Assembly (NCBI GenBank): GCA_973895155.1 | Contig: OZ316895.1 | Location: 14,636,716 to 14,700,715 of the forward strand | Direction: 5' to 3' | Length of the DNA stretch: 64,000 nucleotides | DNA from: Marsupella aquatica | Lineage: Eukaryota > Plantae > Marchantiophyta | The notes under the pieces: model-generated | What the model saw: the letters and a program-made list of their open reading frames with translations, nothing else | Told to the model about the DNA's origin: nothing | Database searches by the model: none | In this document: in pieces, positions 1 to 64,000 of the stretch | Layout of the letters: every line of letters starts with the position of its first letter | How positions within the stretch are numbered: the stretch's first letter is position 1 | Made by a program: the position numbers and the translations under genes

Positions 1-2923
1 TATACTTGGCATTCGTCATGCCTTATCACATTCCACCGAGACTGTAAATCTTGTCAAAACGATCCTAAGCGAAGTCCAGTACTTCATTACACATCCCAAA
101 TCTTGCAGTGGATACATCCAGGTCATGAAAGTGACTGAAAATACTGACAGTTCTTTGTGATTTCTTTCCACAAATTGTTTAAGCTTTTGATTATTTTTGC
201 GTAGGGACTTGAAAGAGCCGAATCAGTCAGTAGAGGCAATGCTCCTGAAGTACACGAGGAAGACTCAGCCATCTGCGAAGTCACCACCTGTTTATACCAC
301 CCGCTGATTTGGTACAGTTGAAGATGTGCCAGGGCAGATACACCATCACTTGACTACCACTTCTTAAGAGCTAAATGCCAGCTCTGTGCAGAACATCAAC
401 CAAGGGTGCAGAGAAACGAGTTTGTAGAAGTCAAGTTACTCTAAATTGCTTCACGTACCGATGATGGATGTACAAAGTGAAAGGGCAAATTAGCTCTTAA
501 TAATCAAACTTCCGTAGTGCTTGTAAGATCTTTTTGTGAATGCTGGGCTTTTCGTGTGAATATTGAGCTTCCATAGCTGCACCTTTGGATGTACTGTCTA
601 CCAGCTTTGAAATGACCAGCCCTTCGTGTTCGAGGTAATTTCTGCCAAATCAGGGTCTCAGAACTAGAACTTTTCATATGACATGCGGATTTGGTCGCTT
701 CTTTCAGCGTGCATCCGACGCAGAAATATTTGTGAAGCAGACAGTCTTCGCCCTTCTCGACATGATAGTTAATATCACCTTCAAACTGCCACTACTTCCG
801 TTTTCAAGGTTTGTTATCCGTCCCTAACTTGTTTAACGCGCTCGCATTATCAAAGTTGACACATAACAGAGCAAGTGTTTTCCAGTTTAGATTGCAGCTT
901 TCAAACGAATCTGACAAATCAGAAGACTTCATGACATCTCCTAAAACAAAGAAAACTCTTGAAGCCTCACTTCATCAAAATTCACTGATAATATACTGTC
1001 AAAGTCTCACAAGTGCCACGACACAGAACTGGTTTGCCCGCCCCAAGCGAGAGGCGAAGTCCAAGAATCGAAATTGTATCAATTTATAACAGATAAGATA
1101 AAATGCATCGTAAATTCTTCGACTGACTGCATTTATCTGAAAATAATGTGTAGCATTCTATAGAGACCAATCTCCCCTAGTTGCGCGGGTATAGATTTCA
1201 ATAGATGTTCATATTTGGTACCTTCGACTAGAACGGTGCATTCAAGAGAAAAGGCATTCATCAAACCTCCTGTCTATTAGGTGACGACAGGGTCAGTCGG
1301 GAGAAACTTGAAATCATACGATCGTCTAATCATTGCCCACCTTATCACTGGACTTAAAGGCATCAATGCCCAGCTTAGTTACTTCCGAGACGTTGCTATG
1401 CTAGCCTTTTAAGCTCAGAATCTCCCACAACCTTCTGACTATTTCGAGTTTGTCTTCTCCTCGTCCTCTTCTTCTCAGTCAGCATCAATCTACAATTTAG
1501 CTGGGCGGAGCCTACTTGAGCAGTACGTGCAAATAATGAAAGTTTTCAGTGCACCTGAAGCTTTTGCCAGCACCCGCTTCGAATTGGAGCAGATTGGCTA
1601 GCCCCAGGACGCAACACGTCAGACGATTTCTGAAAGTGCAACGCAGACTAAACTAGATTGCTGACATTGCCGACACGTGGAGAATACATTATAGTCATCT
1701 ACAAGTTTCTCAAGCACTCCGGGTTCAGCAATTATTCCCCATTCTCAGTGTCGAAAGGCAACAGAATCAAATGCCAAAAATCCGGTACATATTGATTCGC
1801 ACGTGGAGTAATCCATTGAGCACGGAAGTAATCACTGTCATGAAGAAACATATAAGCAGCTCTCACGCCAATTCTTCTATGAAATTTCTAGAATTGAATG
1901 CCTATGGAAACCACAACTACCAATTCCAAGTTGGAAAACGTCCGAGACAACTACTGACACGAGATGTATCCAAAAGTCACCTGGTTCTTCATGGCCATCA
2001 ACTTGTGTTCTTCGTGTAGCCTACAAATCCAAATCGAGCTTGCTTCTCCTCGCTAATGAGAAGGTGGGAATGCTGTGGAGATAAACCCTAAGTCGACTTC
2101 TGTGCGGCACTCATAGGGGATGAGACTCCTGTTCCAACTCCTGGAATATCTTTAGGATTGAGAGTCTTCGTCACTGTCTGGACTGATGGTGGAGAAGTCG
2201 AGGTCGAGCCACGGACAGGAGTCATAGTCGACTGGCATGGCGCAGGAAGGTACTGTCCAAATGCGAATGAGCAGATATATAAGTTGCTCATACATTGGAT
2301 ATCGAGGGGAAGATTTGTATCCTCTGGTAAATGTGGGGCCTCCACTTGAGTGAAGGAGTAGCAACAGATCTCAGCACGTATCGTTCCAGGAGCTGTGAGG
2401 TAGCTGAAGCACGGCATGATGCACTCGCACACATCTCTGCTAGCTCCAAATTCCCAGCCCAAGCATAGGAATGAACAATGACTAAAGCACCCGTTGTCCA
2501 AGCATCCACCGGGATGGCAGCAGCCCATCTCCTCGACCACTACCCTTCAAACGGAATGCTCCTACCTCGATTTACCACCAACGCAAGCCAATCATAATCG
2601 ATTCTGCCCGATTCCTTTAAGTAAATTGTCTTCTATAGGAGCCCTGATGAAGGGATCAGGAATTGAGACAATCTGGACTCCTCCATTTCAGTCACCACAT
2701 TGCCGCTACATGTGATAATAGGATCTGGACCCTAAAGTACTCTGTAGTCTACGCAAGCTCCCAAAAAGGACCGCAAACTCCAATCCACAAATTCACAGCA
2801 CCAGAACTAATCGATTACTGAGTAAGAGCAGTTTTCTGACCATAATGGGCTGAGAATCCAACAGAGAAAACTACGGGCGCGAGCCCTTTCGAAAAACTGT
2901 AAAAGCAGAGCATTGTCCAGGGC

Positions 2924-2950
2924 CTCTCTCTCTCTCTCTCTCTCTCTCTC
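2924..2950. repeat. (CT)n microsatellite
   Basis: About 13 CT units seen directly. Confidence 0.9.
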
Positions 2951-3410
2951 CAGTTTCACAAATCCGACGAGACATTTGTTTGCACAGAATTCCAACTCAT
3001 GGCATCCGGGATCTCCAGAACACGAAGCAAGGAAATGCCCAAACTCGGGTACGAAGAAACTGGGCGAACCGCCAGAATGGATCCCGAGCGTCCGGAATCA
3101 GTCAGTCAACTGAACGGAAACAGAACATCAATCGTACAGGACAGCTCAGTGATTGCACTTCCCAGTCTCACAGACCTCACCAGTCCAGCTTCCGCACTCG
3201 TCCGTGCTCCCTCTTCTCTGGTCACGCGATGTCTCCCGCATTAATGCCAAATCTTTGCAACAAAATCGTTGCAGCGGATGCATCATCAGCTCAGGAAGTT
3301 CATGGGGCACGTCTTGGAAGACGAGTGGGGACGCTGATCCAGTGACGCCCAACTAGGTGTACCTACTTGACGAGCAAGTGACGTTCCTTCTCCTTTTTCA
3401 TCTCCTTTTC

Positions 3411-3499
3411 AGGTTCCGGATCTCACTACTCATACGAAGGACTACGCCATCGCAAGGTTCCGGATCTCACTACTCCTACGAAGGATTACGCCATCGCAA
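3411..3499. repeat. Two-copy 44-bp tandem duplication
   Basis: aggttccggatctcactactc(a/c)tacgaagga(c/t)tacgccatcgca occurs twice. Confidence 0.9.
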
Positions 3500-3735
3500 A
3501 CAAGATTCCTGAGTTGTGTACTCACCACTGTTCAGCACAGCGGTGACCATTACGTAGTTCGGAAGTTTCCTCCGAATTCAGGAGCTTTTTTATTGCACCC
3601 CCAAAAAAGCCAACAGGCAGAGTCAATCAATAATGGCATAAGGGGCTTTACAAGAGTACAAGTGCAGGCTCACGGGAAGATACCCAACCCTGCAGTTATC
3701 CAGGTTGTGCACTTCATCATAATTGCATATTGTAC

Positions 3736-3825
3736 TTCTCCATATGTGCCTGTTGCACTTTCCAATAAGTGCATATGAAATTCTCCATATGTCCCTGTTC
3801 CACTTTCCAATAAGTGCATATGAAA
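3736..3825. repeat. Two-copy 45-bp tandem duplication
   Basis: ttctccatatgt(g/c)cctgtt(g/c)cactttccaataagtgcatatgaaa occurs twice. Confidence 0.9.
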
Positions 3826-6800
3826 TAGCTTATAACTTGACCAGTCAGTTGTGTTTTAAGATACCTGATCCACAGGTCCATTTTGACTCTCTCGCCTTCT
3901 GACAAAAAGGTGCACAGGTAGTGCATCTAATAGTGTGTTTCAGAATGAAAAGAGACCGAACTCCAGTCGGATTGAGAAAAATCCAATGTCAAGAGCTGGT
4001 CCCTCTAATGGTCCAAACTTCACCACAATCTAAGAGTAATGGCAGCCAGTCCAAAGTTACTTTTCAGGCCTTTTGTCTAAAGTCATGCTCTAGATTTCAC
4101 TTATGGTCCAAAGTCAGCTTTACAAGTGAAATTGGGGAGAGAGTGAAAATTAGGTACTAGGCAGGGTGGGGTTGAGACTTAATGGGTCAGGGACTTAATG
4201 TAGTACTAGTGACCCTATTTATGTCAATATTTAGTAACCTTGGAAATTTTGTAATGTAACTGTGACTTTACATAACCCTTAGATTAGAAAAAAATGACTT
4301 ATAATGATTAGCTTAAATGAAATAGATGTTAAAACAACTTCATTTGTTAGCACCCATGTCTTTAATTATACAAGTTGGGGCTCGAGTGGACCAGAATTAC
4401 ACTACACAAGCATTTTGGCACCCACTCCTGTCCATGTACGATTGAATGTGACAATTCTTGTACAAGTGACTTCCATCAATTTCATCTAAAGCCAAAATGG
4501 ATAAGTTACATGTATGAACAGTTATGATGATATTAATCTACTAACTATCACAATCTTGGAAATCTTGGAATGGACCTTTGTTGTTTCATGTAAGTTTCCA
4601 TATAGCAGCATAAAAATAAAATCATGTAAGTTTTCACTAAGGGAGAGGCCCGCATTGCAACCAAAGGTGGTAACTCCTAGACCTCATCTATTGGTAGTTT
4701 GGACCATTCCCTAGTAGCAAGTTCTGAACTTCAATATGCCCACAAACTACACATTTCACTCTCTTTTTGGGTCCTGGAGTCAAGAGAAATACATCCATCA
4801 CCAGCATTAGTTAAAATCAGAGAAATCAATGCCCACACACAGATCTTTCCTGAGTAGTTTACGCAAGAAAATCCCATTATACCCCATTGGCGAGATTATT
4901 AAACCAGAGTCACAAAATCATGGTAAACCAGGGACCGACAACAATTATATTACTTTCTTTGTTGGGCAGTTTGCCAAGGTTCACCGAAAAGGAGACTTTT
5001 GGTATCCTTTGCTTTAGTTTGTAGCCTGCCCCATTTTTATCACGCGGCCCAAGAAACTGAAACCGTAAATCTGAAGGGCTGTCATGGATTCCCTTGAAAT
5101 TAAAGCTAGTGTGTAAACCTCCCACCACTCATTCAATTTGGCAAGATTGGATATTAGAGTGGCTGATAATCTGCACATCACACTCACCACTTATCCCATG
5201 GCTATAGCTGATCGTCTTGGCCCACGACCTCCTCTAAAAGGGCTGTTCTGGCTGGCATAGCCGCCAGGCAAGGGTTCTCGAAACTTACAAATCCCATTAC
5301 GATTTTGGAACATCACGATCCATTACAACCTCGCACGACGGGGTTTGTCACATACTGCAAGTTCATCTAACATGCATATGCTTTTCCTTCATGCTTGGCT
5401 TGCCGAGCTCTCGGCCGAGCTGCTTCGAGGAACCTGTCAATTATGAACGTCTCCATCGATCGATACATGTGAGCGACAGTTTCTGGATCGAGATCGATCT
5501 CACCAGCTTGCATAGAAGCCTCACGATGAGCGTCAACAATGCGAATTGCACAAACCGGCTCGTTCACCTGGTTGAATAATGCCAATCCTAGTAGAGAGTT
5601 CGTAGCTGTTTTCGGTTAACATTTCGGGTACAGTTCCTATCACAAAGCAAGGACCTACGTCGCAAATTACAGGTTATCTGACGAATAGGTTCGAAGCCTT
5701 ATTGAATGCTAATCTACTCATACAAGTGAGCTCGGTGTAGTAACGATTCGAGGAAGGTGTTATCTAACTTGAACAGTGTGATGATAAGGATTGCGTCACT
5801 TCCCGGGTGACTGCCATTTGAAGTTCAATTCAGTGAAGGTAGATCACAACACCAAATGACCGGAAAATTTGCTGTACCTGTTCGTACTTGCTTCTAAGTG
5901 AAGGTATGTGCTCTTCAAAAGTACTCCTGAAAGTACTCATTTTATTTTGGATTCCCACTTAAGATCTAATTTAATTCTCTCCCTTTGTTTCTTCTGGTCG
6001 TTCCATGGGAGTACCATCAATGCAGTACTTGTCAAAGGTGATCTCGGGAGACATGACCTTTGGAGTCTCAATGACTACAACTGGTCAGAGCTCCACCGTC
6101 CAGCTTGCTGGAGTTCCGTATTGTATCTCTGCTAACCCTTTAATGGTCCATCTTCCAAACTAGCCTCGAAATAGATACCATTTCTCAATCTACTCGACAG
6201 ACCTTGCGATTGGCAGATCGTCAGCTGAAGTCTTCAGTACTGCTAAATTAGACTCTTGGGTATTAGCGTAGTAAAAGCCATTCTGTAGCTTAACTTTGAA
6301 CTTACCAGGCATTTAAAAATAGATCAATCAGACGAATAGAACACCGATTCATATCTTTCTGGTCAATTTCTCGAGTGAGTTCAGAAACTGAAATTGATGC
6401 TTGTGTGTTACAATTGAAAGCTAGCTAAAAGTACTGTCTAAAATCGCCGTCAATCTAATTTTCCGGAAGAATACTTGGATCTCTAGCTACAAGAAAGGGA
6501 GGCCGGGTAGTCTAGAGGCTTGGGTCAAATAGAGTTCATTTTCTACACGTTGGAAATCCATCATGATTGAGTGAGCCCCAGCTTCCTGTATGCGATTATG
6601 AGCGAGCTTTCATTGGATTGAGACAGCTTTCTCAGATCGTGGCCCTGTAGGTGGAAATCCCAAACCTGATCCACTTCTTCAACCAAAATGCGGTGGTTTG
6701 CAATACTTGCTGTGCTACAACGCGAATGTCCTGCAAAACTGGTGGGAAACTCCAAAGTATGGGGAGGGAGTCGGACTTCTTGCACGTGCCAGCAAACCAG

Positions 6801-6958
6801 ATGAGATAAATTTGAAATCCAGTCTAGAGTTTACATTCCTGACTTTATATAGTAGTGAATTCTTACCTTCACATATTTAAAGCTTCCCCATTATTTAATT
6901 TTCTGAGGCTCTAAAACCAGAGACCTGAGACTGAACGTAATTGCATAATTATAAAGAA

Positions 6959-7492
6959 ATGCGGGTGTGTAGCGAGACCTGCACATGTGGTCGGGGCAGA
7001 CTTCAGGAATTGTCAAAGCTTGCAGTACTCCTCATCACCACTCTCCCATTTGCTCTTCTCTTCATCGCCATTCCCGGTGTGGCTGGCGGCGACACAGACT
7101 TCAGACTAATGATCACAACAGAGCTAGCGGATGGTGTCGATGTGCTTTGTCATTCAGAAGATGGGGCATACCAAACGTCAAAGAGGAAGATCTTGCCTGA
7201 AGATACTGATTACACCGTTCCTTTAGATGAAACCCACCATGTCTACCGGTCTCGTTTCCTTTGTACAGTAATTGACAGTCTGGGTAACGAAATGACGTTC
7301 ACAGCTTGGGACACACGAATTTCTGAGAAGCGCTGGAAATTCCCAGAGATCGACGGTAAGCGAGATGTGAGATGGTCAGTGAACAATGGGGGAGTATGGG
7401 TGTATCTTAAAGGAAGAAACCACGCCAGTTCAATAATGAGGTGGATGTTTACAGGAATTTGGCCACACTTCCAAGTTAAAAATCCTTGGTAG
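6959..7492 (+). CDS. Secreted S-protein homolog (SPH / Self-incompatibility S1-like), single exon
   Basis: Hydrophobic signal segment (LAVLLITTLPFALLFIAIPGVAG), then the SPH pattern ITTEL..VLCHSED..RFLCTV..FTAW..VRWSVNNGGVW..W; ATG at 6959. Confidence 0.65.
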   Translation: MRVCSETCTCGRGRLQELSKLAVLLITTLPFALLFIAIPGVAGGDTDFRLMITTELADGVDVLCHSEDGAYQTSKRKILPEDTDYTVPLDETHHVYRSRFLCTVIDSLGNEMTFTAWDTRISEKRWKFPEIDGKRDVRWSVNNGGVWVYLKGRNHASSIMRWMFTGIWPHFQVKNPW

Positions 7493-10400
7493 TTGCTTGA
7501 TTGAACTCCAGATTCATTTTTATTCCTGTCCGATCTACACTTTGAAATTATAGTTGCACGGGACAATGAGATTTTATGGCAAATAGGTTAGGTGTAACAC
7601 TTGAAGATGGAGTATTGTCAATTTTCGACATTTGAAAAGTTTAAAATTTGTGATTGCCACTTTACTGGCGTTGCCAATAATGTATCTAAGGTATTTGAGT
7701 CTCTTTCTTCGCTTTGGATCATGATATTGATCTACCTTTCATAAATGCGGTATGTAATCACGTAACTGTGACTCTGACTGAATGGATGAAGATAGATACA
7801 ATTCGATCAATGTTAGAGAGCTTTAATTTGACCTAGCGATCGAACATTTTCGAAAGACGATAAATTCCTTACTCGTGCTGGATTTCTGAAGAAACCGCGA
7901 CAGCCGACGCAGAAACGCGAAACTCGATCAATGCCTATGAAGTATGAACGATAAGAACGATCATTAATTAAGTATTAACCGGTGATTGATGCTTTGAAAA
8001 TGGTGCGCCGGCTTTTCAACATCGCCAACTGTTCTTCTCCTCCTCCACAATCAGCTCTTAATCGTCTTCCCTAACGTTGCATTGAACGATCTTGCCAATG
8101 CCTGATGTCTTGCAGTTGACATCCCTACGGGAACACAGGGGAACAATTGCTTTTTTGGCCTGTCTTGCTACCATCAGTATATTTACAACTTCCAGTCGTC
8201 AATTCAAGCTTGGGCTAAATACCCAATGCTGTTGGGAAACACTCACTCCCGATCCTTCCATTCCAACGTTATACTTCTCCTGGGACCGATTTCTCCAAAT
8301 ACTTTCTTGCCCTGGTTCTTACTCCTCCCACAGAATTGTTTTTGAAGCAACAACAGCTTAATTAGTCTTCTTCCCCTTTCTCTTCCTGCACTTTACACTC
8401 AGTCCGCCTACATGTTCCATCCAATTTGGTTTCCGGACACAAGCCGTCTCCGCTCTTCGGAAATTTTTTGCAGCCATTGCTAGTGTGAACAAGACTGGAC
8501 GTATTAAACACCGATTGAATATGAAAACGATACTGACAGATATTCAAGTAACGTTCAAAGGGAGGTATGTGGATGCAAACTTGCATATTAATTAATGCTG
8601 GGCTAAAAGATTACCACAGAATTTGCATCCAGTACAATTCTGTAACTGGCTAATGCCTCAAGCTCTGGGACCGGGATTGATATCTCAAAAGTCCATGAAA
8701 AATAACTTTTATTATCCAACTAATGGGTAGAAACCTGATGAAGCTTGGGTGACGAGACAAGACGAAAATGTTGTCTCGAGGATTTTAGTCTGGATCGTCC
8801 CCGACGCAACATTTTCGTGGTGATTGACACAGGGAACTCAATGCACATAAAGCTTTCACTATAGCTGTGTTCGTAAATTTCATTCCCAAGTCTTTCCTAA
8901 GCATAACTTTGTTATTCCAGCAAACTGACTCAAATAAAAATCACATTAAAGAAAGAAGCAAATTAACGAACTTTGAGATGTTTACAAAATGTCTCTTCCC
9001 GAAACTACACTGCATGCATGACAAGCATCAATGCCACTTTGCTATAGACAATTGACAGATAATTGGTAAATCACTCCATGCAAGATGAGTATGTTACTTG
9101 GATCGATATATATGCAACTTTTGTTTTCTTCTTATTACTGACTTCGTTCAACTTTCCCGATCAACTGTCCCGTTATCGGGAAGTGAGGAGAAAATTAGAG
9201 ATTTGCCTGGCTGTTCCTGAACTGTCTACGATCAGATTTGCTCACGGAATCTGAATCCTAAAGATTTTCCCACATGAAGACATCGGGGTAGAGACAAGAG
9301 CTTTTATGCATGATCCAGGTATTTTGCAACGACGCTAAATTATGCTTTGGACCGATTATCTGAGTGCTTTATGCAAACGAGTCTACTTAAATAGGAAAGC
9401 GCAGAAATTGAAACTAGTTTCTAAGCCATTCCTCAGCTCTAACATCCACCCTCAGCATGCGTATAACTTGCCCGTCTTGTACCATCTAGAAATTGCACAA
9501 AATATTGAACATGTGTGCTCTCTTAGAAATTGTGTACAGGCTCTTGTTGAACGTCTGTCGAATTTGATTTGAAGAATTTGGCTTAATTGGTCCAAATGAG
9601 GGTCCAAATAATCCACAGCATGCATCAAATCGGATATCTTTGATCCGTTGCCTGGAAGAACAAAAGTCAAATTAATCGCGATCCTGCAGACACACGGGAT
9701 GCAAGGCCTACTGTATACACTTAAACATATATTACGCGAGATATCATTTTTTGCTGGGAAAACGGAGCTTTGTTCAATCCCGCCTTACTCACTGAGCCAT
9801 GGATGGCTACTGGGTACTCGCAATGTTAGCACTGCATGGTATCACTCAGATGAGATTTTGAACTGGTCCATATCTGATGGCGCTACATCTATACACTCGC
9901 GGAGCTCTGAAACGGGAGTTTGGAATGACTGTGTTCTGACAAGACGTAACGGGCTGTAGTCTGGCAAGCGCGAGAAGTAGAAAGTGGAAGAGATGAGACA
10001 TTGCGGCGGGAGAGCTTCCCTACCATTCTCGGGAATCGACATGGGAAGGCATGGATAGTCTCTAGTGCACACTACAGTAGATCGAGCATGTCAAGTTTCG
10101 GCTTGAACATGTCAAGTTCCGGCTTAGTTGTGTTTATGGGAGGGCCCGGAAGAACACTCTTAGGGGCTGGCCTATAAGATTAACAAATCAGAACCCCATA
10201 GCCCACCTGAAATCCAAGCAATTAGGCACAGGTTTTTGTTGTTGTTTTGTGAGTAGTAATTCTTTGAGATGACTCAAATTCTTACGACCTACCTTAGCTC
10301 ATTAAAAAGATAACTAAATTGGCTTTCTAAAGAGGTTTGGATCCATTCCAAGGAGAAGTGAGAAAGTTATGAGTCCCACAAGCCACAGGGGTCATGTGTT

Positions 10401-11871
10401 TAGTGTCTGATTTCAAGTGTCTGATTTCAGACTATGGCTTTTCTTTATGATTGCGGTGTTCCATTAATAAGCTACTTAGTTACAGGATACATTTTTTACC
10501 CATAGTGTTGATGATCATGCCCCAGCTTTCACACGCCCTATTGTTTCACACAGCTAATCTGGGTATCCAGTGGATAATCTGGGTATCCAGTCGATAACTT
10601 GACTTAGTAACCATCGGTTTACTTGCTGTGAGTTAGCTACTAAGAGTAGAGATACTTGCTGAGTTAGCTTTAGTAGAGAAAATCGACGCACTCATATTTA
10701 GTACCTTTTTCTATTTTGTAAGGTGTCTAAGAGAACAAATACTAAGCAGGACTGGGTAGATAAGCCAGATTTAAATCTCAGAAATTGACTCATTACTTCA
10801 AACATTCCTACCTTTGTGGTCAACTAAAGAAGCCGAAGATTTTCTTGCGAAACTTGCGAAAAGTCAAAAAGACAACTCAGCAATATCAGATTTTTTGGAA
10901 CTACTTATCTCCCTGTTTATCTGCTTAATTGTTTACTAGAAAATTTGTCTGGCCCAAAACAAAAGACACTCGATAGTTTTAAAACAGAAGTGATCGTGCA
11001 AGTCTCCGGGATTACTTACTAGTACTCTCTGTGCATACTTATATACTAAGTTGCATTGGAAAGAAAGTTTGAATGCAATGAGCTTTAACTATAACAGGCT
11101 GTACGTTTCATTCAGCTACGCAAGGCTCGCATTAGCAATGTCATGATGGCAGTTTCATGAAGACAAGATATTACAAGCAAATCAGCCTGGTTCGATCAAC
11201 TTCATGCTACAAAATGTTATTTATATGAATCGTTTCGAATATACAAAATGACATCCAACGATGACCCCAAAATTTGCGCAGAAATGCACACCAAGCTAGT
11301 GCCCTTCGATCGCGCAGGAGATCGCAATCATTGACCATTAGCGGTACAACCCTTACTGGTAACTATTCTGATTGCATCTTTGTCACTGAACCGAGAAGTA
11401 AAGCTAATACATCCACTAACTAGTACATTAATATGCACAAAATTACTATAATGTTGCCGAAGAAGAAATTAACGGCACAAATTGCTGTCTTGAAACAAAG
11501 ATCATTCTTGAATAATCCGTGATGCATTCTAGGTTACCTTCGGAATGAACCAATGTAATTTGACTGAGACATGTCAAGGCAAAAACAAATCCACCGAGGC
11601 ATAGAACGCGGTTACCCAGAATATCAGGGAAACATTCCTCCTATAGAAAATGCAATGGAGACTGACCAAGAGATCAATCTTCTCTCTATCAAGGCCCTAA
11701 AAGCCCAACCAGGGCGGACTATCAGTGTCATCTGGACTGTAATCGGCTTGATTCTGTCAGTCAGACAAGAAAAAAATTAATGCTATGCCTTCGGGAGATC
11801 AGATTCTCCCTCAGAGTCGTGATGAATGTCTGCTGGGCACTTTCCGTCTCCAGCTTCTCCCTCCTTCGAAT

Positions 11872-12909
11872 TCAGATGCTTGATGCATCCCGGGCGCTTT
11901 TGCCATCATCTGATTCTCCCTTAGACTCGAGGTCCACAACCACTGGATTCTTCCCATCACCAGTTTGTCGCTTAGACTCGACATCGACGCCCACTGGACT
12001 CTTCCCGTCCTCAGCTTGTGTCGTAGACTCGAGGTCAACGACAACTGGACTCTTCCCGTCACCAGCTTTTCCCTTACAGTCAGAATTGAGATCAACGACC
12101 AGTACTGGACTCTTTCCAACATCAGCTTCTCCCTCAAAATCCGGATCGGTGAGAACTGGACTCTTGCCGCCATCATCTCCATCAGAGCTGAGATCGATAA
12201 ACACTGGGTTCTTGATCTCATTATGTCCATCAGAGCCGAAATCAGTGGACACTGGGTTCTTGCCGTCCTCAGCTTCTCCCGGAGAGTAAGAATCTGTAAA
12301 CATAGGGCTGTTGCCGTCATCATCTCCATCATAGTCGAAATCGCGATCGGTAGACACTGGGCCCTTGCGGTCATCAGATTCTCCCCGAGAGTCAGGACCA
12401 GTAAATATGGGGCTGTACATATTGCCGTCATCAGGACCAGTAAACATGGGGCTGTACATGTTGCCGTCATCCGACTCTCCCGGAGAGTTTGAATCAGTAT
12501 GCATTAGCTTGTTTGCTTCATCAGAGTCTTCGTCTGAGTCCAAATCGATAAACACTGGGCTCTTGCGGTCATCATCTCCATCATAGTCGAAATCGGTAGA
12601 TCTTGGGCTCTTGCCGTCATCAGATTCTCCCGGAGAGTCAGGACCAGTAAACATGGGGCTGTGGCCGTCATCAAACTCTCCCGGAAAGTTTGAATTAGTA
12701 TGCATTAGATTGTTTGCTTCATCAAATTCTTCCTCTGAGTCCAAATCGATAAACACTGGGCTCTTCCGGTCATCCTCTCCATCAGAGGAGAGATCGATAA
12801 ACACTGGGCGCTTACTGTCATCATTCCCAACAGAGTCGAGCTTGATAAACCCTGCGCTCTTACCGCCGTCATCAGATTCCCCCTGAGAGGTTGGCGTCCT
12901 CGTCGGCAT
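11872..12909 (-). CDS. Acidic low-complexity repeat protein with ~7 SUMO-interacting-motif-like units (poly-SIM); probable frameshift near the 3' end
   Basis: 345-aa ORF with repeated SPVFIDL(D/S)S[DE]n and SPVVVDLES units; probable 5'UTR intron acceptor near 12938; paralog at 20428-21111. Confidence 0.6.
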   Translation of the reverse strand: MPTRTPTSQGESDDGGKSAGFIKLDSVGNDDSKRPVFIDLSSDGEDDRKSPVFIDLDSEEEFDEANNLMHTNSNFPGEFDDGHSPMFTGPDSPGESDDGKSPRSTDFDYDGDDDRKSPVFIDLDSDEDSDEANKLMHTDSNSPGESDDGNMYSPMFTGPDDGNMYSPIFTGPDSRGESDDRKGPVSTDRDFDYDGDDDGNSPMFTDSYSPGEAEDGKNPVSTDFGSDGHNEIKNPVFIDLSSDGDDGGKSPVLTDPDFEGEADVGKSPVLVVDLNSDCKGKAGDGKSPVVVDLESTTQAEDGKSPVGVDVESKRQTGDGKNPVVVDLESKGESDDGKSARDASSI

Positions 12910-13133
12910 CTCTCTTGGTCGTCTAGATATTATATTCCTGTCGCAACATCAAACATGCATTGTTAGTAATTGGCCGCTGGACACAGCCGGAATTGCCTCT
13001 TCTGTGGACAAATCATCCCCGGCTGTTCACGCTTTGTTCTCTCTCTAGACAAAGCGTGATGCCACCATGTTAAGTTTCTCGATACATCTATTTTTCGCAC
13101 ACACACACCGTTGAACAGACTGCAATATCTTCC

Positions 13134-13430
13134 GACCGCCTCTCACTAACTCCTAAGCAGGCTATCGCTAAATTATACTACTGGAAATACAAAAACGACC
13201 AAACCGAGTACTTACGGAGGCTGCAATCAAACGCCCGATAAATGCCCGATAAAGCCTCATTAGAGTGGCATGATTGAAAACTAACGACCGCCTGTCACAA
13301 ACTCCTAAGCAGGCTATTGCTAAATTATACTACTGGACATACATAAACGATCAAACCGAGCACTTACGGAGGCTGCAATCAAACGCCCGATAAAGCCTCA
13401 TTAGCTAGAGTGGCATGATTGAAAACTAAC
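13134..13430. repeat. Two-copy ~150-bp tandem duplication upstream of the poly-SIM ORF
   Basis: gaccgcct..ctcctaagcaggctat..cttacggaggctgcaatcaaacgcccgataaa..gaaaactaac occurs twice. Confidence 0.9.
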
Positions 13431-15299
13431 TATACGGGTCAATAAATAATAAACCAAGGTAGGTGATCGAGTATCCTCCTGTCAATCGATAAGGAGAATT
13501 CCTCACAACCTCCTTAAAACTGACAAAAGGGGTCAAACTGACAAAAGGGGTCAAACAGTAAAATTTCAGTAAAATTTCAATGTCTGGAAGTAGACGTTAG
13601 TATCCTTCAGTACGTCCTTCTCTTGCGATCCCGGTACAGTAATTAACGAAACGAAGACTTCAGATAAAGCCTAAGCAGAACGGCCAAAAAAACCAACAAC
13701 GCTCGCAAATCAAACAGTAAGAATGCTTCCGAAACGAGTATGCTTCTCTTGCGTCCAATGAATGCAACTACCGGAACGAGTATGCTTCTCTTGCGGACAA
13801 TAGCTATGAAACTTCAGAAACGACTATGTTCTTCTTGCGGACAATGCAAAGATCGCATTGGTCGACTTCATGCATTGTCGACTTCATGTATGTCCGACAA
13901 AAAGCATGAAGTCGACCAATGCGAGTAAGTTTCTTCTAGTGCGAACAAGGTTATGAAATGACAGTAGCTGGGTAACCGCCGGTGCTTCGTAAGAAATCGC
14001 GGCGTAACATACCTACGTCCTGAAAATTCGTTGTCGATCAATATCCGGACCTTTTGCTCTTTCAGACTGACGCTTCGGATTGCTTCGGCTCTCTGCCCGC
14101 GGAACAGATCAAGAGAAGAGAGGAGAGGAGGCACCAAGAGAACAGACGAAAAGCTCGAACAGATCACAAGAAACTAGAGAACAACTCAGAGAACGACTGA
14201 AGTTAAGGCAAGACAGTCACTCCGTAAACGAAGCGGCTGAAATCGTAGTGCGAGTGCTTCGAATACATGAGAATCCCGAGATAGTTCGCTAGCTACCGAA
14301 ACCGCAAGGCTTTGCCATTGGAAATTTATACATGACGAACTGCACCATCAAAATCCTCGCACAATGATGTGGGGCAGCGATGAAGCTTTGCTACGTCACG
14401 AATTCATTCGCAGGATGTGCTGTGGATCCGAAGTTCGAGCAGAAAATCACGGACCTTATGAGTGGCTTTTTTATTTGTGCTTTAATCATATTTTTTTAAT
14501 CACATCAAATGACGTGGTCTCCTAAGGATAATGGTGGCGTATCGCTGGTTTAGGGTTTAGGTCAAGAGCTCGTGCAAGGCTACAAGCCTCAATGTGTCTC
14601 CCTACCATTGTTTCCATTCGGCTTTCAATTGGGGTTCCTTTGTTGGATTATGGGTTACTTGTAGTCTTTTGAGAGATACTAGATTTTTGGCCACCCTTGA
14701 TTGACATGCCATGGCCAGCAAATTAAGGCTAGGCACCATCAAGACAAGACACAGTAGTAAGCCCAAAAGGAAAACTCTGGCCCATGTGATGATAGTGATC
14801 CACCATGGATGGATTTCCTGATCCTCTTGATTCCAAAACTTGAACTAAACTTGAACAAATCTTTACGTTTGTCTTGCATGTAGTCCACCCTCAGTTTTGT
14901 GGCCCTCAATGCTCCCAACACTTCCAAGAAAAAAACCCAGAGGTATGCACCACAGCAATTTTGGTGTTGTAAGTTAATTATGTACTTAAAAATTGGCCAA
15001 ACACCTTGACTGTCAAGTGTAAAGTGAGTCAATTTATTTGCCTTTTGTTCAAGTGCATGTCACTGGTTGGGAAGAGTGTTGGGAGCCTGGTGTAGGGATT
15101 TCCTTCTACCAGCCAGGTAAATCTATAGTGGATATCTCTGACCAGCTAGATATAGTAATGGACTCACTTCCATTAATGACTCACCTCCAGAAGATGAACT
15201 CCAGCAACAGATTCCAAGCACTAGGCTGATTGGAATAGCGGAATTTGGTATGTTCTACAGCAGCCTCCAAAACAGCACTATCAAAATGAATGGTAACCT

Positions 15300-15845
15300 G
15301 TAATACTATGATGGATGGCAGTGGATCGAATTGGCGTGGGAAGAACAAAGAATGGCATTTCACTACGCGGATCTGGGGGCAGTGTGACTGAGCACCGACG
15401 CTGGACGTTGACCAACTGAACCGCAGGTGGAGACAGATCGAATGGCACTGCCCAATACTGGAAAACTCAATTGAAGAAGTTATGGGGAGGATGGTCCTTC
15501 CCGAAGGTGCGTTTCGATTCTTTCTTTGGCAATTGCTGAATCACAGTTTCTTTACCAAGAGCATGACTCTTCACTGGGAAGTTTCTGATGGCATTTGCAA
15601 CCTGTGCCAAAGTCAGGTCGAGACCACGGAACACTTGTTCTTCATCTGCTGCACTGTTAATTACTGCTCGATGGAGAGAAGTCCAACAACTGGTGCAACA
15701 CGCAGACGCCCTCTCTACACCGATGAGAATTAACTCTGCACGAGGCGATCACCGCGGCCTTGAGATTGCACAAAAGGAAGCCTGGCCCGATTGTAATGAT
15801 TATGGCTCAGCTATGTTCCAACACATGGAAAGAGAGGAACGCTGC
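15300..15845 (+). mobile_element. Degenerate L1-type LINE fragment (zf-RVT C-terminal region)
   Basis: RFFLWQLLNHSFFT..GICNLCQSQVETTEHLFFIC..(frameshift)..NTWKERN matches the plant LINE ORF2 C-terminal CxxC..ETxxHLFFxC..WKERN pattern; left boundary approximate. Confidence 0.8.
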
Positions 15846-16086
15846 CTTGGGGGGGGTCACTTCTATGGAAGTGGCATATCACATGCGATGCAGTAGAGGG
15901 CCATTTTTGGCGGAAGACTTATTAAGTCTTCAATGGAAACATAGGGTTAATTGCAAAATGCATACGTGTCATCACATGATTGGTGTCATACAACTTTATT
16001 GAAAGTGACTTAGGGGGATCATAAATGACCCAAACCGTCGCACGTGATGTATGACCCTCCATATAGTGACCCCCCCTTCCCCCGAG
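15846..16086. mobile_element. MITE with 8-bp TSD AACGCTGC, inserted in the LINE remnant
   Basis: Ends cttggggggggtcact ... agtgacccccccttcccccgag; aacgctgc at 15838-15845 and 16087-16094. Confidence 0.85.
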
Positions 16087-16641
16087 AACGCTGCCACGTA
16101 CTCCCAGTTCTTGGGCCGTCTTCCCATGCTCCAAAGTACGTTGTGTCCACCCTACATTCATATGTATATAATTATGTGTGTGGCCAAGTCTGTAGATCAT
16201 CACCAACAATCTGCACAACACTAATCATCTCAAGATTTTCCAATCCAAGTGTATGTCAACAAGATTTTGCCAACACTCCAGCAATGGAGAATTTATGCCG
16301 GAATTCAACTGGAGAGCCAGGAATCGGGCCGGGAATGCCAACTAAGGAACTCTCAAGCCAAAATCTAACTAGTACCCGTGCTAGTATCTGAGGTTGCTAA
16401 TTTCTCACATTCTCCTTCCACCAAGTGAGGGGAGCCAGACCCAATGGGACATGAATCTGCAGGCTAAACCTTTCTAACTTGGCCATGCATACATGTTTCA
16501 ATGGCAGGCCTGTGGTTGTAGTGCATCTTGTGAACACATACCTTCTCCAAACAAAGATGCATGCACATGTACAGTTACTAACCCCAAGAGTATATATAGA
16601 TCTAACAGCCCATGCACTAAGTAGTAGAACAGTCCTTCTTA

Positions 16642-16643
<2 letters not shown>

Positions 16644-16674
<31 letters not shown>
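16644..16674. repeat. (TA)n microsatellite
   Basis: Seen directly. Confidence 0.9.
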
Positions 16675-16676
<2 letters not shown>

Positions 16677-16866
16677 CACAATGCCATTTTAATTTGTGGA
16701 ACAACCTCTATTATCCTAGTATGCAAGGAAAAATTATTATGGGACAACACCTCCTCCATGACATCTTTTGCACAACGACCTCTATTTCATCTTTTGCGCA
16801 ACTTACGTCATCTTGTATGCGCGCAATATTGTCTTTATGCAGCAACAACTTTGGTGCAAAGTTATC

Positions 16867-17487
16867 CTGGGGGGCCTCACTCTAAAGGGGGTCTCGTATG
16901 GGGTCTCATAACATGCTCGACATTTTTAGCAATTAAACACCCTAAAAAATAAGAAGAAAAAAATTGAACTATTTCTCTGCAACTCTTGTTTGGCCCCAAA
17001 TGAAATACTCCCAAATTTCATTTCTAAAATCATATCGATCCTTCTCTTATAATTCTCAAAATTGGATTTTAGAAACCCTAGCTAATGTTCTTTTACATAA
17101 ATTTAAAAGTATTCTTTTCAACCCAATAAACAAACCATATACTTACTTGCGCATGATCTCGGGGGTTTCACTTCCACAAAAATGGCATATCACGTGCGAC
17201 GAAGGATAGGGTCATTTTATTGGTTTTAAGGGAAGACTTAAGAATTTTTGTAGAAGAACAATAGGGTCTTTTAAATTCAATTTTGAGACTTATAAGAACA
17301 TTAGGGTCTTTTTAATCCAATTTTTAGAATATTCCAAGAATATTCCAACTTTATAGGGGTTAAAAATAATTTTCTTACATTTTAGGGGGTCCGAGGCCTA
17401 AAAACATCGCAGGCGATGGGGAGGTCCCCATATAGTGAGACCCCCGAGCGCATGATGGGTAAAAAGTAAATAAGTGAGGACCCTGAG
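16867..17487. mobile_element. MITE (outer), 8-bp TSD AAGTTATC, containing a nested MITE
   Basis: TIRs ctggggggcctcact / agtgaggaccctgag; aagttatc at 16859-16866 and 17488-17495. Confidence 0.85.
17158..17448. mobile_element. MITE (291 bp), 8-bp TSD CGCATGAT
   Basis: TIRs ctcgggggtttcact / agtgagacccccgag; perfect TSD; near-identical to 18461-18749. Confidence 0.92.
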
Positions 17488-18460
17488 AAGTTATCCTTCA
17501 CATACTAAGAACATCTTTGGGACAGAAATATAAAATTGTCCATGGAACACATAGGTATTGAGTTAGTATTTGAATCAAAACCTGCCACAAGTATTTACTT
17601 AAAAATATTTTTCTACCTTGTGGAGAAAGAGTACGTCCAAACTTATAGAGGACTCAAAAACATTTGAGCTATTCCAAATTTTACTTTTTATCACAAAAAC
17701 AATTTAGGTCTCAAAAAATGTAGACATTGCTTCTTGTGTACATATCTGGCTTGAGCATACAAAATAAATCATACTCTTAGTACCTTACTTCATTTTTAAA
17801 GTTGTCCAACTAAGGGGTATTAGAGCAATCATGTTTGAATGATGTGGGGGCTAAGTTCATGTAATTATTGTATTGAAATCAAAATTATTACCCTTTAACT
17901 TTGTGAGCAACTATTGGAGGTCAGAAATTATTACCTAGATGGCAAGAATTTAAAAATACAATTTTAATGATATCAGATTTTCTGGAACTACTTTCTCTCC
18001 CTGTTAGTTCTCTACCAGCTTTTTTGATAGAAATTTGTGGCTCAAATTAAACAAAAGAATGACTATAGTTTTTAGATACAGGTCATGTTTTAGGCGTACA
18101 GTTTACTAAGTTGGGTTGGAAAGTTTGCATGTCGTGATTTCTAAGAATTTTTGAATGTCATGATTAAGCTTTGACTACAATAGGTCATCAGCCTCTTGAG
18201 GTGCTAGTCTAAACAAAGAAAGTCCGGACCAGGAGCAAATCACCCTTGGTAACTACATAGAAATTTCAATTTATCACTATATATAGCATGTTCATCTTGG
18301 AATATGCTTTGTTTTTGTTCTTGTAGTGATGTGTAAACAATTATTGCATTATATTGGATAGGATTGATCAAGTAGAAAAAATAGGGCACATAGTACATGT
18401 TACATAATGACCAGGAAAAGCACAAGTGCACAAATCTTGAAAAGTTGAGCACACAAGGTA

Positions 18461-18749
18461 CTCGGGGGTTTTACTTCCACAAAAATGGCATATCACATGC
18501 GACGAAGGATAGGGTCATTTTATTGGTTCTAAGGAAAGACTTAAGAATTTTTGTAGAAGAACAATAGGATCTTTTAAATTCAATTTTGAGACTTATAAGA
18601 ACATTAGGGTCTTTTTAATCCAATTTTTAGAATATTCCAATAATATTCCAACTTTATAGGAGTTAAAAAAAATTCTTACATTTTAGGGGGTCCGAAGCCT
18701 AAAAACATCGCAGGCGATGGGGAGGTCCCCATATAGTGAGACCCCCGAG
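18461..18749. mobile_element. MITE (289 bp), 8-bp TSD ACAAGGTA
   Basis: TIRs ctcgggggttttact / agtgagacccccgag; acaaggta at 18453-18460 and 18750-18757. Confidence 0.92.
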
Positions 18750-19751
18750 ACAAGGTACAGATTCACTTGTTTTAATGGCACTCAAATCAGAGAAAAAGTG
18801 TGCACTTTAAAAGGTACAAAAGATCCCTTGCCTTAGTTAATAACAATAAAAACCATAAGCCAAATATAAGTTTGAGGAGTCAGTACTTATAATTGAAGCA
18901 TGGTTGAGGAGTTCACTCTCAAATTACCAATTACCTCTCATTCACTAGAATTGCAAGAAATCCATTAAAGGATTCTTATGCAACTTTGAAAAGGGAAAAT
19001 CCAGGAAAGGTATTATTTATAATGGTAAATTAAAGAATGGTAGGGGGAGTCACAGTTGATATGCATGGATTGCTACTTGATTCTTGTATAGCATTTGGCA
19101 ACTCCCTTTTCTTCTTAGGTGTCACTCTTTTCTTCACACTCAATGTAATTGTTTTTTGTATGTTCCTTCTCTTTGCCAATTTCTTCAATAGATGACCACA
19201 GGAAAAAAAAGGTGCAACATGTTATTATAGTTTTAGATGTTGTCAAATGTGTTTGTCCCTTTATATATGTATCCCAAAACCCTGTCACCCCAGCCAAGAG
19301 TAGTTTGGCCTCCAACCCCGTTATTAACTCATCCAAATATATACTGAATTTTGTCAAGTATACCAAGGGGATGGGTGTGTACACTCTCCTTGCATTGCAT
19401 GCACATGAATGAGTACTACATTGGGGCACCGGTCAATATAAATAGACAATGGTCGGGGAGTGATTGGATAATAAAAGAGTGTATTTGCTAATGTGATGAG
19501 GAATATCAAAAAGGGTATTCTTTACATTTCCTTCATTGTTTTCTGGGTATTATTTTTATTTGTCCTCTAAGCTTTGCTTTGAAAATTTGAGTTATTTCAC
19601 TTGGCATGGAAAATGGTAAATTTTGAAAATGGCACAACCCTTTATTGTAGGAGTTAATGTCCAACAAAATATTGCAAAGTGGCAACCCTTTCATTTCAAT
19701 CTTTTATTATAGGAGCTAATGTCCCACAAAATGTGGCCCAGTAAATAATGG

Positions 19752-20160
19752 CACAAATTAGAGGCCTTTCGAAAAGACCATCATTGAATACACAAATTAG
19801 CGGTCTTTTGAAAAGACCATTATTGAATACACAAATTAGCGGTCTATTGAAAAGACCATTATTGAATACACAAATTATTTAGCGGTCTTTCTAAAAGACC
19901 ATTATTGAATACACAAATCATGAATACACAATTTATTTAGCGGTCTTTCGAAAAGACCATTATTCAATACACAAACTAGCGGACTTTCGAAAGACCATTA
20001 TTGAATACACGATTTAGCGGTCTTTCAAAAAGACCGTTATTCAATACACAAACTAGCGGTCTTTCGAAAGACCATTATTGAATACGCAATTTAGCGGTCT
20101 TTCGAAAAGACCATTATTCAATATACAAACTAGCGATCTTTCGAAAGACCATTATTGAAT
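19752..20160. repeat. ~39-bp minisatellite, ~10 copies, palindromic core GGTCTTTCGAAAGACC
   Basis: cacaaa(t/c)tagcggtctttcgaaa(a)gaccattatt(g/c)aata repeated head-to-tail with no spacers. Confidence 0.95.
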
Positions 20161-20427
20161 CCGTTACGCAAACTACACTAGGTTCTCTTCAGAAGCAACC
20201 CATGTAATTTGAGTGGGAAAATTATATGAACTAAGGCAAAATCAAATCCACCCAACTCATGAAAAGGAGTCACCCCGGAACATCAGAGAAACAGCCTTGT
20301 AATGGGAAACGCGCTTAGAAGGTGGAAGAAGTCAATCTTCATTCTATCGTCGAGCAGAGTCCCTGAAAACCCAACCAGGCGGACGACCAAAGTCATCTCC
20401 ACTGTAATCAACTCGATTCTAGCTCTA

Positions 20428-21111
20428 TCAGTCAGACAAGTAAATAATATGTGGTAGGGGCTTCGGGACCTCAGGTTCTCCATCAGAGTTGACGTACAGA
20501 ATGCCTTCTGAGCCATTATCGTCATCAGATTTTCTCTGAGAGCCGGACTCGCTAGACGTTGGGCTGATGCAGTCTCCAGAATCTCCCTCAGATCGAGAGT
20601 CTGGGCCATTATCGTCATCAGATTTTCTCTGAGAGTCGGACTCGGTAGACGTTGGGCTGATGCAGTCTCCAGATTCTCCCGAACCCACATTACTACTTCT
20701 TGGCGCTTCTGACGGCTCAACAATACAGCCAGCTTTTGTCGCATCAAACTTGAGCTCAATCCATCCTCGTCTTGGTCTCGGTTTATTTCTTCTATACATC
20801 TGTGTCCTACCAAAATATCGACGATATCGACATTCCCTCGATGTTATTGCTTCAAGAAGGACAGAAAACATTTCCGTACATGCCCCACTCTGATGGTTAG
20901 GTTTAGTACTAGTACTCTCAGCGTCACTGACAGCAGCCCCCACCTGATATTCCCCACTCTCGCCCCCACTCTGGTTAGTGCTTCCAGCATCACTGACAGT
21001 ATTCATTGCAACATTCATCACCAGTGATTGAACATGTGCCCCGCTCGGATCGTTAGACCCGAAGGTTTGAGCGTCACTATCAGCAGCCGCCACATGTGTC
21101 CTCTTCGGCAT
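20428..21111 (-). CDS. Paralog of the acidic repeat protein (diverged middle, basic stretch, ISPT(S)xES repeats)
   Basis: 227-aa ORF; start context (MPKRT vs MPTRT), C-terminal region and flanks are homologous to 11872-12909. Confidence 0.5.
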   Translation of the reverse strand: MPKRTHVAAADSDAQTFGSNDPSGAHVQSLVMNVAMNTVSDAGSTNQSGGESGEYQVGAAVSDAESTSTKPNHQSGACTEMFSVLLEAITSRECRYRRYFGRTQMYRRNKPRPRRGWIELKFDATKAGCIVEPSEAPRSSNVGSGESGDCISPTSTESDSQRKSDDDNGPDSRSEGDSGDCISPTSSESGSQRKSDDDNGSEGILYVNSDGEPEVPKPLPHIIYLSD

Positions 21112-24100
21112 GCATCTCTACTGGCCTTCGATGTGTTGGTCTATCCTTGTTGCAACAACGAAACGTGCATCGTTAGTAATTGGGACAGCCGAAATTATTT
21201 TCTCTCTGGACAATCATCGGGCGACCAGGTCAAATTCTCTAGACAGCCATTTGCGCACACAGACGCCGGCCGTAGACCATTACGCAGTGTCTTCTGACCG
21301 CTCACTTACTCAGAAGCAGTTTATTTCCAACAAAACTATGTGAGAGATATGAACGATCGATGATACGGAATACATACTCAATCAAACTTTCGATAAAGCC
21401 TCATTAGAGCTGCGTGATAAAAAACTAACGAACAGATCAAAAAGTAAGAGACCAACGTGAGTATCTATCTCTCGAGAAGCAAGCCGGGGACTACACTTTC
21501 GATAAAACGATAAAACAGAGTGGGCTAGAAAACTGACGAAACTTGTCAAACAGTACGAAACCACTGAAGGTGAGTGTACATGCATATCTCGACAAGCAAA
21601 CGGCGAGGAGACTCCCTGTAGCGACTCACCAGAACGGTCCAAAATACTGACGAAACAGTACGAATTCAATCTTCGAAACTAGTGTTAGTGATAGATATCC
21701 TCTAGTTCAGTACTTCTCTTGCGTTTCGGGTACAATACATAAAGAAGACTTCTGATGAAACCTTATCAGAGCGACATAAAAAATCAGCAACCAAACAAAT
21801 TCCGAAACCACTTTGAGAACCCTTCTCTTACAGACAAGGTATGATCGAAGGCTAGGGTCAAAACGTAAGAGTTCGACCAATGCTAGTATCCTGCCGATCG
21901 TGCGAACAAGATTATGAAGGCACAGTAGCTAGCTGCCGGTGCTTTACACACATGTTGTAGTGGTTAGAATTCATGGAAAAGTATACTTACATCCTGAAAA
22001 CTTCGTGTTCGATCAATATCTGGACCTTTTGCTTCTTCAGACTGACTCTACGAATTTTTCTCCGACTCTCGACACCTCAACAGATCACAAGAAGAGAGAC
22101 GGCACCCAGAGAATAGACTGAAGCTCGGAACAGATCTCAAAGAGCTAGAGGGAAGAACGGAGATCGAGAACAACTGAAGGCAAGACAGTCACTCCTGTGA
22201 ACAGCTAGACCATGAGAGCGGAGCGGCGCGCGGGGGCGAGACTGAAATTCATAGTGAGTGTGCTTCGAGAGCGCTACTGTATCCTGAGATAGTTCCTATC
22301 CTACCTTCCGTCATTCCAATTTATTACACCCGGACTTGTAGCAGAAAATTACGGACTTTAGATGAGTATACAATAAACATGAATTGTTTTTTTTTTTTTT
22401 TTTTAAAACCCGAAGCCCGACCAGAAGTGGCCTACTAGTGATCATGATGGCTCTATGTGGCTGGGTTAGGGTTCAGGTGAAGAGCTCGTGCAATCCTTGT
22501 CTCCAGACCCATGTGACCTTCTCTTATCAAGTGTAGAATGCACACCCATGTTACCTTCCTCTTATCAAATGTAAAATGTCTGTACTTTAAAATGGTACTC
22601 TTAGACAGCTACAAGCCTGGACTATGGACAAAGCCTTGCCATTTGCGGCCCAGCTTAGCCTACGCGCCTCCGGCCCCAACTTAGCTTGAGTTTCCTGTAT
22701 TTAAGACCAATCTTAATCCTGGTCGGCTGGTCCCTAATGAATCATCCTGTCAAGTACGCAGCACCCAATGTGATTTGTACTCCTGGCATCTTACCGGAGG
22801 AACATGGCTTCGAGTCGAGGTCGTTATTAAGGGCTCATGTAGCCTCATCTGATTTTATCGCTATCATCCCTTGTCCCGCGACCCTAACTTCGATCCCTAC
22901 CTAGAGATGACTGGAATGGATGCTTTCTTTGTTTAAGGACCGTCTCCTGGATAAGGGTCAAAGCTGCACAAAAGATTAAATTTGCTCCCTATACGTCTGA
23001 TAAGAAATAAATCCAATACGCTTTGACGTCGTTACAATATTGTATGAAAAATTACTTTTGACTTTCGAATAAAAGAGTGTCACGTGGACTCAGTCATCAT
23101 TTCGTTGAATGGGATGTGCCTATCGTGTAGGGGTAGTGTATCCGAGTCACATCAAGAGCATTTGAAGAAATTACTCGCCGGTATATATGGAGTTCATCTG
23201 AATCGAGGTCATTTTGTTTAATTAGTTAGATACCGTCATTGCTCGGAACTCAACAGTTAACCCGTTGGCCATGTGAACTCATTCAGAGATCTAGATACTC
23301 ATCTGACTGGCGAATGAACGATCATGAAAATCCAAGGCCATTTCAGGAGTTTGTTTAGGTTTTATTTCATGTCTCTTGAATTTTGAATGGCTTTCCGGAT
23401 AAATGAATGGTTTCACAAGAACTAGTAATGTACACTCAAAGGCTTGATTTCCCGGGCACTAGCTTGGTGCCGGCCTGATCTAATCTCGATCCATGTATGT
23501 ATATTGAAATTAATTCAGTCATAATGTAATGGGCCTCAACAAACCGCTTCCTTCAATCAAACCTAGGTGATCTCAGTATTCGTTTCATTAAATGGTACAA
23601 TCAGATCAAAGAGATTGAATTTTGACGACTACTAATCTCCATCTTTGAAATGAAATTAATCCACAGTTTATTCATTCCACTTTTTTGAATCAACCCGCTC
23701 CGATCTACAACCAGAATAAAATGCTACAATTAATCACAGCAAACGGAACTCATGTAAGAAATTGAGCATGCTCTGTGTATCTACAGTAGCTGTCGATGCT
23801 GAATTCATTTGCATTCTTAGAAGGAAATTGAGACCAAACTAACTGATCTTCTGTGCTACTTCAATCCCTCGCACAACTTCGAGAGACATTGCCATATGGA
23901 TGCAGCCCTCCACGATCGAGTAGGGAAAATACAGTGGGAAATCACCTTTACACTTTCCGCTCTCTCTAAGCGCCCATATTAAGCGCAAAATTTCGTTTGT
24001 CAGGTATCCTGTTATTTCTTTTTATTTTACACAATATTGAATTGCAGAATTTGCATTTCCTCTATGTGCAAAATGGACTGGAATTATTCCACAAAATGAC

Positions 24101-24248
24101 GAGCAAAATCCGTGAAAGTGTATTGTGTATTTACAAAGGAATGGTGTGTATTTATCAGTCAGAGCACAATCGCATCAGCCTGCATTTACTAATGAGTGCA
24201 CACTCTTTATTAACAAAGTAAAAAATGTTATCTATGGTGTTGACCGCC

Positions 24249-24322
24249 AATCAAATGTAGAGGCAGGGTACAAAAAGGCCACCAAACAGGAGCCTTTTTG
24301 TACCCTGCCTCTACATTTGATT
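24249..24322. repeat. Perfect 31-bp inverted repeat with 12-nt loop
   Basis: aatcaaatgtagaggcagggtacaaaaaggc / gcctttttgtaccctgcctctacatttgatt. Confidence 0.95.
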
Positions 24323-25592
24323 CATCTTGTTTTTTCGAGGAAAAAATAAAATGTAGAGGCAGGGATGTACAATTTATGTAACGGGTACTCAATGACAGAT
24401 TTGACGGATGGGCCATTTATTGCTTGCACTTATCAAGGAATGCAAAATGGGCTTAGTGCACTTATAGAGACACCTGTACAGTGCAGATCGTAAACCTTAA
24501 GAAACCAAATCGGTTCAGAAAATTCCGCGTGACAACTATTAAGACAGGTTTGGCTCTCCTGTCCCTTGCGGCTTGCGCTGTCCCGTGCGCTGTCCCTTGG
24601 GCTGTCCCTTGCGCTGTCCCTTCGGGGAGTCCTTTATATCCCCTTTCGTGGGGCCAGAAGACAGTCGTACAATTTGTCTTTTCTTCGTCTCCCCAAAATG
24701 GGGAATGAATACGGACAAGTACAGTTTTGGGACAGGAGGGTAATGCCCTGCGTGATCTTCCACGTGGCTAGTAGGTTTCTTCCAGGGCAATTTTTTAGGG
24801 CTTTAAAATTATTTGCGGGGATGGCCAATGTTGAAAACGAAGCCCTGCCAGATAAACCTTATGGTTTCCAGTGCTGCGCCCATGAACTGAGAGCGTTGAC
24901 AGTGTAAAGGGAAGGCATGAAACTCACCCGTGGACTGAGAGAGTTGACAGTGTAAAGGGATGGCATGAAAGTCATGGACACCACCAAAATGACTTCACAT
25001 ATGGGTGGGAACACAAGAGTATTTGTTTGTCTATTAACCACACATTTGTCCGACGAATACATCCAAAGTAGAGTGAATCGAACACTTTAGGAACTGACAA
25101 CCTTTGAGCCGTGCATTCTTTCTGGTTAATAACTTCCTAGTCCATGATCAAATCAAGTGATTGTCGGCTTGTTCAAAATATGATTTGAGGCCGGAAATTA
25201 CTTTGTGGACCACAAGGCAACTAATGGACCCCATTTTACCTGCTAGCCGACATCATAAAAGTCTGTGTTGTGCCACCGGCAAAAAGACCCTTTTTACAAT
25301 GCTCAGTATGACGTAAAACAATTGCAAAATGTAATAGTGTTAGCTGCTTAACCTAAAACTAAGAACTAAACTTTCTCAACCAAGCATGTACACCATCATA
25401 GTCCTGGGCTGGCCTGACCTGGCCGGATTCCAGTTAACTTGCTTCCTCTGTGCCTGCCATGCCTTCCTACATTAAACCTGGAAAGCTCAGCTCATACAGA
25501 AAAATATCAAAAAGTTGAGTTTGGAATGTGGGGTCAGTGCATTGGAAGTGAGCCACTATGTGAGCATGTTTAATTGCAGATGTTAGTAATGG

Positions 25593-25868
25593 CTTGGGGG
25601 TCTCACTATATGAGGGCCTCCCCATCAACTAAATCAAGATTGCAAGAAAAAAAAAATCAACCCCTATAAAGTTGGAATATTCTTGGAATCTTCCAACTTA
25701 TTGATTAAAAATACTCTAATGTAACTTTTATAAGTTTCAACATTTAATTTAAATACCATATTGTTCTTGTGAGAAAATTCTTAAGTTTTCTATTAGAACC
25801 AATAAAACTATCCTAGATTTTGTCGCATGTGATGTGTCATTGTTGTAGATTAAAATGAAACCCCTTAG
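25593..25868. mobile_element. Degenerate MITE, same family, reverse orientation
   Basis: cttgggggtctcactatatg ... tgaaaccccttag; flanks agtaatgg / attaatgg (1 mismatch). Confidence 0.75.
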
Positions 25869-28800
25869 ATTAATGGGAGGCATGTTGCAGTTGTTGCCCA
25901 TGTCCCTGCCCATCCTATAGGCAAGGCAGCCCCTTTCAAGGAGGAGGCAATGTTGCTCTGTATGGTACTATGGGGATTTGTTTTCCGGCTTTCTTTGGAG
26001 GCTATGACTTTGAAGTTTTACATCCATTTTTTGACCATTTCCTGCAATCATTGTGGTTTGTTGCGTAGAAAGATGAGCTTATATATCACTCAGTTTCTGT
26101 CCTCATATATTGTCCTCTTTCTACATTGGGTGTTTACTCCAATGTTTATAGAGGGCTCAGGCAGCATTCACTATTCTACATAGTGTTGAGTAAAAATGAC
26201 ATTCCGGACAACATGCACATGTGACAAATGATCGAATCCAACAAATAAATAATATGTGATTAATTATCCTTTGATGAGGTTACGTCCACACGAACACACA
26301 GGAAATTCATTGCACTCTAGGTCCATTGGTCAGAGTTACCAAGTCTCCATAACACAAGTCTCACTATCTCTCAAATTGCTTCATAACGATGAGCCTGATT
26401 TTATGCTCCACAAACAAACACTACTAACTTGTGTATATACGATGCAACACATTTGGTAACCTAATCAGTCTGCAACCATGCTTTACTCATAGGACCCCTA
26501 ACTATGGCTACAGTCATTACTCTAGACCTAAGAATAAATGCCTAACATAGAGGGCCTACGCTGTTTGATTTTAGGGACTCTAAACAAATTCCTGTTTCAT
26601 TGTGACCCTCCAGCATATGCGGGTTTAATTTTTGGGCTTTACTACCCCAATAGGGCTTTAGTTCCTTTGTTGTTAATATGGGGGACTCTCAAGCCTTTAG
26701 GTCTTAAAGCTTTCTTCTGGGCCAGCCAGAGGTTTCCCTTGCTTTCTCCCTTTTATTGAGTCTCCTGCCTTTGAGATCCACTTCCTGGTTTGGCACTTTT
26801 GTTCATTTGAACTATGATCTATAAGAATAATTTTCTGAAAAAAGAATGGAGAATTCCATTGACTTTGTGGTGCATTTAATGCACTTTTCCATGATGATCG
26901 AGGACCCTTTCATTGGGTCTTGGTAAATTGCACAGCAAAATGCTGCAATGGGGGTTAAGTGTAAAGAACACTAAATGATATAAAAGTAAAATCAGGTTTA
27001 TCATCATATATATTACACTCACTGATATAAAACAATAACTGGGTTTAAACAATAGTTGGGTTTATCATGATATGGAAAATCCATTTGACCTGTGTTGGAA
27101 TGCTTGTCAAGTGGTTAGCACAATAAGCACAATACACAGTATGCTGGTTTTTTATGTCCTCTGTTTTTTATGTCCAATTACAGTCAGGCCTTTTATTGTT
27201 TCATTTGACAATTATATGCAGCCCTCGTAACACACTAAACCTATGGCATAAGGATCATGCCTATTTTCATATCTTTCCAAAAAAACGTTGATCGAAGTTG
27301 AAGCTTCGGCTAGTAGCGGACCAAAACCGACATTTACAATGTCTTTTAATTAGTGGAGTTCAAAGAGTGTTGCTACATTTTCGTCTTCATGTAATGTTGA
27401 AGTTTAAAGACCATGGTTTTGTAATGTGTGTTCGTATGACCATCAAATTGTAAACTATGGTGCTTGAGAGTGGTCAAGACTCTTGTATTCGAAGTGGACT
27501 TCAATGTGCAATTCGGGCACATTTGAAGAAAGACGGGAACAGAAAAGCTCGAATAGAGTACGTACCATGGCTGCTATTTTCGCGGGAAGGCCAGAAGGCA
27601 AACGATTTCACAAGTTAGTACGCACAAGGAGAAAGCCATGCAAATAAATCAAGATGTTCATTCTAGAGAAGCAAGGGATTGTCGAGCGGTAACTTTACAG
27701 AGTCTATACAAGTTAGCTGTCGATCAGCGATCACAGCCTTCGGTAAACCTCGAAAAAGTCTCAAGGTAGCGAACAGTCATCCTATCCAATTCTACAAGTC
27801 CCCAACTCAAATCTGACATTACCGAAAGAGCACAAGAGAAGAGAATTGTGCCAAATATTATGGGCGGTCCTTTAAATTTCCATTGGACAGTGAAGCGTGA
27901 AATGGATACTTACTGCAAATGGACAGGCAGTGGATGAACGGAGGGATTCGGCACCGTGGTTCAATTGTGGAGGGCCAAAAGTCATCTTGAATCAGAGGGC
28001 AATTTCAAATGATGCATCATAGGCCGGTCTGTGATGAATAAGCGATCTACATACTGAATATGAGCTATTGTAGCTTTTGAGAAAATTTTCCTTGAGGTTA
28101 CTGGATGGGAATCCCTACCTGTTCCATTCCACCCCAATCCAGTGCTCATCAATATACAAAGGCTACTAACTCGAAACAGGAAACAGTTTAGTATCTTATG
28201 TGCAAATTAAGAATAATGTACAAAGATTTTCTTCGAAAAGGAACCGCCCTTAAAATTGCAAAACTACTGCCCTCCTATCATCACCTCTTGTTGGGCACTC
28301 TATGTTTTTGGGGACTGAAAGACACTTGGTTTGCGGACTGGGGATGCCATGAAGTATAAGTTGACGAGACGAGCTAGATCGAACAGTGAGAACCTAAATC
28401 TAAGACGTATCAAATCCGTGTGGACGGTCATCCGTCAATCAGTCTCCATTCTAATTGGAAAGATTGGCAGGCTGGACCGCTCGACTCACATTCTGCCGGC
28501 ACATCTGACCGCAATAACAGGTTAGGATTCCCTTCCGTGCAGTGGCTCTTGAGTCTTGTTAGCAAGCTCATTCACATTTCGTCTCCCTGGCTTCACATGC
28601 ATCCGCCGATTGGAAGGTCGGCATTCTGAACCCTTTCCCTCCTCTGTCGATCTGTAACAAAATCCCACACCTCTTGCAATTCAGATACCTGTGGAGCCAA
28701 GGTTGAGACATATACGGATACTTTGTGGAACTAATTTTCATTTTAAATAGCATGCGTTGGCGTGGACCAAAGACCTGCCTGCCAAGCTGAATACAGCTCT

Positions 28801-29039
28801 CGTTGGATGTTGGCTGAACCGTCTGTATCTTCCGAAGGATGAAGAAAGAAAACCAAGGGAACTGAAGTCAAAAGGCGATTAGCTTTTGGTCGAGTATCTT
28901 AAAATCTAGCATTCATCTTTCTAAAGGTGTAGAGGAGCTTCGAGAGTTCAGACAGTTTTACAGAACCGAGTATTAACTAGTTAACGTAAGCCAAGCAGGC
29001 AAATTAAAGCTCTGAATTCATTACGGTTGATCCTCAAGG

Positions 29040-29758
29040 ATGCAGCATCCTCGGGGAGTCACAGTTCGTAGGCCATGTAAACACTCGAGTGGCAGAAAGC
29101 CTGTCCCACCGCAGGCAACTAAAGCACCTCAGAAATGGCCGACATTTCAAGTCGTTGCTCCTCCTCCTTGGATACCGGAAGGGTGGACAGCAGTCGTTCG
29201 AACGGGAGAAAGCGGAGGAAAACACAAGGTAACTGGTCGACACGCACGTTGTTCGCCTCTTGAGATCCGTTGCACGGTGGTCGACGTCGTGGACATTGCC
29301 CCTCATTGATTTTAACACAACCTGCTCACCGAGGTAGGAACTCAATCATGATGTCTCATCGGTCGAGTCAAGGGAGAATTCTGAATAATCATGCTCAGTT
29401 TTCAGTGTATACGTCTCACGTACGTTCTTATTTTATTGAATCGAGATTGTCACTGACTTTCATTCGTCGACTTATTGAAACGCAGTATTACGTGGATCCG
29501 GTGTCCAAACGCCGTTATTGGTCGAAGACGGAAGTCACTTGGTTTCTAAAACTTGGACACCGCTACAGATATAAGCGGGCGTTTGATGCGCCCAAGCGAG
29601 CGCCCATTGGCAAGAGAGAGACTCATAAAGAGCAGCTGCAGAAGCTTGGTAGGGAGTTCTGCCTAGAAGCTGTCGAAGCCTTACGTAACGAGAACGTGGG
29701 AAGCAACACTCTGCAACAGATAAATATGGGGCTGCGTTCCTGCTCGCTCAAGAGCTGA
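29040..29758 (+). CDS. Divergent methyl-CpG-binding-domain (MBD) protein; exons 29040-29228 and 29486-29758
   Basis: Spliced product PPWIPEGWTAVVRTGESGGKHK|YYVDPVSKRRYWSKTEVTWFL fits the plant MBD pattern (PxGW..YYxDP..RxxSKxEV); phase-0 GT-AG intron. Confidence 0.75.
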
Positions 29759-32666
29759 ACGGCGGCTCGAACACTCGGTTCAACAGCAAGCTCAACCCTC
29801 CACGCACTAGTTCCCAATGGTCAATGAGATATTATTTATCGACATTTCAAAAATGACAGAGAGGTCATGAATAACAGATGAAGTGAGGTCATGAATAACA
29901 GATGAAGTCATCTTCGTGCATACCCGGGACCTTCGGTCATAGACTACAGGCGCTGTGTACAGCAATTTTTCCAGCCACTTTGTGTTCTGTTACAAAACTA
30001 TGAGCACTCAAGGGGGCATAGGGCCCTTGCTATGATAGTAAGACTCAGGTTGATCGAGAAGGTCCTTGGTTTTTGAGAGGATGTGCACCGAAATTCAATG
30101 GAGTCGATACACATCTAATTCTCCGAGATAGTCTTCCGGACTAAGGCAGTAGAGTTGGCAACTGTAGTCTGCGACGATATATTGTCTTAGTTTGTGTTCA
30201 ATTGATTGAATTTACTTAATAAACGATCCAGTTAGTGCATTTTGCAACATTTGCACCATCTTTAGGTCTTCCGAGTGGGATGTAAATGACATACTGTCGC
30301 TGAAACTTCGACTACATTACCAAATGGTGTCGAGCTAGCTGTTATGGAATGCTGATTCATCGCCTTTTCTCCGTCCTCTCCAAACACGGACAATGTCCGA
30401 ATTAAAAGCCAAACAGCTACGTCATTCCGGTTAGGTTAATTTCTTGGCCCGAGAATGCATCTTAAAGTTCAACGAGTTTAAATGATGACTCCACCTACTT
30501 CTATCACGATGCAACCATTGATCACCAAGTTCAAGAAGTACCACTTGTTTGATTTCACCCATTCAGTTGGCTAAAGTGGCCTTGAAGAATCTGTCCAGAC
30601 GCAACATGTTATGGCCTTCCCAAATATTACTGGAAGGGATCTCGGGGCGTCATATCCGACTGCTCATCTACGCAGAAAACTGGGAGCCAATGCCGTGTAT
30701 TGTTTAGCTTAAATGTCAGCAAAGAAAACTAAGAAAGAACAAAAATAATCCAAAAATAGGATAGCAATCAGACTGCACTGTTCATTGGCTTGTATACTAA
30801 GTACTCCTGAAATTGCATGCACACGGTCTGAAATTTGGTACATCTCTACAATTAGGATACGATCTCCATTCGCATCATCTCTTTGTCTACTGTAGGGGAA
30901 GTTGAAGAATGCAAAAAGCTTCTTTGGATTTTTGCTGGGCAAATAGCCATTCGTTTTTTATTTTACTTGAACATTCCACATGGGGGACAGAAAAAGGTCC
31001 GTAACCAGTAACTTGTTTTAAAGACAGTTTCTTGCAAAAATAGTAAAGAATATTTTCGCTCTATTCTGAAGACAACGGCACTCTCGAGGTTTATTTCCAT
31101 AGTTGAGCTGGGGTTAACACTGGTAGATTGGGTTTTGCAGGGATGGATAGAATTAATTGCACTGATTCTTCGCAGCGAATTGGATCATTGTGCTTGGGTT
31201 AGCTGTTTCAAATTTGGCCCAAATAGTACAGTTGAGGGTTAGGGAGACTCTTCATTGGCATAGAAACTAAAACATGAATGAATCCTCTGGCCAGGCTGAC
31301 AGACAATGTTCGTTGGCAGTGTTGCACTGTAATCAAGCTTGCAACTACTGAACTCAAAATCCATCGCTACAATCACAAGCATTGGAGTGTTGAATACCAT
31401 TCCTAACTTGGCAGCATATGTCACTGTGCAAATAGAGTGCCTATGTTCAAATACTATGCCCATCTTTTAATAGAACACCCCTTTCTGAACACAGCCAAGC
31501 ACCAGGTCTGGGCGCTAAATTCAAATTTCACTGCGACCTTACAAATTATAGAAATTCTGGTTCTATAATCAGCCGCATTGAGCTAGAAGAGAACCTGGGA
31601 CAATAGTGAGAGTAGAAGACTTGGTCGGCATTGTTCACGGTAAGGGAGCCAGATTCGTGTTGCAATTTTGGACATGAATGCTTAGATTCAGTTTCATATT
31701 GAATTTTCACTTAAGAGAATTTGATGTCCTCTACTAATCTAACCCAAGAACTTTGCTGAGAGATTAAGTTAGGAAATAACACCCGCACAAGAAATTAAAA
31801 GCCTGAAAATAGGTCAAGGCGTCCCTGTAGGAACAATCTAGATCTGCAACTCAACAGAGATGAAAGAGATGTGTCTTCATCTTGGTGGGAGTTAGAATCT
31901 GCTGGGCAGTTGAGTCACTGAAAGGGAAAAAACACAAGCACCAAGCGTGGAAGAGCCTCCTCCATTTTCGAACATTTTAGCTGTGTCAGACAATGGAATT
32001 AGCAGACATGATCCCACGTCACGAAACAGACAAACGTGCAGGTGTATCTGAAAAACCTTTCCCTCTCAACCAGGAAGAGGATGAAAATTTCAGTAGCTCC
32101 CTGGTTTTCCTTCTCCGTTTCAGTAGACTTCGCCATCTGAAAGAAGTACTTGTTCAAGGATGTGAACTCATTAAAGAATGGCGCACCAAGCAATCACCAG
32201 CTCACCTACACCAGTAGGACAAGAGTCTATTTGCTCCCCAAGAGAAACGATCCCAATATGTACAAGTCCGGTTGTTCTTTACAATCAACTCAACTCCGTG
32301 CACGCTCTGTCTCTGCCTTACGAATTCCAAATGGGAGAATGTAGACGCCCAGGTCTCACAATTCAGTCTCAAGAGTCTTCACGAATACTTGTCTGCCGGG
32401 GAAAGGCTGTTAAAGATCATAAGTGTCTGAACAATTCCACGAGCAATAGATAAGCCGAGATAAGACAGCCTCTCAGAAGTTGTTGAACGGATGATTCACT
32501 TGGTGAATAGTTCTCATTGAAATATGTGCATCTCACGGTGGCAGGACTCTTCTACTGCCAACTTTGGAGAAGTTGCCATTCTTCTCAACGATGTTCTTAA
32601 GTGTCAAAAAGCTGTGTGATTTGCACCACACATACCAGCACCTCTTGGACAACCACGCTAACCATC

Positions 32667-33497
32667 TCAACGCCGTTGATTTATTCTCCATGAGGTTTCA
32701 GGCGTCCCAAGTTTCGAGGAAGCGTATCTGGCAGCTGTGAACAAATAATCACTCAAACGATTCAAGTACCGAACTACTGATTCATCCACCACCTGCTCTT
32801 CGACGAGAGTGGTCATTTTCCTTTCTGCACGCCGACAGATGGATCTCGCCACATGCAAAGATGAAGCAGGCAAACCACCAGACGGAAGGATGAAGCCCGT
32901 CTGGTGAGGCACCTCCTCGTCCATCTTAGCCCTCCAACTCTCGAGCACTTCAACTGTTGCCACATTGAATTTCACCCTCGGAACCTTCTTTGAAGAATTT
33001 GAAAATGGGTTGCTCAGAGGAACAGCAACAGCTGACCCAATGTCCAGCAGTCTCGACTGAATCTCCTCAATCTGCTGCAAAGTCGATGTCAGCTGAGCTT
33101 GAGAGCAATATGCATGTGCTAACCCTAATGTACTGCTCAGCTCATCGACAGCTCCCAGAGCTTCAAAGGTCGAACTTGATGACGACACTGAAGAATCTGG
33201 AGAAAAGAATCGAGTCCCAGGTGGGATACCCTTCACGGAGAGAGACTGGGTCGTCGTAAGAAGCCCTTGCTTTCCATACCGTGGTGTTCGAATTGCATCC
33301 CAGCGCAAAAGATGTTCCTCCAGTGGGCTTCTCGGCACGATGAGAGCATTGTGTGAGGAGGTTGTTCCATTCGATCTACTGGAAAGCAGCCTCTGATGCA
33401 ACTGAGGAGGAAGGGAATCCAGCCACGAGACTGCAACACGGCACTTCAGGGTCTCCCTGTGGATCGATCGCAGACAGTTCTGCATCGAAGTGGCCAT
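32667..33497 (-). CDS. MMAB: PduO/MMAB-type ATP:cob(I)alamin adenosyltransferase-like protein with probable organellar transit peptide, intronless
   Basis: FEALGAVDELSSTLG, IQSRLLDIG, FILPSGG, LHVARSICRRAER and YLNRLSDYLFTAAR are PduO-family motifs. Confidence 0.9.
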   Translation of the reverse strand: MATSMQNCLRSIHRETLKCRVAVSWLDSLPPQLHQRLLSSRSNGTTSSHNALIVPRSPLEEHLLRWDAIRTPRYGKQGLLTTTQSLSVKGIPPGTRFFSPDSSVSSSSSTFEALGAVDELSSTLGLAHAYCSQAQLTSTLQQIEEIQSRLLDIGSAVAVPLSNPFSNSSKKVPRVKFNVATVEVLESWRAKMDEEVPHQTGFILPSGGLPASSLHVARSICRRAERKMTTLVEEQVVDESVVRYLNRLSDYLFTAARYASSKLGTPETSWRINQRR

Positions 33498-33820
33498 GAT
33501 TGGAGACTACGCATCGACAGGTCTACCACAATCCATTGCTCTGCGTACTTGGGCACAACCTCTACAAAACTCTTCTGTACAAAAGTAAGACGTCCTCAAT
33601 ATTTTGATCAAATCTGATGGCAATGTCGCTGGTGATGAATGTCTGGCAACAAGGGTCTCAAATCTCAAACCTTGAGGTACTATTGCTACATACTCCATAC
33701 GCCCTTAAAGCAAGTTTTGTTAGTGTAACTGGGTGTTATCCAAACCCACGAAAGAAAATCTAAAAAGTATGGTCCAACTCACTCACTCCAAAGGCCATCT
33801 TGCATGTGAGAGGTCCTTAA

Positions 33821-34095
33821 TAGGCATTTTCATTCAGTCTTGTCATCGTATCATTGAGCGAGTGCTTCATGCTTAACCCATCTCCCTAGGCACTTTCATT
33901 CAGTCTTGTCATCTTATCATTGAGCGCGTGCTTCATGCTTAACCCATCTCCCTACCCTAGGCACTTTCATTCAGTCTTGTCATCTTATCATTGAGCCAGT
34001 GCTTCATGCTTAACCCATCTCCCTAGGCACTTTCATTCAGTCTTGTCATCTTATCATTGAGCGAGTGCTTCATGCCTAACCCATCTCCCTAGGCA
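33821..34095. repeat. ~66-bp tandem repeat, 4 copies, upstream of the MMAB-like gene
   Basis: taggcactttcattcagtcttgtcatcttatcattgagcgagtgcttcatgcttaacccatctccc x4. Confidence 0.95.
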
Positions 34096-37000
34096 GGCCT
34101 GAGAGCAGCATTTGAGCAAATCTAAGGGCAAGGGCCACAACTACTCCAGCGCTCTTGAGTCAAATGATAGGCAATGTGATGAGCTCCACTCTTGAGTCAA
34201 ATGCTTTGAGTACGCCCTTATTGAGCAGCAGTAGGGCACTCTCCCCAATATTTCCTCTGTTTTCTATTTTTGCATCATTTCCATCAGTCAAAGATGACTC
34301 AGATGGTGAGTGAGAATGGAGAAGGGCGAGGAATATGCTCTCCAGAACCCAGAAAAATTACACAGGAAAACAAGAAACGGGGTTTTGTGCCCTTCCCAGT
34401 TCTTCCCTTCCTATGTTCAAAAGCATTTATTGGAAGCAACCTAATCGCCTACAGTTGGGTCACAATCAGGTGGATAGGACTAAACCACATGTGCAACTCA
34501 AGAAGCATCCATTATAATTATGTTGTTTGACATAAAATAAAAGCATAGTTTAATGAAAATTGTGTCTCATTTGAAGCTTCGTAAGCCCTCCCGTGAGAAC
34601 TTTCTCCCCACAAGCACCACCTCAACTACTCAACATTCCTTCCACTTGTAGAAGCACCAATATACATAACACCACTAGTGGCATTCAGTTTATACCCCTA
34701 GCCGCATTCATTTTTAGTAAAAGAATGAAAAATAATCAAAGGAGTTGTAAGCTTGAATAAGATGCAAATAAGATGCATCTCAAAAACTTTACTTCAATAA
34801 GACACCTAATTGGAAGGTGAAGCCATGGAGGATGTCACCCAATTGGATACCCAACCCAGCCAAACCGTTCCCAAGTAAACTGGTAGTATTCTACACAATT
34901 CTGTTACACAACCCACAAGGATTGATGCTTGTAAAGTGGATTTGCACATTTGAGCCTTTAGTGTAAGCTGAGCCCCACAGATATATTTGGACTATGGCTG
35001 AACCGAAACAAAGACCGTCAGAACCCCATTTCATAAAAACTAAGTTTGGGCGTGGAGATGAGCTGTTAACTCCAATGCCGGCTGGGATTAAAATACTTAT
35101 TTGTGTCGTTGCCAAATACCAGAATTAACTTAGGGAACTTACCTACTTCCCTCAGGTTCTGAGTGATTATCACTGAGGGGGTGCGCTTTGCCAAAATCCC
35201 CGACTTCCCTACTTTCCTCTGCCTCTGAGTAATTGTCACTACGGACCTATTGCAGATAATTAAAACTCGAAAGGCAGTAAACATGGATTGTGGACTCTCC
35301 AATTGATGGGCTCAAGTGCGCCAGCAAATTTGCTTCCGCCTGCTAACCATTGCAAGAGGTACAGAAAACTTCCAGCGTCTCTTCCTCTTTCGAGGAGAAA
35401 ACTCAAAGATGGCTGTTAACCGGTACAGGGATAAGTGGTCTCGAGAAATTTCCCCAAAACTCTTACTGATTTGAGTAGAAAACTCGAACGGCGTTGGAAG
35501 TAGTATTGTGATAATATCATTGGCTAGTGAAGTGAATGTCACGACTTTTATCGAAAAACAATCGAGTTGTACAAGCGAATTTGTGCTGGTTTAGTTTTCC
35601 TGAGTTGAGTTCACCGTTCCCTAATATCCAAGAAGGTAGAGGCCCCACAATAGAATGAGAAGGGGCCAGATTTCAAAAGACACATTTGCAGTGCCACACA
35701 CCCGACATCTTGGATTAACAGACAAAATTTGGTAAGCTTCCCCTGGGTATGGGCGACAGTGTTGGCGTGAGTCCAAGACCCAGACGAAACTAGAAAACGC
35801 GTTGCTCCTGAGTTGGACAAAGGTAAGTGAAAGATTTCCCAAATCCAGAGTAACGCAGCTGTCACGACCTTGCTTACCCGACTACTCAACGGTCAATATA
35901 CTCCTTCCACTTGGACGAATTCGAGTGCTATACCGGTCCTTAGGGCAGGACAGTCCTGGACCCGACACCGAGCCTACTAACTATAGGAAAGCTTCAAGAA
36001 GTTCTGATAATACTTGGGCCAGTATTGATGTAACTGAAGATCAATCGTCAGCATCGGCAGAGCTTTGCAGCACACTACCCCATAAAAGTGGAAAACAAAC
36101 ACAGAAGACTCAACTACTGGGGTTGTTCACAGCCGGAAATCCATTTTCAATATATAATCTGTTGGTACTGGACAAATGGAGGGGTTCGATAAACTTTTAG
36201 GAGACAGGATGTTGCGGATAGGTCCAGACTCCCGAGGGATAAAACCGAATAACAGAGCGGTAATAGAAGCACGGTAATGGAACCTTCCATCCATGCTTGC
36301 AGAGAACCCCAAGCCCGACCGACCGACTGTCACTGCAACGTTGGTAGAGGACCACTCGTGTTATTGTCGGAGCGTCCTGCACGGAACTTCTCGGGCTTTG
36401 GGATGCATACGGATCGATTTTTCTTCGTTTCCAATGAAACTAACAGCTGTCCTGGCAGCCGCGAAATGTGAATCTACGTACACGTCGTATCTCCCCCACG
36501 TGGTTGGATACGCTCATTGAACGTGCGAAATTTATGAGACTTGACCTCAGCCCCAGGACGTACAACTGTGACCGCTAATAAATGCGACCCTGTGAATCTC
36601 ATACCTTTGAAGAGGACGTCGCTAATGCTGGAATACCGTACCCTCACTCATATGAAAAACCCTCTTAGGTCAGTCCGCCCGGCAAACATTCAAAAAACGT
36701 GGTTCTCTCCGTCAATATTCCTAAAGTAAAACAGTCCAAGAACAGTTCCCGCCACTTGCAACCTGTTGCGTAATCGGACAGGCATCCAGAACTTCCGTTC
36801 TCAGATCTCGATTCCGTCTACACATCCAGAGACGTTCCCACATCAGCGCATACAAAAATCCCGCCAGAATCGCTTCACACCCTTTTGCTCAGAGAAGGAA
36901 CCCACCGGCCTGTAAAGAGAATTGTGATTAGGGTACATTCCAGTTAAACCAGCCAAAACATATCAAAACTCCTCGTCAAAACCGTATAGATGCAATTTCG

Positions 37001-38825
37001 CCTTCTTGACTGCGATAAGCCACTAAGGGAAATAACCCCAACAGATAACACCGACACACTTGTTCGGATTACATCGATTCCCGGTCCACGTACAAATGAC
37101 AATCCCAACGAATGGGTGGTCCAAGTATGCGACCAAATTGTAGCACCCATAAAGTAATCTCCTCTCCATCTGATCCATCTTTCCCGTCGGTATCTTCCCC
37201 AAGCTGCCAATATCCGTCGGTAAACAGCTTGTGTTATACTCTAAGAGTCTCGACATAATTTACAGAATATTCACGTTCCACAGAATCTTCCCACTTTCCA
37301 CGCATCTAAGTCTCGGATTGCGTATCCAGCCAAAGATTTAAGCGAGTACTCCCAGCTCTCTGTGAACTAGATCACACCCCAAGTACTAGGTCAGCACACG
37401 GTACGTGCACTGTGAAAATCTGCCCATCCACACCGGTATTTTGCCTCCGGATGTGCATATGATTGCACATTTTCAACATGGCTTCGGACAACAACAAAGA
37501 GGGCCATTACAGGGAATCCAAAGGAGAAAAGTGGGCAACACGAGAAGCAATCCAATTCACACAAAATAATTCCAGAAGTCATAACAGGGAAAAAGCTCGC
37601 GGTACAATCAGTCACCTGGACCAAAGGCTAGTGAAGATAGACATGGACGATCGAGTTACCAGGTTTAAAAATTTGTGTCGAAACACTTCACTAGAAATCC
37701 CATCCCAAACATTCCACTCACCATCCCCAATCAACGAAGCAGGAAAGGATAAAACACACATCTCTGTCCACTGCGCTTTAAGGAAGGTGTGATAAAACAC
37801 TAGACAGTATGCACTTTCCAACTTGATTGAAGAACCGATCTTCGCCGACATCAAAATCAATGATTGCAGAAAAGCAAATATAAAAACAAGACGAACAAAA
37901 AATCGATAAGATTGTTCACCACAAAAGATAGAAGTTGGCATTAGAAAGTCGGCAAATACGTAACCTTGAAACTACAAAATAACCTAGGTCCAAAATAAAA
38001 ATGAGGACCTCAACCGCACTCCCACTGAAAGATCAAACCTTAAATAGCCCCAAATCCCAAACGACCGCTCGGAACCCACCATAACAGTCGTCATAATTGA
38101 TAACAGACAGGCATGTTTCCTTCCATACACCGTTTCAAATGCTGGCCGTTGCTCACAGGAAGCGTGGGAGGGACCATTAACAAGAACGTCCAATGCCATT
38201 GCCCACACGAGACATTGCTTGCGAAAGCCAAGGCAGATAAGCCAGGCTGCCTACAGTGATGCCGCAGAGTCATGAACCACCACGATAATGTGTAGGCATT
38301 GAACATTCTTCAGGTGTTCGTTATTGCATTTTTATCCGACGGCTGACTGCACATACCCAAAACACAGTCGCGACTGTATTACAAACTGTCCCTTGCCAAT
38401 GACAAGTGCATCAAGACACAAATATACAAATTTCAGCCCAGAGATTCACTCGAAAAATACTGAATGAATCTCAAATCCTAGAGTCACGATAGCAAGTTAT
38501 GACTAAATTAGACTTCAAGATGCAAGTCAAACTAGTGAGCCACCATTCGAACCTAAGGCAAACCACTTTGGACTTTTCAGTTCCGAGACCAACTACCTCT
38601 CTACAAACTCCTGATTTCACCCTAGCGACATCAGCTTAGTGATTAAGGTGTAAGACTACGTGGAGCATATCAAATCTAATCTTGGACGGCTACACAAGCC
38701 AACCTTGATAACCTACAAGTTTGCCCCTAAAAGCCTCGCAAGTGACAACACATCATGACAGACGTGCTCGACTGAGCAAAAAAGCCACTATCTACTTGAA
38801 TGAACGTTCAGTTCCCTGAAATGAC

Positions 38826-41212
38826 TCAGGAAACGCTCTCTACCTCTGCCTCATCTGCCCTCATCGCATCGTCTCCTTTAGTCTGGTCTTCGCCTGTTTC
38901 CAAACAAACAAAATAAGTCAAGCACTCGGCTCTAACTCAACACGAATTCCAAGAGTGTTCAAACAAGTATACGCAATGAGAAACGACAGATATCAAGAGC
39001 AGAAACAACATCCTGCAAAGAATCTACTGCCGGAAGAAATATCCACAATCTCAAAACAAGCAACCTACGGACATTAAGAATGCAACAATAGAAGCTGATG
39101 CATACCGGCATCCTCCTGGAGATCGGAAGTCCACAAAGTGAGATTGTCCCTCAGAAGCTGCATGATCAAGGTACTGTCCTTGTACGATTCTTCACTCAAT
39201 GTATCGAGTTCCGCAATGGCCTCATCAAATGCTTGCTTGGCCAAGTGACAAGCCCTACAGATAAAGAACACATGAAATGTTACGGAGCTGCGGGCCTAAC
39301 ACGAGGGACGACATAACTCAAGATTAACAGACGAAATCAATACATTCAGTACTCAAATCCAAGAGTACTCACCGCTCAGGTGAGTTCAGAATTTCGTAAT
39401 AGAATACTGAGAAATTCAATGCCAGGCCGAGTCTGATGGGATGAGTTGGCGCCAAATCGGTAACGGCAGTGTTCGATGCGGCCTGACTCATGCGTAGGAG
39501 GAAATCGAAGTGAGATTTCAAGATGATAATTTCCTGTCATGGCTCCGTACCAATCATTGCATCACTTCTAGCTATGCCAACACCCGAAACGAATTAATCG
39601 GCGAATTCCTGACTCAAGAAAATGATACCTGGTAGGCTTTCAACGACTGATCTGCGGCATCCTTTCTCTCGTTTCCTGTCTTGAACTCTGCCAAGTACCG
39701 AAAGTAATCTCCCTTCCTGCAATACGCCAAGGGAATACGAACGAACCCTGACAGTGAGCAAAACACAAAGTGATGCGAGACTACGGCTAGCAAACGTGGA
39801 AAAAAATCGGAGAAAGGATGGCTAACTCTCTAAGCCGAGTCAGGTCATCCTGTACACAACGACACCAGTAACACCGATTCATACACAGATCAGAGCTTTT
39901 TGATGATGACATAGATTACATTTTGTAGTAGAAGACGGTCGACTCCCCGGTGCTGGATGAAGGAACGAGATGCTCGTCGATGATTGTAAGAATATCATTG
40001 CAGATCTTGGACAGCTCTTCCTCGACCTTGTGCCTGTAGTCCTTGATGCGCTTCACGTTCTGCTCGTTATTCTTGCTCTCTTCTTTTTGCTCGATGGAAG
40101 ACATGATTCTCCATGACGCACGGCGAGCACCGATGACATTCTTGTACCCGACGGATAGAAGATTTCTCTCTTCGACGGTCAACTCGACGTCTAGCTTTGC
40201 GACTTTCTTCATCGACTCGACCATTTCTACAATAATCAGGGTAGAATAAATCGTTTAGTCCAATCCCATCGAGTCCAGTACCAGAACCTCCGTAGAGGAA
40301 CCTCATTTATACGAACATTCGAAAACATAAACATAAAACGCCTACGCGACGCACCAAATATCTCTCCACTCACGACAAAACAAGTCCAGTCAAAGATTAA
40401 TTCCCGATGGTGGTAGCGAATGCACGAAGTATCAACAAGGCGCTCTTCGGATGCAGAAAACAGAGCAGAAATGCCTTCGAAGACAAAACAATCATTAAGT
40501 GCTACAACCAAGGGTTTTTAAGCCACCATCGAATCCCGATTACGACGAAACAGAAAGTCAGGCAAACAAGTCTAACTATCGGAGAAACGCGCATATCGTC
40601 CGAGCGAGGACGGCGACGCCGCAATCGAAGGGATACCTGCAGAAATCTCAAACGGGTCGACGCATTCCAGACATCGGCAAATCGCACAACTGTCCAGATA
40701 TAACCAAATGAGCAAAATCCCGCGCAACAAGACCTCAAAATCGGCCATGCATCATGCAATGCGGTGAAAGTGATCAAACGCCAATCGCTAAACACCATGA
40801 AGAATGCGAGTGGAGATAACCAAGGACCAGTTGCCCCTGATATACACGTCCTCCAAAATCGGACCACAAACCCGAGGTTCCCTGATAATCCCGCCAGATT
40901 TCTCGAACGCTTGAGAGCGAACAACAAGTCCATGGCAAGCCGGATGAACCAACCAACTCAAACAGATAGACCTAATCTAAAACATCCCCCCTTTTCCCCG
41001 CCTCCCCCCGCCCGTCCCCTGGTCCGCCACAAAAACACTGACACCACCTCGTATACCGCCCGGAAGCACACACAATTGACAGAACCAAAGCCACCCGTCG
41101 GACGGAAAACAACAACAACTAGAGGTTTCGAAACAATACCATCATATCGCTCGGCTTGCTCGGCAAGCTTCGCCATGTAAACATAGCTTTCCCTCTCTTT
41201 CTCGGTACTCAT
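38826..41212 (-). CDS. GRF: 14-3-3 protein; exons 41212-41140, 40226-39920, 39716-39629, 39482-39373, 39254-39106, 38893-38826
   Basis: [12 protein letters not shown]|[29 protein letters not shown]|[50 protein letters not shown]; all introns GT-AG; 795 nt in frame. Confidence 0.97.
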
Positions 41213-43898
41213 CTTGCCTCGCGGATCACCACGTACACCCTCGACACTCCAAAACTCTCAACGACGACACCTCAACAAACCGACCCTGCGCTTTCTCCCT
41301 GCCTCCCTCCCTCCTCCTCCTCCTCCTCTTCCTCTTCCTCCTCCCGGACAATACCGTGGCCTCCTCGAGCCTGTTTCGTTCGATACGAACGAGAACGATC
41401 TCCTCCTCCCTCTCCCAATGATCTCTTCCAGCACCCTCCTTCCTCCTCAGACCGACAACCCTTTCTCCTCTCCCACCCTCCTCTACGCCGTGGCAAAGCG
41501 ATTCCCAAGCCCCCTGCCGCTTTTACTTCCCGTCTGCCCCACCCGCCGTAGTGCTCCGCTCAGCATCCACCGTAACACAGCCGGCCGCGAACGAACAGCG
41601 GGAAACACCTACTCGCACGTTGTCGCGGAAGCCAAGCGACTAAGCGAGGCGAGGTCGCAATGCAATGCAATGCAATGCAATACAATGCGAAGAGGGACGG
41701 AGGAGAAAAGAAGAAGAGGATGTCTCAACGCCAAAGCTCAAATAGTAGTAGTAAAAGCAACGCCAGAGCGAGAGGAGAGAGACCAGAGAGAGTAGTGTAG
41801 AGACAGATCCTGGAAGCAATCTGGCTATGGCGTCCACGCAACAACGTGCTTAACGGCACAGTCCAAAACAATTTTGTCCGGAACTAGCGAATGCCAGCTA
41901 CGCCGTGAACATCTCCCCACGCGGCGTCGCGCGAGCGGCCAGACCGGTTTCACGCCGAGGCGGGTCCCGCCAAGGTTCTCCACCGAGCCCCATGTTCGGA
42001 ACTCAGGTAAGTTCCATCTGACGGATCACCGCTTCCAGGCTCTCTGACAGCTCGTTTCTTACGGCCAGATCTGGGAGTGGGCTTGCGCCACGGTTAGGTT
42101 CCGGGTTAAGGCGCTGAGATTTTCACCGTCCGATTTCTCATCGGTGCTGCGCTGCGGGGTTTCCTGGTTGGGGTGAAGTTACCTCAGGCTGCTCGGAGGT
42201 ACAAAGGGACACAGAAGCCGAGAGTGCCGGCTGACTTATCCAGTTTGGCAGTGGAAAACACTGATATGACAGCTTACTCAGGCTAATAAAGGAAAAGTGC
42301 GTACTCTATTACTACGGAGAACAGCTATAGGGTAAAGCGCTAAAAACCAATTGTTTCACTACCTCGAGTAATTTGTCTGACGGACCCAAACCAAGCTTTT
42401 CTCCCCAATCAACCCATGACTTGTAGTGTACCTTGATTTAAGGTCTATGAACGGTCTAGATCACTCAAGAGTCACATCAAGGAACAGTTTTCATTTAGGG
42501 TCCATTAAACATATACCAATACGGCTTGTCAAAATAGCTCCATAAGGTTGATCCAGCCAGGACATAGACATATGTTATGGCCAGGACATAACTCCCTCCG
42601 GCTACCTAAACAAATGTCCCATAAAATTTCATGTCCCAAAAAGTTTCAACAGTAAGACTGTTTTTATAGCTGTACTTTAACACACCCTAACCAAACCTAA
42701 TTTTGGGGGTCCATCAAGCATATACATGTATGACACCTCATACAATATGTGTCTTCCAAGTGCTCACAATATATAGTTGTCTTCCCTTCACAATGAGCCT
42801 GTGGCTTCAAGCTTGTTGCGGCTAATGGATCAACTTGCTCAAGATTTGTTTAGCTTTGAACCATGGCATGGAAAGTTCTAAACTCACTTGTGGATGAACC
42901 TATCTAGAAATCACCCGAGCATAGGCATATGTTAAATTAGTTGAGCTTAGACCAATGCTAAAGTTGGCAAAGTATGGACCCCTAAGATAGTGTGGATTTA
43001 GACTAAATATGTTTTTGCTTTCTTAAAAAAAACATTTTGGGATCCTCTGTGAGTTCCAAAGTTTCCATAGAGTTCACATTAAAGCTTATGAGTGTTTCTT
43101 GTGCATTAAAAGATTGTCAGAGAGCGCACCAAGGACAGTTCATTCTCTTTTTTCTAAACTTTGAAAAATGCTCATTATTATCACATTTACTAGAAGTTTT
43201 AGGGCACATTCCAATAGTAGAACAATATGTCTTACACAACTAATTCATAGCAAAAATACATGTTTTTGAGTAGGCAAAAAATAAAGCACGGATGGACTGG
43301 CAGGTTGGCTGTGAAGCCTGGATGGACTAGAATCTAAATGATTTGGATAGTAACTTTTCACAGTTTCAACTCAAATATGACCTCTAAACTGTCAATTGAC
43401 TGTTTGCAGGTTGTTTCATTGGGGGGTCTCAAAGCGTTGTTGTAACAAGTTACGAGTTGGCCATCAGGACTGAGTTATGGGAACAGCCATAAAAGTTGCC
43501 GGGAGGCCAAAATCGGCTTCTGTAAGAAAGTATCGCGGCCGCAGGCCAAACCGGTAACTTTAACTCTGAGACTTTGAATTTGCATCATCACAGCATAGAG
43601 TTATCAGAACATCCTGTCATGAAAACATTGCATCATCCAGGGACAGAAACTACATGTCAGACATTGTGTATTATTAGAATGCTATTGTGACCCCTTGTAA
43701 TAGACTTGAGCTTGTCCAACAAGGACAGGCCAAAAGCACTTACTCCGAGAGAGAGTACCCATAACCCATCCTTTATGGCAGGGGTCCAATGAATGCATAC
43801 CCACCCTGCAACCAATGGCCCATTATAAGGTCTGTTCATAACGTATTTTAGGGCACAACTGGTGTCCCATAACTTTTCCTTACGGCCCTGCTTTGAGG

Positions 43899-44164
43899 CC
43901 CGGGATCCTCACTTCCTTTCTTCTGACCCATCTGGTGCGAAGAGGTTATGGTTTTTTAATTCAATTGCGTGTAAACCTTTAGAATTTTTGTGGAAGAAAT
44001 ATAAGGGTGTTTCAATCCAATTTTGAGAATTATGAGAATCATATGTGTTTTTAATACCAAACATGTGAATATTCCTAGAACTTATTTTCTTAAGTTTTAG
44101 GGTGTTTATTGTTTGAAAACTCTGCGCATGATATGGGACCTCCCTTTGGAGTGAGGCCCCCGAG
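43899..44164. mobile_element. MITE of the same family (outer-type subfamily)
   Basis: cccgggatcctcact ... agtgaggcccccgag; flanks ctttgagg / ctttgaga. Confidence 0.75.
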
Positions 44165-47059
44165 CTTTGAGACACCCTATTCAATTGACTCTCTTGTAAG
44201 TTGTTTCTTATACCCTAACTACTTAGGGCCTTCACAAAATGAAAGTTTAGGATGTAATCATGTTTGTGTTCTTAAAAAATGGAGGATATGATACAAAATT
44301 CTCAACTTTTGGCACACAATACATCAACTACTATAATAATTGTGTAATGCTGCCAAAAACTTTATCATTTGCTCAAAAATTAGAAATAGAGGGAACAAAC
44401 CTTAGCCGTCAGATTTATGTGGAATCTTTGCTTGATTGACCAGGAGTGTCCAAAGATATATTTATTTTAGTAAATTACGTAGCATATGTGATGATTCTCA
44501 AGTTGCATCACCAAAACTTAGCACGCTTGGAGGAGAATCTTTTGGGGCATGAGAAACTTTTGGCCTTTTGCATAGAGTATGAGAATTTAGAAGGAAGAAA
44601 ACTGGGTTTATTTTGATTTGCACTCTTTTTTTCTCTTTATTTAATTGTGTATTTTTTCTCTTTACTCAGTTTTGGGGAAGGGAGAAAAAAGGGGGAAGAA
44701 GGGAGTCATAAGGGAGTGAATAAATGGTCAAGGAAGGAGGGAAGAAGTGTTCCCTCCCAAAAGCATTGGGCGACCACAATTTGACCCAACAAATCTTTGT
44801 CTCGCCCCAACATCTTTGCCTTGCCTTAATTAAGATCCTTTGTGCCTCATCTTTACCTTGCCTCAACATCATGTTTTGCCTCATCCTTTTCCTTTCCTCA
44901 TCTTTGAATTTTTTATAGGTTTCTTGATTCTCAGTGAAATTTGGCAATACTACTTTCATAGGAAAGATCTTTGCAACCCATTTCTAGGTAACATAAGAAA
45001 ATAAGGATATCAAGGGAGGTACTAAAATGTCAAAGCTAAAAACTAAAAAACTTTTCGAACCGATGAAATGAGGGCATCAAGGGATAGAGTGGTCCTTAGA
45101 AATTCACAACTCTTTCAATTAATCATGAAAAGTAGCTATATTAGATTTGCTGGAAAGACTTTCCCAAGCCGCTTCTAACAAGCACAAGAAGAGCCTATTT
45201 AGCTGGACAGCAAGGATGTATAGTTGACCCACCCTAGAATATAATTTGATTTTGTCTTGTATCATAGTTAAAGGACATCTACATACCTTAATGAGGTAAA
45301 TTGAATAGGCAATCATTCTTCAAAAGCAATAGAGAGAGTGACAAAGTTTATGGTTGCTAACTCAAGTCTCTTGGTTTAAAATAATAATTGTAGTTATTAA
45401 TAATGATGAAGTAATATTGATTGTAATGCACTAATATGAATCCTTGTACTGATAATCACTGAAGAAATTGGGCATTCTGAGCAAGTGAGGTGAATTCGCC
45501 ATACATCAATGTCAAAAAATATTTGAAGGTCAAACTTTGTTCTTAAAACACTTTTGGAGACCAAAGGATGTAAATGAGTAATGGTGTAAAAAGTGTCATG
45601 GTCCATTGCGTTTGCATGGGTCAAGGCGGGCTCAATCCATAGGAGCATCACTTTCACAAAATCAACACAATATAAAAGAATATTAAATTTAATTCCATAC
45701 TTTATTTTGGATGATATCAGACAAGAAGTGTGGAGTAAACCTGTAAGAAACTGTCAACTTAGACTAGAAAAATTGTGGAAGACGAGAGCATAATCACTCA
45801 ACAAGGCGCCACACCCACAAGACACCACCAGTGGAGAAACTCCTAAAGCATCCATAGCATATGAGAACACATGTGAAGAATGAGGGAGAGAATGTATTCC
45901 TCCAACCTATACCCCCCAAGGGGCTAGGGAGTGAAGGGCAGCCAACATACCACCAAATTCCAATGTTCAGTTTAAACATTCTGGAGCTTCAGGCATAGGT
46001 TAAAAATTAGAGCTTGATGCCAAAACAAGATTATGGAAGGACAATGTTGGCCTTGGAGGACTGTTGCTAGACCTTGGAGTGCATTGTGGAGGTCTTAGAG
46101 CAAGTTGTTTCTTTGTCATGGACATTCATTACTTTTCACTTTGCTAGCATTTGTTTAAATGCCCTTTATATCTTGTTCAAGATGATGATTGTTTCTAATC
46201 TATCCATGAGCAAAGAAGGAAGAAAATGAAACCACCAAGGGAAGCTTGGTGAAAAAAGAAAGTGTAAGGCTTGAGTTTTCATATCGAAGAGGTTTGTGTG
46301 TCTTGTATTGCCCTTCGTTATTTTTAGTGTTGTTTATAATTGCAAGTAAGAGTATTGCTGGTTGTGTAAACAAACGACTAGAATATAGTTTGTATTTATT
46401 TTACTATATCATTATCATAGAACCAAATACCTCTTGGTGTTGGCTGTACATGCCTGCTGGTATCTTGATTGTGTCGGCAGCTGTTTTTGAAACACATGCT
46501 GCACCATTAGTCCTATCCGGCGTACAGGTCATGAAAGTTCTCCAAACCTTTGTGTGATATACAACCTCTCTTGGTGAGGCCCCCGACTTTCAGCCAAATA
46601 GATCATATTTTTTCTCAACTTGTAGTTCCCCCAAAATTGCTATACTAGGACCTAAATTTTCAATAGTAAGTTCCCCCAATATTCAATAATTAGTTAAATC
46701 TAAAGTTATTTTCATTTTAGGTAAGGTTGCAGTTAGTCATAGAGTATAAAAGTATGCTTGCATTTTCTTCAAGCCAAATTGGAAATATTATTAGTGGACT
46801 CTATAATTCCTTTTGAGACAGTCATCAACTAAACCAAGCAAACATTCAAATATTGGTCCACCTTAATTCCTGTCAGGAAGCAAGGTTACCGGTGTGTAAC
46901 TTTTTCTACTAGGTGCCACCATTTCCATAATACTCTGCCCAGAAAATGTTCCCAGTAATCTTTGTCCGGACAGGTATTATGTATGATAATGACAATTTGG
47001 GTTGGGGTTAGTGAAACCTGTTCTCACAAAGCTCAGAAAAATTGTTCCCACAAAACTCA

Positions 47060-47540
47060 GAAAAATGTCCTCACTGCCGTTGTTCAGTATTTTCTCACTG
47101 CCGTTGTTCAATATTTTCTCACTTTCTGACCAGTATTTTCTCACTTTCTGACCCTCTCACTTTCTGGTCTCATTTTCTGACCAGTATTTTCTCACTTTCT
47201 GACCCTCTCACTTTGTGGTCAGAGGGTTAGAGACTAGTAACCCAATTACCCAAACCAAGCCATCATTACCCTATAAGTAGACTCGCGAGGGTAGACTGAA
47301 AGGAGTAATTCCATTTTGAGCGAACGTTCCCACATTCATTCGCGAGGGTACACTAAAAGGACTAATTACTTTTTGAGGGAACGTTCCTACTGTGTAGTTA
47401 GGCCATTGCCGTCTACCACGGGGATTGCACTTATCCATGGTTTACTGGAATTCAGTCTTGCGCGAACCCGAAAGTCCGTTGCCGTCTACCACGGATCTTG
47501 CACTTATCCGTGGTTTACTGGAATTCTGACTTGCTCGAAC
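47060..47540. repeat. Cluster of short tandem duplications upstream of NDUFA13
   Basis: tcactgccgttgttca x2, ttctgaccagtattttctcactttctgaccctctcacttt x2, tcgcgagggta.act..aagga x2, ttgccgtctaccacgg..tgcacttatcc.tggtttactggaattc x2. Confidence 0.85.
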
Positions 47541-48047
47541 CTGAAAGTCTCTACGGATGTGTACAGTGTGCGAGGTGAGTGAGAGCTCTGAGAAGCCGAG
47601 ACATTTTCTTTGTAAATCTCGATTCGAGAGAGAGAAATTAATGTAGTGCTGAGTGCTGAGTAGGTAGTGAAGTTGTGGAAGATTTCCATTGTACGGGAAA
47701 GGCGACATTTGCGAGCCTGAAGTCTATTGTAAGCTGAGGACAATTTCGGAACTTGCATCTCTCTGAAACAGCGAAGGTTGTTGAGAGGGTATGAGGAATC
47801 GATCGGACCAGGGACCATTTTGGTGATTCATCTGCTCGAAGGCAGAGTTGAGAGACAGTGCTACAGCATTATTTCGGAGACGAGTTTTTGAGTCGGTGGA
47901 CCAGTCTTTTGAACGGTGGAAGGACACATTGGAGAACTCCTGCCCTGGGGTGGAGGAACGAATTGACCTAGATCATCGCGGAGAGTGATTGGCCGAGGAG
48001 GAGGAGGTTCGTGGACGAATTGTTTGGTTTTGAGACAGCTTGCAGAG

Positions 48048-49404
48048 ATGACGGAAGCCACGATCCGAAATCAGAAGGGCATGGCCAGCGTGAAGGACAT
48101 GCCGATCTTGCAGGATGGGCCGCCCAAGGATGGATTTCCTGCCGTGCGGTATGCGCGGAGAATCCCTAATTCTGGACCTGGAGGTGTGGCCGTTTTCTTG
48201 GCTTCGTCTGTCATCATTGGCTTTGGATTTTATCAAGTCGGCCAGGGCAACCTCCATCGACGGTTGGTTTACTATACCTTGCTTGACTGATTGCTCCGTG
48301 ACTTGGATAGGAGTTTAAAAGTGAAATGACAGGGAAACATTTGGGGCTATGTTTGCTGAGAGTCCTCCTCGTTCAGCTGAAGCTTTGACTCACTCGAATA
48401 TGCTCACACGATTGAATGAACTAAATTGAGTGTGACATTTTCCTTTATGAAAGTTAGAAGCCCGATGGGGTTTGGGAGCTTCCTGAACTCATGAATGGCT
48501 GGCTAGGACCGCTAGGGTTTCCCTGACTTGGGGCTGTCTTCCGTTCATCACCGTTTTCATCTAGCTAGCAATGCCAGCATGAATGCAGTTTTATGGGTAA
48601 ATTTTACTGTAGCTCAAACAGCCTGCGAGCTTTTTTTAAACTAATGTCTCCTTTTGTCTGGTATGCTTCTGCAGTTCCTCGACTGTATTTAATCTGAATT
48701 AGTGAATGATTGAATTCGTCTCAACTAGGTGTTCTTTGAAGCTTTGAAAGTTGACTCATGAGCTGGAAAATGAGAAAGATTAAGAAAGTTGACTCATGAG
48801 CTGGAATGCAATACTCGTGGTTCACTCTCTGGAAGTCACGTTGCTTTACATCCAGACTTCATTTACGCAGTCTCTCTCGCAGATTGTTTTGATTCATTGT
48901 TTCTGTATCGAGAACATTTGGTTCGTCAGAAGTGTATGATTCCGTTGACAGAAGGTTTGACTGTTACTCTGATCTCGTCTCTCAGTGCCTTGAAGGATGA
49001 GAAAATCGCTGCTCGTGAGGCAATACTACCTCTGATTCAAGCAGAGGAAGATGCAACGTAAGCTCTTACTTCGTGCTTTGGTGGTTGCAGTAGAGCCCCT
49101 GCCAGTTGCATAGGTTTCCTGCTCAGAGTGTACACTTAATACAACTCTAACAGTACGGGATCTTCTATCGTTAGCATATACATTAAAAATTCTCCATTTC
49201 AGACAAATTTCTTTGACAAAACCTTTAATATGGATGTGTTGATTGATCTTGGTTTTCAGTTTTGTAAAAGCGGTACGAGCGCAATTGGAGGAGGAACAGA
49301 AGCTTATGGCGAACGTTCCTGGCTGGAAGGTTGGGGAGAATGTTTACCACTCTGGACGGTGGATGGCACCGTCAAACGGGAAAATGATGGTGGACCTGTC
49401 ATAG
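48048..49404 (+). CDS. NDUFA13: NADH dehydrogenase complex I subunit B16.6 / GRIM-19; exons 48048-48262, 48986-49057, 49260-49404 (143 aa)
   Basis: [39 protein letters not shown]|[33 protein letters not shown]; GT-AG introns, in frame. Confidence 0.96.
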
Positions 49405-51617
49405 TAGAGTGAAGGGAATCCAAGAAGGGCCCTGCACTACATCCCCTCCTGCTGTTGGAGAGGGGCTGTTGCTGGCCATTGACATCACTGAAGGGGATCT
49501 GCTATTTATTCAGGCTTCACTTAAAAAAAATTCATAGATTGTTGAAGGAATTCAAAGCTATCTCTTTACTGCACCTCCTGCCCCTGGTTGGAGAGGGCAG
49601 CAACTGATCATCTACATCACCAAGGAGGTATGCAATTATTGAGATTGAGTAGGAGAAACAGACAGTGGATGGATGGTTTGTGCTGAGAATACTTACCTTC
49701 TTCTGCTTCCGATGGTAGTTGCAATGATTGTTGGTCATCTCCCTGTGTTTATTCATTGAGTTGTTGATAACATTTTTGTCAGAATATCTCCAAATTGGCA
49801 GAAGTTGGCTATTCATGCAATGAATGTAAATAATTGGCTACTCTGTCTCCCTGTGTGGAGCGGGTTCTTAATTGCTAAGTTGATTTTTGGTAGAAACCAC
49901 TGTTTGTGAGCGTGGGAGACAAAAGGAGGGTGACAAGAGGATTGTTTTTCATTAATGTCTCTGGAAGAAACAGCACAGGATTGGCTTCTGTGAAGCGTAT
50001 AGTTAAGCAAAGTTCAGCGGATGGAAAACGAACACCAACTAAGACGTCCCAACTGACTGATTGCGAAAGTGCAAATGAATTGGCAAGTGGAAGGCATATG
50101 GATACGATGACCAAATGTATCTGAGTGAGTTGGGAGCGTTGATGATGTGGGAGTTGCAAAATACCATGACTAATCACCGCTCATCGTTTGTTATCACTGA
50201 TTCAATAACTGCTCAATTGCAGTAGTGTATTTGATAGTAAACAGCAATTCGTAGACATCTCACGAGACAAACTCTGCATAATGAAATTCTAACGAGGGCC
50301 TGAAGTGTCGTGTTCGAGTCTGTAAGGAGGGGGCTGAAGTAAACCGGACCCTACATGCTACGCTACTGTCGTTTGAAACTGTGAGTCGAATGGCAATTGT
50401 AACGAGCTGCAAACGAGGATGCTCTTTCAGTGCCATACAACCTCTCATCGGTGACCAATTGGTACTCCCGAAGGAAAAAAGGAAAGTTGCACGTAATATG
50501 TAACGCTGCGTTCGTTAGGTTTCTTGTGTGGTTGACTAAAGTGGCTGAATGGCGTAAATTACGACAGGGCAACTTTCACTGAAGCATTTCTTACTAAGTT
50601 AGGGATCAAGTGTTTCACTATATGGAGAAGCTGGATGCCATGGATTTTCTCAGCAGTATTTTAAGCTGCTCCTTCCCGGGTGGGAGGTCACGACTCAGGA
50701 CATAAATTTCTCCCTGATGAGTTACTGCAAACCTGAGTAAATTCGTTAAGACCTTGGCTTCGAATGGCCTCGTGCCTCTGAATTCTCGACCTGACGTAAC
50801 AGGGTCATGATGGCTGGAACTAATTTGTACTCTGTAAACAAGGATTTTTTTCAAGATGAGCTTAGTTTAAATTGAAATTCAGTCACGTTCTTCCAAAGCA
50901 GATATGATGGATTATTTCTAAACAAGGCATATGGGACACCGTGACTTTTTAGAGATCACGACAAGTATGGACGGCTCTGTCAGTGACAGGACCTGTGCTA
51001 TCACTTATCCACGAAGACTGGAAACTCCTCATCCTCAGGACTTATCTTCGCTGCTCACTTAAACCACAGCCGCGAATAAATCAGCTGCAGTTACCAGTAA
51101 CTTCCATTGGACATACTGTACAGTCATATGTAAAGTGTTTTGGGTAGTTTTGGTCATTTTCGTAAATGTTTTACCCTCATTGTCATCTTGTCTGTGGTCA
51201 ATCTACGATCAAAACTTAGATTTAGATAAGATCTAGAACTACTGAAAACGCATTCCAGAAATACTTCAGATTTGCTGAGAAATTTACAAAAAAACTACCA
51301 GGAGTGAACATTGACTGGGCAGGAGCCCTTTTGTACCGGCAGCTGTGATTTAAATGCTGGACAGAAAAAGATCATACTTCTTGTCTCCTCAACTACCTCT
51401 ATGGGCACTGTAACTACAACTACCCTTGCTGAATTCAAACCAGGACGAAAAGTTCAACATGTTACAGCATTAAATCTACATGACCTATCCTTGGTAACCA
51501 AAAGAGTGAGGCTGACCAGAGGTGGTCCGTGCAATAAGAAACACACCAAACAATTTCATGGCTAGCTACTTCGGTAATGGCTTACGTATTACTGCCACTG
51601 ACACCCACGGATTAGCC

Positions 51618-53159
51618 TCATGCCCTTTTGACAAAAACTTCCACTATATCTTCATCCTCCAACTCAAGATCATTCGGGCTTTTGTTCGCATCAAGTTGCT
51701 GTCCGTCGAAGCGAAAGACGAAATCTGTCTTGGGACGCTTTTGAACGTTGGTCGCGTAGTGAGTGAACAATTTGTCGAGCTTCTCGTCCTGCAAAAATAC
51801 GGCAGACTACTTCATTAGTACCAATTGCACAGGACAGGACTGCGAAATCGAAACCAACAAAATTGGACTGCTGAGGAGCGAAGGGTGTGCCTCAGCCGAC
51901 GGTCAAAACAGACGCAAGCGTACCACAAAGATGCGGACCCCGTGACTTTCCCCAGACTCTCCTTGCAGCTTCAGGAGAATCTTCTGCCTCTTATTGTTGG
52001 GTGTCTCTTCATAGGTGCCACTATTACGTTTGCCACCCTCTAGTTGCTGTGGAGAGGCAGCTTCAGTGACCCGTGCTTCCAGCCTCGAAGCTTCCTCAAC
52101 GTTTCTCACCGAAGCTTGCCATATGTTTTCGAGTTCGAGTTTCTGTTGCCTGATAAGACAATCACCGCTTACGACATCAAAGGGCGGGAACAGAAAAATG
52201 ATGAACGTGCTAGCTACACTAATGCAGTTAATGCAGACAATACTATACACCAATGCAGTTGGTAGCAGATGCCATGCTAAAGTGCATAATTATGCACCTG
52301 ATTTTTAGGAGAGCTGGATCTACAGAAATCGGCCGGGGAGCCAATGGTTGGGGAGGCGGAGGCAGCAGCCAGTCATCATCATTAACCACCTTAACTGCGT
52401 CATCACACTTCCCGAGATTTTCCTTGCCGAGATTTTCCTTGCCAACCTCGGACTCTGCACTCTTCACAGGACGTGCTGAAGTATTCGGTTTTGAATGAAT
52501 CACGATTTCAACATCTTCGTCATCGTCTGCTTGTCATCACAAGAATAAATCCCACAGATCATCCAGCCATATCCGGAAGTCACGGTGAGTGAACCCACGG
52601 AGGATCCACACATAGGCAAAAAGTCAATCTCCAAAAGTCTACAACAGAAGCTACAAACATCAACAATTTGCACGAAGACACAAAGTGAGGGGATGATAAT
52701 CAACCGTCCAGAGATATTATTCGTTGCGGTCGGACTCTCGAGTAGTCGAATAATGCATCGAGTCTAATATCTGCCTGTGACTGAGTCATATCACCAAACG
52801 AGAGAAATCCTCATGTCAATAATTATAGGAAGAAGGCAAACATGTCCATTCTCAGAAAGCAAGAAAACTCGAGAACGGATCGAAACCTCGACAGTAGACT
52901 GGAATTTACAAAGCTAAGCTGAAATCCTAAAACAAGGGGAAAGAGTGCAAGAATGTCGGATTGGAAGGCTTGTCCGGACGAGAAGCGGGCAAATGCAAAT
53001 CTAAATCCCACCGACAGTAGTTATCATTCTAACGAATTGCTAGTATGCAGACAACTTGCCGCAGGTCAAGTAATGCCGCTTTGACCCTAACGGAAGATCG
53101 AGCAACGTCTTCGGAGCCAGAGAGGGAGGACTTACGAACTTCCTTGAAGCGCTTGTCAT
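51618..53159 (-). CDS. Rad60/Esc2/NIP45-type SUMO-like-domain (SLD) protein; exons 53159-53136, 52774-52705, 52526-52298, 52149-51924, 51788-51618 (239 aa)
   Basis: LDALFDYSRVRP, DDDWLLPPPP and C-terminal SLD KILLKLQ..RIFV|DEKLDKLF..FVFRFDGQQL..SPNDLELEDEDIVEV without a di-Gly; 720 nt in frame; first exon is the least certain. Confidence 0.88.
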
Positions 53160-54385
53160 GATGAGACGCAGAATTGGAGAGCGAATTCGTCCGAAAGGTC
53201 ACAGCTTCCCTCTCGCTTTCTTGCTTTTCTCAGAGCAAGGAATCCTGTAGAAAGAAAAGTGGAATATCCGTCGATTCCACCCGCAAACTCGCTTGTGGTT
53301 TTAATATCACCGCGTCCTTCACTAATCGTGCAATTAGACGTATGGTGCGTTCTACGAGAAACAAATAATGTCCATTTTAGTGAAGCTCTGAAAGCGACGA
53401 ATAGCAGCAACCGAGCACTTCTCTCCTGAAGATAAAACCTTCAGACAACCCGCGCAATGTAATTTACAGCCAAAAACCAGCAGCGAATGTTTCCCTTCTA
53501 GAACACAAGCTGGCAAAAGCTAAGGCCTTGCTGACGGCATACCATCTTACAGCCGTTTTCCATTCACAATCGCGAAAATCCGATGTCCGAACGCACTTAG
53601 ACCAATATGTCCACCTCTCTTCCCACGATTGGTAGCACCGCAACACAATTATGCAGACCGATAAAGAGGACTTTCTCCCGCCCGCAACCAGAAACCAAAG
53701 CGCTCCCTGTAGCTAACCAAGACACGCGCTTGCATCGTGCCTATCTTTCCCTCCATCCATCTCAAGGCTCACGCTCCTCCTTCTCCGTAACCCCGAGCCG
53801 AGCCGAAGCGGTACCTCAGTCACGAGCAGCAAAGAATTGCTCTTTCTCTCTTCTCCCTGATTCCCTGTCGAACACTTCCAATTTCCTCTCCCGTCCAACC
53901 ACGACCACAGAAACACACAAAAATCAACGTCTTCGAGACTCCATATGCCAAGCAGCAAGCAATGTATGTCTGCTACTCTCGATTGCCTGCCACCCTTGTC
54001 GACCAAAAAGCTCCGCACCCCGGCTGCTACCGCTCCCGCCAGTCGATATCAAACGAAAAGCTGCTTTCAATAGCTCGCGTGGAAGAGGGCAAAGGATAAA
54101 TGATGAGGCAGGCGATCCTCCTACTCGAAAGAGGTCTAGAGAGGAGCACCGCAGCAAATTAATACGCGCGAGTAGGAGATCCAAACTTGTCGGTACTTCC
54201 GCCTAATCTTCGCGCACACTTTCTGCAGAGGCGCATTTAATTCGTCGTGGCTCGCTCTTTCGCTACACGACCGCAACCCCCAATTTTGTTATTTTGAATA
54301 TCCGAAAGATCCCTCCGGAACTCTTCTGCACGGGACGGAGAAGTTTTCACGCCTTAGGGTTTCCGTCCAGTCAACAGTCATCACT

Positions 54386-54552
54386 CAGTCGATCGCCTTC
54401 TCGAGCTCCGGTCTGGTCTGGTCAGTCAGTCGATCGCCATCTCGAGCTCTGGTCTGGTCTGGTCTGGTCTGGTCTGGTCAGGTCAGGTCAGGTCAGGTCA
54501 GTCAGTCAGTCGATCGCCTTCTCGAGCTCTGGTCTGGTCTGGTCAGTCTGGA
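54386..54552. repeat. (GGTCT)n/(GGTCA)n microsatellite interspersed with 3 copies of cagtcgatcgcc.tctcgagctc
   Basis: Seen directly, upstream of the SLD gene next to a telo-box (ttagggttt at 54354). Confidence 0.85.
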
Positions 54553-54591
54553 CATGGCCCTCACGGCCCCACGGCCCCAAAACACGCGCAG

Positions 54592-55032
54592 GTCCCTACG
54601 GTAGTATTGTACTTAGAGCTTTTTAAGTACATGGCCACTAAGGGGTCCACTAATAAAACACTTTCACGTCCCTACGGTAGTATTGTACTTAGAGCTTTTT
54701 AAGTACATGACCACTAAAGATTGGTCCCTATTGTACTTAGAGCTTTTTAAGTACATGGCCACTAAAGGGTTTTTAATAAATAATATTTTACCTCGTTTTT
54801 GCATATATAAATATGACAGCCTTCTTTAGATATGGTTTGCCTTGGCTATGTCCGGGGGAAACTGAACAGTCAAGACGTCCTGAGACTCGAAAATGTGCTG
54901 ATCGTGAAATTCATGAGGACTCGATAATTTTATTAAGCCACAGGCTCGAATCCGTCCTGCGGCTCGAAAATGTGCTGATCATGAAATTCATGAGGACTCG
55001 ATAATTTTCTTAAGTCGCAGGCTCGAATCCGT
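54592..55032. repeat. Two sets of short direct repeats (~50 bp x3; ~78 bp x2)
   Basis: tattgtacttagagctttttaagtacatg.ccactaa x3; ctcgaaaatgtgctgatc.tgaaattcatgaggactcgataatttt..ggctcgaatccgt x2. Confidence 0.9.
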
Positions 55033-55561
55033 GACATGGGAGCAATTGAGTGGCACAAAAGTTGTCAACTTTCAATTGGGCTCGGATTGGTCCAGGAGCT
55101 TCAAGACAAGGAAGCTCCATTCTTCCCGAGGCAACACTAATTGTTGAGCCATTCAGACTATATTACACTGAACAGAAGCCAATTTCCAAAAACATGACTT
55201 GACATCTTGACTACTTTCTCCACAGGGTTGCCGAGTGCAATCTGTGAATGGTTCCTTCTTCTTTTTGGTGTAAAAGCAGCCATCACTTTACACAGTCCAG
55301 GATGGGCAAGGATAACATCTCCATCCATCTGGATTGATGTGGTGGATTTGTAGTCAATATATGAAAAGTGTGATATATTTGTAAATACAACAACCCAATT
55401 GTAATTGGAATATCCTTAGTGACAAAGTAATTAAAAGGTGATTGTACTTATTAATACTTGTCATCATAAGGTGTTGTAGTGGCATTGTCATGCCGAGGGA
55501 CAGTGCCGCTTGTGCACATGCACTTATTAATACTTGTCATCATAAGGTGTTGTAGTGGCAT

Positions 55562-55920
55562 TGTCATGCCGAGGGACAGTGCCGCTTGTGCACATCGGCA
55601 TGTCCCTCGCATGCCTGCTAGGTATGTAGTTAGGGCTAGTGTACTACTTGAGTTAGTGTCATGTTCTTGTAGCAAGTTTGGGCCGTTCTTGAAGCAAAAC
55701 GTGCTTGTTAGTGTGACGCCTTGACTTGATCTACTTAGGGCATGTCTTTCTTTGTCGGTTTTCAGTTCTTCTTGAATCGCTGTTGACAGAGCTCAGACAG
55801 TGCTCGTCGGTTCCGTACACGGGATTCACACAGTGATTCGTTAGATGCTCCCGGCTGATCTTGGCATCCTGCCGGTTTTCGATTCAATTTCAGTACGATT
55901 GTTTCTCTTACGCCTTTTAT
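55562..55920 (+). repeat. Terminal repeat segment A1 (359 bp; starts TGTCATG, ends CGCCTTTTAT)
   Basis: Direct alignment with A2. Confidence 0.92.
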
Positions 55921-55933
55921 TCAAGAAGAACTG
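55919..55933 (+). promoter_or_regulatory. Putative self-priming primer-binding site
   Basis: attcaagaagaactg is the exact reverse complement of cagttcttcttgaat (55763-55777), which overlaps an Inr-like TCAGTT in A1. Confidence 0.75.
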
Positions 55934-57231
55934 TCGAGTTAGCGGTGACGGGAAGAAGATTTCTCGTGGCAGTTTTGACAATTTTTGGTTAAGCCATTGC
56001 AATTTCCTCGATAGACATTGGAACGAGGCTTCAAAACTATGGGTTTAGTGTGGAGTTATGTGTATACTTAAGTGTATACACATAACACTCCCGTCGGGGC
56101 CCAGGTTTTCCTTTTCCGGCCGCAACCTTCTTTGTGACCTACATCGGCGACTTGCTACCGACTGCACAGGCCGCTGCGCCCTCGCTCGCATTTTTAAGAC
56201 CCTTGTTCGTTAGTTTTTATGGGCATTTTCCCGGCCACGGCTGCCGCGCGACCACTTCCCTTCCGACCGCGCGCCCCGTTTTTCTCTTTTTCGCCGTTTC
56301 CGGCCGTAGTCTCCCCTTTGCCTCCCTCCCGATCGCATAAGGCAGGCTGCGCATAGGGCATCATGCCCTCTCGTTTTGACAGCATTTAATTAAGGAGGCA
56401 GGGAGTCGACTAGCCGAGCACAAGCGCGAGGGGGGAGACAGAGCCTAGGCAGGCAGCAGCGCAAGGAGTGGGCACGAGGCCCTATGCTGCATTAAAGGGG
56501 GAAGGGGAGTACATACGACTCCCTTCTCGGGAGTCCTCCTGCAGCACACGAAGCAGCATTAAAGCAGGGGGAGACAGAGCCGAGGTAGTGGGCACGAGGC
56601 CCTATGTGCTACATTAAATGGAGGGGGGGAGTACATATGACTCCTTCCCTCAGGAGTCTCCTGCAGGGCATGGAGCCCATTTTCAGCCTTAAGGAGGGGA
56701 GGGGAAGCGAGGCAGCATTAAAGGAGAGGAGGGGGGAGTTTGTAACCCCTTTTCGGGAGCTCATAAGGAGGGGGCGCGAAGCCCTATGCAGGGCTCGTGC
56801 CATTAAGAGGGGCCCCTGCATCCGCCATTTCTTTCCCTTCGCTGAGTGTCCGAAGTGTATACACTTAATTCGGGCCCTTTTCTTTTCGTTTTCGGCCGTT
56901 CTCGCTCATTCACCACGTGCGGGATGCCAGCATAGGGCATTGGGGCCGGCCAGTCCTTCCATTTTTGGGTCCACATAGGGGCCTGAGGTATATACTTCAG
57001 GGGGCCCATTTTCCTCATATTCCTTTGCTGTCGCCGACGTCAGGTCGTCTATATACAGCCCGGTATATACACAACGGACGGTCAATTCGGCATATACATA
57101 GGCAAACGCGAAGGGGGCTAAATTTGAGGTTTTAAGGGTCCTTTTTCCCCGACGGTTTTTTGACGGTGACGGTTTTTCCTGGTGTTTACACATTTTGCAC
57201 GTTTTCAGTATATCCGGTATTGCAACACAGT

Positions 57232-58269
57232 ATGTCAGCAGACGAGCCAGGAGGTAGCAACACATCACCGCCGACATCCAGGTACCGTTTACGGAGTGAT
57301 CCACGACTATTGGTGCCAATTTCATTGGAGTCTCAGCAATTTCGACGACGTCCGTAGACAGCAGCAGCACCCACACCACGCAATCCTTCTGCTCAATTTG
57401 GCGGTCGCTTCACCACTACTCCAAAGCCTGCTATCACTTCATTGCCATTTACCCCTTCTGCATCCGTGGTTGTTCCTGCTTCACCGACATACAGCATGGA
57501 CGCCAGCCACTCATCTGGCCGCATTGAACGCTTCAGTGGGCGGCCAGACATTGTTTCTTTGCGTGAGTTCAAATCCACTTTCTACACTGTCATTTATGAA
57601 TTGGAGTTGAAGTATGGCAGCAATTTCACAAATGCCTTTGCATTTAAACAGCTAGCCAGGTATGTGCACCACGAGGTTTTAGATGTGTATGAGCAGCACT
57701 CTCAACGGCTGCTTGCCGTCACACAATTGCCTAACCCTGCCTATGCCATTGCAATTGCGGCTGCCTCACAACTGGCATTACAGAATGCCATTGCAGCCCA
57801 TGCTGCTGCTCCTGCCACTTCCCTTTCTACTCCAGTTCCCACCATTGCACCAGTTACTCCCACTATCTTGGCACACGCTACATCAGGCATTTCTCCCACC
57901 ATTGATTCCCCTGCCTTTGCTGATCCAGTGGCTGAGTCTTTCCAGGTTCTTGAATTGGAATTCCCAATCAAGAGTGCTGACAAAATCATGCAGTTGGCCA
58001 CCTTTGTGAGGCAGCGCGATGAAACATTGAAGATGATGTATCGCCGGCTTCTCCAGCTGAAGGAGGACACCTAGAGCATCATTGACTTGGAAGCTGCTCA
58101 TTGCTATCTTCGCTCATTGGAGGGCACACTAGCTCTCCATTCGCAAGTGTTGCAGCAAGTATTCTCAGAGTTTGGAGATAGCTACACCCTGCTCAATGTC
58201 TATGACACTGCTGAGAAACTTGAGTTGGCCCATGCACATTATGAGGCCAGTATTGCGCGTCCACCGCGA
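57232..58269 (+). pseudogene. gag: gag-like ORF of copy 1, with in-frame TAG at 57355 and 58072, truncated by insertion
   Basis: ORF pieces 57160-57357, 57442-58074 and 58087-58284 share one frame; IERFSG..LREF.. and RQRDETLKMMYRRL resemble retrotransposon capsid motifs. Confidence 0.7.
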
Positions 58270-58445
58270 TGTCGTGACATATAGTATCGTAGCCATAGTG
58301 TATCGAAAACATACAAGTCACCGGCAAGGCATATGTGCAAGCTGCTAGCAACCAACATGCATAGAAAAAGTCCAATCACATTCACAAGTGCCAAGAAAAA
58401 GCAAATGAAGTGGTATGTACGTAGTGGAGGTGTAAACCTCTGTAT
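58270..58445 (-). repeat. Terminal repeat segment B2 (176 bp; ends ..CACGACA)
   Basis: Direct repeat of 58807-58982 with 3 transitions. Confidence 0.95.
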
Positions 58446-58804
58446 ATAAAAGGCGTAAGAGAAACAATTGTACTGAAATCGAATCAAAAACCGGCGGGAT
58501 GCCAGGATCGGCCAGGAGCATCTAACGAATCACTGTGTGAATCCCGTGTACGGAACCGACGAACACTGTCTGAGCTCTATCAATAGCGATTCAAGAAGAA
58601 CTGAAAAACCCACAAACAAAGACATGCCCTAAGTAAACAAAGTCCTGGCGTCACACTAACAAGCGCATTTGCTTCAAGAACGCCTGGCATTTGCTATAAG
58701 AACATGTCACTAACTCAAGTCGTACACTAGCCCTAACTACATACTTAGCGGGCATGCGAGGGACATGCCGATGTGCATAAGAGGCACTGTCCCTCGGCAT
58801 GACA
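58446..58804 (-). repeat. Terminal repeat segment A2 (359 bp; starts TGTCATG on the minus strand)
   Basis: Inverted copy of 55562-55920. Confidence 0.92.
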
Positions 58805-58806
58805 AC

Positions 58807-58982
58807 TGTCGTGATATATAGTATCGTAGCCATAGTGTATCGAAAACATACAAGTCACCGGCAAGGCATATGTGCAAGCTGCTAGCAACCAACATGCATA
58901 GAAAAAGTCCAATCACATTCACAAGTGCCAAGAAAAAGCAAGTGAAGTGGTATGTACATAGTGGAGGTGTAAACCTCTGTAT
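58807..58982 (-). repeat. Terminal repeat segment B1 (176 bp), immediately after the PPT
   Basis: Direct repeat of 58270-58445. Confidence 0.95.
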
Positions 58983-59000
58983 CCCCCCCAGACCCTCGCC
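58983..59000 (-). promoter_or_regulatory. Polypurine-tract-like sequence (..GGCGAGGGTCTGGGGGGG)
   Basis: G-rich tract between the pol stop (59034) and B1. Confidence 0.75.
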
Positions 59001-59048
59001 CAGACCACAGCCAAAAGGAGGGCTGAAGAAAATTCAGGTAGCACGTGG

Positions 59049-59195
59049 AGCACATGAAGGGCAAAACCATAACCCTTCTGGCACCTGGGTAAGTTCAAGC
59101 CGAAGGCAGAAAAGATGGTACCCTCCATTGCAATTGTCACACAGCAGCATCTGGTCAGCATCATCAATTCGCAAACACACTTTGCAAGGGTAGTC
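59049..59195 (-). other. PHD finger at the integrase C-terminus
   Basis: DYPCKVCLRIDDADQMLLCDNCNGGYHLFCLRLELTQVPEGLWFCPSC (C4HC3 plus conserved W). Confidence 0.93.
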
Positions 59196-62100
59196 CACAC
59201 GTGGAATCCAGGTAGAAGTCACAATGGTGGGATCCAGGTTAGGCAGATGACAAGGGGCGCAATTCTTGGCATTGTCAGCAATTGTGCGCCCATCTGCCCC
59301 TTGTAACTCTAGCACTCCAGACGGTCGAATAGCTTTAACCCTGAGAATTGTACGACTGGTAGAGGTGTCTAGGGTGTCGTTAGCTTGCCGCTGCAAGTAC
59401 ACAAAATCTCCCACATCAAACTTCCTGACCTTGGGCTGAAAAGTGCCCCCTCGTGTGTGTGCATAACGCAGTGTGTCCCTATGCTGTGCAATGGCCAAAT
59501 TCTCCATGGCCATGGGCATAACCCTCCTGAATGGGGCAGCCCTCTCAGAGATCACATCAGACCAAGTCACAGCTGAATCCAAGTCTACCACCTGAACCAT
59601 GTGAGCAGCAATAGCAGAAGGTGGAACTGGGTGACGACCAAACAACAAGAAGTAGGGAGAAAAGTTAGACAATGATGCATGTCTAGACATCCTATACCCC
59701 ATGGCAATGTAGGGTAAGGCCAGGTCCCAATCCTCCTTGTTTTTGGTGAGGCAAATCTTCCGGAGACCCTTCTTGCATGTCTGAACCATGCGCTCTGCCA
59801 AGCCATCTGCCTGTGGGTGATCTCGTGACGTTCGGCGATGATCAATGAGGGCTTGATCAAGCAGCTCCTGGAACTCTCCTCTGAACTTTGATCCCTGGTC
59901 AGTGAGACATTCTGCACAAGCTCCAAAGCGGCTGTGAACTTGTTGCAGGAATGCCTGGCTCGTGCTACGAGAGGTCTTATCCGGCAATGCCACAAGTTCT
60001 ATCCACTTGGAGAAATGCTCTATCATGATCATGATGTAGAGATTATCCTGAGACGTGAGGGGTAATTCTCTAGCCAAATCACATGACCAGCGATAAAACA
60101 TGCCCTGAATAGGGAGTGGATGAAGTGTGGGTTGCCGAGATGTGAAAGAAGTCCTCACCCTATCACATTGTTCACACCGAGCAATAACATCTTGAACCTG
60201 GCCATGCATGCCTCTCCAATGATAATGAGGGACCAAGAGGCTGTAAGTCCTCTTAACGCCAAAATGACCAAGCTCATAATGTACCTTACGGATAAGGCCA
60301 ACCCTCTCATGAATGGGTGGAACCACCACTTCCCTGTCTGGCAAGCAGCGCATGAGATGATCTCCCTTCCACAAGTAACGCTTGGACCTTTGCTGAATTC
60401 GGTCTCTCTGGGTTGCAGTAACATGTATGGGGTACTCCCCATGCTGCAAAAATCTCATAGTGTCGCTGTCCTCCCATATGTCCACCACAGGTTGGTCAAC
60501 GATATAGCATGGCAGCAAAGCAAGATAGGTAAATGCATGAAATGTAGGCAGGATGGAAACCTGGTCAAAATCCTGCCGTGCATCTGAGGGATCATCAGAG
60601 GCAATCAAAGGGCTGCGGGACATAGTGTCAACATTTTGATGTGTCACACCAGGCCTATGAATTACCTCAAAATCATACTCCTAGAGTATGAGTGCCCAAC
60701 GAGCAAGCTTGCTAGTAAGCTTGTCGTTGGTCATCAACCACTTCAAGGGCTGGTGGTCGGTGTAGAGAACAAACCTGGTCCCATAGAGGTAGGGCCTGTA
60801 ATGTATTACAGCCCACACAACAGCAAGGCATTCACCCTCATAAGAAGAATAATGACTCTCTGTCTGATTGTTGCTCCTGGATGCATAGGCAATGACGTAC
60901 TCTTTACCTTCCTCATCATGCTGGCCTAGAATGGCACCAATCCCAAGGGCACTCCAATCTGTGTGTAGCACAAAGACCTTGCTGAAATCAGGTCTTCTCA
61001 GCACCGGGTATTCTGAGAACTTCTCCTTCAAAGTGGCAAATGCTGCCTTAGCATCTGTACTCCATGTCCAAGTCACATTATTTTTCAACAAAGAGTGCAA
61101 TGGATGTGCAATGGTACTGAAATCTTTGATGTAGATCCGGTATTAATTGCACAGCCCAATAAAACTCCTCAAAGTGTGAACATCGGTAGGAGTGGGCATT
61201 TCCAAGATGGATACCACCTTGGCCCAGTGAGCCATGGTTCCATTTGGAAGAATGCGATGCCCAAGATATACTACTGATCTGACAGCAAATTCACACTTCT
61301 TGGGGTGTATCTTTAGGTTCACCTTCTTAAGCCTCATGAATAGCTCCTCAAGGTCAAGTAGATGTTGGTCAAATCCTTTGCTGTGGACCAACACATCATC
61401 AATGTAGCATTTCAGAAACTCAGCACCTTGAAGAACCTGGTCCATGACTCTTTGAAAGAATATGGGCGCATTCTTCAAGCCAAATGGCATCACCAACCAC
61501 TCCCATAGTTGGTTACTACCATGGAAAGCTATTTTCTTGCGGTCCTTTGCAAACAGCAAAATCTGGTTAAAGCCTTGCCTTAGATCCACAAGAGTGAAGA
61601 TGTCTGAGTCTCCAATGCTGTCAAATAGCTCCTCTGGCCGTGGCATGGGGTACCTGTCCTGGGGTGTGACCAGGTTCAGTGGCCTGTAGTCCCCACACAT
61701 GCGCTTCTCTGTCCACAATCCACTGGAATCCTTCTTTGCTGGCATCACTGTAGCTGCTGCAAAATCTGATGTAGATGGCTGAATAAGACTAGCTTCATAG
61801 AGCTCTTGGCATCTCTCATCCACCAACTGCCACTCATGCTTACTCAAACGGTGTCTCCGCCTGAAGATAGGTGTTTCATCAGCCAAATCAATGGAGAACT
61901 GCATAGTCTTGCACTTACCCAAGTCCTTCATAGAGAAAGCAAACACATTCTCATGCTTGAGGAGCAAATTCAGCAGCTGGTCCTTCTGTCTTTTACTCAG
62001 GTGGTTGCCCATGATGAATGTGTAGTTGGCAACACTAGGAATAGGACCTGATGTACTCGTGCTTGAAGAGCCAGAAGTGCCAGCCTCTCCACTGTCCAAG

Positions 62101-62364
62101 CTGCTAGCATGCTGCTGATAAGATGATGAGGCCTCTCCAAGGCCTGCTATATCTGTTGCTCTGGTCTGATCCACACCATGAAACTCAGAAATAATGTCAG
62201 CCACATTACAAGGGACCTCCTCCCCCCCAACACTTGGACTGAAGTGGTGAGTGTTGGACAGAGGTAAATGCACCTGGTCTGGATGCCATGTAGCAGCACC
62301 ATGGAGTGGTAGGGCTAGAACTCCTGATGCTGGATGAATGTACATCTGAAAAAGGATGCAAGTG

Positions 62365-63305
62365 ACCAGAAGCCAAGTGAGAGCATTAAGATCCATTACC
62401 CTATCAAGTAAAGCATTCCTGGCCAGCCTGGTGATTTTGGTGTGACTGTAGTACCGGGTTGGAAGCCCATAGCCCGTTCTCTCTCCTCAGGACTAGGTTC
62501 ATCCCATGTACCGGTGGAATGTCGATAAACCAGGCCAGGACCATCACCCTGAAAAGCATGTGCACCTAGAAAGGACACAAATGTAGGCCAAGCAACACGG
62601 GGCTGTCCAATGGTATTAGCTGGATACCAAGGTGCTGGCTCTTGCCGTGTAACCGGTTGGCAAGAACTGTCAGGATCCAAAATCTGGTCCACTATGAGGT
62701 TAGTGACCCTGGATGTGTGGTGAAGAGCTAACTCCAACAAGGAAGGTGGTGCAAGGTTAGTCCAAAAGTTACGAAGACGATGTGCATAAGAACCATAGTG
62801 CACTGCATCAATGAGAAGGGGTGGTCCCAAGTAGTGCTGGACCACACTGAAATCCTCTTTGACCTGTGGACGCTGGTCAAACTGAGATGGAGTATTCTCA
62901 ATGATATAACCAACAGCAAGATAAAGGGATTGAGCCCAGATGAGAATCAAAACCAATGCTGTGAAAAGGCCAGAACGAGAATCATGCAGTCCAGCACCGT
63001 GACCAGCAGCTGAAAACCCTTGGCATTCCCAACCAGCAATGATCAAATCAAGGGAGCCAAGAAGGGTTAAGTGCCGGTGCTGGACAAGCTGGATATCTGG
63101 AGGAAAGAAAGAAAATGCAGACTTCCATGCACTGTGTGGAAACTGCTGAGGAAATCGCTCTGAAAATTCCAGTAGACGGGATTCAGCCACTTGCCTTGCA
63201 CCTGGATCAATATCCACATAGATGTACTGCTTCACCACCATGCCAGACTATAGGAGAGCTTCCAGGCCTGTAGAAATACCACCAAAAAGCTCAAGCAATG
63301 TAAGG
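62365..63305 (-). other. C5 cytosine DNA methyltransferase domain (DNMT3/DRM-like) within pol
   Basis: Motif I LLELFGGISTG, II YVDID, IV DLIIAGWECQGFS, VI IIENT, VIII HRLRNFWTNL, IX EERERAMGF, X RNALLDRVMDLNALTWLL (after the frameshift). Confidence 0.9.
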
Positions 63306-64000
63306 CCATCCGGAGCAGGAGTCCATGTAACTGGTACGCTCAAGATTGGGGCTATTGGCTGTCCATTGTGCTGCCCAAGGTCTTCAAACTTGCGCAATGC
63401 AGCCACCAAAGGTCCATGGGCTGCTTGGAGTCGTTGTACCACCTCTGGTTGATGATCCACATTGCTGGAAAGTGCTGCTATATGTGCAGCGGCATGTGCA
63501 ACAGCCACCTCATCATCATCCTCCTCAATCCAATCCTGCAATGGGTGATTGACATAGGTAGCTGTGTGCACTACTTTCAACACACAGTGGTGAGCCATAG
63601 GTGTATGGGCACCATGCAAATCAAGTGGAATGTAGCCCAAGTGTGAGCCATCCGTATGCCAATCAACTCTGTAGTATGCATGCTCATGCCAGTTGTCAAT
63701 GGTAAAACCTGGTGGGAACAAAGCCTCCTGGCCAATGAGCACATCATACGTAGTGGCATTGGTAACCAAACATTTGACTGGGAAATGCAGTTCCTGATCT
63801 ATACCTCCATTAAAAGTGAGAGTGAGTAAAGTAGAACTCTCACCCAACACGTCCTCCACGGTGCCACTAGCAGTCCGAATGTGCCACCTGGATTGCTGTA
63901 AATGATGAGTCAGCAGTCCCATCTTCTTGGCAAACTGAATGCCCAAGATTACTGGTTGAGCGCCTGTGTCTAGCATGACCACCTGAGGAGTGTGACCCTC

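Follow-up and report, generated by a model that had tools for sequence, protein, structure and literature searches.

The closest described element, in which DIRS-type repeats occur together with Gypsy domains, is KnitGypsy-Dnmt3 of the alga Klebsormidium (de Mendoza et al. 2018, PMC5890265, Fig. 4c legend). According to the legends of Fig. 4c and 1e of that paper, KnitGypsy-Dnmt3 and the streptophyte Gypsy-DNMT3 elements resemble ours in having a methylase in Pol, Gypsy domains, and the repeat order A-coding-B-A-B. The account that we draw on, in which Fig. 4c is represented by its legend, is silent on termini, target duplication, priming, and mechanism. The portion of a 2026 preprint that we draw on names Gypsy-DNMT3 without an end structure. 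In the literature within our scope (subscription journals and Repbase Reports lay outside it), the 2018 paper alone names KnitGypsy, permuted-LTR retrotransposons gave no match, and we found no mechanism for a split-repeat Gypsy layout. A literature search for split direct repeats with gypsy and integrase gave, judging by title, only YR elements, Penelope-like elements, and general reviews, and one for a split-LTR Ty3 element with a PHD finger and a DNA methyltransferase in moss gave only unrelated work. The layout has been known in print since 2018, so the novelty that the initial annotation of this DNA implied for it does not hold.

Other systems share parts of this arrangement. PAT, Toc, and Ngaro have A1-B1-A2-B2 split direct repeats (PMC4157794). 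Our family has such repeats too, but it carries a DDE integrase, a protease, a polypurine tract (PPT), TG...CA ends, and 4-bp duplications, and the tyrosine recombinase that replaces the DDE integrase in the DIRS order was not found in the proteins and coverage maps examined. In Tf1/Sushi elements and the plant Tcn1 chromoviruses, the primer site is complementary to the element's own repeat instead of a tRNA (PMC6317226, Neumann et al. 2019), and this is also the case here. The LTRs of those elements are whole, and they usually carry a chromodomain, whereas the present family has a PHD finger and a methylase. As described, the survey in PMC6317226 was built on LTR-FINDER, which requires two LTRs, so it would miss the present family. 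Finally, foamy virus integrase (PMC1180852) and IS3 minicircles (PMC3299598) offer examples of a DDE enzyme that cleaves short-spaced abutted ends, after which the freed 3'-OH inserts. In those systems the junction that is cut was newly made by end joining, whereas here it appears to be passed on within the replicative LTR, and A|B, the new joint, would not be the one that is cut.

Our locus lies in a 64,000-nucleotide stretch of Marsupella aquatica DNA; the window means the whole of this stretch. Copy 1, on the plus strand, begins with a 359-bp terminal repeat that was delimited by alignment to A2 (A1, 55562..55920; host flank GCAT). A 5' untranslated region follows (55921..57169), in which self-BLAST finds internal repeats of about 120 bp and two overlapping ORFs of at least 120 amino acids have zero Pfam matches. 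Next is a broken gag-like frame (57170..58269, start approximate), recognized by its likeness to the relative protein P0121: positions 57496-58263 match its N-terminus with 69% identity, and P0121 runs on into a protease and a methylase. A Pfam search with the gag-like frame itself gave no match. This frame is split by copy 2, which sits inverted in it with its insertion point at 58269/58270, and the same point is uninterrupted in other copies (four sequencing runs).

Read along the minus strand, copy 2 runs from the pol stop (59034) through a G7 run, the PPT core (58983..58989), to B1 (58807..58982), a two-nucleotide GT spacer (58805..58806), A2 (58446..58804), and the 176-bp 3' terminal repeat B2 (58270..58445). 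A begins with TGTCATG and B terminates in CACGACA. The first bases of B1, ATACAGAGG, lie flush against the G run; a G-rich run precedes B in relatives as well. A1 ends in ...CGCCTTTTAT at 55920, at the identical base where A2 passes into B2 (58446/58445, a joint that is precise here). The A / PPT-B-A-B layout and its shared A/B boundary, as initially annotated, are therefore correct to the base. B1 and B2 are identical at 173 of 176 positions. A1 and A2 agree in 326 of 360 columns of an end-to-end alignment, but as they come from different elements, this 90.6% identity does not give an age. The spacer is mostly GC in the window's own family; the G at 58805 accounts for 48,320 of a depth of 49,629 in run X1 and 2,696 of 2,811 in run X4. 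A BLAST search of the entire window with A and B found no further copy, apart from a 34-nt echo of the start of A within a 76-bp tandem duplication (55443-55518 and 55519-55594). Because both copies are incomplete in the window, the target duplication cannot be read there.

Pfam places the domains of Pol (minus strand) in the order protease, C5 methylase, reverse transcriptase (RT), RNase H, rve integrase, and PHD finger. The aspartic protease (PF13975, E = 7e-6) and the C5 cytosine methyltransferase (PF00145, E = 1e-5, between protease and RT) occupy 62396..64000 and continue beyond the window edge, with a stop at 63248-63250 and a frameshift near 62400-62490. RT and RNase H (60681..62486) have in-frame stops at 61143-61145 and 60681-60683. 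The integrase (59034..60680) has an H2C2 motif, an rve triad (D201-D261-E296, D-35-E), and a C-terminal PHD finger, so the DDE integrase that had been annotated is present; no chromo match was found by Pfam in the window's Pol. The methylase is also in the Pol frame of P0121. Against the PDB the top matches of the window's methylase are to DNMT3A, weakly (E = 0.015), with HhaI near (E = 0.039). The earlier reading had overlooked this domain, and also two features described below, namely the site of self-priming and the frequent A-internal-B form.

By Pol order and by its Pfam matches to RT_RNaseH and H2C2, the predicted element is Gypsy-type. It has the protease-RT-RNase H-integrase order of Ty3/Gypsy (Metaviridae), a DDE integrase, TG...CA ends, and, as read from relatives, a target duplication in the 4-6 bp range, but two whole direct LTRs were seen in none of 22 complete relatives. 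Both traits of KnitGypsy-Dnmt3 are found here as well, namely A-coding-B-A-B with Gypsy domains and a C5 methylase in the Pol frame. Integrases from K. nitens are 45-58% identical to the window's, and these may come from the published KnitGypsy-Dnmt3 or from other elements. The closest named relatives are liverwort proteins, from Calypogeia fissa (78-88%).

What bounds the LTR during replication? A 15-nt stretch within A (55763..55777) pairs perfectly with a stretch where A1 ends (55919..55933), which we predict to be a primer-binding site for self-priming, and the longest such pairing in 2000 shuffles was 13. Of 23 related 5' ends, 22 show this arrangement as well, and between families two positions have changed on both sides of the pairing. 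Judging from this pairing, the 15-nt stretch is likely to be the 5' end of the transcript and the self-primer. With the PPT at the start of B1 and the primer site at the end of A1 as bounds, the replicative LTR would be B-GC-A, which agrees with the B+A unit proposed initially.

The same bounds bear on a PAT/Ngaro-like alternative, in which the RNA runs from A1 to B2, the A2|B2 joint is inherited, and B1-GC-A2 serves as the template for restoring B2-GC-A1, which the integrase then opens. The repeat order is the same as in PAT, Toc, and Ngaro (PMC4157794), but a PPT at the exact start of B1 and a covarying self-priming site at the exact end of A1 argue against this scheme, since canonical priming at the end of A1 would discard B2.

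We surveyed 70 distinct loci of one related family, drawn from few assemblies, whose integrases are 58-80% identical to the window's; they are separate from the window's own family. The 3' end was PPT-B-NN-A-B in 26 of these loci and PPT-B in 34, so split repeats are a trait of the family, as had been proposed. An ordinary LTR pair, with A+B at both ends, which the initial annotation had named as a finding against its reading, was not found in any of the 70. Of the 22 complete elements, 8 were A-internal-B-A-B and none had the mirror form, A-B-A-internal-B (binomial p = 0.008). B was never followed by the primer site (0/34), A never directly followed the PPT (0/70), and B never preceded A1 (0/22). 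This refutes the idea that the locus is an ordinary A+B LTR element altered by a one-off rearrangement or by misassembly. Taken by itself, A+B does resemble an ordinary LTR with TG...CA ends, and solitary A|B units between 4-bp flanks do occur (L038 exact, L080 with one mismatch), but given those counts, the identical layout at 26 distinct loci in other assemblies, and matching ends for the window's own family in independent runs, we leave this idea almost no probability.

In the window's own family, host flanks of mixed sequence precede A and follow B, and the primer site adjoins A on its inner side. The view of these loose ends covers 12 of 85 rows, so rare ordinary-LTR copies may exist in the host. 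Copy number in the host is high (summed contig depth of roughly 100,000 in run X1, versus 50-130 for a single contig). We set aside possible lone-B insertions, as a joint of equal contig depth has B beside an internally deleted A.

The ends of the relatives are TG...CA. Their 4-bp target duplication is perfect in 8 of 22, a count that rises to 19 of 22 if one mismatch is allowed. (In a cross-pair control, the corresponding fractions were 0.000 and 0.054.) Duplications of 3, 5, or 6 bp were exact in 0 of 22. L009 has no duplication and L070 has two mismatches; boundaries were mis-snapped in L015, L060, and L069, and if these are omitted, 17 of 19 are within one mismatch. Such ends and duplications imply insertion by a DDE integrase, and they place the integrated ends inside the replicative LTR, as had been suspected. 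They also differ from those of Troyka, an animal-only group with a DDE integrase and a Gypsy-like domain order, but with CG...CG ends, 3-bp duplications, and whole LTRs (Kojima 2025, PMC12440569). The initial annotation mentioned split repeats as reported for Troyka; the text of PMC12440569 on which we draw has none, and we reject Troyka as a precedent.

Could a hidden tyrosine recombinase integrate a circle as in the DIRS order, with rve as a passenger? The repeat layout is all that speaks for this, whereas the 4-bp duplications vary in sequence, the ends are TG...CA, and the D-35-E triad is in place. In six complete relatives, gag-pol proteins leave uncovered just 1.1-1.9 kb next to the 5' end and some gaps, each shorter than 370 bp. 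We found no match to a tyrosine recombinase in P0121, P0001, or the 5' ORFs of the window, a partial test that used coverage maps of relatives and unbroken proteins. The initial annotation had named such a recombinase as a refutation of its reading; this explanation is largely refuted, and we consider it very improbable.

The two junctions behave differently. In every one of the 28 relatives scored, the B|A junction has a spacer of 2 nt, and in 26 of 28 it is GC or one of its transition products (AC, GT, or AT). By contrast, the A|B joint, with classes assigned by hand, is precise in 12 of 26; the others comprise 4 that have lost 2 nt where an AT microhomology lies, 3 with more extensive deletions, 3 with one or more extra bases from the start of the primer site, and 4 with a single-base difference (Fisher p = 3e-6 versus the fixed spacer). 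Some of this variation could reflect later mutation or inheritance: the sister loci L024 and L026 carry one common variant, and slippage could account for a lone extra T. On an integrase tree (8 of 56 inner branches well supported), B-only and B-A-B ends are scattered, with 17 changes versus 19.4 when shuffled. The distance from B2 is 0.099 to its own B1 and 0.122 to other B1s (Wilcoxon p = 0.003, n = 23). Separate lineages of B1 and B2 are not apparent (0.120 versus 0.122; a small difference, but significant at p = 0.001).

For the PAT/Ngaro-like scheme, these results cut both ways. The precise joint is the commonest class and a B2 is nearest to its own B1 in just 6 of 23 cases, both of which fit inheritance of the joint, and the one-sided product could be explained if the sole exposed junction were the new one. 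But joints with primer-site bases or microhomology deletions are scattered over the tree, and separate B1 and B2 lineages are not seen. We consider this scheme unlikely. Another possibility is that the reverse transcriptase makes a head-to-tail product by a plus-strand jump from the end of A to the start of B, so that the outermost CAs of a ...B-GC-A-B-GC... cDNA are nicked without host end-joining. The AT microhomology, with exactly AT lost in 4 of 26 joints, would fit, and the one-sided product follows directly. Roughly 10 of 60 terminal B ends are 10-15 nt short, with their last bases in an inner CACGACA repeat, which would suit independent nicking of each end. However, the 12 precise joints retain both ATs, unlike a homology jump. 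Later contraction of the tandem motif yields the same short sequence, and B1 of L024 displays such a contraction, so we do not take short B ends as proof of internal nicking. This route is quite unlikely.

We favor a reading to which we assign a probability of roughly two in three: a Gypsy-type element makes an ordinary cDNA ended by B-GC-A, the integrase cuts CA-GC-TG in the left repeat, and the cDNA ends are joined to form A|B. As read from the boundaries, a transcript starting in A1 would prime itself just 3' of A1 and then jump to A2, and the plus strand would initiate at the PPT to give a linear B-GC-A-internal-B-GC-A. The integrase would then nick 3' of each CA across the 2-bp spacer of the palindrome in the left repeat (in the window, putatively at 58805..58806), so that at either end the CA-3' is recessed and 2 nt protrude on the 5' strand, as in normal 3' processing. 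For comparison, when foamy virus integrase cleaves a palindromic LTR junction in vitro, it does so behind the CA of both strands and leaves a 5'-protruding AT (PMC1180852). The outcome that we see is that both ends have become attached to target DNA at positions staggered by 4 bp, by chemistry that we presume. The free end of A and the start of B would be ligated into the A|B joint, either before integration (in a two-LTR circle) or afterwards (by repair at the insertion site). The spare B1-GC-A2 would serve as template when the element next replicates. The common A-internal-B copies would be dead-end products of one-LTR circles, of repair by B1-B2 annealing, or of later recombination.

All of these steps are read from old insertions, with repeats that are 6-15% diverged. 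In the standard scheme of reverse transcription, the left LTR is double-stranded well before the right one, and we speculate that this determines the choice of the left site. The initial annotation suggested a two-LTR circle opened within one LTR. That the ends lie inside the LTR stands, but random opening, which would yield the mirror form as often as A-internal-B-A-B, is disfavoured by the absence of the mirror form (0/22, versus 8 elements of the other form).

Whether covalently joined LTR junctions are true substrates for retroviral-type integrases is an old and unsettled question. Circles are usually considered dead ends, although junction cleavage has been demonstrated in vitro (PMC1180852). 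The split-repeat family appears to integrate solely via an LTR junction. The model predicts that the cDNA ends lie at the start of B and the end of A, that the 2-bp spacer is constant, that the A|B joint varies, and that the left site is preferred. A broader proposal, for which we see the chances as evenly balanced, is that a green-lineage Gypsy clade moved its attachment site to an inherited, LTR-internal palindrome with a 2-bp spacer, uses the left copy, depends on end joining, and has circular cDNA as a working intermediate. The family is abundant in its host and invisible to LTR-pair finders, which matters for annotation. If the model is true, then a retroviral-type integrase would have an internal junction as its normal substrate, much as in IS3, and circular cDNA, a dead end in other LTR elements, would be a working intermediate in this family.

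Both copies of this Gypsy-type retrotransposon carry a terminal repeat that is split into two parts, A and B, and the coordinates of the parts in the initial annotation were exact to the base. A1 of copy 1 (55562-55920, plus strand) matches A2 of copy 2 (58804-58446, minus strand) at 326 of 360 alignment columns, and B1 (58982-58807) matches B2 (58445-58270), both on the minus strand, at 173 of 176. Copy 1 begins with A, followed directly by internal sequence. Copy 2 sits inverted inside a gag-like frame of copy 1, and its minus strand runs from the pol stop through a G7 polypurine run to B1, GT, A2, and B2. Because A begins with TGTCATG and B ends with CACGACA, the B1/A2 junction is an imperfect palindrome around the 2-nt spacer. 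Other copies read through position 58270 in four sequencing runs. Only one end of each copy lies within the window. A 76-bp tandem duplication (55443-55594; 43 bp of host sequence and the first 33 bp of A) spans the 5' junction of copy 1 and is probably later than the insertion. The plus strand also has a TATATAAAAGG motif at 58440-58452, antisense to pol, which crosses the A2/B2 joint and is present only after this joint forms.

The minus-strand frames of the window contain aspartic protease, C5 cytosine methylase, RT, RNase H, H2C2, rve, and PHD domains. The pol frames are interrupted by three stops and one frameshift; the catalytic residues of the integrase (D201, D261, and E296) are retained. 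Among named proteins, those of the liverwort Calypogeia fissa are the nearest (78-88% identity for the best three), followed by proteins of Klebsormidium nitens (45-58%) and Haematococcus (46%), which suggests a bryophyte-grade host. The methylase's best match to a solved structure is DNMT3A, and it is weak (E = 0.015). The methylase is between the protease and RT in the window (59034-64000) and in the related protein P0121; in P0122 and P0125, which are distant relatives, it instead follows RNase H and precedes the integrase. These two positions within the window's clade resemble two domain orders reported for SymbioDIRS-Dnmt3.

A metagenome scan confirmed 589 integrase loci; we compared the best 80 of these, which collapsed to 70 distinct loci. 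In this set, the 3' end was B-A-B in 26 loci and B only in 34; L075 had B-A and then B2 truncated to its first 14 nt, two loci had no repeat after pol, and seven were truncated by the contig end. A never directly followed the polypurine tract (0/70), and no primer site followed B in the 34 B-only ends. The 5' end was present in 23 loci, and the 22 that we parsed (leaving out L075) comprised 8 elements of the form A-internal-B-A-B and 14 of the form A-internal-B. None of the 22 had B upstream of A1 (two had under 160 bp of upstream sequence). For the window's own family, the evidence comes from 12 of 85 loose-end rows in contigs of two studies: host flanks were mixed before the start of A and after the end of B (agreement 0.40-0.48), and A was followed by the primer site of copy 1. 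On an integrase tree of 59 rows, with the window added and 11 of the 70 loci omitted (short sequence or no class), B-only and B-A-B ends were not clustered (17 changes versus 19.4 if shuffled; weak branch support), and therefore both forms arise repeatedly.

The terminal B was 10-15 nt short in 10 of 60 loci (L017, L030, L036, L041, L050, L052, L058, L060, L065, and L078), mostly ending at an inner CACGACA repeat, which may reflect alternative nicking or later contraction. A 4-bp duplication lies at the short end in L036 (exact) and L058 (one mismatch). Lone A/B units in L038 (6131-6610, with exact flanking 4-bp repeats) and L080 (6060-6526, with one mismatch) resemble ordinary solo LTRs, which makes them a possible source of misannotation.

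TG...CA ends with a 4-bp target duplication are the signature of a DDE integrase. Among the 22 elements, the 4-bp flanks were identical in 8 and had at most one mismatch in 19, versus rates of 0.000 and 0.054 for cross-paired flanks, and no element had an exact 3-, 5-, or 6-bp match. (The boundaries of L015, L060, and L069 had been mis-snapped; excluding these three loci leaves 8 exact matches and 17/19 with at most one mismatch.) By this 4-bp comparison, L009 had no duplication and L070 had two mismatches. The 8 B-A-B elements included four exact matches and two with one mismatch. Given these ends and duplications, a DDE integrase inserts the element, as initially annotated. Plant LTR elements have 4-6 bp duplications, according to PMC6317226. 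In six complete relatives, gag-pol proteins leave uncovered only 1.1-1.9 kb at the 5' end and stretches shorter than 370 bp, and neither these proteins nor the window's 5' ORFs gave a recombinase match. A decayed or antisense recombinase elsewhere in the relatives is formally conceivable.

At the end of A1, a 15-base segment (55919-55933) is perfectly complementary to positions 55763-55777 within A; across 2,000 base shuffles, the longest complementary match was 13 (mean 6.1). The two segments are paired in the minimum-energy fold as well as in the centroid fold (z = -2.0). Of 23 related 5' ends, 22 have the same arrangement with a different sequence, and two positions of the pairing are altered on both sides between families. 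This predicted self-priming arrangement is the one described for Tf1/Sushi and Tcn1 in PMC6317226. Since the polypurine tract adjoins the start of B and the primer site adjoins the end of A, the replicative LTR is B-spacer-A, in agreement with the B+A order first suggested.

We propose that the cDNA is most likely B-GC-A-internal-B-GC-A. If each strand is nicked after CA, on either side of the 2-bp spacer, the two resulting ends would have the shape that normal processing leaves. Both would be inserted into the target at positions staggered by 4 bp, and the free end of A would be joined to the free start of B before insertion (as a circle) or after it (by repair). Foamy virus integrase performs the same cleavage chemistry in vitro on its LTR junction (PMC1180852), and IS3-family transposases act on ends that abut across a short spacer (PMC3299598).

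The B1/A2 spacer was 2 nt in 28/28 loci (AC 10, GC 6, AT 5, GT 5, TC 1, and AA 1), and GC is the main spacer in the window's own family. These sequences suggest that a CA-GC-TG palindrome is inherited and decays after insertion (GC plus transition products). The A2/B2 joint was precise in 12/26 loci; as classified by hand, the imprecise joints were 4 with a 2-nt loss at AT microhomology, 3 with larger deletions, 3 that gain the first one or two primer-site bases, and 4 with a one-base difference. Comparing spacer constancy to joint variability gives p = 3e-6 (Fisher's exact test), which is only a guide value because the loci are related. Such joints would be the expected trace of a new joining of two cDNA ends. 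The B-A-B ends might instead arise by restoring the ends from a template, a route proposed for PAT/Ngaro, or from head-to-tail products made by RT. The mean distance of B2 from the B1 of the same element was 0.099, versus 0.122 from other B1s (p = 0.003), though the element's own B1 was the nearest in only 6 of 23.

If a circle were simply cut at a random site, A-B-A-internal-B should be as frequent as A-internal-B-A-B. We found 0 versus 8 (p = 0.008), so our proposal requires a bias towards the left site. The initial idea of a two-LTR circle opened within one LTR fits in that the ends lie inside the replicative LTR, but random cutting is disfavored. We speculate that the left LTR is double-stranded earlier, or that the element's own methylase protects the right site.

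Elsewhere in the window, a 279-aa uninterrupted frame (32667-33506, minus strand) has a cobalamin adenosyltransferase domain (PF01923, E = 7e-42); its N-terminal extension is long and Ser-rich. A 35-bp short dispersed repeat (55403-55437) is bordered at each end by many differing sequences in sequencing runs X3 and X4 (16-21 contigs). Tandem or dispersed repeat arrays and two overlapping low-complexity ORFs are at 11897-12869, 19756-20165, 20507-20680, 15850-18749, and 54381-55029; a dispersed repeat among these has an inverted copy near 25641-25849.

The text of de Mendoza et al. 2018 (PMC5890265) describes KnitGypsy-Dnmt3 as having the repeat structure of DIRS elements, defined as A-coding-B-A-B, with Gypsy domains. 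Our literature search found no follow-up on the mechanism of this layout. The animal Troyka elements, initially suggested as a precedent for split repeats, are not one: as described in PMC12440569, they differ in termini, duplication length, and hosts. This kind of element is already in print but barely described, and what the sequences add is evidence that may point to an unusual, testable route of integration.

Follow-up and report, generated by a model that had tools for sequence, protein, structure and literature searches.

Self-priming of reverse transcription is in print for Tf1/sushi, Tcn1 and TAR (PMC6317226). The primer-binding site (PBS) of Tf1, Tf2, Tj1, sushi and plant Tcn1 lies by the end of the long terminal repeat (LTR), is complementary to the predicted first bases of the element's own RNA and is not a tRNA site (PMC7175516, PMC4600332, PMC6317226). 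The Tf1 primer cut falls between bases 11 and 12 (PMC7175516).

Split repeats have been described for KnitGypsy-Dnmt3 of Klebsormidium nitens, a Gypsy element with repeats in the order A-coding-B-A-B, which the legends of Figures 1e and 4c present as DIRS-like (de Mendoza et al. 2018, PMC5890265). The same paper gives the A...B-A-B layout for SymbioDIRS-Dnmt3, a split-direct-repeat tyrosine-recombinase element. The split layout is already in print for KnitGypsy-Dnmt3; in the available text of that account we found no priming mode, no geometry of the polypurine tract (PPT) and PBS, no inner attachment site and no integration route. Primer binding does not appear in the supplements, nor the PHD finger in the main text. 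A literature search of sources other than subscription papers, theses and Repbase gave no account of the priming mode or integration route of these elements. The active, PHD-bearing Gypsy-7a_cRei of Chlamydomonas has a left LTR without the last 8 bp of the right LTR (10.1101/2022.06.16.496473, legend of Figure 8A), an arrangement that this layout might produce if B were very short. Phygy, a bryophyte Gypsy group, uses a tRNA-Trp primer (81%), has no extra domain and inserts into NCGN targets (PMC6317226).

The window (the whole 64-kb stretch of DNA analysed here) contains two copies of one Gypsy family, both decayed. Element 2, on the minus strand, is nested in the gag of element 1, on the plus strand. 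The two features that mark KnitGypsy-Dnmt3, a Gypsy Pol carrying a C5 cytosine methyltransferase and A-coding-B-A-B repeats, are both found, and K. nitens proteins are 45 to 55% identical to the window integrase. KnitGypsy-Dnmt3 was published for the K. nitens lineage whereas the present host is a bryophyte, and the named protein relatives come from Calypogeia (up to 88%), Klebsormidium, Closterium, Marchantia and Haematococcus. Directly beside repeat A1 lies a complement of the predicted RNA start, and from the sequence comparisons described below we think it very probable that the element primes with its own RNA 5' end. That this site is a self-primer binding site and, in addition, that copies are joined head to tail and then cut at an inner site for integration is a reading we consider probable. 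The primer alone would be a new instance of known self-priming, although apparently not within the groups (Tf1/Tcn1 and TAR) for which this mode has been described. What makes it useful is that it marks where the replicated DNA ends on the right.

Two nested elements and their relatives

Element 1 opens with A1 and the complementary site, which are followed by a leader and then by a gag-like frame with stops (Table 1). Other copies carry gag onward past 58270, where element 2 interrupts element 1. In its own orientation, element 2 shows protease, C5 methyltransferase, reverse transcriptase (RT), RNase H, integrase, PHD finger, G7, B1, GT, A2 and B2. The methyltransferase (PF00145; window positions 62396-63247, minus strand) is placed between protease and RT, and is also found in the Pol of many loci of a sister family (see below), in a distant contig, L001, and in a Marchantia-named protein. 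The catalytic motifs of RNase H (D-E-D) and of the integrase (D-D-E, rve) are both present in element 2. A Pfam search of its Pol gave no chromodomain but a PHD finger instead, and no GPY/F motif was found in element 2. A search of viral contigs returned nothing for the element.

Table 1. Coordinates of the features of elements 1 and 2 in the window
Feature	Position	Strand	Remarks
Repeat A1	55562..55920	+	5' terminus of element 1, running from TGTCATG (left integrase end) to ...TTTTAT (predicted to close the replicative LTR on the right)
Degenerate TATA-like site TACTTAGG	55732..55739	+	-32 from A55764; weak in the window
Predicted RNA 5' end and self-primer	55764..55777	+	Start and cut predicted; predicted 12-nt primer 55764-55775, helix 2 nt longer
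Complement of primer segment	55919..55932	+	Last 2 nt of A plus predicted 12-nt primer-binding site 55921-55932
Imperfect second complement of 55764-55789	55931..55958	+	Rivals primer:PBS pairing in folds
gag-like frame of element 1, with stops	57232..58269	+	tblastn to sister elements; ended by insertion of element 2
Repeat B2	58270..58445	-	Closes element 2 on its outer 3' side with CACGACA; flanked by TCGC
Repeat A2	58446..58804	-	A2/B2 joint 58446/58445 precise, A end to B start
2-bp spacer GT	58805..58806	-	Between B1 ...GACA and A2 TGTC...; predicted internal attachment site
Repeat B1	58807..58982	-	First letters, ATACAG, adjoin the polypurine tract; the replicative LTR is predicted to begin here on the left
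Polypurine tract G7	58983..58989	-	G run likewise placed in classified sister loci
pol of element 2	59034..64000	-	Stops and frameshifts; leaves the window; aspartyl protease, C5 cytosine methyltransferase, RT, RNase H, integrase, PHD finger

The family appears to be highly abundant here. In run X1 its depth is about 1e5, compared with about 50 on the flank (these are depths, not copy numbers), and family depth climbs sharply at 55562, the start of A1. A 76-bp tandem duplication (99%) at 55443-55594 extends from the flank 33 bp into A1.

The label 'Tf1-like', given to the element in a preliminary description of this DNA, holds for the mechanism only and not for membership, since the element has a PHD finger, lacks a chromodomain and appears to belong to a separate RT clade. 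In an unrooted RT tree, which did not include named Tf1 or Tcn1, 30 PHD/DNMT-type rows lie on one side of a 100/99 branch and 6 SH3_Tf2/chromo-bearing rows together with 19 others on the other side. Unlike Tf1, sushi and Tcn1, the elements studied here have a PHD finger in place of the chromodomain, no GPY/F, a methyltransferase in Pol, and split repeats. Membership of the chromovirus clade was rejected: in addition to the missing chromodomain, the 5' repeat consists of A only and ends in AT rather than CA.

The family resembles Phygy in being a bryophyte non-chromovirus Gypsy of similar size with 4-bp target duplications (PMC6317226), and one window flank, TCGC, fits NCGN. Identity with Phygy was nevertheless rejected. 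No TGG follows repeat A here, and a strict NCGN target is not tenable, none of the nine exact target duplications (0/9) having a central CG.

PAT, TOC1 and Ngaro are split-direct-repeat tyrosine-recombinase retrotransposons. The inner B/A joint of such elements matches the two outer ends brought together, as it does here. We rejected identity with DIRS, PAT or Ngaro on the basis of the rve integrase with its D-D-E motif, the TG...CA ends, the 4-bp duplications, the PPT and the PBS (scored for element 2 on its part within the window).

The complementary site and its conservation

Positions 55919-55933 are the exact reverse complement of 55763-55777 (15 nt), precisely as the preliminary description had it. 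Among 5000 dinucleotide shuffles of repeat A, none gave a perfect complement of more than 12 nt to 55911-55950, the longest being 12 nt. Across the 64 kb, only three more perfect inverted-repeat tracts reach 15 nt with their arms no further than about 400 nt from each other; they lie near 13853, 24249 and 24303. The outer pair, 55763:55933, is not conserved. Position 55933 is C instead of G in 9 to 26% of the depth in four runs with the window's own family, and no matching change at 55763 is listed in these runs. This leaves a conserved helix of 14 bp, formed by 55764-55777 and 55919-55932, of which two pairs sit within the end of repeat A (55919-55920). This gives a complement of 12 nt past 55920, or 14 nt with the overlap into A. 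The Tf1-type definition of PMC6317226 (at least 10 bp, located 0 to 5 bp after the 5' LTR end and complementary to the LTR) describes this site as well.

Within the window's own family, neither arm of the helix has a listed substitution of at least 2% (four runs, represented by contigs; changes near the edge of the stretch are perhaps under-reported, and the primer segment contains no CpG). Variation is found at 26 positions between the two arms and at 5 of the 10 positions just after (four runs). The unchanged 15-mer in repeat A2 (58589-58603) had also been cited in support. The letters are indeed identical to those of 55763-55777 but their value as independent evidence was rejected. Repeat A2 lies on the minus strand, so that these letters are A2's own copy of the primer segment rather than another PBS and, because A1 and A2 are 90.6% identical, an unchanged 15-mer has a chance of about 23% and adds nothing.

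The sister family (65 to 78% identity in the integrase) was obtained from a metagenome scan, of which the best 80 of 571 confirmed loci have integrase identities of 63 to 78%. Conservation in other copies, which the preliminary description had required, is observed here: 17 of 20 distinct 5' ends pair at 12 to 14 of the 14 positions, and pairing fails in three (L018, L057 and L085). The sister primer segments lie 118 to 146 nt upstream of the end of A. With 100 control leader windows per element, the pairing score was never reached in 14 elements and was reached once in 3. Compared with the window, two positions of the helix are changed on both sides with pairing kept (cross-family pairs were taken from coordinates rather than from a MAFFT alignment). 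Among the sister copies themselves, RNAalifold shows a single two-sided change in the helix.

More distant families are represented by four contigs (L001 to L004; 45 to 50% identity) in prokaryote-labelled assemblies, two others being too short. All four carry a G run, a short B and GACA-NN-TGTC after the PPT. Contig L001 (50%) has a perfect 13-nt pair whose sequence is unrelated to that of the window, and which is reached by 0 of 300 shuffles. The perfect 12-nt pair of L004 (47%) shows two compensated differences from the window and is reached by 3 of 300 shuffles; the LTR end of this contig is not fixed. In L003 the inner GACA-NN-TGTC site is present but no primer pair was found within 1.46 kb of sequence. 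The search for compensatory changes in related families, recommended at the outset, has thus given kept pairing in three of them (the sister family, L004 and L001). The eukaryote-type retrotransposon sequences of L001 to L006 belong to GTDB representative genomes with bacterial or archaeal labels, probably through binning contamination by eukaryotic contigs.

The partner of the site is likely to be the start of the RNA, judging from its position relative to TATA. In 41 of 49 sister A copies, TATA begins 32 nt before the primer's first A (these copies are related and include both LTRs of some elements). In the remainder it is found at -31 or -33 (two copies) or at -11 (one copy), or is absent (five copies), and none of the 49 has a TATA at -150 to -46. 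The -32 spacing is occupied by a canonical TATAAAAG in the sister family, compared with the degenerate TACTTAGG, a poor TATA, in the window. Plant initiators follow the rule of a purine after a pyrimidine. The segment opens in this way in all four families and this, together with the unconserved outer pair, leads us to place the predicted start at 55764. An initial estimate of about 55763-55764 can be narrowed accordingly: 55764 is the more likely position and a start at 55763 was rejected for the same two reasons.

Exactly 12 complementary bases follow the end of A in both the window and the sister family, and a primer of about 12 nt is therefore predicted, compared with 11 in Tf1. Immediately after the site, C is found in 10 of the 17 sister copies counted; L001, L004 and a minority of the window's family have it too. 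This C does not complement the -1 base. A speculative explanation is that it is copied from the cap.

Self-priming is thus supported by compensated pairing in three families and by the sister TATA at -32, as well as by the apparent lack of a tRNA-type site: as initially noted, no TGG follows repeat A. Placement of the LTR end at 55920 is confirmed by the A2/B2 junction and by the loose ends of other copies at 55920, which continue into B. The split layout on which the split-LTR model rests is found throughout the family.

Repeat ends and A/B joints

The full A1...B-A-B arrangement was found in 12 sister loci (11 insertions). Starting from the 80 loci, 7 that were too short and 6 without a recognised B1 start were left out. 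The 67 classifiable 3' ends, with repeated insertions merged, include 28 B-A-B, 25 that stop at the CA of B1, and one B-A followed by other sequence. Thirteen loci were merged as repeats of one insertion (L082 and L084 on layout match only) and the classes were corrected by hand after automatic scoring. The A...B forms (L011, L048, L071, L072 and others) account for about half of the 3' ends, several have exact target duplications, and they are scattered on the tree.

In 17 elements with both ends, 4-bp duplications outside TG...CA are exact in nine, have one mismatch in five and are absent in three (those of L042, L079, L083 and L086 were placed by hand). A solo A-B is also flanked by a 4-bp duplication. 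In GACA-NN-TGTC, a layout common to the sister and distant families, the TG and CA ends face each other across 2 bp inside the LTR. Since the PPT fixes the left end and the PBS the right end, the TG/CA ends used by the integrase lie inside a replicative LTR of the form B-NN-A. This explains the A...B-A-B repeat layout.

The A/B joints are variable. An indel is present in 14 of 28 insertions (seven of -2, two of -1, three of +1 and two larger), a substitution in 1, and 13 joints are precise. LTR pairs show 0.031 indels per 10 bp, a comparison for which a binomial test overstates certainty because the copies are related. No indels of this type were found at the A/PBS and PPT/B1 borders. The joint types do not cluster on the integrase tree (25 changes compared with a shuffled mean of 25.4; the tree was without L066 and included both L010 and L016, which are one insertion). 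Two close sisters, L029 and L034, have the same -2 joint, a result that inheritance would also give. In L073 (11558-12491), the start of B2 is shifted to a GGTGG run within the PHD frame, some 140 nt ahead of the usual polypurine tract, and this run is likely to be an alternative plus-strand priming site. From the scattered indels and the alternative B2 start in L073, the A/B joint appears to be made afresh in each cycle.

Proposed route and alternatives

We propose the following route. The RNA would start at A55764 and anneal through its 5' end to 55919-55932. Cleavage by RNase H after about base 12, in the manner of Tf1, would release the primer, and DNA synthesis would begin at 55920. Plus-strand priming at the G run before B would then yield a linear B-NN-A...B-NN-A, whose boundaries are visible in the copies and whose use is predicted. 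The ends of this linear copy (ATAC... and ...AT) are not integrase ends. They would be joined afresh, A end to B start, most simply in a 2-LTR circle, as suggested by the scars at the junctions. The integrase would cut the inner GACA-NN-TGTC and insert A...B-A-B; the layout and the 4-bp duplications are observed, and the chemistry is predicted. The A...B copies, which are about as common, could arise from one-LTR circles, from double-cut linear DNA or from later B-B recombination.

The different parts of this route carry different weight. On the evidence of the joints, we believe that the ends are probably joined before integration. That the joined form is a circle is only slightly favoured: a 2-LTR circle is the most economical interpretation, and identical scars would be expected from an RT end-jump or a head-to-tail dimer. 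The balance is even for the broadest proposal, namely that these elements represent an old green-lineage clade of self-priming Gypsy elements whose integrase ends have moved to the middle of the LTR, that the 2-LTR circle is their required integration precursor and that a DDE integrase cuts the circle junction.

In circle junctions of the IS3/IS30 type, joining of the DNA leaves two CA ends facing each other with a short spacer between them. Two CA ends are similarly abutted in retroviral 2-LTR circles, and integrase cleavage of circle junctions has been described (PMC1180852, PMC4372172). Linear DNA is the normal precursor for retroviral integration (PMC5789633). Unlike the retroviral case, every LTR here contains the abutted site, and the termini of the cDNA do not correspond to integrase ends. 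If the proposed route is correct, a DDE-integrase retroelement would normally insert from end-joined, likely circular, DNA, against the linear-precursor rule. A circle precursor for retroviral integration was reportedly proposed in 1984, and the old question of the integration precursor would become testable. Elements with split repeats are also likely to be missed by LTR finders that require two full LTRs.

Self-priming could be correct and the extra B still be acquired without a circle, if RT jumps between ends or a head-to-tail linear dimer is formed and the integrase cuts the inner sites of linear DNA. Joints with a 2-nt microhomology loss or 1-nt additions fit RT jumping and host end-joining alike. 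Moreover, Tf1 RT adds non-templated bases and Tf1 cDNA keeps PBS and PPT tails (PMC11042837). However, an extra, undescribed step is required, and the 25 distinct A...B copies follow simply (although not solely) from one-LTR circles. We regard this explanation as unlikely.

It is considerably less probable that the complement is a structural RNA stem (for packaging, as a translation switch or in the leader) and that priming is by a host tRNA fragment or an RNA 3' end. The folds do offer a stronger stem for the same 5' bases: 55764-55789 with 55931-55958 reaches -27.6 kcal/mol compared with -17.4 for primer:PBS, whose predicted probability falls to 0.02-0.41 at two of the five 3' lengths tested. 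The 198-nt fold is unremarkable (z -0.89). The second complement, for which the sister family shows no counterpart, may act as a switch or be left over from copying beyond the primer. In 19 sister copies, which are decayed, RNAalifold gives the primer:PBS helix and only short other stems. A U5-IR-like stem beside the PBS is counted as a feature of Tf1-type self-priming and was not recovered in these copies. Several observations argue against a purely structural role: the site abuts the LTR end exactly, its partner begins at TATA +32, there is no TGG, and Rfam gave no match in 55400-57300. The site follows the LTR of each family as it varies, which would be incompatible with a fixed host tRNA primer; no tRNAs were found in the window and loci for comparison with the site.

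Models for split-repeat tyrosine-recombinase elements pass the A/B joint on through RNA. If this were so here, the complement would guide strand jumps. The repeat layout is that of SymbioDIRS (PMC5890265) and, as mentioned, L029 and L034 share a joint type. Against it stand the DDE integrase, the 4-bp target duplications, the PPT immediately preceding B1, the scatter of joint types on the tree and the alternative B2 start in L073, and we consider such inheritance highly improbable. A chance match or a one-off rearrangement of the locus can be dismissed: although the two repeats belong to two nested, decayed copies, it is refuted by the shuffles, the family-wide recurrence and the distant relatives.

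Two other features of the window lie away from these elements. An intron-free frame at 32667-33506 (minus strand) matches cobalamin adenosyltransferase (PF01923, E 6.6e-42). The other is a direct repeat of 291 bp (96%) at 17158-17448 and 18461-18749, about 1.3 kb apart, with weaker inverted and distant copies near 25641-25870 and 43977; it is possibly a small LTR-like element.

Follow-up and report, generated by a model that had tools for sequence, protein, structure and literature searches.

A Ty3/gypsy variant with an attachment site encoded inside its repeats and its probable integration through an internal junction

The prevailing view holds that the integration of LTR retroelements proceeds through processed linear cDNA ends and that two-LTR circles are mostly dead ends. 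The locus described here raises the question of whether an integrase may instead cut a junction that lies inside the LTR. In the window, i.e., the whole stretch of 64,000 nucleotides that was analyzed, a reading made from the sequence alone had noticed a 7-bp imperfect inverted repeat with a 2-bp spacer within the LTR, had recognized in its halves the true ends of the element, and had proposed, by analogy with IS3 and IS30, that the integrase cleaves this internal junction. As argued below, the genomic record fits cleavage at an internal junction encoded by the element. The features on which the argument draws are given here by position, with A and B designating the two parts of the repeat.

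55446..55595, plus strand: perfect 76-bp tandem duplication of left flank plus the first 34 bp of B1.
55562..55920, plus strand: B1 of the second, related copy, with the true left end TGTCATG and no A upstream.
55763..55777, plus strand: predicted RNA 5' end and self-primer, CAGTTCTTCTTGAAT; the same motif lies in B2 at 58589-58603 on the minus strand.
55921..55933, plus strand: primer-binding site complementary to the self-primer, without a TGG start; the pairing spans 55919-55933.
57230..58269, plus strand: gag of the second copy, with 64-75% nucleotide identity to the sequence that precedes pol in relatives; it is broken by a stop, and the minus-strand element interrupts it at 58269/58270.
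58270..58445, minus strand: A2, the terminal A copy and true right end of the minus-strand element.
58445..58446, minus strand: B2|A2 joint, precise in the window copy; putative join of two natural cDNA ends.
58446..58804, minus strand: B2, 359 bp, starting with TGTCATG; presumably the remainder of U3 together with R-U5.
58798..58813, minus strand: internal att junction, CACGACA-GT-TGTCATG, which recurs in relatives.
58805..58806, minus strand: 2-bp spacer, GT in the window copy and GC in most of the family depth.
58807..58982, minus strand: A1, 176 bp, the PPT-proximal part of U3, ending in ...CACGACA; three differences from A2.
58983..58989, minus strand: G-run polypurine tract (PPT; seven G) directly before A1, the same in relatives.
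59034..60680, minus strand: integrase (HHCC zinc domain, D-D35E core) with a C-terminal PHD finger, open over 548 codons.
60681..61142, minus strand: RNase H segment of pol, separated from its neighbors by stops.
61143..62486, minus strand: reverse transcriptase (RT) segment of pol.
62396..63247, minus strand: C5 cytosine methyltransferase segment of pol (PF00145, E 5e-6), in a frame different from that of RT.
63248..64000, minus strand: aspartic protease segment; the element runs on past the window edge.

The window contains two copies nested in opposite orientations, the gag of one being interrupted by the other. Further copies belonging to the window's family were seen through Logan contigs from four runs of two studies: the contigs of all four runs read on through gag at 58269/58270, and those of other family copies also break at 58270, where 16 contigs of run X1 carry mixed flanks. 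Autointegration of one molecule as the source of the nesting was rejected, since B1 and B2 are only 90.6% alike, versus 98.3% for A1 and A2. The left end of the minus-strand element lies beyond the window edge, and its broken pol has the order protease, cytosine methyltransferase, RT, RNase H, integrase, and PHD finger. The junction halves do correspond to true ends, as had been claimed, with TGTCATG at 55562 and CACGACA ending at 58270, but these ends belong to the two different copies and not to a single element. The observation that TG/CA is lacking at the end adjacent to the PPT (58982, ATACA...) and at the end adjacent to the primer site (55920, ...TTTAT) was correct.

Some other features of these copies and of the window can be recorded here. 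The 76-bp tandem duplication creates a second TGTCATG at 55486. The leader of the plus-strand copy (56330-56840) carries repeated purine-rich units (56467-56544 versus 56587-56666); its depth in the contigs is far below that of gag, and most copies differ in sequence upstream of 57228. Related copies or solo B-A units, inverted inside or beside another copy, occur in the window and in relative loci L027, L042, L075, and L080, which could reflect a preference for self or for heterochromatin. Elsewhere in the window, degenerate 48-51-bp repeats, common to the regions at 11788-12870 and 20460-20690, lie in open frames of 190-360 codons; a dispersed repeat of ~290 bp is present in three copies, one of them inverted (17158-17449, 18461-18752, and 25590-25849); and a perfect 31-bp inverted repeat with a 12-bp loop is found at 24249-24322.

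Judged from its sequence, the element is a Ty3/gypsy variant (PR-DNMT-RT-RH-IN-PHD) with the layout B-internal-PPT-A-NN-B-A. The pol order PR-RT-RNase H-integrase was found both in the window and in intact relatives such as P0125. The integrase is of the retroviral type, with HHCC and an intact D-D35E triad; its best solved relative is that of Ty3 (E 9e-21), followed by the foamy virus integrase, and its scores with the IS481 and IS3 profiles, 64 and 22 bits, lie far below the respective cut-offs of 224 and 160. No Pfam match to a tyrosine recombinase was found in seven frames of the window or in the long relatives listed. The cytosine methyltransferase domain (PF00145) is placed between PR and RT, and the same Pfam set occurs within single proteins of relatives. 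The closest named proteins are those of the liverwort Calypogeia fissa (up to 88%), followed by those of Klebsormidium and green algae, the proteins of K. nitens being 46-70% identical to the window integrase. Two complete direct LTRs bounded by PPT and primer site were not found, the layout being B-internal-A-NN-B-A, and since there is no canonical LTR pair, the element has to be regarded as a variant and not as a canonical member of Ty3/gypsy. The DIRS-like split repeat layout and the A-ORFs-B-A-B topology are both found in window-type elements. As for the methyltransferase, many of the relatives listed have a precomputed PF00145 match and many do not, and the pol bearing it (62396-63247) extends the KnitGypsy-Dnmt3 type to a probable bryophyte.

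On the minus strand, positions 58813-58798 read CACGACA-GT-TGTCATG, and the two arms agree at 6 of 7 positions, confirming the imperfect inverted repeat with a 2-bp spacer inside the LTR. In the family form with a GC spacer, the junction becomes the palindrome GACAGCTGTC. By itself, the 16-mer is weak against chance (13 of 100 shuffles gave two matches when two mismatches were allowed), and its significance comes from its placement between two repeats and from its recurrence in relatives, not from the letters alone. At position 58805, 97, 92, 96, and 92% of the summed contig depth, which is not a copy count, is G on the plus strand, corresponding to GC on the element strand (four runs, with 20, 10, 13, and 18 contigs). 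The GT spacer of the window is a private change, and the usual spacer of its family is GC. No indel is listed at the spacer of the window's family in the contig pileup of the four runs (13 substitution rows lie outside the listing), and contigs of other family copies give way to mixed flanking sequence at 58804 (58805 in one run) and at 58807.

Relatives were taken as the best 80 of 589 metagenome loci (integrase 58-80% identical). With the window's A and B as blastn queries, no match was found in the repeats of these 80 relatives, and what window and relatives have in common in register is limited to 8-9 bases at the junction halves. Self-comparison gave the order B-gag-pol-A-B-A in eight relative loci with both ends. 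With one natural copy as the probe, A adjoins B in 32 loci, five of which duplicate an insertion, leaving 27 distinct; the spacer is 2 bp long in 32 of 32 (27 of 27 distinct), with zero indels. A junction variable or absent in other copies, which would have spoken against the proposed cutting, is therefore not what the junction-bearing relatives have.

The spacer types of the 27 distinct relatives are AC (9), GC (6), AT (5), GT (5), AA (1), and TC (1, in L021), with a purine followed by a pyrimidine in 25. Both spacer bases lie in a CHG context, in which the coding region of the relatives shows ~30% transition decay. The types are not clustered on the tree (15 changes versus 15.8 when shuffled), and one insertion found in two samples has GC in one and AC in the other (L024/L026). 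Since the spacer is GC or one of its transition decay products and not random flank, it is encoded and not captured, and the att site is apparently a fixed, element-encoded palindrome that reverse transcription copies. The spacer begins with A in 15 of the 27 relatives, a share above the 31% G-to-A decay at CAG in the coding region; this excess implies that some AC masters may have existed, and an invariant GC spacer in the relatives is not proven.

Distant relatives (integrase 40-50%) are carried by seven eukaryote-like contigs misbinned in bacterial genomes (L081-L087). In these, GACAGCTGTC occurs once each in L081/L082, L083, and L084, which represent three families, ~60-240 bp after a G-run, and it was present in 0-4 of 300 resamples. 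L082, from a distant family, has the arrangement A-GC-B-A with identical A copies; no junction was found in the 1.9 kb of L087, and L085 and L086 end before the junction region. In genome_contigs, 25 loci were matched, and 18 weak bacterial DDE matches were left out; scans of viral_contigs gave no relative. In L081 and L084, A-GC-B runs straight into the internal region (L081, 9.2 kb long, has one A-GC-B only and a terminal repeat of 127 bp), and their reading as free circles was rejected, since the same path can arise from a repeat graph.

In inserted copies, the left terminus is the TG half of the junction and the right terminus its CA half. The 4-bp target duplications around B...A were assessed in 18 full-length copies with readable ends, a set that leaves out L054, L058, L060, L069, and the solo L038: eight are perfect, seven have one mismatch, one has two mismatches, and two copies (L009 and L015) have no duplication. 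At least three of the four bases match in 15 of the 18, and 56 of 72 bases matched overall, compared with 20 on average and at most 40 in 20,000 shuffles; registers of 3, 5, and 6 bp do not fit the same 18 copies. TG...CA termini accompanied by a short target duplication are thus found in the relatives. Since the duplications flank the whole B...A unit, the idea of a solo LTR beside a deleted LTR with its own target duplication is refuted. Together with the 27 of 27 junctions, these whole-unit duplications support the proposal of the sequence-only reading that the integrase cleaves the internal att junction rather than linear cDNA ends.

As a separate observation, the terminal A of L030, L036, L050, L078, L038, L052, L058, L060, and L017 stops 15 bp short, at a subterminal CACGACA repeat. 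These short right ends, of which those of L036 and L038 have perfect duplications, could reflect an alternative cut site or slippage. Such ends were not used as evidence of alternative cutting, because internal A copies also lose a unit (L024 and L078).

The sequence directly after B contains no TGG tRNA site and is complementary to a stretch inside B, over 15 nt in the window, as many as 15 nt of another sequence in relatives, and 13 nt in L081. Self-primer sequences differ among the three families yet stay complementary to the primer site, and decayed old copies show shorter complementarity. In the relatives, the self-primer starts ~30 bp after TATAAA, 165-200 bp inside B. None of the integrated ends corresponds to a natural cDNA terminus (ATACA... 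and ...TTAT or ...CAAT). B is not preceded by a purine tract, and the sequence beyond A2 is variable flank; it follows that no primer sets natural ends at TG...CA and that these ends must come from the cutting of an internal junction. We consider it very probable that the integrase cuts the internal palindromic att site and not the natural cDNA ends.

The B|A joint behaves differently from the att junction. Among 25 distinct joints, 12 are exact and 13 are imprecise, the latter comprising losses of 2 bp in four cases (one with an extra insertion), of 1, 4, ~7, and ~217 bp in one case each, additions of T, T, TC, and A, and one replacement of T by G; a further joint, in L075, is exact. The additions match the first bases of the primer site (T, TC) or the G of the PPT. 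The 12 joint indels in 25 exceed a background of at most ~0.07 per 10 bp (p 5e-8) and the 0 of 27 at the att junction (p 3e-5). Imprecise joints occur in younger copies (median terminal branch 0.056 versus 0.097, p 0.03) and are not clustered on the tree, which argues against later decay or inheritance. The joint looks newly made in each cycle, like a fresh end-join, and the common 2-bp loss could partly be ATAT slippage. The window's own joint is precise, and in its family no joint indel reached 8% of depth; 2 of the 11 listed single-contig deletions start at the joint (58445 and 58446), removing 134 and 209 bp of B, and L046 has lost ~217 bp of B up to the joint. Within one copy, B1 and B2 are best matches in 6 of 8 cases and second-best in 2 of 8. 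For A1, the closest match is its own A2 in 5 of 22 loci (mean identity, 0.901 with its own and 0.876 with others), a weak signal, and A1 copies do not group apart from A2 copies. In run X3, the start of A (position 58445) adjoins mixed sequence in five contigs (agreement 0.51), which may represent filler from aberrant joining.

A route consistent with these data would begin with an RNA that starts inside B1 and primes itself in the manner of Tf1 just after B, as the observed complementarity suggests. Standard LTR reverse transcription from the self-primer and the PPT would, to judge from their positions, give A-GC-B-internal-A-GC-B, with A-GC-B at both cDNA ends and no att dinucleotides at the termini. 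These natural ends would be end-joined afresh in each cycle, which may account for the observed variability of the B|A joint. The integrase would nick after CA on both strands of CA-GC-TG, leaving 2-nt 5' overhangs as in normal 3' processing, and insertion with a 4-bp stagger, visible in the target duplications, would yield B-internal-A-GC-B-A. The junction used would be that of the primer-side LTR and not that of the PPT-side LTR, as indicated by the absence of the mirror product that a cut at the latter would give, B-A-GC-B-internal-A: A was found upstream at 0 of 21 5' ends, and L040, L027, and the window copy are also without it. By this absence, one junction is favored over the other, and random cleavage of two-LTR circles is contradicted. 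The primer-side LTR might be chosen because it is double-stranded first and captures the integrase. That a closed two-LTR circle precedes the cutting appears to us evenly poised.

The simpler B-internal-A form was found at 32 loci, versus 27 two-repeat loci, and is scattered on the tree (19 changes versus 19.9 when shuffled), from which 21 of the 80 loci are omitted (12 repeated insertions, 7 loci whose 3' repeat could not be read, and the rearranged or interrupted L042 and L048). It is somewhat older (0.103 versus 0.084, p 0.04), yet it makes up 10 of the 23 youngest copies, and it may derive from later A-by-A recombination, from one-LTR circles, or from a double cut. No third repeat unit (A-B-A-B-A) was found in the 80 loci.

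Several explanations compete for the origin of the B|A joint, and four of them would all need internal cleavage. Joining of the ends before insertion has, in our estimate, about an even chance. A possible, if unlikely, alternative is that the cut is made in linear cDNA, where the integrase would insert both halves of the primer-side junction and host end-joining of the resulting break would make the joint. The same product, the 4-bp duplication, and an imprecise joint are predicted by this account, and the deletions of B at the joint (134 and 209 bp in the window's family, ~217 bp in L046) resemble resection, which may, however, accompany circle formation as well; moreover, each insertion would amount to a double-strand break, yet 12 of 25 joints are exact. 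Rather improbable is an end-to-end jump of RT from the end of B to the start of A, producing longer-than-unit cDNA (A-B-internal-A-B-A-B...) in which cutting of junctions 1 and 3 would give B-internal-A-B-A and cutting of junctions 1 and 2 would give B-internal-A. While such a jump would account directly for the left end being always the primer-side B (0 of 21 in mirror form) and for the occurrence of both forms in the same lineages (19 changes versus 19.9), and the primer-site-like additions suit template jumping, it would require the coordinated cutting of distant junctions, and no A-B-A-B-A copy is present in the 80 loci. Joining before insertion remains the account that we follow.

It is scarcely credible that an ordinary B-A LTR (TG...CA) acquired this layout by accident, through a solo LTR beside a deleted LTR or an assembly artifact. 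B-A does resemble an LTR of the canonical kind, and it is also found as a solo unit (in L038, flanked by a CAAT duplication, and in L080), but the layout recurs in 27 independent insertions and in the distant family of L082, the duplications flank the whole element, and the PPT lies before A and the primer site after B, whereas a B-A LTR would require the opposite arrangement. A copy-out of the IS3/IS30 type, in which the integrase would join the ends at the DNA level by attacking the flank and the spacer would be donor flank, appears equally remote. The abutted inverted ends, the short spacer, and the weak matches to the IS481 and IS3 profiles recall such systems, and the spacer of IS30 circle junctions is 2 bp long. 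However, the spacer consists of GC or its transition decay products and not of random flank, with GC and AC in the same insertion (L024/L026), the profile scores fall below the family cut-offs, and RT, RNase H, PPT, and self-primer are present. What stands of the IS3/IS30 analogy is the geometry of the abutted ends; it does not extend to the spacer, which is element-encoded, or to the integrase, which is nearest to those of Ty3 and foamy virus. Quite improbable, finally, is a mechanism resembling that of Ngaro and PAT, with an RNA spanning B1 to A2, an inherited joint, and an internal junction that templates the circle junction cut by the integrase. The repeat topology is that of the split direct repeats of tyrosine-recombinase elements (PMC5890265, legends of Fig. 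1e and 4c), and the joint types show a slight, nonsignificant clustering (73 of 500 shuffles were as low), but close relatives carry different joints, and a self-primer 165-200 bp inside B, in relatives ~30 bp past a TATA-like box, together with an intact PPT points to standard LTR reverse transcription.

At an even balance of probability, we would place these elements in a clade of DDE-integrase retrotransposons, extending from green algae to bryophytes, with att sites in mid-LTR and obligatory integration through a two-LTR circle cut at the palindromic GACAGCTGTC, i.e., with the Panganiban-Temin route as the normal life cycle. If this is true, the split direct repeats of Ngaro-type elements may be explicable along the same lines. 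Through this family, the split-repeat layout known from tyrosine-recombinase elements is connected with DDE retroelements, and a naturally open integrase with a 16-bp substrate offers a direct test of an old, dropped model. In practical terms, finders of LTR pairs will miss or misdate such elements, and an integrase by which circles are cut at a short palindrome and inserted would be of interest for DNA delivery.

The layout has already been glimpsed in print, in a 2018 figure legend; the mechanism appears to be undescribed. For KnitGypsy-Dnmt3 of Klebsormidium nitens (de Mendoza et al. 2018), the legend gives the repeat structure of DIRS elements with Gypsy domains (PMC5890265); compared by that legend, it shares with the window's family a Gypsy pol with a cytosine methyltransferase and DIRS-like split repeats. 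The part available of the text on this element describes no junction, target duplications, self-priming, or integration route (PMC5890265). The Chlamydomonas v6 paper mentions LTR subparts in PHD-bearing Gypsy (PMC9940879), and the part available of a 2026 preprint on adenine methyltransferases does not describe the layout. No published description of the junction or of the integration route was found in a search whose scope did not extend to subscription journals, Repbase, and theses.

Ngaro and PAT share the A-ORFs-B-A-B topology, in which the end junction is repeated inside the element (the layout given in the SymbioDIRS legend, PMC5890265), but they use a tyrosine recombinase, whereas in the window's family a DDE integrase is accompanied by a PPT, a self-primer, and 4-bp duplications. 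Elements of the IS3, IS30, IS21, and IS256 types are alike in that a DDE enzyme cuts abutted inverted ends over a short spacer of fixed length and inserts both; they differ in having no RNA step and a host-derived spacer. In IS3-type circles, the spacer is host flank taken up in a figure-eight reaction, and the copy-out spacer varies from 1-2 bp in IS2 to 6-8 bp in ISCth4, according to PMC3299598 and PMC7780238. Canonical Ty3/gypsy elements, including Tf1, have in common with the window's family the order PR-RT-RH-IN, D-D35E, PPT, TG...CA ends, and 4-bp duplication, and Tf1 likewise has an RNA 5' end complementary to the primer site and no tRNA site (PMC7175516); however, canonical members have a full LTR pair at their ends, whereas here the att sites are internal to the reverse-transcribed repeat.

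The best precedent for the cut itself is found not in IS3 or IS30 but in the prototype foamy virus integrase, which in vitro cleaves after CA on both strands of the palindrome CA-AT-TG, leaving a 2-nt 5' overhang (PMC1180852); an equivalent cleavage of the LTR-LTR palindrome is reported for HIV-1 (PMC1905944). In foamy virus, the junction arises from joined cDNA ends and the provirus is normal, whereas in the window's family the LTR itself carries the encoded att junction, the ends that become joined are no att sites, and the integrated element is permuted. Integration through a two-LTR junction was proposed in 1984 by Panganiban and Temin and was dropped for retroviruses in favor of linear ends (PMC11054761); that model and the window's family have in common the cutting of an internal LTR-LTR junction, and the window's family appears to use one naturally.

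Follow-up and report, generated by a model that had tools for sequence, protein, structure and literature searches.

The window, a stretch of 64,000 nucleotides from Marsupella aquatica, carries on its minus strand a Ty3/gypsy element with the Pfam domain order PR-DNMT3-like-RT-RH-IN-PHD, i.e., protease, DNMT3-like methyltransferase, reverse transcriptase, RNase H, integrase, and PHD finger (Table 1). The PR-RT-RH-IN order and a DDE integrase with an HHCC domain, in which the catalytic triad D201-D261-E296 is present, place the element among Ty3/gypsy retrotransposons. Foldseek matches to an AlphaFold2 model of the integrase (IN) ORF were foamy-virus and Ty3 integrases. The element is nested inside another copy of the same family, whose gag (from 57496) shares 69% identity with P0232, a GAG-PR-DNMT protein (E 8e-78). 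The window copy makes no polyprotein, being interrupted by three stops (63250, 61145, and 60683) and, within the methyltransferase, by a frame change near 62440. The single polyprotein described in the first-pass annotation therefore fails for this copy and holds for the family, in which P0003 and P0014 encode DNMT-RT-RH-IN-PHD in one ORF. Read depth over the element lies far above that of the flank 54500-55100, which hints at a repeated family only and is not a copy number.

Table 1. Features of the element and of the second family copy in the window.
Feature	Position	Strand	Basis or remark
Repeat A1 of second copy	55562-55920	plus	sequence
5' part of second copy, same family	55562..58269	plus	sequence; window element inserted in its gag
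15-nt self-complementary primer site, second copy	55919-55933	plus	pairs with 55763-55777 inside A
Repeat B2, element 3' end (...CA)	58270..58445	minus	sequence
Repeat A2, 359 nt, begins TGTCATG	58446..58804	minus	90.6% identical to A1 of second copy
att-like palindrome CACGACA-GT-TGTCATG at B1-A2 junction	58798..58813	minus	sequence
Repeat B1, 176 nt, ends CACGACA	58807..58982	minus	98% identical to B2
G-rich polypurine tract directly before B1	58983..59001	minus	sequence; same G-run in 29/30 related loci
PHD finger, C4HC3, intact	59052..59186	minus	residues 499-543 of IN ORF; Pfam, PDB matches, conservation
Integrase: HHCC zinc domain, long helix, beta-rich C-terminal domain, A-P-C-H linker before PHD	59187..60680	minus	Pfam, residues, model
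RNase H, in frame with IN and RT, bounded by stops 60683 and 61145	60681..61142	minus	Pfam
Reverse transcriptase and upstream linker	61143..62050	minus	PF00078 E 9.6e-28, tblastn of relatives
DNMT3-like C5 cytosine methyltransferase, broken (stop 63250, frame change near 62440)	62350..63310	minus	Pfam, PDB match, motifs
Aspartic protease	63700..64000	minus	PF13975 E 1.5e-6; gag and 5' end outside window

The IN ORF (60680-59034, minus strand, 548 aa) has a PHD finger as its C-terminal domain. PF00628 matches residues 499-543 (E 2.5e-11), downstream of Integrase_H2C2 and rve. All eight zinc ligands (C499, C502, C514, C517, H522, C525, C540, and C543) are present with the spacing of a C4HC3 finger and a Trp ahead of the final pair, and the stop codon (59036-59034) lies five residues past the last of them. 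The AlphaFold2 model (96 sequences) has a pLDDT of 88-93 across residues 501-540 of the finger and a whole-model mean of 82.8. At the top of 85 PDB sequence matches stand WSTF/BAZ1B (1.8e-15), CHD4, KDM5D PHD1 (8.8e-14), Lid, ATXR5, BAZ2B, and EHD3. The domain at the integrase end is a genuine zinc finger and, as first annotated, an intact one; the KDM5/BAZ-type resemblance noted at the same time is borne out by WSTF/BAZ1B, KDM5D PHD1, Lid, and BAZ2B among the best matches.

Relatives of the element

A query with the IN C-terminus identified 42 long proteins, 40 of which carry PF00628, a proportion that is biased because the query itself contained the PHD. The whole IN ORF identified 302 proteins; of the best 120, 96 have PF00628 among their listed domains (hand count). 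Identity to the IN ORF amounts to 78-88% for proteins of Calypogeia fissa and to 50-55% for Klebsormidium nitens proteins with integrase and PHD; other named relatives of this ORF stem from Haematococcus, Hariotina, and Pleodorina. Relatives of the methyltransferase (DNMT) were additionally found in Sphagnum magellanicum and Marchantia polymorpha. Judged by these sequence matches, the nearest named relatives come from liverworts, mosses, and Klebsormidium, and there are chlorophyte forms too; the identity to Calypogeia fissa points to a probable liverwort host. Among viral contigs, 23 pattern matches were obtained, none of them a relative.

The best 80 of 539 metagenome loci show the order GAG-PR-DNMT-RT-RH-IN-PHD, and a PHD match is present in 77 of them (hand count, near-duplicates included). 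The PHD follows IN in every PHD-bearing family member examined. A tree of 186 RTs was built with FastTree and midpoint-rooted; it contains no named references and many chimeric outgroups, and it is weakened by an RT search of the 50% library that gave mostly multi-RT chimeric proteins. In this midpoint-rooted tree without named references, the family is split from the other RTs, including the Pfam Chromo element P0414 and its sister, at 0.967. Pfam found no Chromo match in the window ORF or in the 22 relatives scanned. That the PHD sits at the place where chromoviruses carry a chromodomain, as proposed earlier, is right as a statement of position, and the element stands apart from chromodomain-bearing elements in the RT tree.

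Compared with chromoviruses (Tcn1, Chlamyvir, Tf1/sushi), the family likewise has a histone-reader type module after the IN C-terminal domain, and it would share self-priming with Tcn1 and Tf1/sushi, as these are described in PMC6317226. Unlike chromoviruses, it has no chromodomain, its LTRs are split, it carries a DNMT, and it lies apart from two chromodomain-type elements in the RT tree. The REXdb text holds no mention of a PHD for Selgy or Phygy.

The finger as a probable integrase module

The region is covered by 130 of 159 relatives, in which the PHD ligands are 95-100% conserved. The same 130 relatives keep Asp515 (95%), Pro534 (95%), Gly536 (79%), and Trp538 (90%), and the linker before the finger is highly conserved as well (Cys477 98%, His478 91%, Asp483 88%). 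The columns that we take to be the aromatic-cage Trp and the A1 pocket were assigned with the help of the KDM5D alignment and of PMC5415848 and PMC13022364. On this assignment, the conserved A1 pocket (P-x-G-x-W) and the Asp after the third Cys fit a finger that would keep the H3 A1/R2 surface of unmodified-H3 readers, and most of the top PDB matches are described readers of unmodified H3. The acidic wall is less constant: Asp509 is present in the window copy, and Asp or Glu occurs in 29% (509) and 45% (508) of relatives, with the column mapped via the KDM5D alignment; position 518 is Asp in 8% of relatives. Two residues ahead of the His, Gly stands in the window and in 95% of the 130 relatives, and Trp is not among the five commonest residues there. 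Under our mapping, Gly in place of Trp excludes an aromatic-cage reader of H3K4me3, as PHDs of this class (ING/BPTF/TAF3 type) are described as marked by a conserved aromatic-cage Trp (PMC5415848).

The finger might nevertheless read something other than H3K4me0 and capture nucleosomes without steering the element from promoters. Candidates are an A1/R2 reader tolerant of K4 methylation (UHRF1-like), a reader of another mark that uses the A-P-C-H linker, and binding of DNA or of a host protein. This would suit the weakly conserved K4-facing acidic residues next to a highly conserved linker motif, and the top PDB matches do include fingers of varied or unknown ligand. PHD3 of EHD3, for example, uses the H3 A1/R2 surface and reads H3K4me1 only within a tandem, not alone (as reported in PMC13022364). 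The PHD of BAZ1A, a look-alike, bound DNA and no histone array peptide (as reported in PMC5636791), which calls for caution in reading a ligand from sequence. Against these candidates stand the conservation of the A1-pocket motif together with Asp515 and the predominance of unmodified-H3 readers among the top matches, and we consider them improbable as a group.

We return to unmodified H3 as the predicted ligand, with the PHD best read as a module of the integrase. The Pol protein of Ty3/gypsy elements is normally processed by its own protease. If Pol is cut in this way, the PHD would stay joined to IN and travel with it. In active members, the finger, which is intact even on the decayed window copy, likely tethers integration complexes to nucleosomes whose histone H3 carries an unmethylated N-terminus, and insertions would thereby be biased away from H3K4me3 promoters. 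We assign this reading a probability of about 0.6. Speaking against it, P0037 carries the DNMT and seems to stop short of a PHD. The DNMT3-like domain would work apart from the PHD, probably on the element's own cDNA, in line with the self-methylation of cDNA proposed by de Mendoza et al. 2018 (PMC5890265).

Purifying selection acts on the PHD as on the IN core. The window ORF was compared with 71 distinct loci, nine of 80 having been removed as near-identical. This comparison gave a pN of 0.157 for the PHD and 0.116 for the IN core, with synonymous sites saturated; among the loci, dN/dS was 0.29 for the PHD and 0.39 for the IN core. All eight ligands are kept in only 21 of 60 old genomic copies, as might be expected if the PHD were a neutral passenger or a purely structural part of the integrase. 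However, the ORF holds 2-16 stops in each of the 71 copies, so that the ligand loss represents decay after insertion. Between lineages, conservation of the finger and its surface motif matches that of the IN core. A passenger or purely structural role is thus very hard to uphold.

The flanks of insertions bear on targeting as well. CHG o/e was 0.23 next to insertions (55 loci) and 0.79 at a distance of 6-9.5 kb (16 loci). This gradient would arise equally well if methylation spread outward once an element had inserted as if elements had landed in islands already methylated. The nesting of the window element in another family copy is in keeping with targeting. CpG o/e showed no gradient in the flanks (0.26-0.34), and no target-site consensus was found in 21 loci.

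The targeting idea itself is not new. PHD-guided targeting has already been proposed for Chlamydomonas Gypsy elements, and intergenic insertion of the PHD-bearing Gypsy-7a_cRei is given as 2.6 times chance (PMC9940879). As in the family described here, the PHD of Gypsy-7a_cRei is an accessory Pol domain, there proposed to limit harmful insertions, and REM1 of Chlamydomonas is likewise described as a PHD-bearing Gypsy. Unlike the family, Gypsy-7a_cRei is listed in PMC9940879 with the PHD between RH and IN, without a DNMT, and with ordinary LTRs. More generally, PHDs are reported to occur widely in retrotransposons and have been tied to targeting (PMC6673714, PMC8557442, bioRxiv 2021.11.30.470311). 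A binding test of a retrotransposon PHD was not found in the literature searched. If the PHD reads H3K4me0, it would provide a second, independent route to heterochromatin-directed integration beside the chromodomain.

The methyltransferase and its relation to the finger

Pfam places a C5-methylase domain between protease and RT (PF00145, E 5.2e-6), and a DNA-methyl writer thus does accompany the PHD in the element, as had been claimed, in a form that is broken in the window copy. Its best PDB match is DNMT3A, a weak one (E 0.015), and motifs I, IV, VI, and VIII follow each other in linear (unpermuted) order. Motif IV is W-E-C-Q in the window copy; among 41 relatives, 30 have W-E-C and three W-P-C, which makes the departure from the usual Pro-Cys a family trait. 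As a candidate footprint of self-methylation, CpG o/e is 0.27 for the element compared to 0.71 for window positions 1-54000, with other retroelements in the related loci spanning 0.14-0.64.

The first annotation had further likened the PHD to the ADD domain of animal DNMT3, which would mean that the finger directs the methyltransferase of the element towards H3K4me0 chromatin at the insertion site or close to it. Several counts are in favor of such a coupling. In 24 of 41 long relatives, a single ORF encodes both DNMT and PHD (with one finger truncated), and DNMT is present in 38 of the 39 protease-matching loci among the best 80 of 539 metagenome loci (hand count, near-duplicates included). 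The DNMT lies directly before IN in 22 of the 41 long relatives, where an uncut DNMT-IN-PHD protein is possible, and such a protein is possible in the chlorophyte forms. Of the remaining long relatives, three have the DNMT before RT and 16 lack it in the ORF, although 11 of these 16 ORFs begin downstream of its expected place.

On the other hand, RT and RNase H separate DNMT from PHD in the window element, and the DNMT occupies different places within the family, with the PHD always on IN. The RH-DNMT-IN forms constitute one clade (0.998) inside the family in the tree of 186 RTs. This clade includes P0021, which sits amid DNMT carriers, has no DNMT from protease to PHD, and has kept the PHD. 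There are also PHD-only Gypsy elements (P0022, P0040, and P0041). Nor do the CpG values of the family (o/e 0.26-0.41 in 10 loci) fall clearly below those of four other retroelements in the same loci (0.14-0.64). As the PHD is constant on the integrase while the DNMT moves or vanishes, the ADD-like link to methylation is weak, and we regard steering of the DNMT by the finger as unlikely.

The closest described element is KnitGypsy-Dnmt3 from Klebsormidium nitens, a Gypsy with a DNMT3-related domain in Pol and with DIRS-like repeats (PMC5890265, Fig. 4c legend). Both have an unpermuted DNMT3-related domain in a Gypsy Pol and DIRS-like split repeats. The text and three supplements of PMC5890265 contain no mention of a PHD in KnitGypsy-Dnmt3, whereas the family carries one, and the hosts of the family include liverworts, mosses, and chlorophytes. 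Target duplications, the att palindrome, and priming signals are described here for the family and not in that source for KnitGypsy-Dnmt3. Its DNMT gave no methylation in yeast, a result that its authors call inconclusive (PMC5890265). No K. nitens protein was among our 49 DNMT matches, and the K. nitens IN-PHD proteins were not linkable to KnitGypsy-Dnmt3.

EpiLTRs / DAM-LTRs are similar to the family in being LTR retrotransposons with a chromatin reader and DNA methyltransferases, and differ in that the reader is a chromodomain and the DNMT is sister to DNMT4 (bioRxiv 10.64898/2026.05.21.726589). In the available text of the same preprint, streptophyte Gypsy-DNMT3 counts as an acquisition of its own, and a PHD is not mentioned. 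Methylase-carrying transposons are described as absent from land plants such as tracheophytes (PMC6338049), and DNMT3 retrotransposons are listed in streptophytes (PMC12344493). As far as these sources go, PHD-bearing Gypsy elements with a targeting hypothesis, a DNMT3-Gypsy (KnitGypsy-Dnmt3), and elements with chromodomain and DNMT are already in print. The PHD-DNMT3 pairing, the bryophyte members, and the split-end mechanism were not found in the literature searched, which was mostly without subscription papers. With this family, the range of DNMT3-carrying Gypsy elements widens from Klebsormidium to bryophytes, in which the family is abundant, and to chlorophytes.

Split repeats and a proposed integration intermediate

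The end structure of the family is stranger than the pairing of PHD and DNMT. Among 59 distinct loci, the ends are A...B-A-B in 28 and A...B in 31, and two complete, identical terminal LTRs were found in none. The element ends are TG...CA with a 4-bp target duplication. Duplications were scored in 22 related loci with both ends, as the 5' end of the window copy lies beyond the window; 12 of them were exact and 19 had one mismatch at most, compared to means of 0.56 and 2.36, respectively, in 10,000 re-pairings. DIRS/Ngaro elements, in contrast, employ a tyrosine recombinase and produce no target duplication, whereas the family has a DDE integrase. Troyka was rejected as a relative, as it is described with CG...CG ends, 3-bp duplications, and a distribution confined to animals (PMC12440569).

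The two internal joins differ in their constancy. The B1-A2 junction reads CACGACA-NN-TGTCATG in 30/30 related loci, always with a spacer of 2 nt; this set comprises 30 of 32 B1-A2 loci and still contains two near-duplicate pairs. The A2-B2 join is variable in the nine readable loci, which remained after L069 and L071 were dropped from 11 for a mislocated end: five show no net change, two a loss of 2 nt, one a loss of 7 nt, and one an addition of 134 nt, which derives from upstream of the G-run. This variable join looks like an end-joined circle junction. The complete loci further contain a self-complementary primer site of the Tf1 type, with a match of 10-16 nt in eight of 11, of 8 nt in two, and none in one.

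Reverse transcription would accordingly be of the self-primed kind, and primer site and G-run together predict a B-A...B-A cDNA. The inserted A...B-A-B form would then be a circular permutation of this cDNA, opened at the att-like palindrome, and IN would join the cDNA to the target via the internal CA-NN-TG site, probably after circularisation. HIV-1 IN is reported to cut the palindrome at the 2-LTR junction in vitro (PMC1905944). The A...B-A-B ends, the 4-bp duplications, and the CA-NN-TG palindrome suggest integration from a 2-LTR circle. An A-B-A 5' end, which a symmetric circle model predicts, was seen in 0 of 22 loci, 21 of them with at least 500 nt of upstream flank.

Taking ends and domains together, we tentatively propose, at somewhat less than even odds, an old green-plant Ty3/gypsy lineage in which a PHD-tipped DDE integrase acts on a 2-LTR circle, opening it at the internal CA-NN-TG palindrome, instead of using the ends of linear cDNA. 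Its integrase would be guided by the PHD to H3K4-unmethylated nucleosomes, its DNMT3 would mark the cDNA, and in chlorophyte members the PHD would be followed by a Tudor-like domain and by a phage-type amino-methyltransferase. The ends of the family imply an intermediate of integration that is not part of the accepted picture for LTR retrotransposons, and they bear on the old question of whether 2-LTR circles are true integration precursors. Split ends would also explain why LTR-finding tools miss the family. Finally, solo A-B units with a target duplication occur, and these, together with the single-B ends in about half of the loci, indicate that recombination after insertion also shapes the ends.

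Domains C-terminal of the PHD finger

Among retroelement proteins related to the integrase–PHD ORF, 69 of the 130 that cover the PHD region carry a tail of more than 100 aa after the finger. In the chlorophyte-type members P0012, P0015, P0018, P0020, P0023, P0028, and P0039, two domains make up this tail: one is Tudor-like (Atlas lead PF21743, score 0.83), the other a predicted phage-like amino-methyltransferase (Pfam D12, E 0.003–0.004; Atlas, 0.94 to unnamed phage clusters). By domain prediction, the single Pol of these members thus combines DNMT3, PHD, Tudor-like, and second methylase modules. Some chlorophyte-type members (P0012, P0018, P0246, and P0248) have a G-patch domain, flanked by the DNMT on one side and the integrase on the other.

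Linker and position of the finger

The linker in front of the PHD (pattern A-P-C-H-L-P...D) retains its Cys in 98% and its His in 91% of cases, and its pLDDT in the predicted model is 83–88. It may represent an additional zinc- or peptide-binding element. P0040 and P0041 look like unrelated Gypsy proteins with a closely resembling finger. As Gypsy-7a_cRei does, they carry it after RNase H and ahead of the integrase; their finger was likely captured separately or moved.

Split ends and other features of the window

The ends of the family are split direct repeats (A...B-A-B) that enclose an att palindrome; a self-priming site is present as well, and the target duplications measure 4 bp. The A2/B2 join varies between loci, and no A-B-A arrangement was found at the 5' ends of family loci.

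Features in the window
Feature	Position	Strand	Remark
Split direct repeats	58270–59001, 55562–55933		also seen in L004, L024, L044, L051, L060, and other family loci
Linker	59256–59187	−	integrase residues 476–498; conserved; directly before PHD
76-nt tandem duplication	55443–55594		crosses 5' junction of second copy
Short tandem arrays			5' of second copy
Cobalamin adenosyltransferase-domain ORF	32667–33506	−	Pfam E 6.6e-42
Acidic ORF, internal repeats	11872–12948	−	
Acidic ORF, internal repeats	20428–21117	−	
Further repeat families	15850–18749, 25641–25849, 19756–20165, 33755–34091, 54381–55029		

The cobalamin adenosyltransferase ORF is likely a host gene. Both acidic ORFs share a repeat unit, and a Pfam search of the longer one gave no matches. 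The further repeats include the short tandem arrays and a 214-nt pair spaced by 1303 nt, with an inverted partner near 25700.

Follow-up and report, generated by a model that had tools for sequence, protein, structure and literature searches.

The window, that is, the whole 64-kb stretch of Marsupella aquatica DNA analysed here, carries a Ty3/gypsy retrotransposon, here as a dead copy, with a DNMT3-like cytosine methyltransferase (DNMT) within its Pol. In the reading that we favour, with moderate confidence, this enzyme likely methylates the new cDNA of the element itself, with CG as the probable target, and integration likely proceeds from a circle that is cut inside the LTR. Elements of this kind are already known in print, from algae only; what is new here is the bryophyte and chlorophyte range, the anatomy of the ends and a testable route of replication.

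The minus strand at 59034-64000 is a single gypsy pol in which Pfam profiles identify protease, DNMT, reverse transcriptase (RT), RNase H, integrase and a PHD finger, with the RT-RNase H-integrase order of Ty3/gypsy (Table 1); upstream of the protease, the element extends past the end of the window. The preliminary description of this DNA correctly placed the methyltransferase between protease and RT (PF13975 upstream, RT downstream) and correctly reported canonical motifs in the pol frame, apart from one TAG and one frameshift, all of which are now mapped, but it missed two further in-frame stops, the PHD finger and the end repeats. The window copy is dead because of these two stops, after RT and after RNase H. 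The best PDB matches of the PHD finger are WSTF, CHD4, KDM5, ATXR5 and BAZ2B. A Pfam search of the window pol at E 0.1 yielded no chromodomain, and there are no tRNA genes within the 64-kb window.

Table 1. Features of the retrotransposon and of the opposite-orientation sister element that it interrupts
Feature	Position	Strand	Evidence
pol aspartic protease, DTGA motif	63719..63994	-	PF13975, E 1.5e-6
DNMT3-like C5-cytosine methyltransferase, motifs I-X in canonical order	62365..63307	-	motif order, PF00145, PDB, model
DNMT motif I, LELFGGISTG	63266..63295	-	protease frame
TAG stop inside DNMT	63248..63250	-	
DNMT motif IV, LDLIIAGWECQGFS	63011..63052	-	protease frame
DNMT motif VI, YIIENTP	62888..62908	-	protease frame
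DNMT motif VIII, HRLRNFWTNL	62753..62782	-	protease frame
DNMT motif IX, EERERAMGF	62462..62488	-	protease frame
One-base frameshift inside DNMT	~62445	-	
DNMT motif X	62367..62444	-	RT frame
Ty3/gypsy reverse transcriptase, YIDD	61251..61850	-	PF00078, E 9.6e-28; PDB Ty3 Gag-Pol, E 2e-39
In-frame stop after RT	61143..61145	-	
RNase H	60684..61064	-	PF17917, E 4e-37
In-frame stop after RNase H	60681..60683	-	
DDE integrase, H2C2 zinc finger and rve core	59814..60317	-	PF17921, PF00665
C-terminal PHD finger	59052..59186	-	PF00628, E 2.5e-11
pol stop codon	59034..59036	-	
G7 polypurine tract, directly ahead of B1	58983..58989	-	sequence
Repeat B1, 176 nt, ends CACGACA	58807..58982	-	98% to B2
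Two-base spacer, internal att-like junction CA-GT-TG (B1/A2)	58805..58806	-	sequence
Repeat A2, ~360 nt, starts TGTCATG	58446..58804	-	90.6% to sister-element A
Repeat B2, element 3' end CACGACA, within sister gag	58270..58445	-	repeats; loose ends at 58270
Sister-element gag with stops, interrupted by the inserted element	57232..58269	+	tblastn matches of ~40-76% in the region ahead of pol at related loci
Sister-element primer-binding-site position	55919..55933	+	complementary to 55763-55777 over 15 nt without mismatch
Repeat A1, forming the 5' end of an opposite-orientation sister element from the same family	55562..55918	+	predicted self-primer 55763-55777

Judging from profile and modelled structure, the window domain is a DNMT3-type C5 methyltransferase: PF00145 matches above the cut-off (26.8 bits against 22, E 4.4e-6, with X substituted at the stop), and DNMT3 is the nearest solved fold. 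The best 16 matches in a PDB sequence search are all DNMT3A or DNMT3C (top E 9.4e-5). An AlphaFold model (pLDDT 82, pTM 0.76) has DNMT3A/B as its closest structures in Foldseek (E 2e-12) and in VIA (Z 17.6, rmsd 4.7, 237 aligned), where the best bacterial enzyme is M.HhaI (Z 13.8). The DNMT3-like identity proposed in the preliminary description is thus upheld by sequence and fold searches, and the profile search that it suggested was significant. In the window copy the domain is intronless, unrearranged and within the Pol frame, its breaks being specific to this copy. A DRM identity was ruled out because the motifs show no rearrangement.

Among the 218 homologues that cover at least 230 residues of the domain, the catalytic Cys is present without exception (218), the Glu of motif VI in 216, one motif VIII Arg in 213 and the other in 207; the SAM-binding Gly of motif I is near invariant. 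The residue ahead of the catalytic Cys is Glu in 127/218 and Pro in 78/218, and the motif IV Pro is replaced, by Glu or another residue, in 140/218. In this alignment, the substitution of Glu for Pro appears as a trait of the lineage; its origin by decay was ruled out by the 127 homologues that share it. The preliminary description had already noted, from the window alone, the retained Cys with its preceding Glu, the motif VI Glu and the motif VIII RxR.

Pairwise comparisons (NG86) of the window copy with 67 of the 80 related loci (L068-L080, at 26-33% identity, were excluded from all counts) gave median dN/dS values of 0.125 (DNMT; dS finite in 52 of 67 loci), 0.09 (protease; 23 of 47), 0.05 (RT; 17 of 54), 0.08 (RNase H; 29 of 45) and 0.07 (integrase; 24 of 39). 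The dS values approach saturation, and since every pair includes the window copy, the pairs are non-independent. Even with these two limitations, the values exclude neutrality and indicate that purifying selection acts on the DNMT domain. Neither of the refuting outcomes that the preliminary description had named for the family, absence of the domain from other members or neutral evolution across them, was observed. RT, DNMT and integrase occur together in 82 long open polyproteins. The TAG and the frameshift are specific to the window copy: in 4/4 runs covering 62350-63350, almost the entire depth departs from the window sequence at the TAG, and every run has contigs that differ from it at the frameshift. 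In run X3, contigs at a depth of ~1000-1200 are ~98% alike to the window over the DNMT domain, next to single contigs at a depth of about 15-20; although depth is no copy number, these abundant near-identical contigs hint at many young copies of the family. In two loci (L063 and L065), repeat B directly follows a truncated DNMT, so that these loci are internally deleted derivatives.

Relatives of the element are found in other bryophytes, namely the liverwort Calypogeia fissa (58% over 226 residues that span the linker and the domain) and the mosses Sphagnum jensenii (61%) and S. compactum (53-61%), in all three cases on contigs of more than 13 Mb. The named algal relatives of the domain are Closterium and Klebsormidium, and there are chlorophyte relatives in Tetradesmus deserticola and Hariotina reticulata. 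Two architectures can be distinguished among the 366 domain proteins. The DNMT lies ahead of RT in 25, including those of the window, Closterium and Klebsormidium nitens (GAQ93235), and between RNase H and integrase in 143, including the two chlorophytes; the remaining 198 are too short for the position to be assigned. One branch separates the two architectures both in the DNMT tree (support 99; FastTree, 206 rows, 61 of them unlabelled) and in a quick tree of RT-RNase H (SH-aLRT 97, 32 rows). The topology of these trees, built without a host DNMT3 outgroup, suggests a likely single capture of the DNMT, followed by a move within Pol. In the FastTree phylogeny, likewise without that outgroup, the window and Klebsormidium domains, which share the position after the protease, fall on the same side of the 99-support branch, and the window element very probably belongs to the Klebsormidium-type Gypsy-Dnmt3 lineage.

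The link to Klebsormidium that the preliminary description had drawn is accordingly sustained by domain order and split repeats, and its extension of the range to land plants also stands; one gene in the window, the ORF at 32670-33506, has Riccia fluitans as its nearest named match, which places the host among land plants and likely among liverworts. The occurrence in bryophytes and chlorophytes widens the known range of the Gypsy-Dnmt3 kind, and so wide a spread over green plants points to an early capture, not to a peculiarity of Klebsormidium. We found no report of such elements from land plants or chlorophytes in the literature, although the figures of PMC5890265, bioRxiv supplements, Repbase and subscription journals may hold one. 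The texts available of PMC11244446, PMC9033089, the Chlamydomonas v6 preprint and a chromatin-evolution preprint contain no land-plant report; PMC12344493 and bioRxiv 10.64898/2026.05.21.726589, in the portions accessible, mention streptophyte elements with reference to PMC5890265.

Several proteins in this set have unusual features. P0032, labelled as a DNA cytosine methyltransferase from a bacterial MAG, is a 44% identical homologue that groups with the retrotransposon domains and is likely mis-binned plant or algal DNA, to judge from its placement. P0194 and P0195 are polyproteins with an additional G-patch (PF01585). P0206 and P0208 are polyproteins of 3489 and 4100 aa with RT, PF12237 (PCIF1_WW) and a related DNMT, without an rve integrase; P0206 additionally contains RNase H and PHD. 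Both form a long branch inside the before-RT side of the DNMT tree and, by their domain content, could possibly be DIRS-like elements with two methyltransferases.

The ends of the family are built from split direct repeats. The window shows B-A-B at the 3' end, and the full A-coding-B-A-B layout is present in 7 related loci. Among the 38 loci with an A or B match, the 3' end is B-A-B in 13 and a lone B in 10, and B was found in front of the 5' A repeat in 0/23; within these counts, L006/L010, L018/L020 and L038/L039 look like the same insertions. In 10 loci inspected for it, mostly of the other architecture, no second B repeat was found. Family members start with TGTCATG and end with CACGACA, and the B/A junction reads CA-NN-TG; the exact junction pattern matched only 2/80 loci because most copies have decayed. 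A 4-bp target duplication flanks 10 of the 11 two-ended elements (5 exact, 5 with one mismatch) and is also seen in the 4 elements of the form A-body-B. The flank of the window insertion reads TCGC, compared with the NCGN insertion preference given for Phygy, a moss non-chromovirus, in the text of PMC6317226; NCGN occurs in 0/11 target duplications of the related loci, some of which are possibly decayed forms. A1 is immediately followed by 14-15 nt that are complementary to a stretch within A1, with at most 2 mismatches in 18/22 loci against 0/330 control windows. The self-primer sequences of the window and of L004 differ, yet both still pair over 15 nt; the primer helix is present in the predicted fold, the overall fold z being only -1.8. 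In the other architecture, the palindrome CGACA-GC-TGTC occurs 3' of pol in 3/8 loci against 0.09 expected, and both architectures have the CG of the CGACA end.

Two observations concern the surroundings of the insertions. At the 5' end of the sister element, two 76-nt tandem copies (55443-55594, 99% alike) cover the first 35 nt of repeat A and its flank. Family members are nested or adjacent, as in the window, at L003:106-4177 and 6765-10886 and in the 3' flanks of L006 and L010, and the family may preferentially target its own copies.

Primer site and G-tract together delimit an LTR that consists of B plus A and carries no TG/CA at its outer ends; at the A2|B2 seam, the primer-site end of A is joined exactly to the polypurine-tract end of B. 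A two-base spacer between CA and TG is a requirement for processed ends in retroviral and IS3-type DDE integrases. Because of the A-body-B-A-B layout, the Tf1-like self-priming site, the CA-NN-TG junction and the 4-bp duplications, we consider it rather likely, from the arrangement of the repeats, that the integrase cuts circular cDNA inside the LTR. The transcript would begin inside A1, and its first 14-15 nt would prime reverse transcription, as in Tf1; plus-strand synthesis would begin at the G-tract and yield linear B-A-body-B-A DNA with ends devoid of TG/CA. These ends would be joined, or a one-LTR circle would form, and the integrase would then cut the internal B|A junction and insert the product. 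Cutting a two-LTR circle at the B|A beside the primer site would give A-body-B-A-B, and cutting a one-LTR circle, or later B-B recombination, would give A-body-B. In the particle, the DNMT, freed by the protease, would methylate the cDNA, which would arrive host-like or dampened, and the PHD finger would tether the integrase to chromatin.

The methyltransferase is quite probably active in intact copies, given the conservation of its motifs. That cDNA is its main substrate is a proposition that we regard as evenly poised; by analogy, action on cDNA is favoured because the DNMT would be packaged with RT, its position in Pol is free and the Symbiodinium counterpart methylates CG. That retrotransposon Dnmt3 methylates CG de novo in yeast, and the Klebsormidium domain showed no methylation activity there, a result that its authors call inconclusive (PMC5890265, as given in the text). 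The CpG observed/expected ratio is 0.27 in the window pol, compared with 0.71 over the first 55 kb; it is 0.30-0.54 in 7/8 open-frame loci and 0.23-0.44 elsewhere in the window (16-20 kb and 44-46 kb). The depletion in pol fits methylation of cDNA, and host methylation explains it too. The 11 classifiable recent C-to-T differences among those listed are in CHG (6) and CHH (5) contexts, with none in CG, which points to host enzymes that would have acted on the window copy. With 11 sites from the differences listed, the mutation context was dropped as a read-out of the element's own enzyme.

Other explanations of the domain can be weighed against action on cDNA. The stop and the frameshift inside the window copy would be expected if the domain were a fragment of a host gene, acquired by one copy and decaying neutrally, a scenario to which we assign hardly any probability: the domain has no introns, is in frame, occurs throughout the family and also in algae, and has a dN/dS of 0.125, and the breaks are copy-specific. 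(A one-off transduced fragment was ruled out by the presence of the domain across the family and algae.) The PHD fingers of WSTF, KDM5 and BAZ2 and the ADD domain of animal DNMT3 are readers of unmethylated H3K4. The resemblance of the element's PHD finger to the first three is one reason to ask whether the DNMT stays with the integrase and acts at the integration site, the PHD finger reading histone H3 and the new insertion and its flanks becoming methylated. PHD and DNMT do travel together (DNMT, integrase and PHD are all present in 69 of the 82 long polyproteins, in one architecture alone), and 143 proteins have the DNMT placed between RNase H and integrase. In the window architecture, however, RT and RNase H separate the two enzymes, and the free movement of the DNMT within Pol fits a released protein, so that we consider this reading unlikely. 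Less probable still is that the domain is kept for binding nucleic acid or flipping cytosine, for example at the att CpG or in RNA, with little methyl transfer to DNA. The replaced motif IV Pro in 140/218 homologues, the inactivity of the Klebsormidium domain in yeast (in the text of PMC5890265) and the CG of the CGACA end common to both architectures can be cited for it, but the near invariance of the motif I Gly, the catalytic Cys, the Glu and both Arg argues against it.

The circle route faces a difficulty of its own: a symmetric two-LTR circle predicts A-B-A-body-B, seen in 0/23, and the route therefore needs an unexplained asymmetry. This absence is accounted for if there is no circle and A-body-B-A-B arises by a linear route that restores the ends from the internal B|A, as proposed for PAT and Ngaro, with A-body-B derived by B-B recombination, which would leave in place the target duplication that all 4 elements of the A-body-B form show. 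Yet the primer site after A1 and the polypurine tract before B1 define a B-A LTR joined exactly at A2|B2, and an end-to-end join would still be required; we hold the linear route to be possible, albeit doubtful. Taking the circle route further, one may tentatively picture a gypsy lineage as old as green plants that combines a DNMT3 writer with a PHD reader, in which the writer moved within Pol, self-priming and circle integration are the rule and methylation of the CGACA end possibly chooses the junction that is cut; we put this broader picture forward as conjecture.

The closest known system, KnitGypsy-Dnmt3, combines DIRS-like repeats with gypsy domains and has been described in Klebsormidium only (de Mendoza et al. 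2018, PMC5890265, main text). Like the window element, it has an unrearranged, intronless Dnmt3-like domain in a gypsy Pol under purifying selection, and, according to the legend of Fig. 4c, it pairs gypsy domains with a DIRS-like arrangement of repeats, as does the window family; K. nitens GAQ93235, too, has the protease followed by the DNMT. The window element differs in its land-plant host, with 32-37% identity, in the Glu ahead of the Cys, which is Pro in the Klebsormidium protein P0120, and in its PHD finger, a term absent from the KnitGypsy text of PMC5890265 and possibly present in a figure. Nor does that text mention, for KnitGypsy-Dnmt3, the self-priming, att junction or target duplication of the window family. 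SymbioDIRS-Dnmt3 of Symbiodinium shares with the family a Dnmt3-like domain in Pol and A-coding-B-A-B repeats but has a tyrosine recombinase according to the text of PMC5890265, whereas the window family has a DDE integrase, TG...CA ends and 4-bp duplications.

DIRS, PAT and Ngaro elements have split direct repeats in common with the window family, and in them a tyrosine recombinase replaces the DDE integrase and there is no target duplication; a DIRS element was ruled out here by the rve integrase and the 4-bp duplications in 10/11. Chromoviruses of the Tf1/Sushi and Tcn1 groups are, like the window family, gypsy elements of non-seed-plant hosts that self-prime without a tRNA primer, whereas the window element has a PHD finger without a Pfam chromodomain, an extra DNMT and split repeats; the text of PMC6317226 lists self-priming for Tcn1 and does not contain the words 'methylase' and 'PHD'. 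The EpiLTRs of Cymbomonas and Euglena are likewise LTR elements with a cytosine methyltransferase and a chromatin reader, but these are a DNMT4-related domain, along with DAM, and a chromodomain, and their authors regard them as distinct from 'streptophyte Gypsy-DNMT3' (bioRxiv 10.64898/2026.05.21.726589, accessible text). Gypsy-7a_cRei of Chlamydomonas is another gypsy element of the green lineage whose polyprotein contains a PHD finger; it differs in having two near-complete LTRs and no DNMT listed in the text available (bioRxiv 10.1101/2022.06.16.496473). The DDE integrase of foamy virus cuts a palindromic CA/TG junction in the two-LTR circle, as proposed here, but does so at the end-to-end seam, so that normal LTRs are restored (PMC1180852, in part); in the window family, the att is internal to the LTR and yields a permuted product. 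We found no report of this circle route for a retrotransposon in the literature, within the same limits (supplements, Repbase and subscription journals).

Why a retrotransposon retains an enzyme that hosts use to silence it is a question so far studied in algae that are hard to manipulate; it is testable in bryophytes because the family is probably high-copy with near-identical copies and methylation mutants exist. If the reading of the ends is true, they are a case of a DDE integrase that routinely uses a circular substrate, which is thought to be rare in retroviruses. Such elements would escape LTR finders built to look for two equal TG...CA repeats, and their fragments may be annotated wrongly as host or bacterial methylases.

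Elsewhere in the window, the minus strand encodes an intronless corrinoid (cobalamin) adenosyltransferase (MMAB) at 32667-33506, the ORF mentioned above in connection with Riccia fluitans, which is its best named match (64%, 207 bits; Klebsormidium, 165 bits); there are few land plants among the 120 matches listed. The plus-strand ORF at 6941-7492, with a hydrophobic leader and four Cys, has no Pfam match at E 0.01; we take it to resemble plant S1/SPH proteins. Also without a Pfam match at E 0.01 is the plus-strand ORF at 29264-29758, whose YYVDP...RYWS stretch is presumably MBD-like. Two acidic, repetitive minus-strand ORFs (11872-12948 and 20428-21117) consist of related 48-51-nt units (SPVFIDL-like) and have no Pfam match. 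Finally, repeats of ~290 nt at 17158-17448 and 18461-18749, 1.3 kb apart, with an inverted copy at 25641-25849, lie in CpG- and CHG-poor DNA and are probably another transposon.
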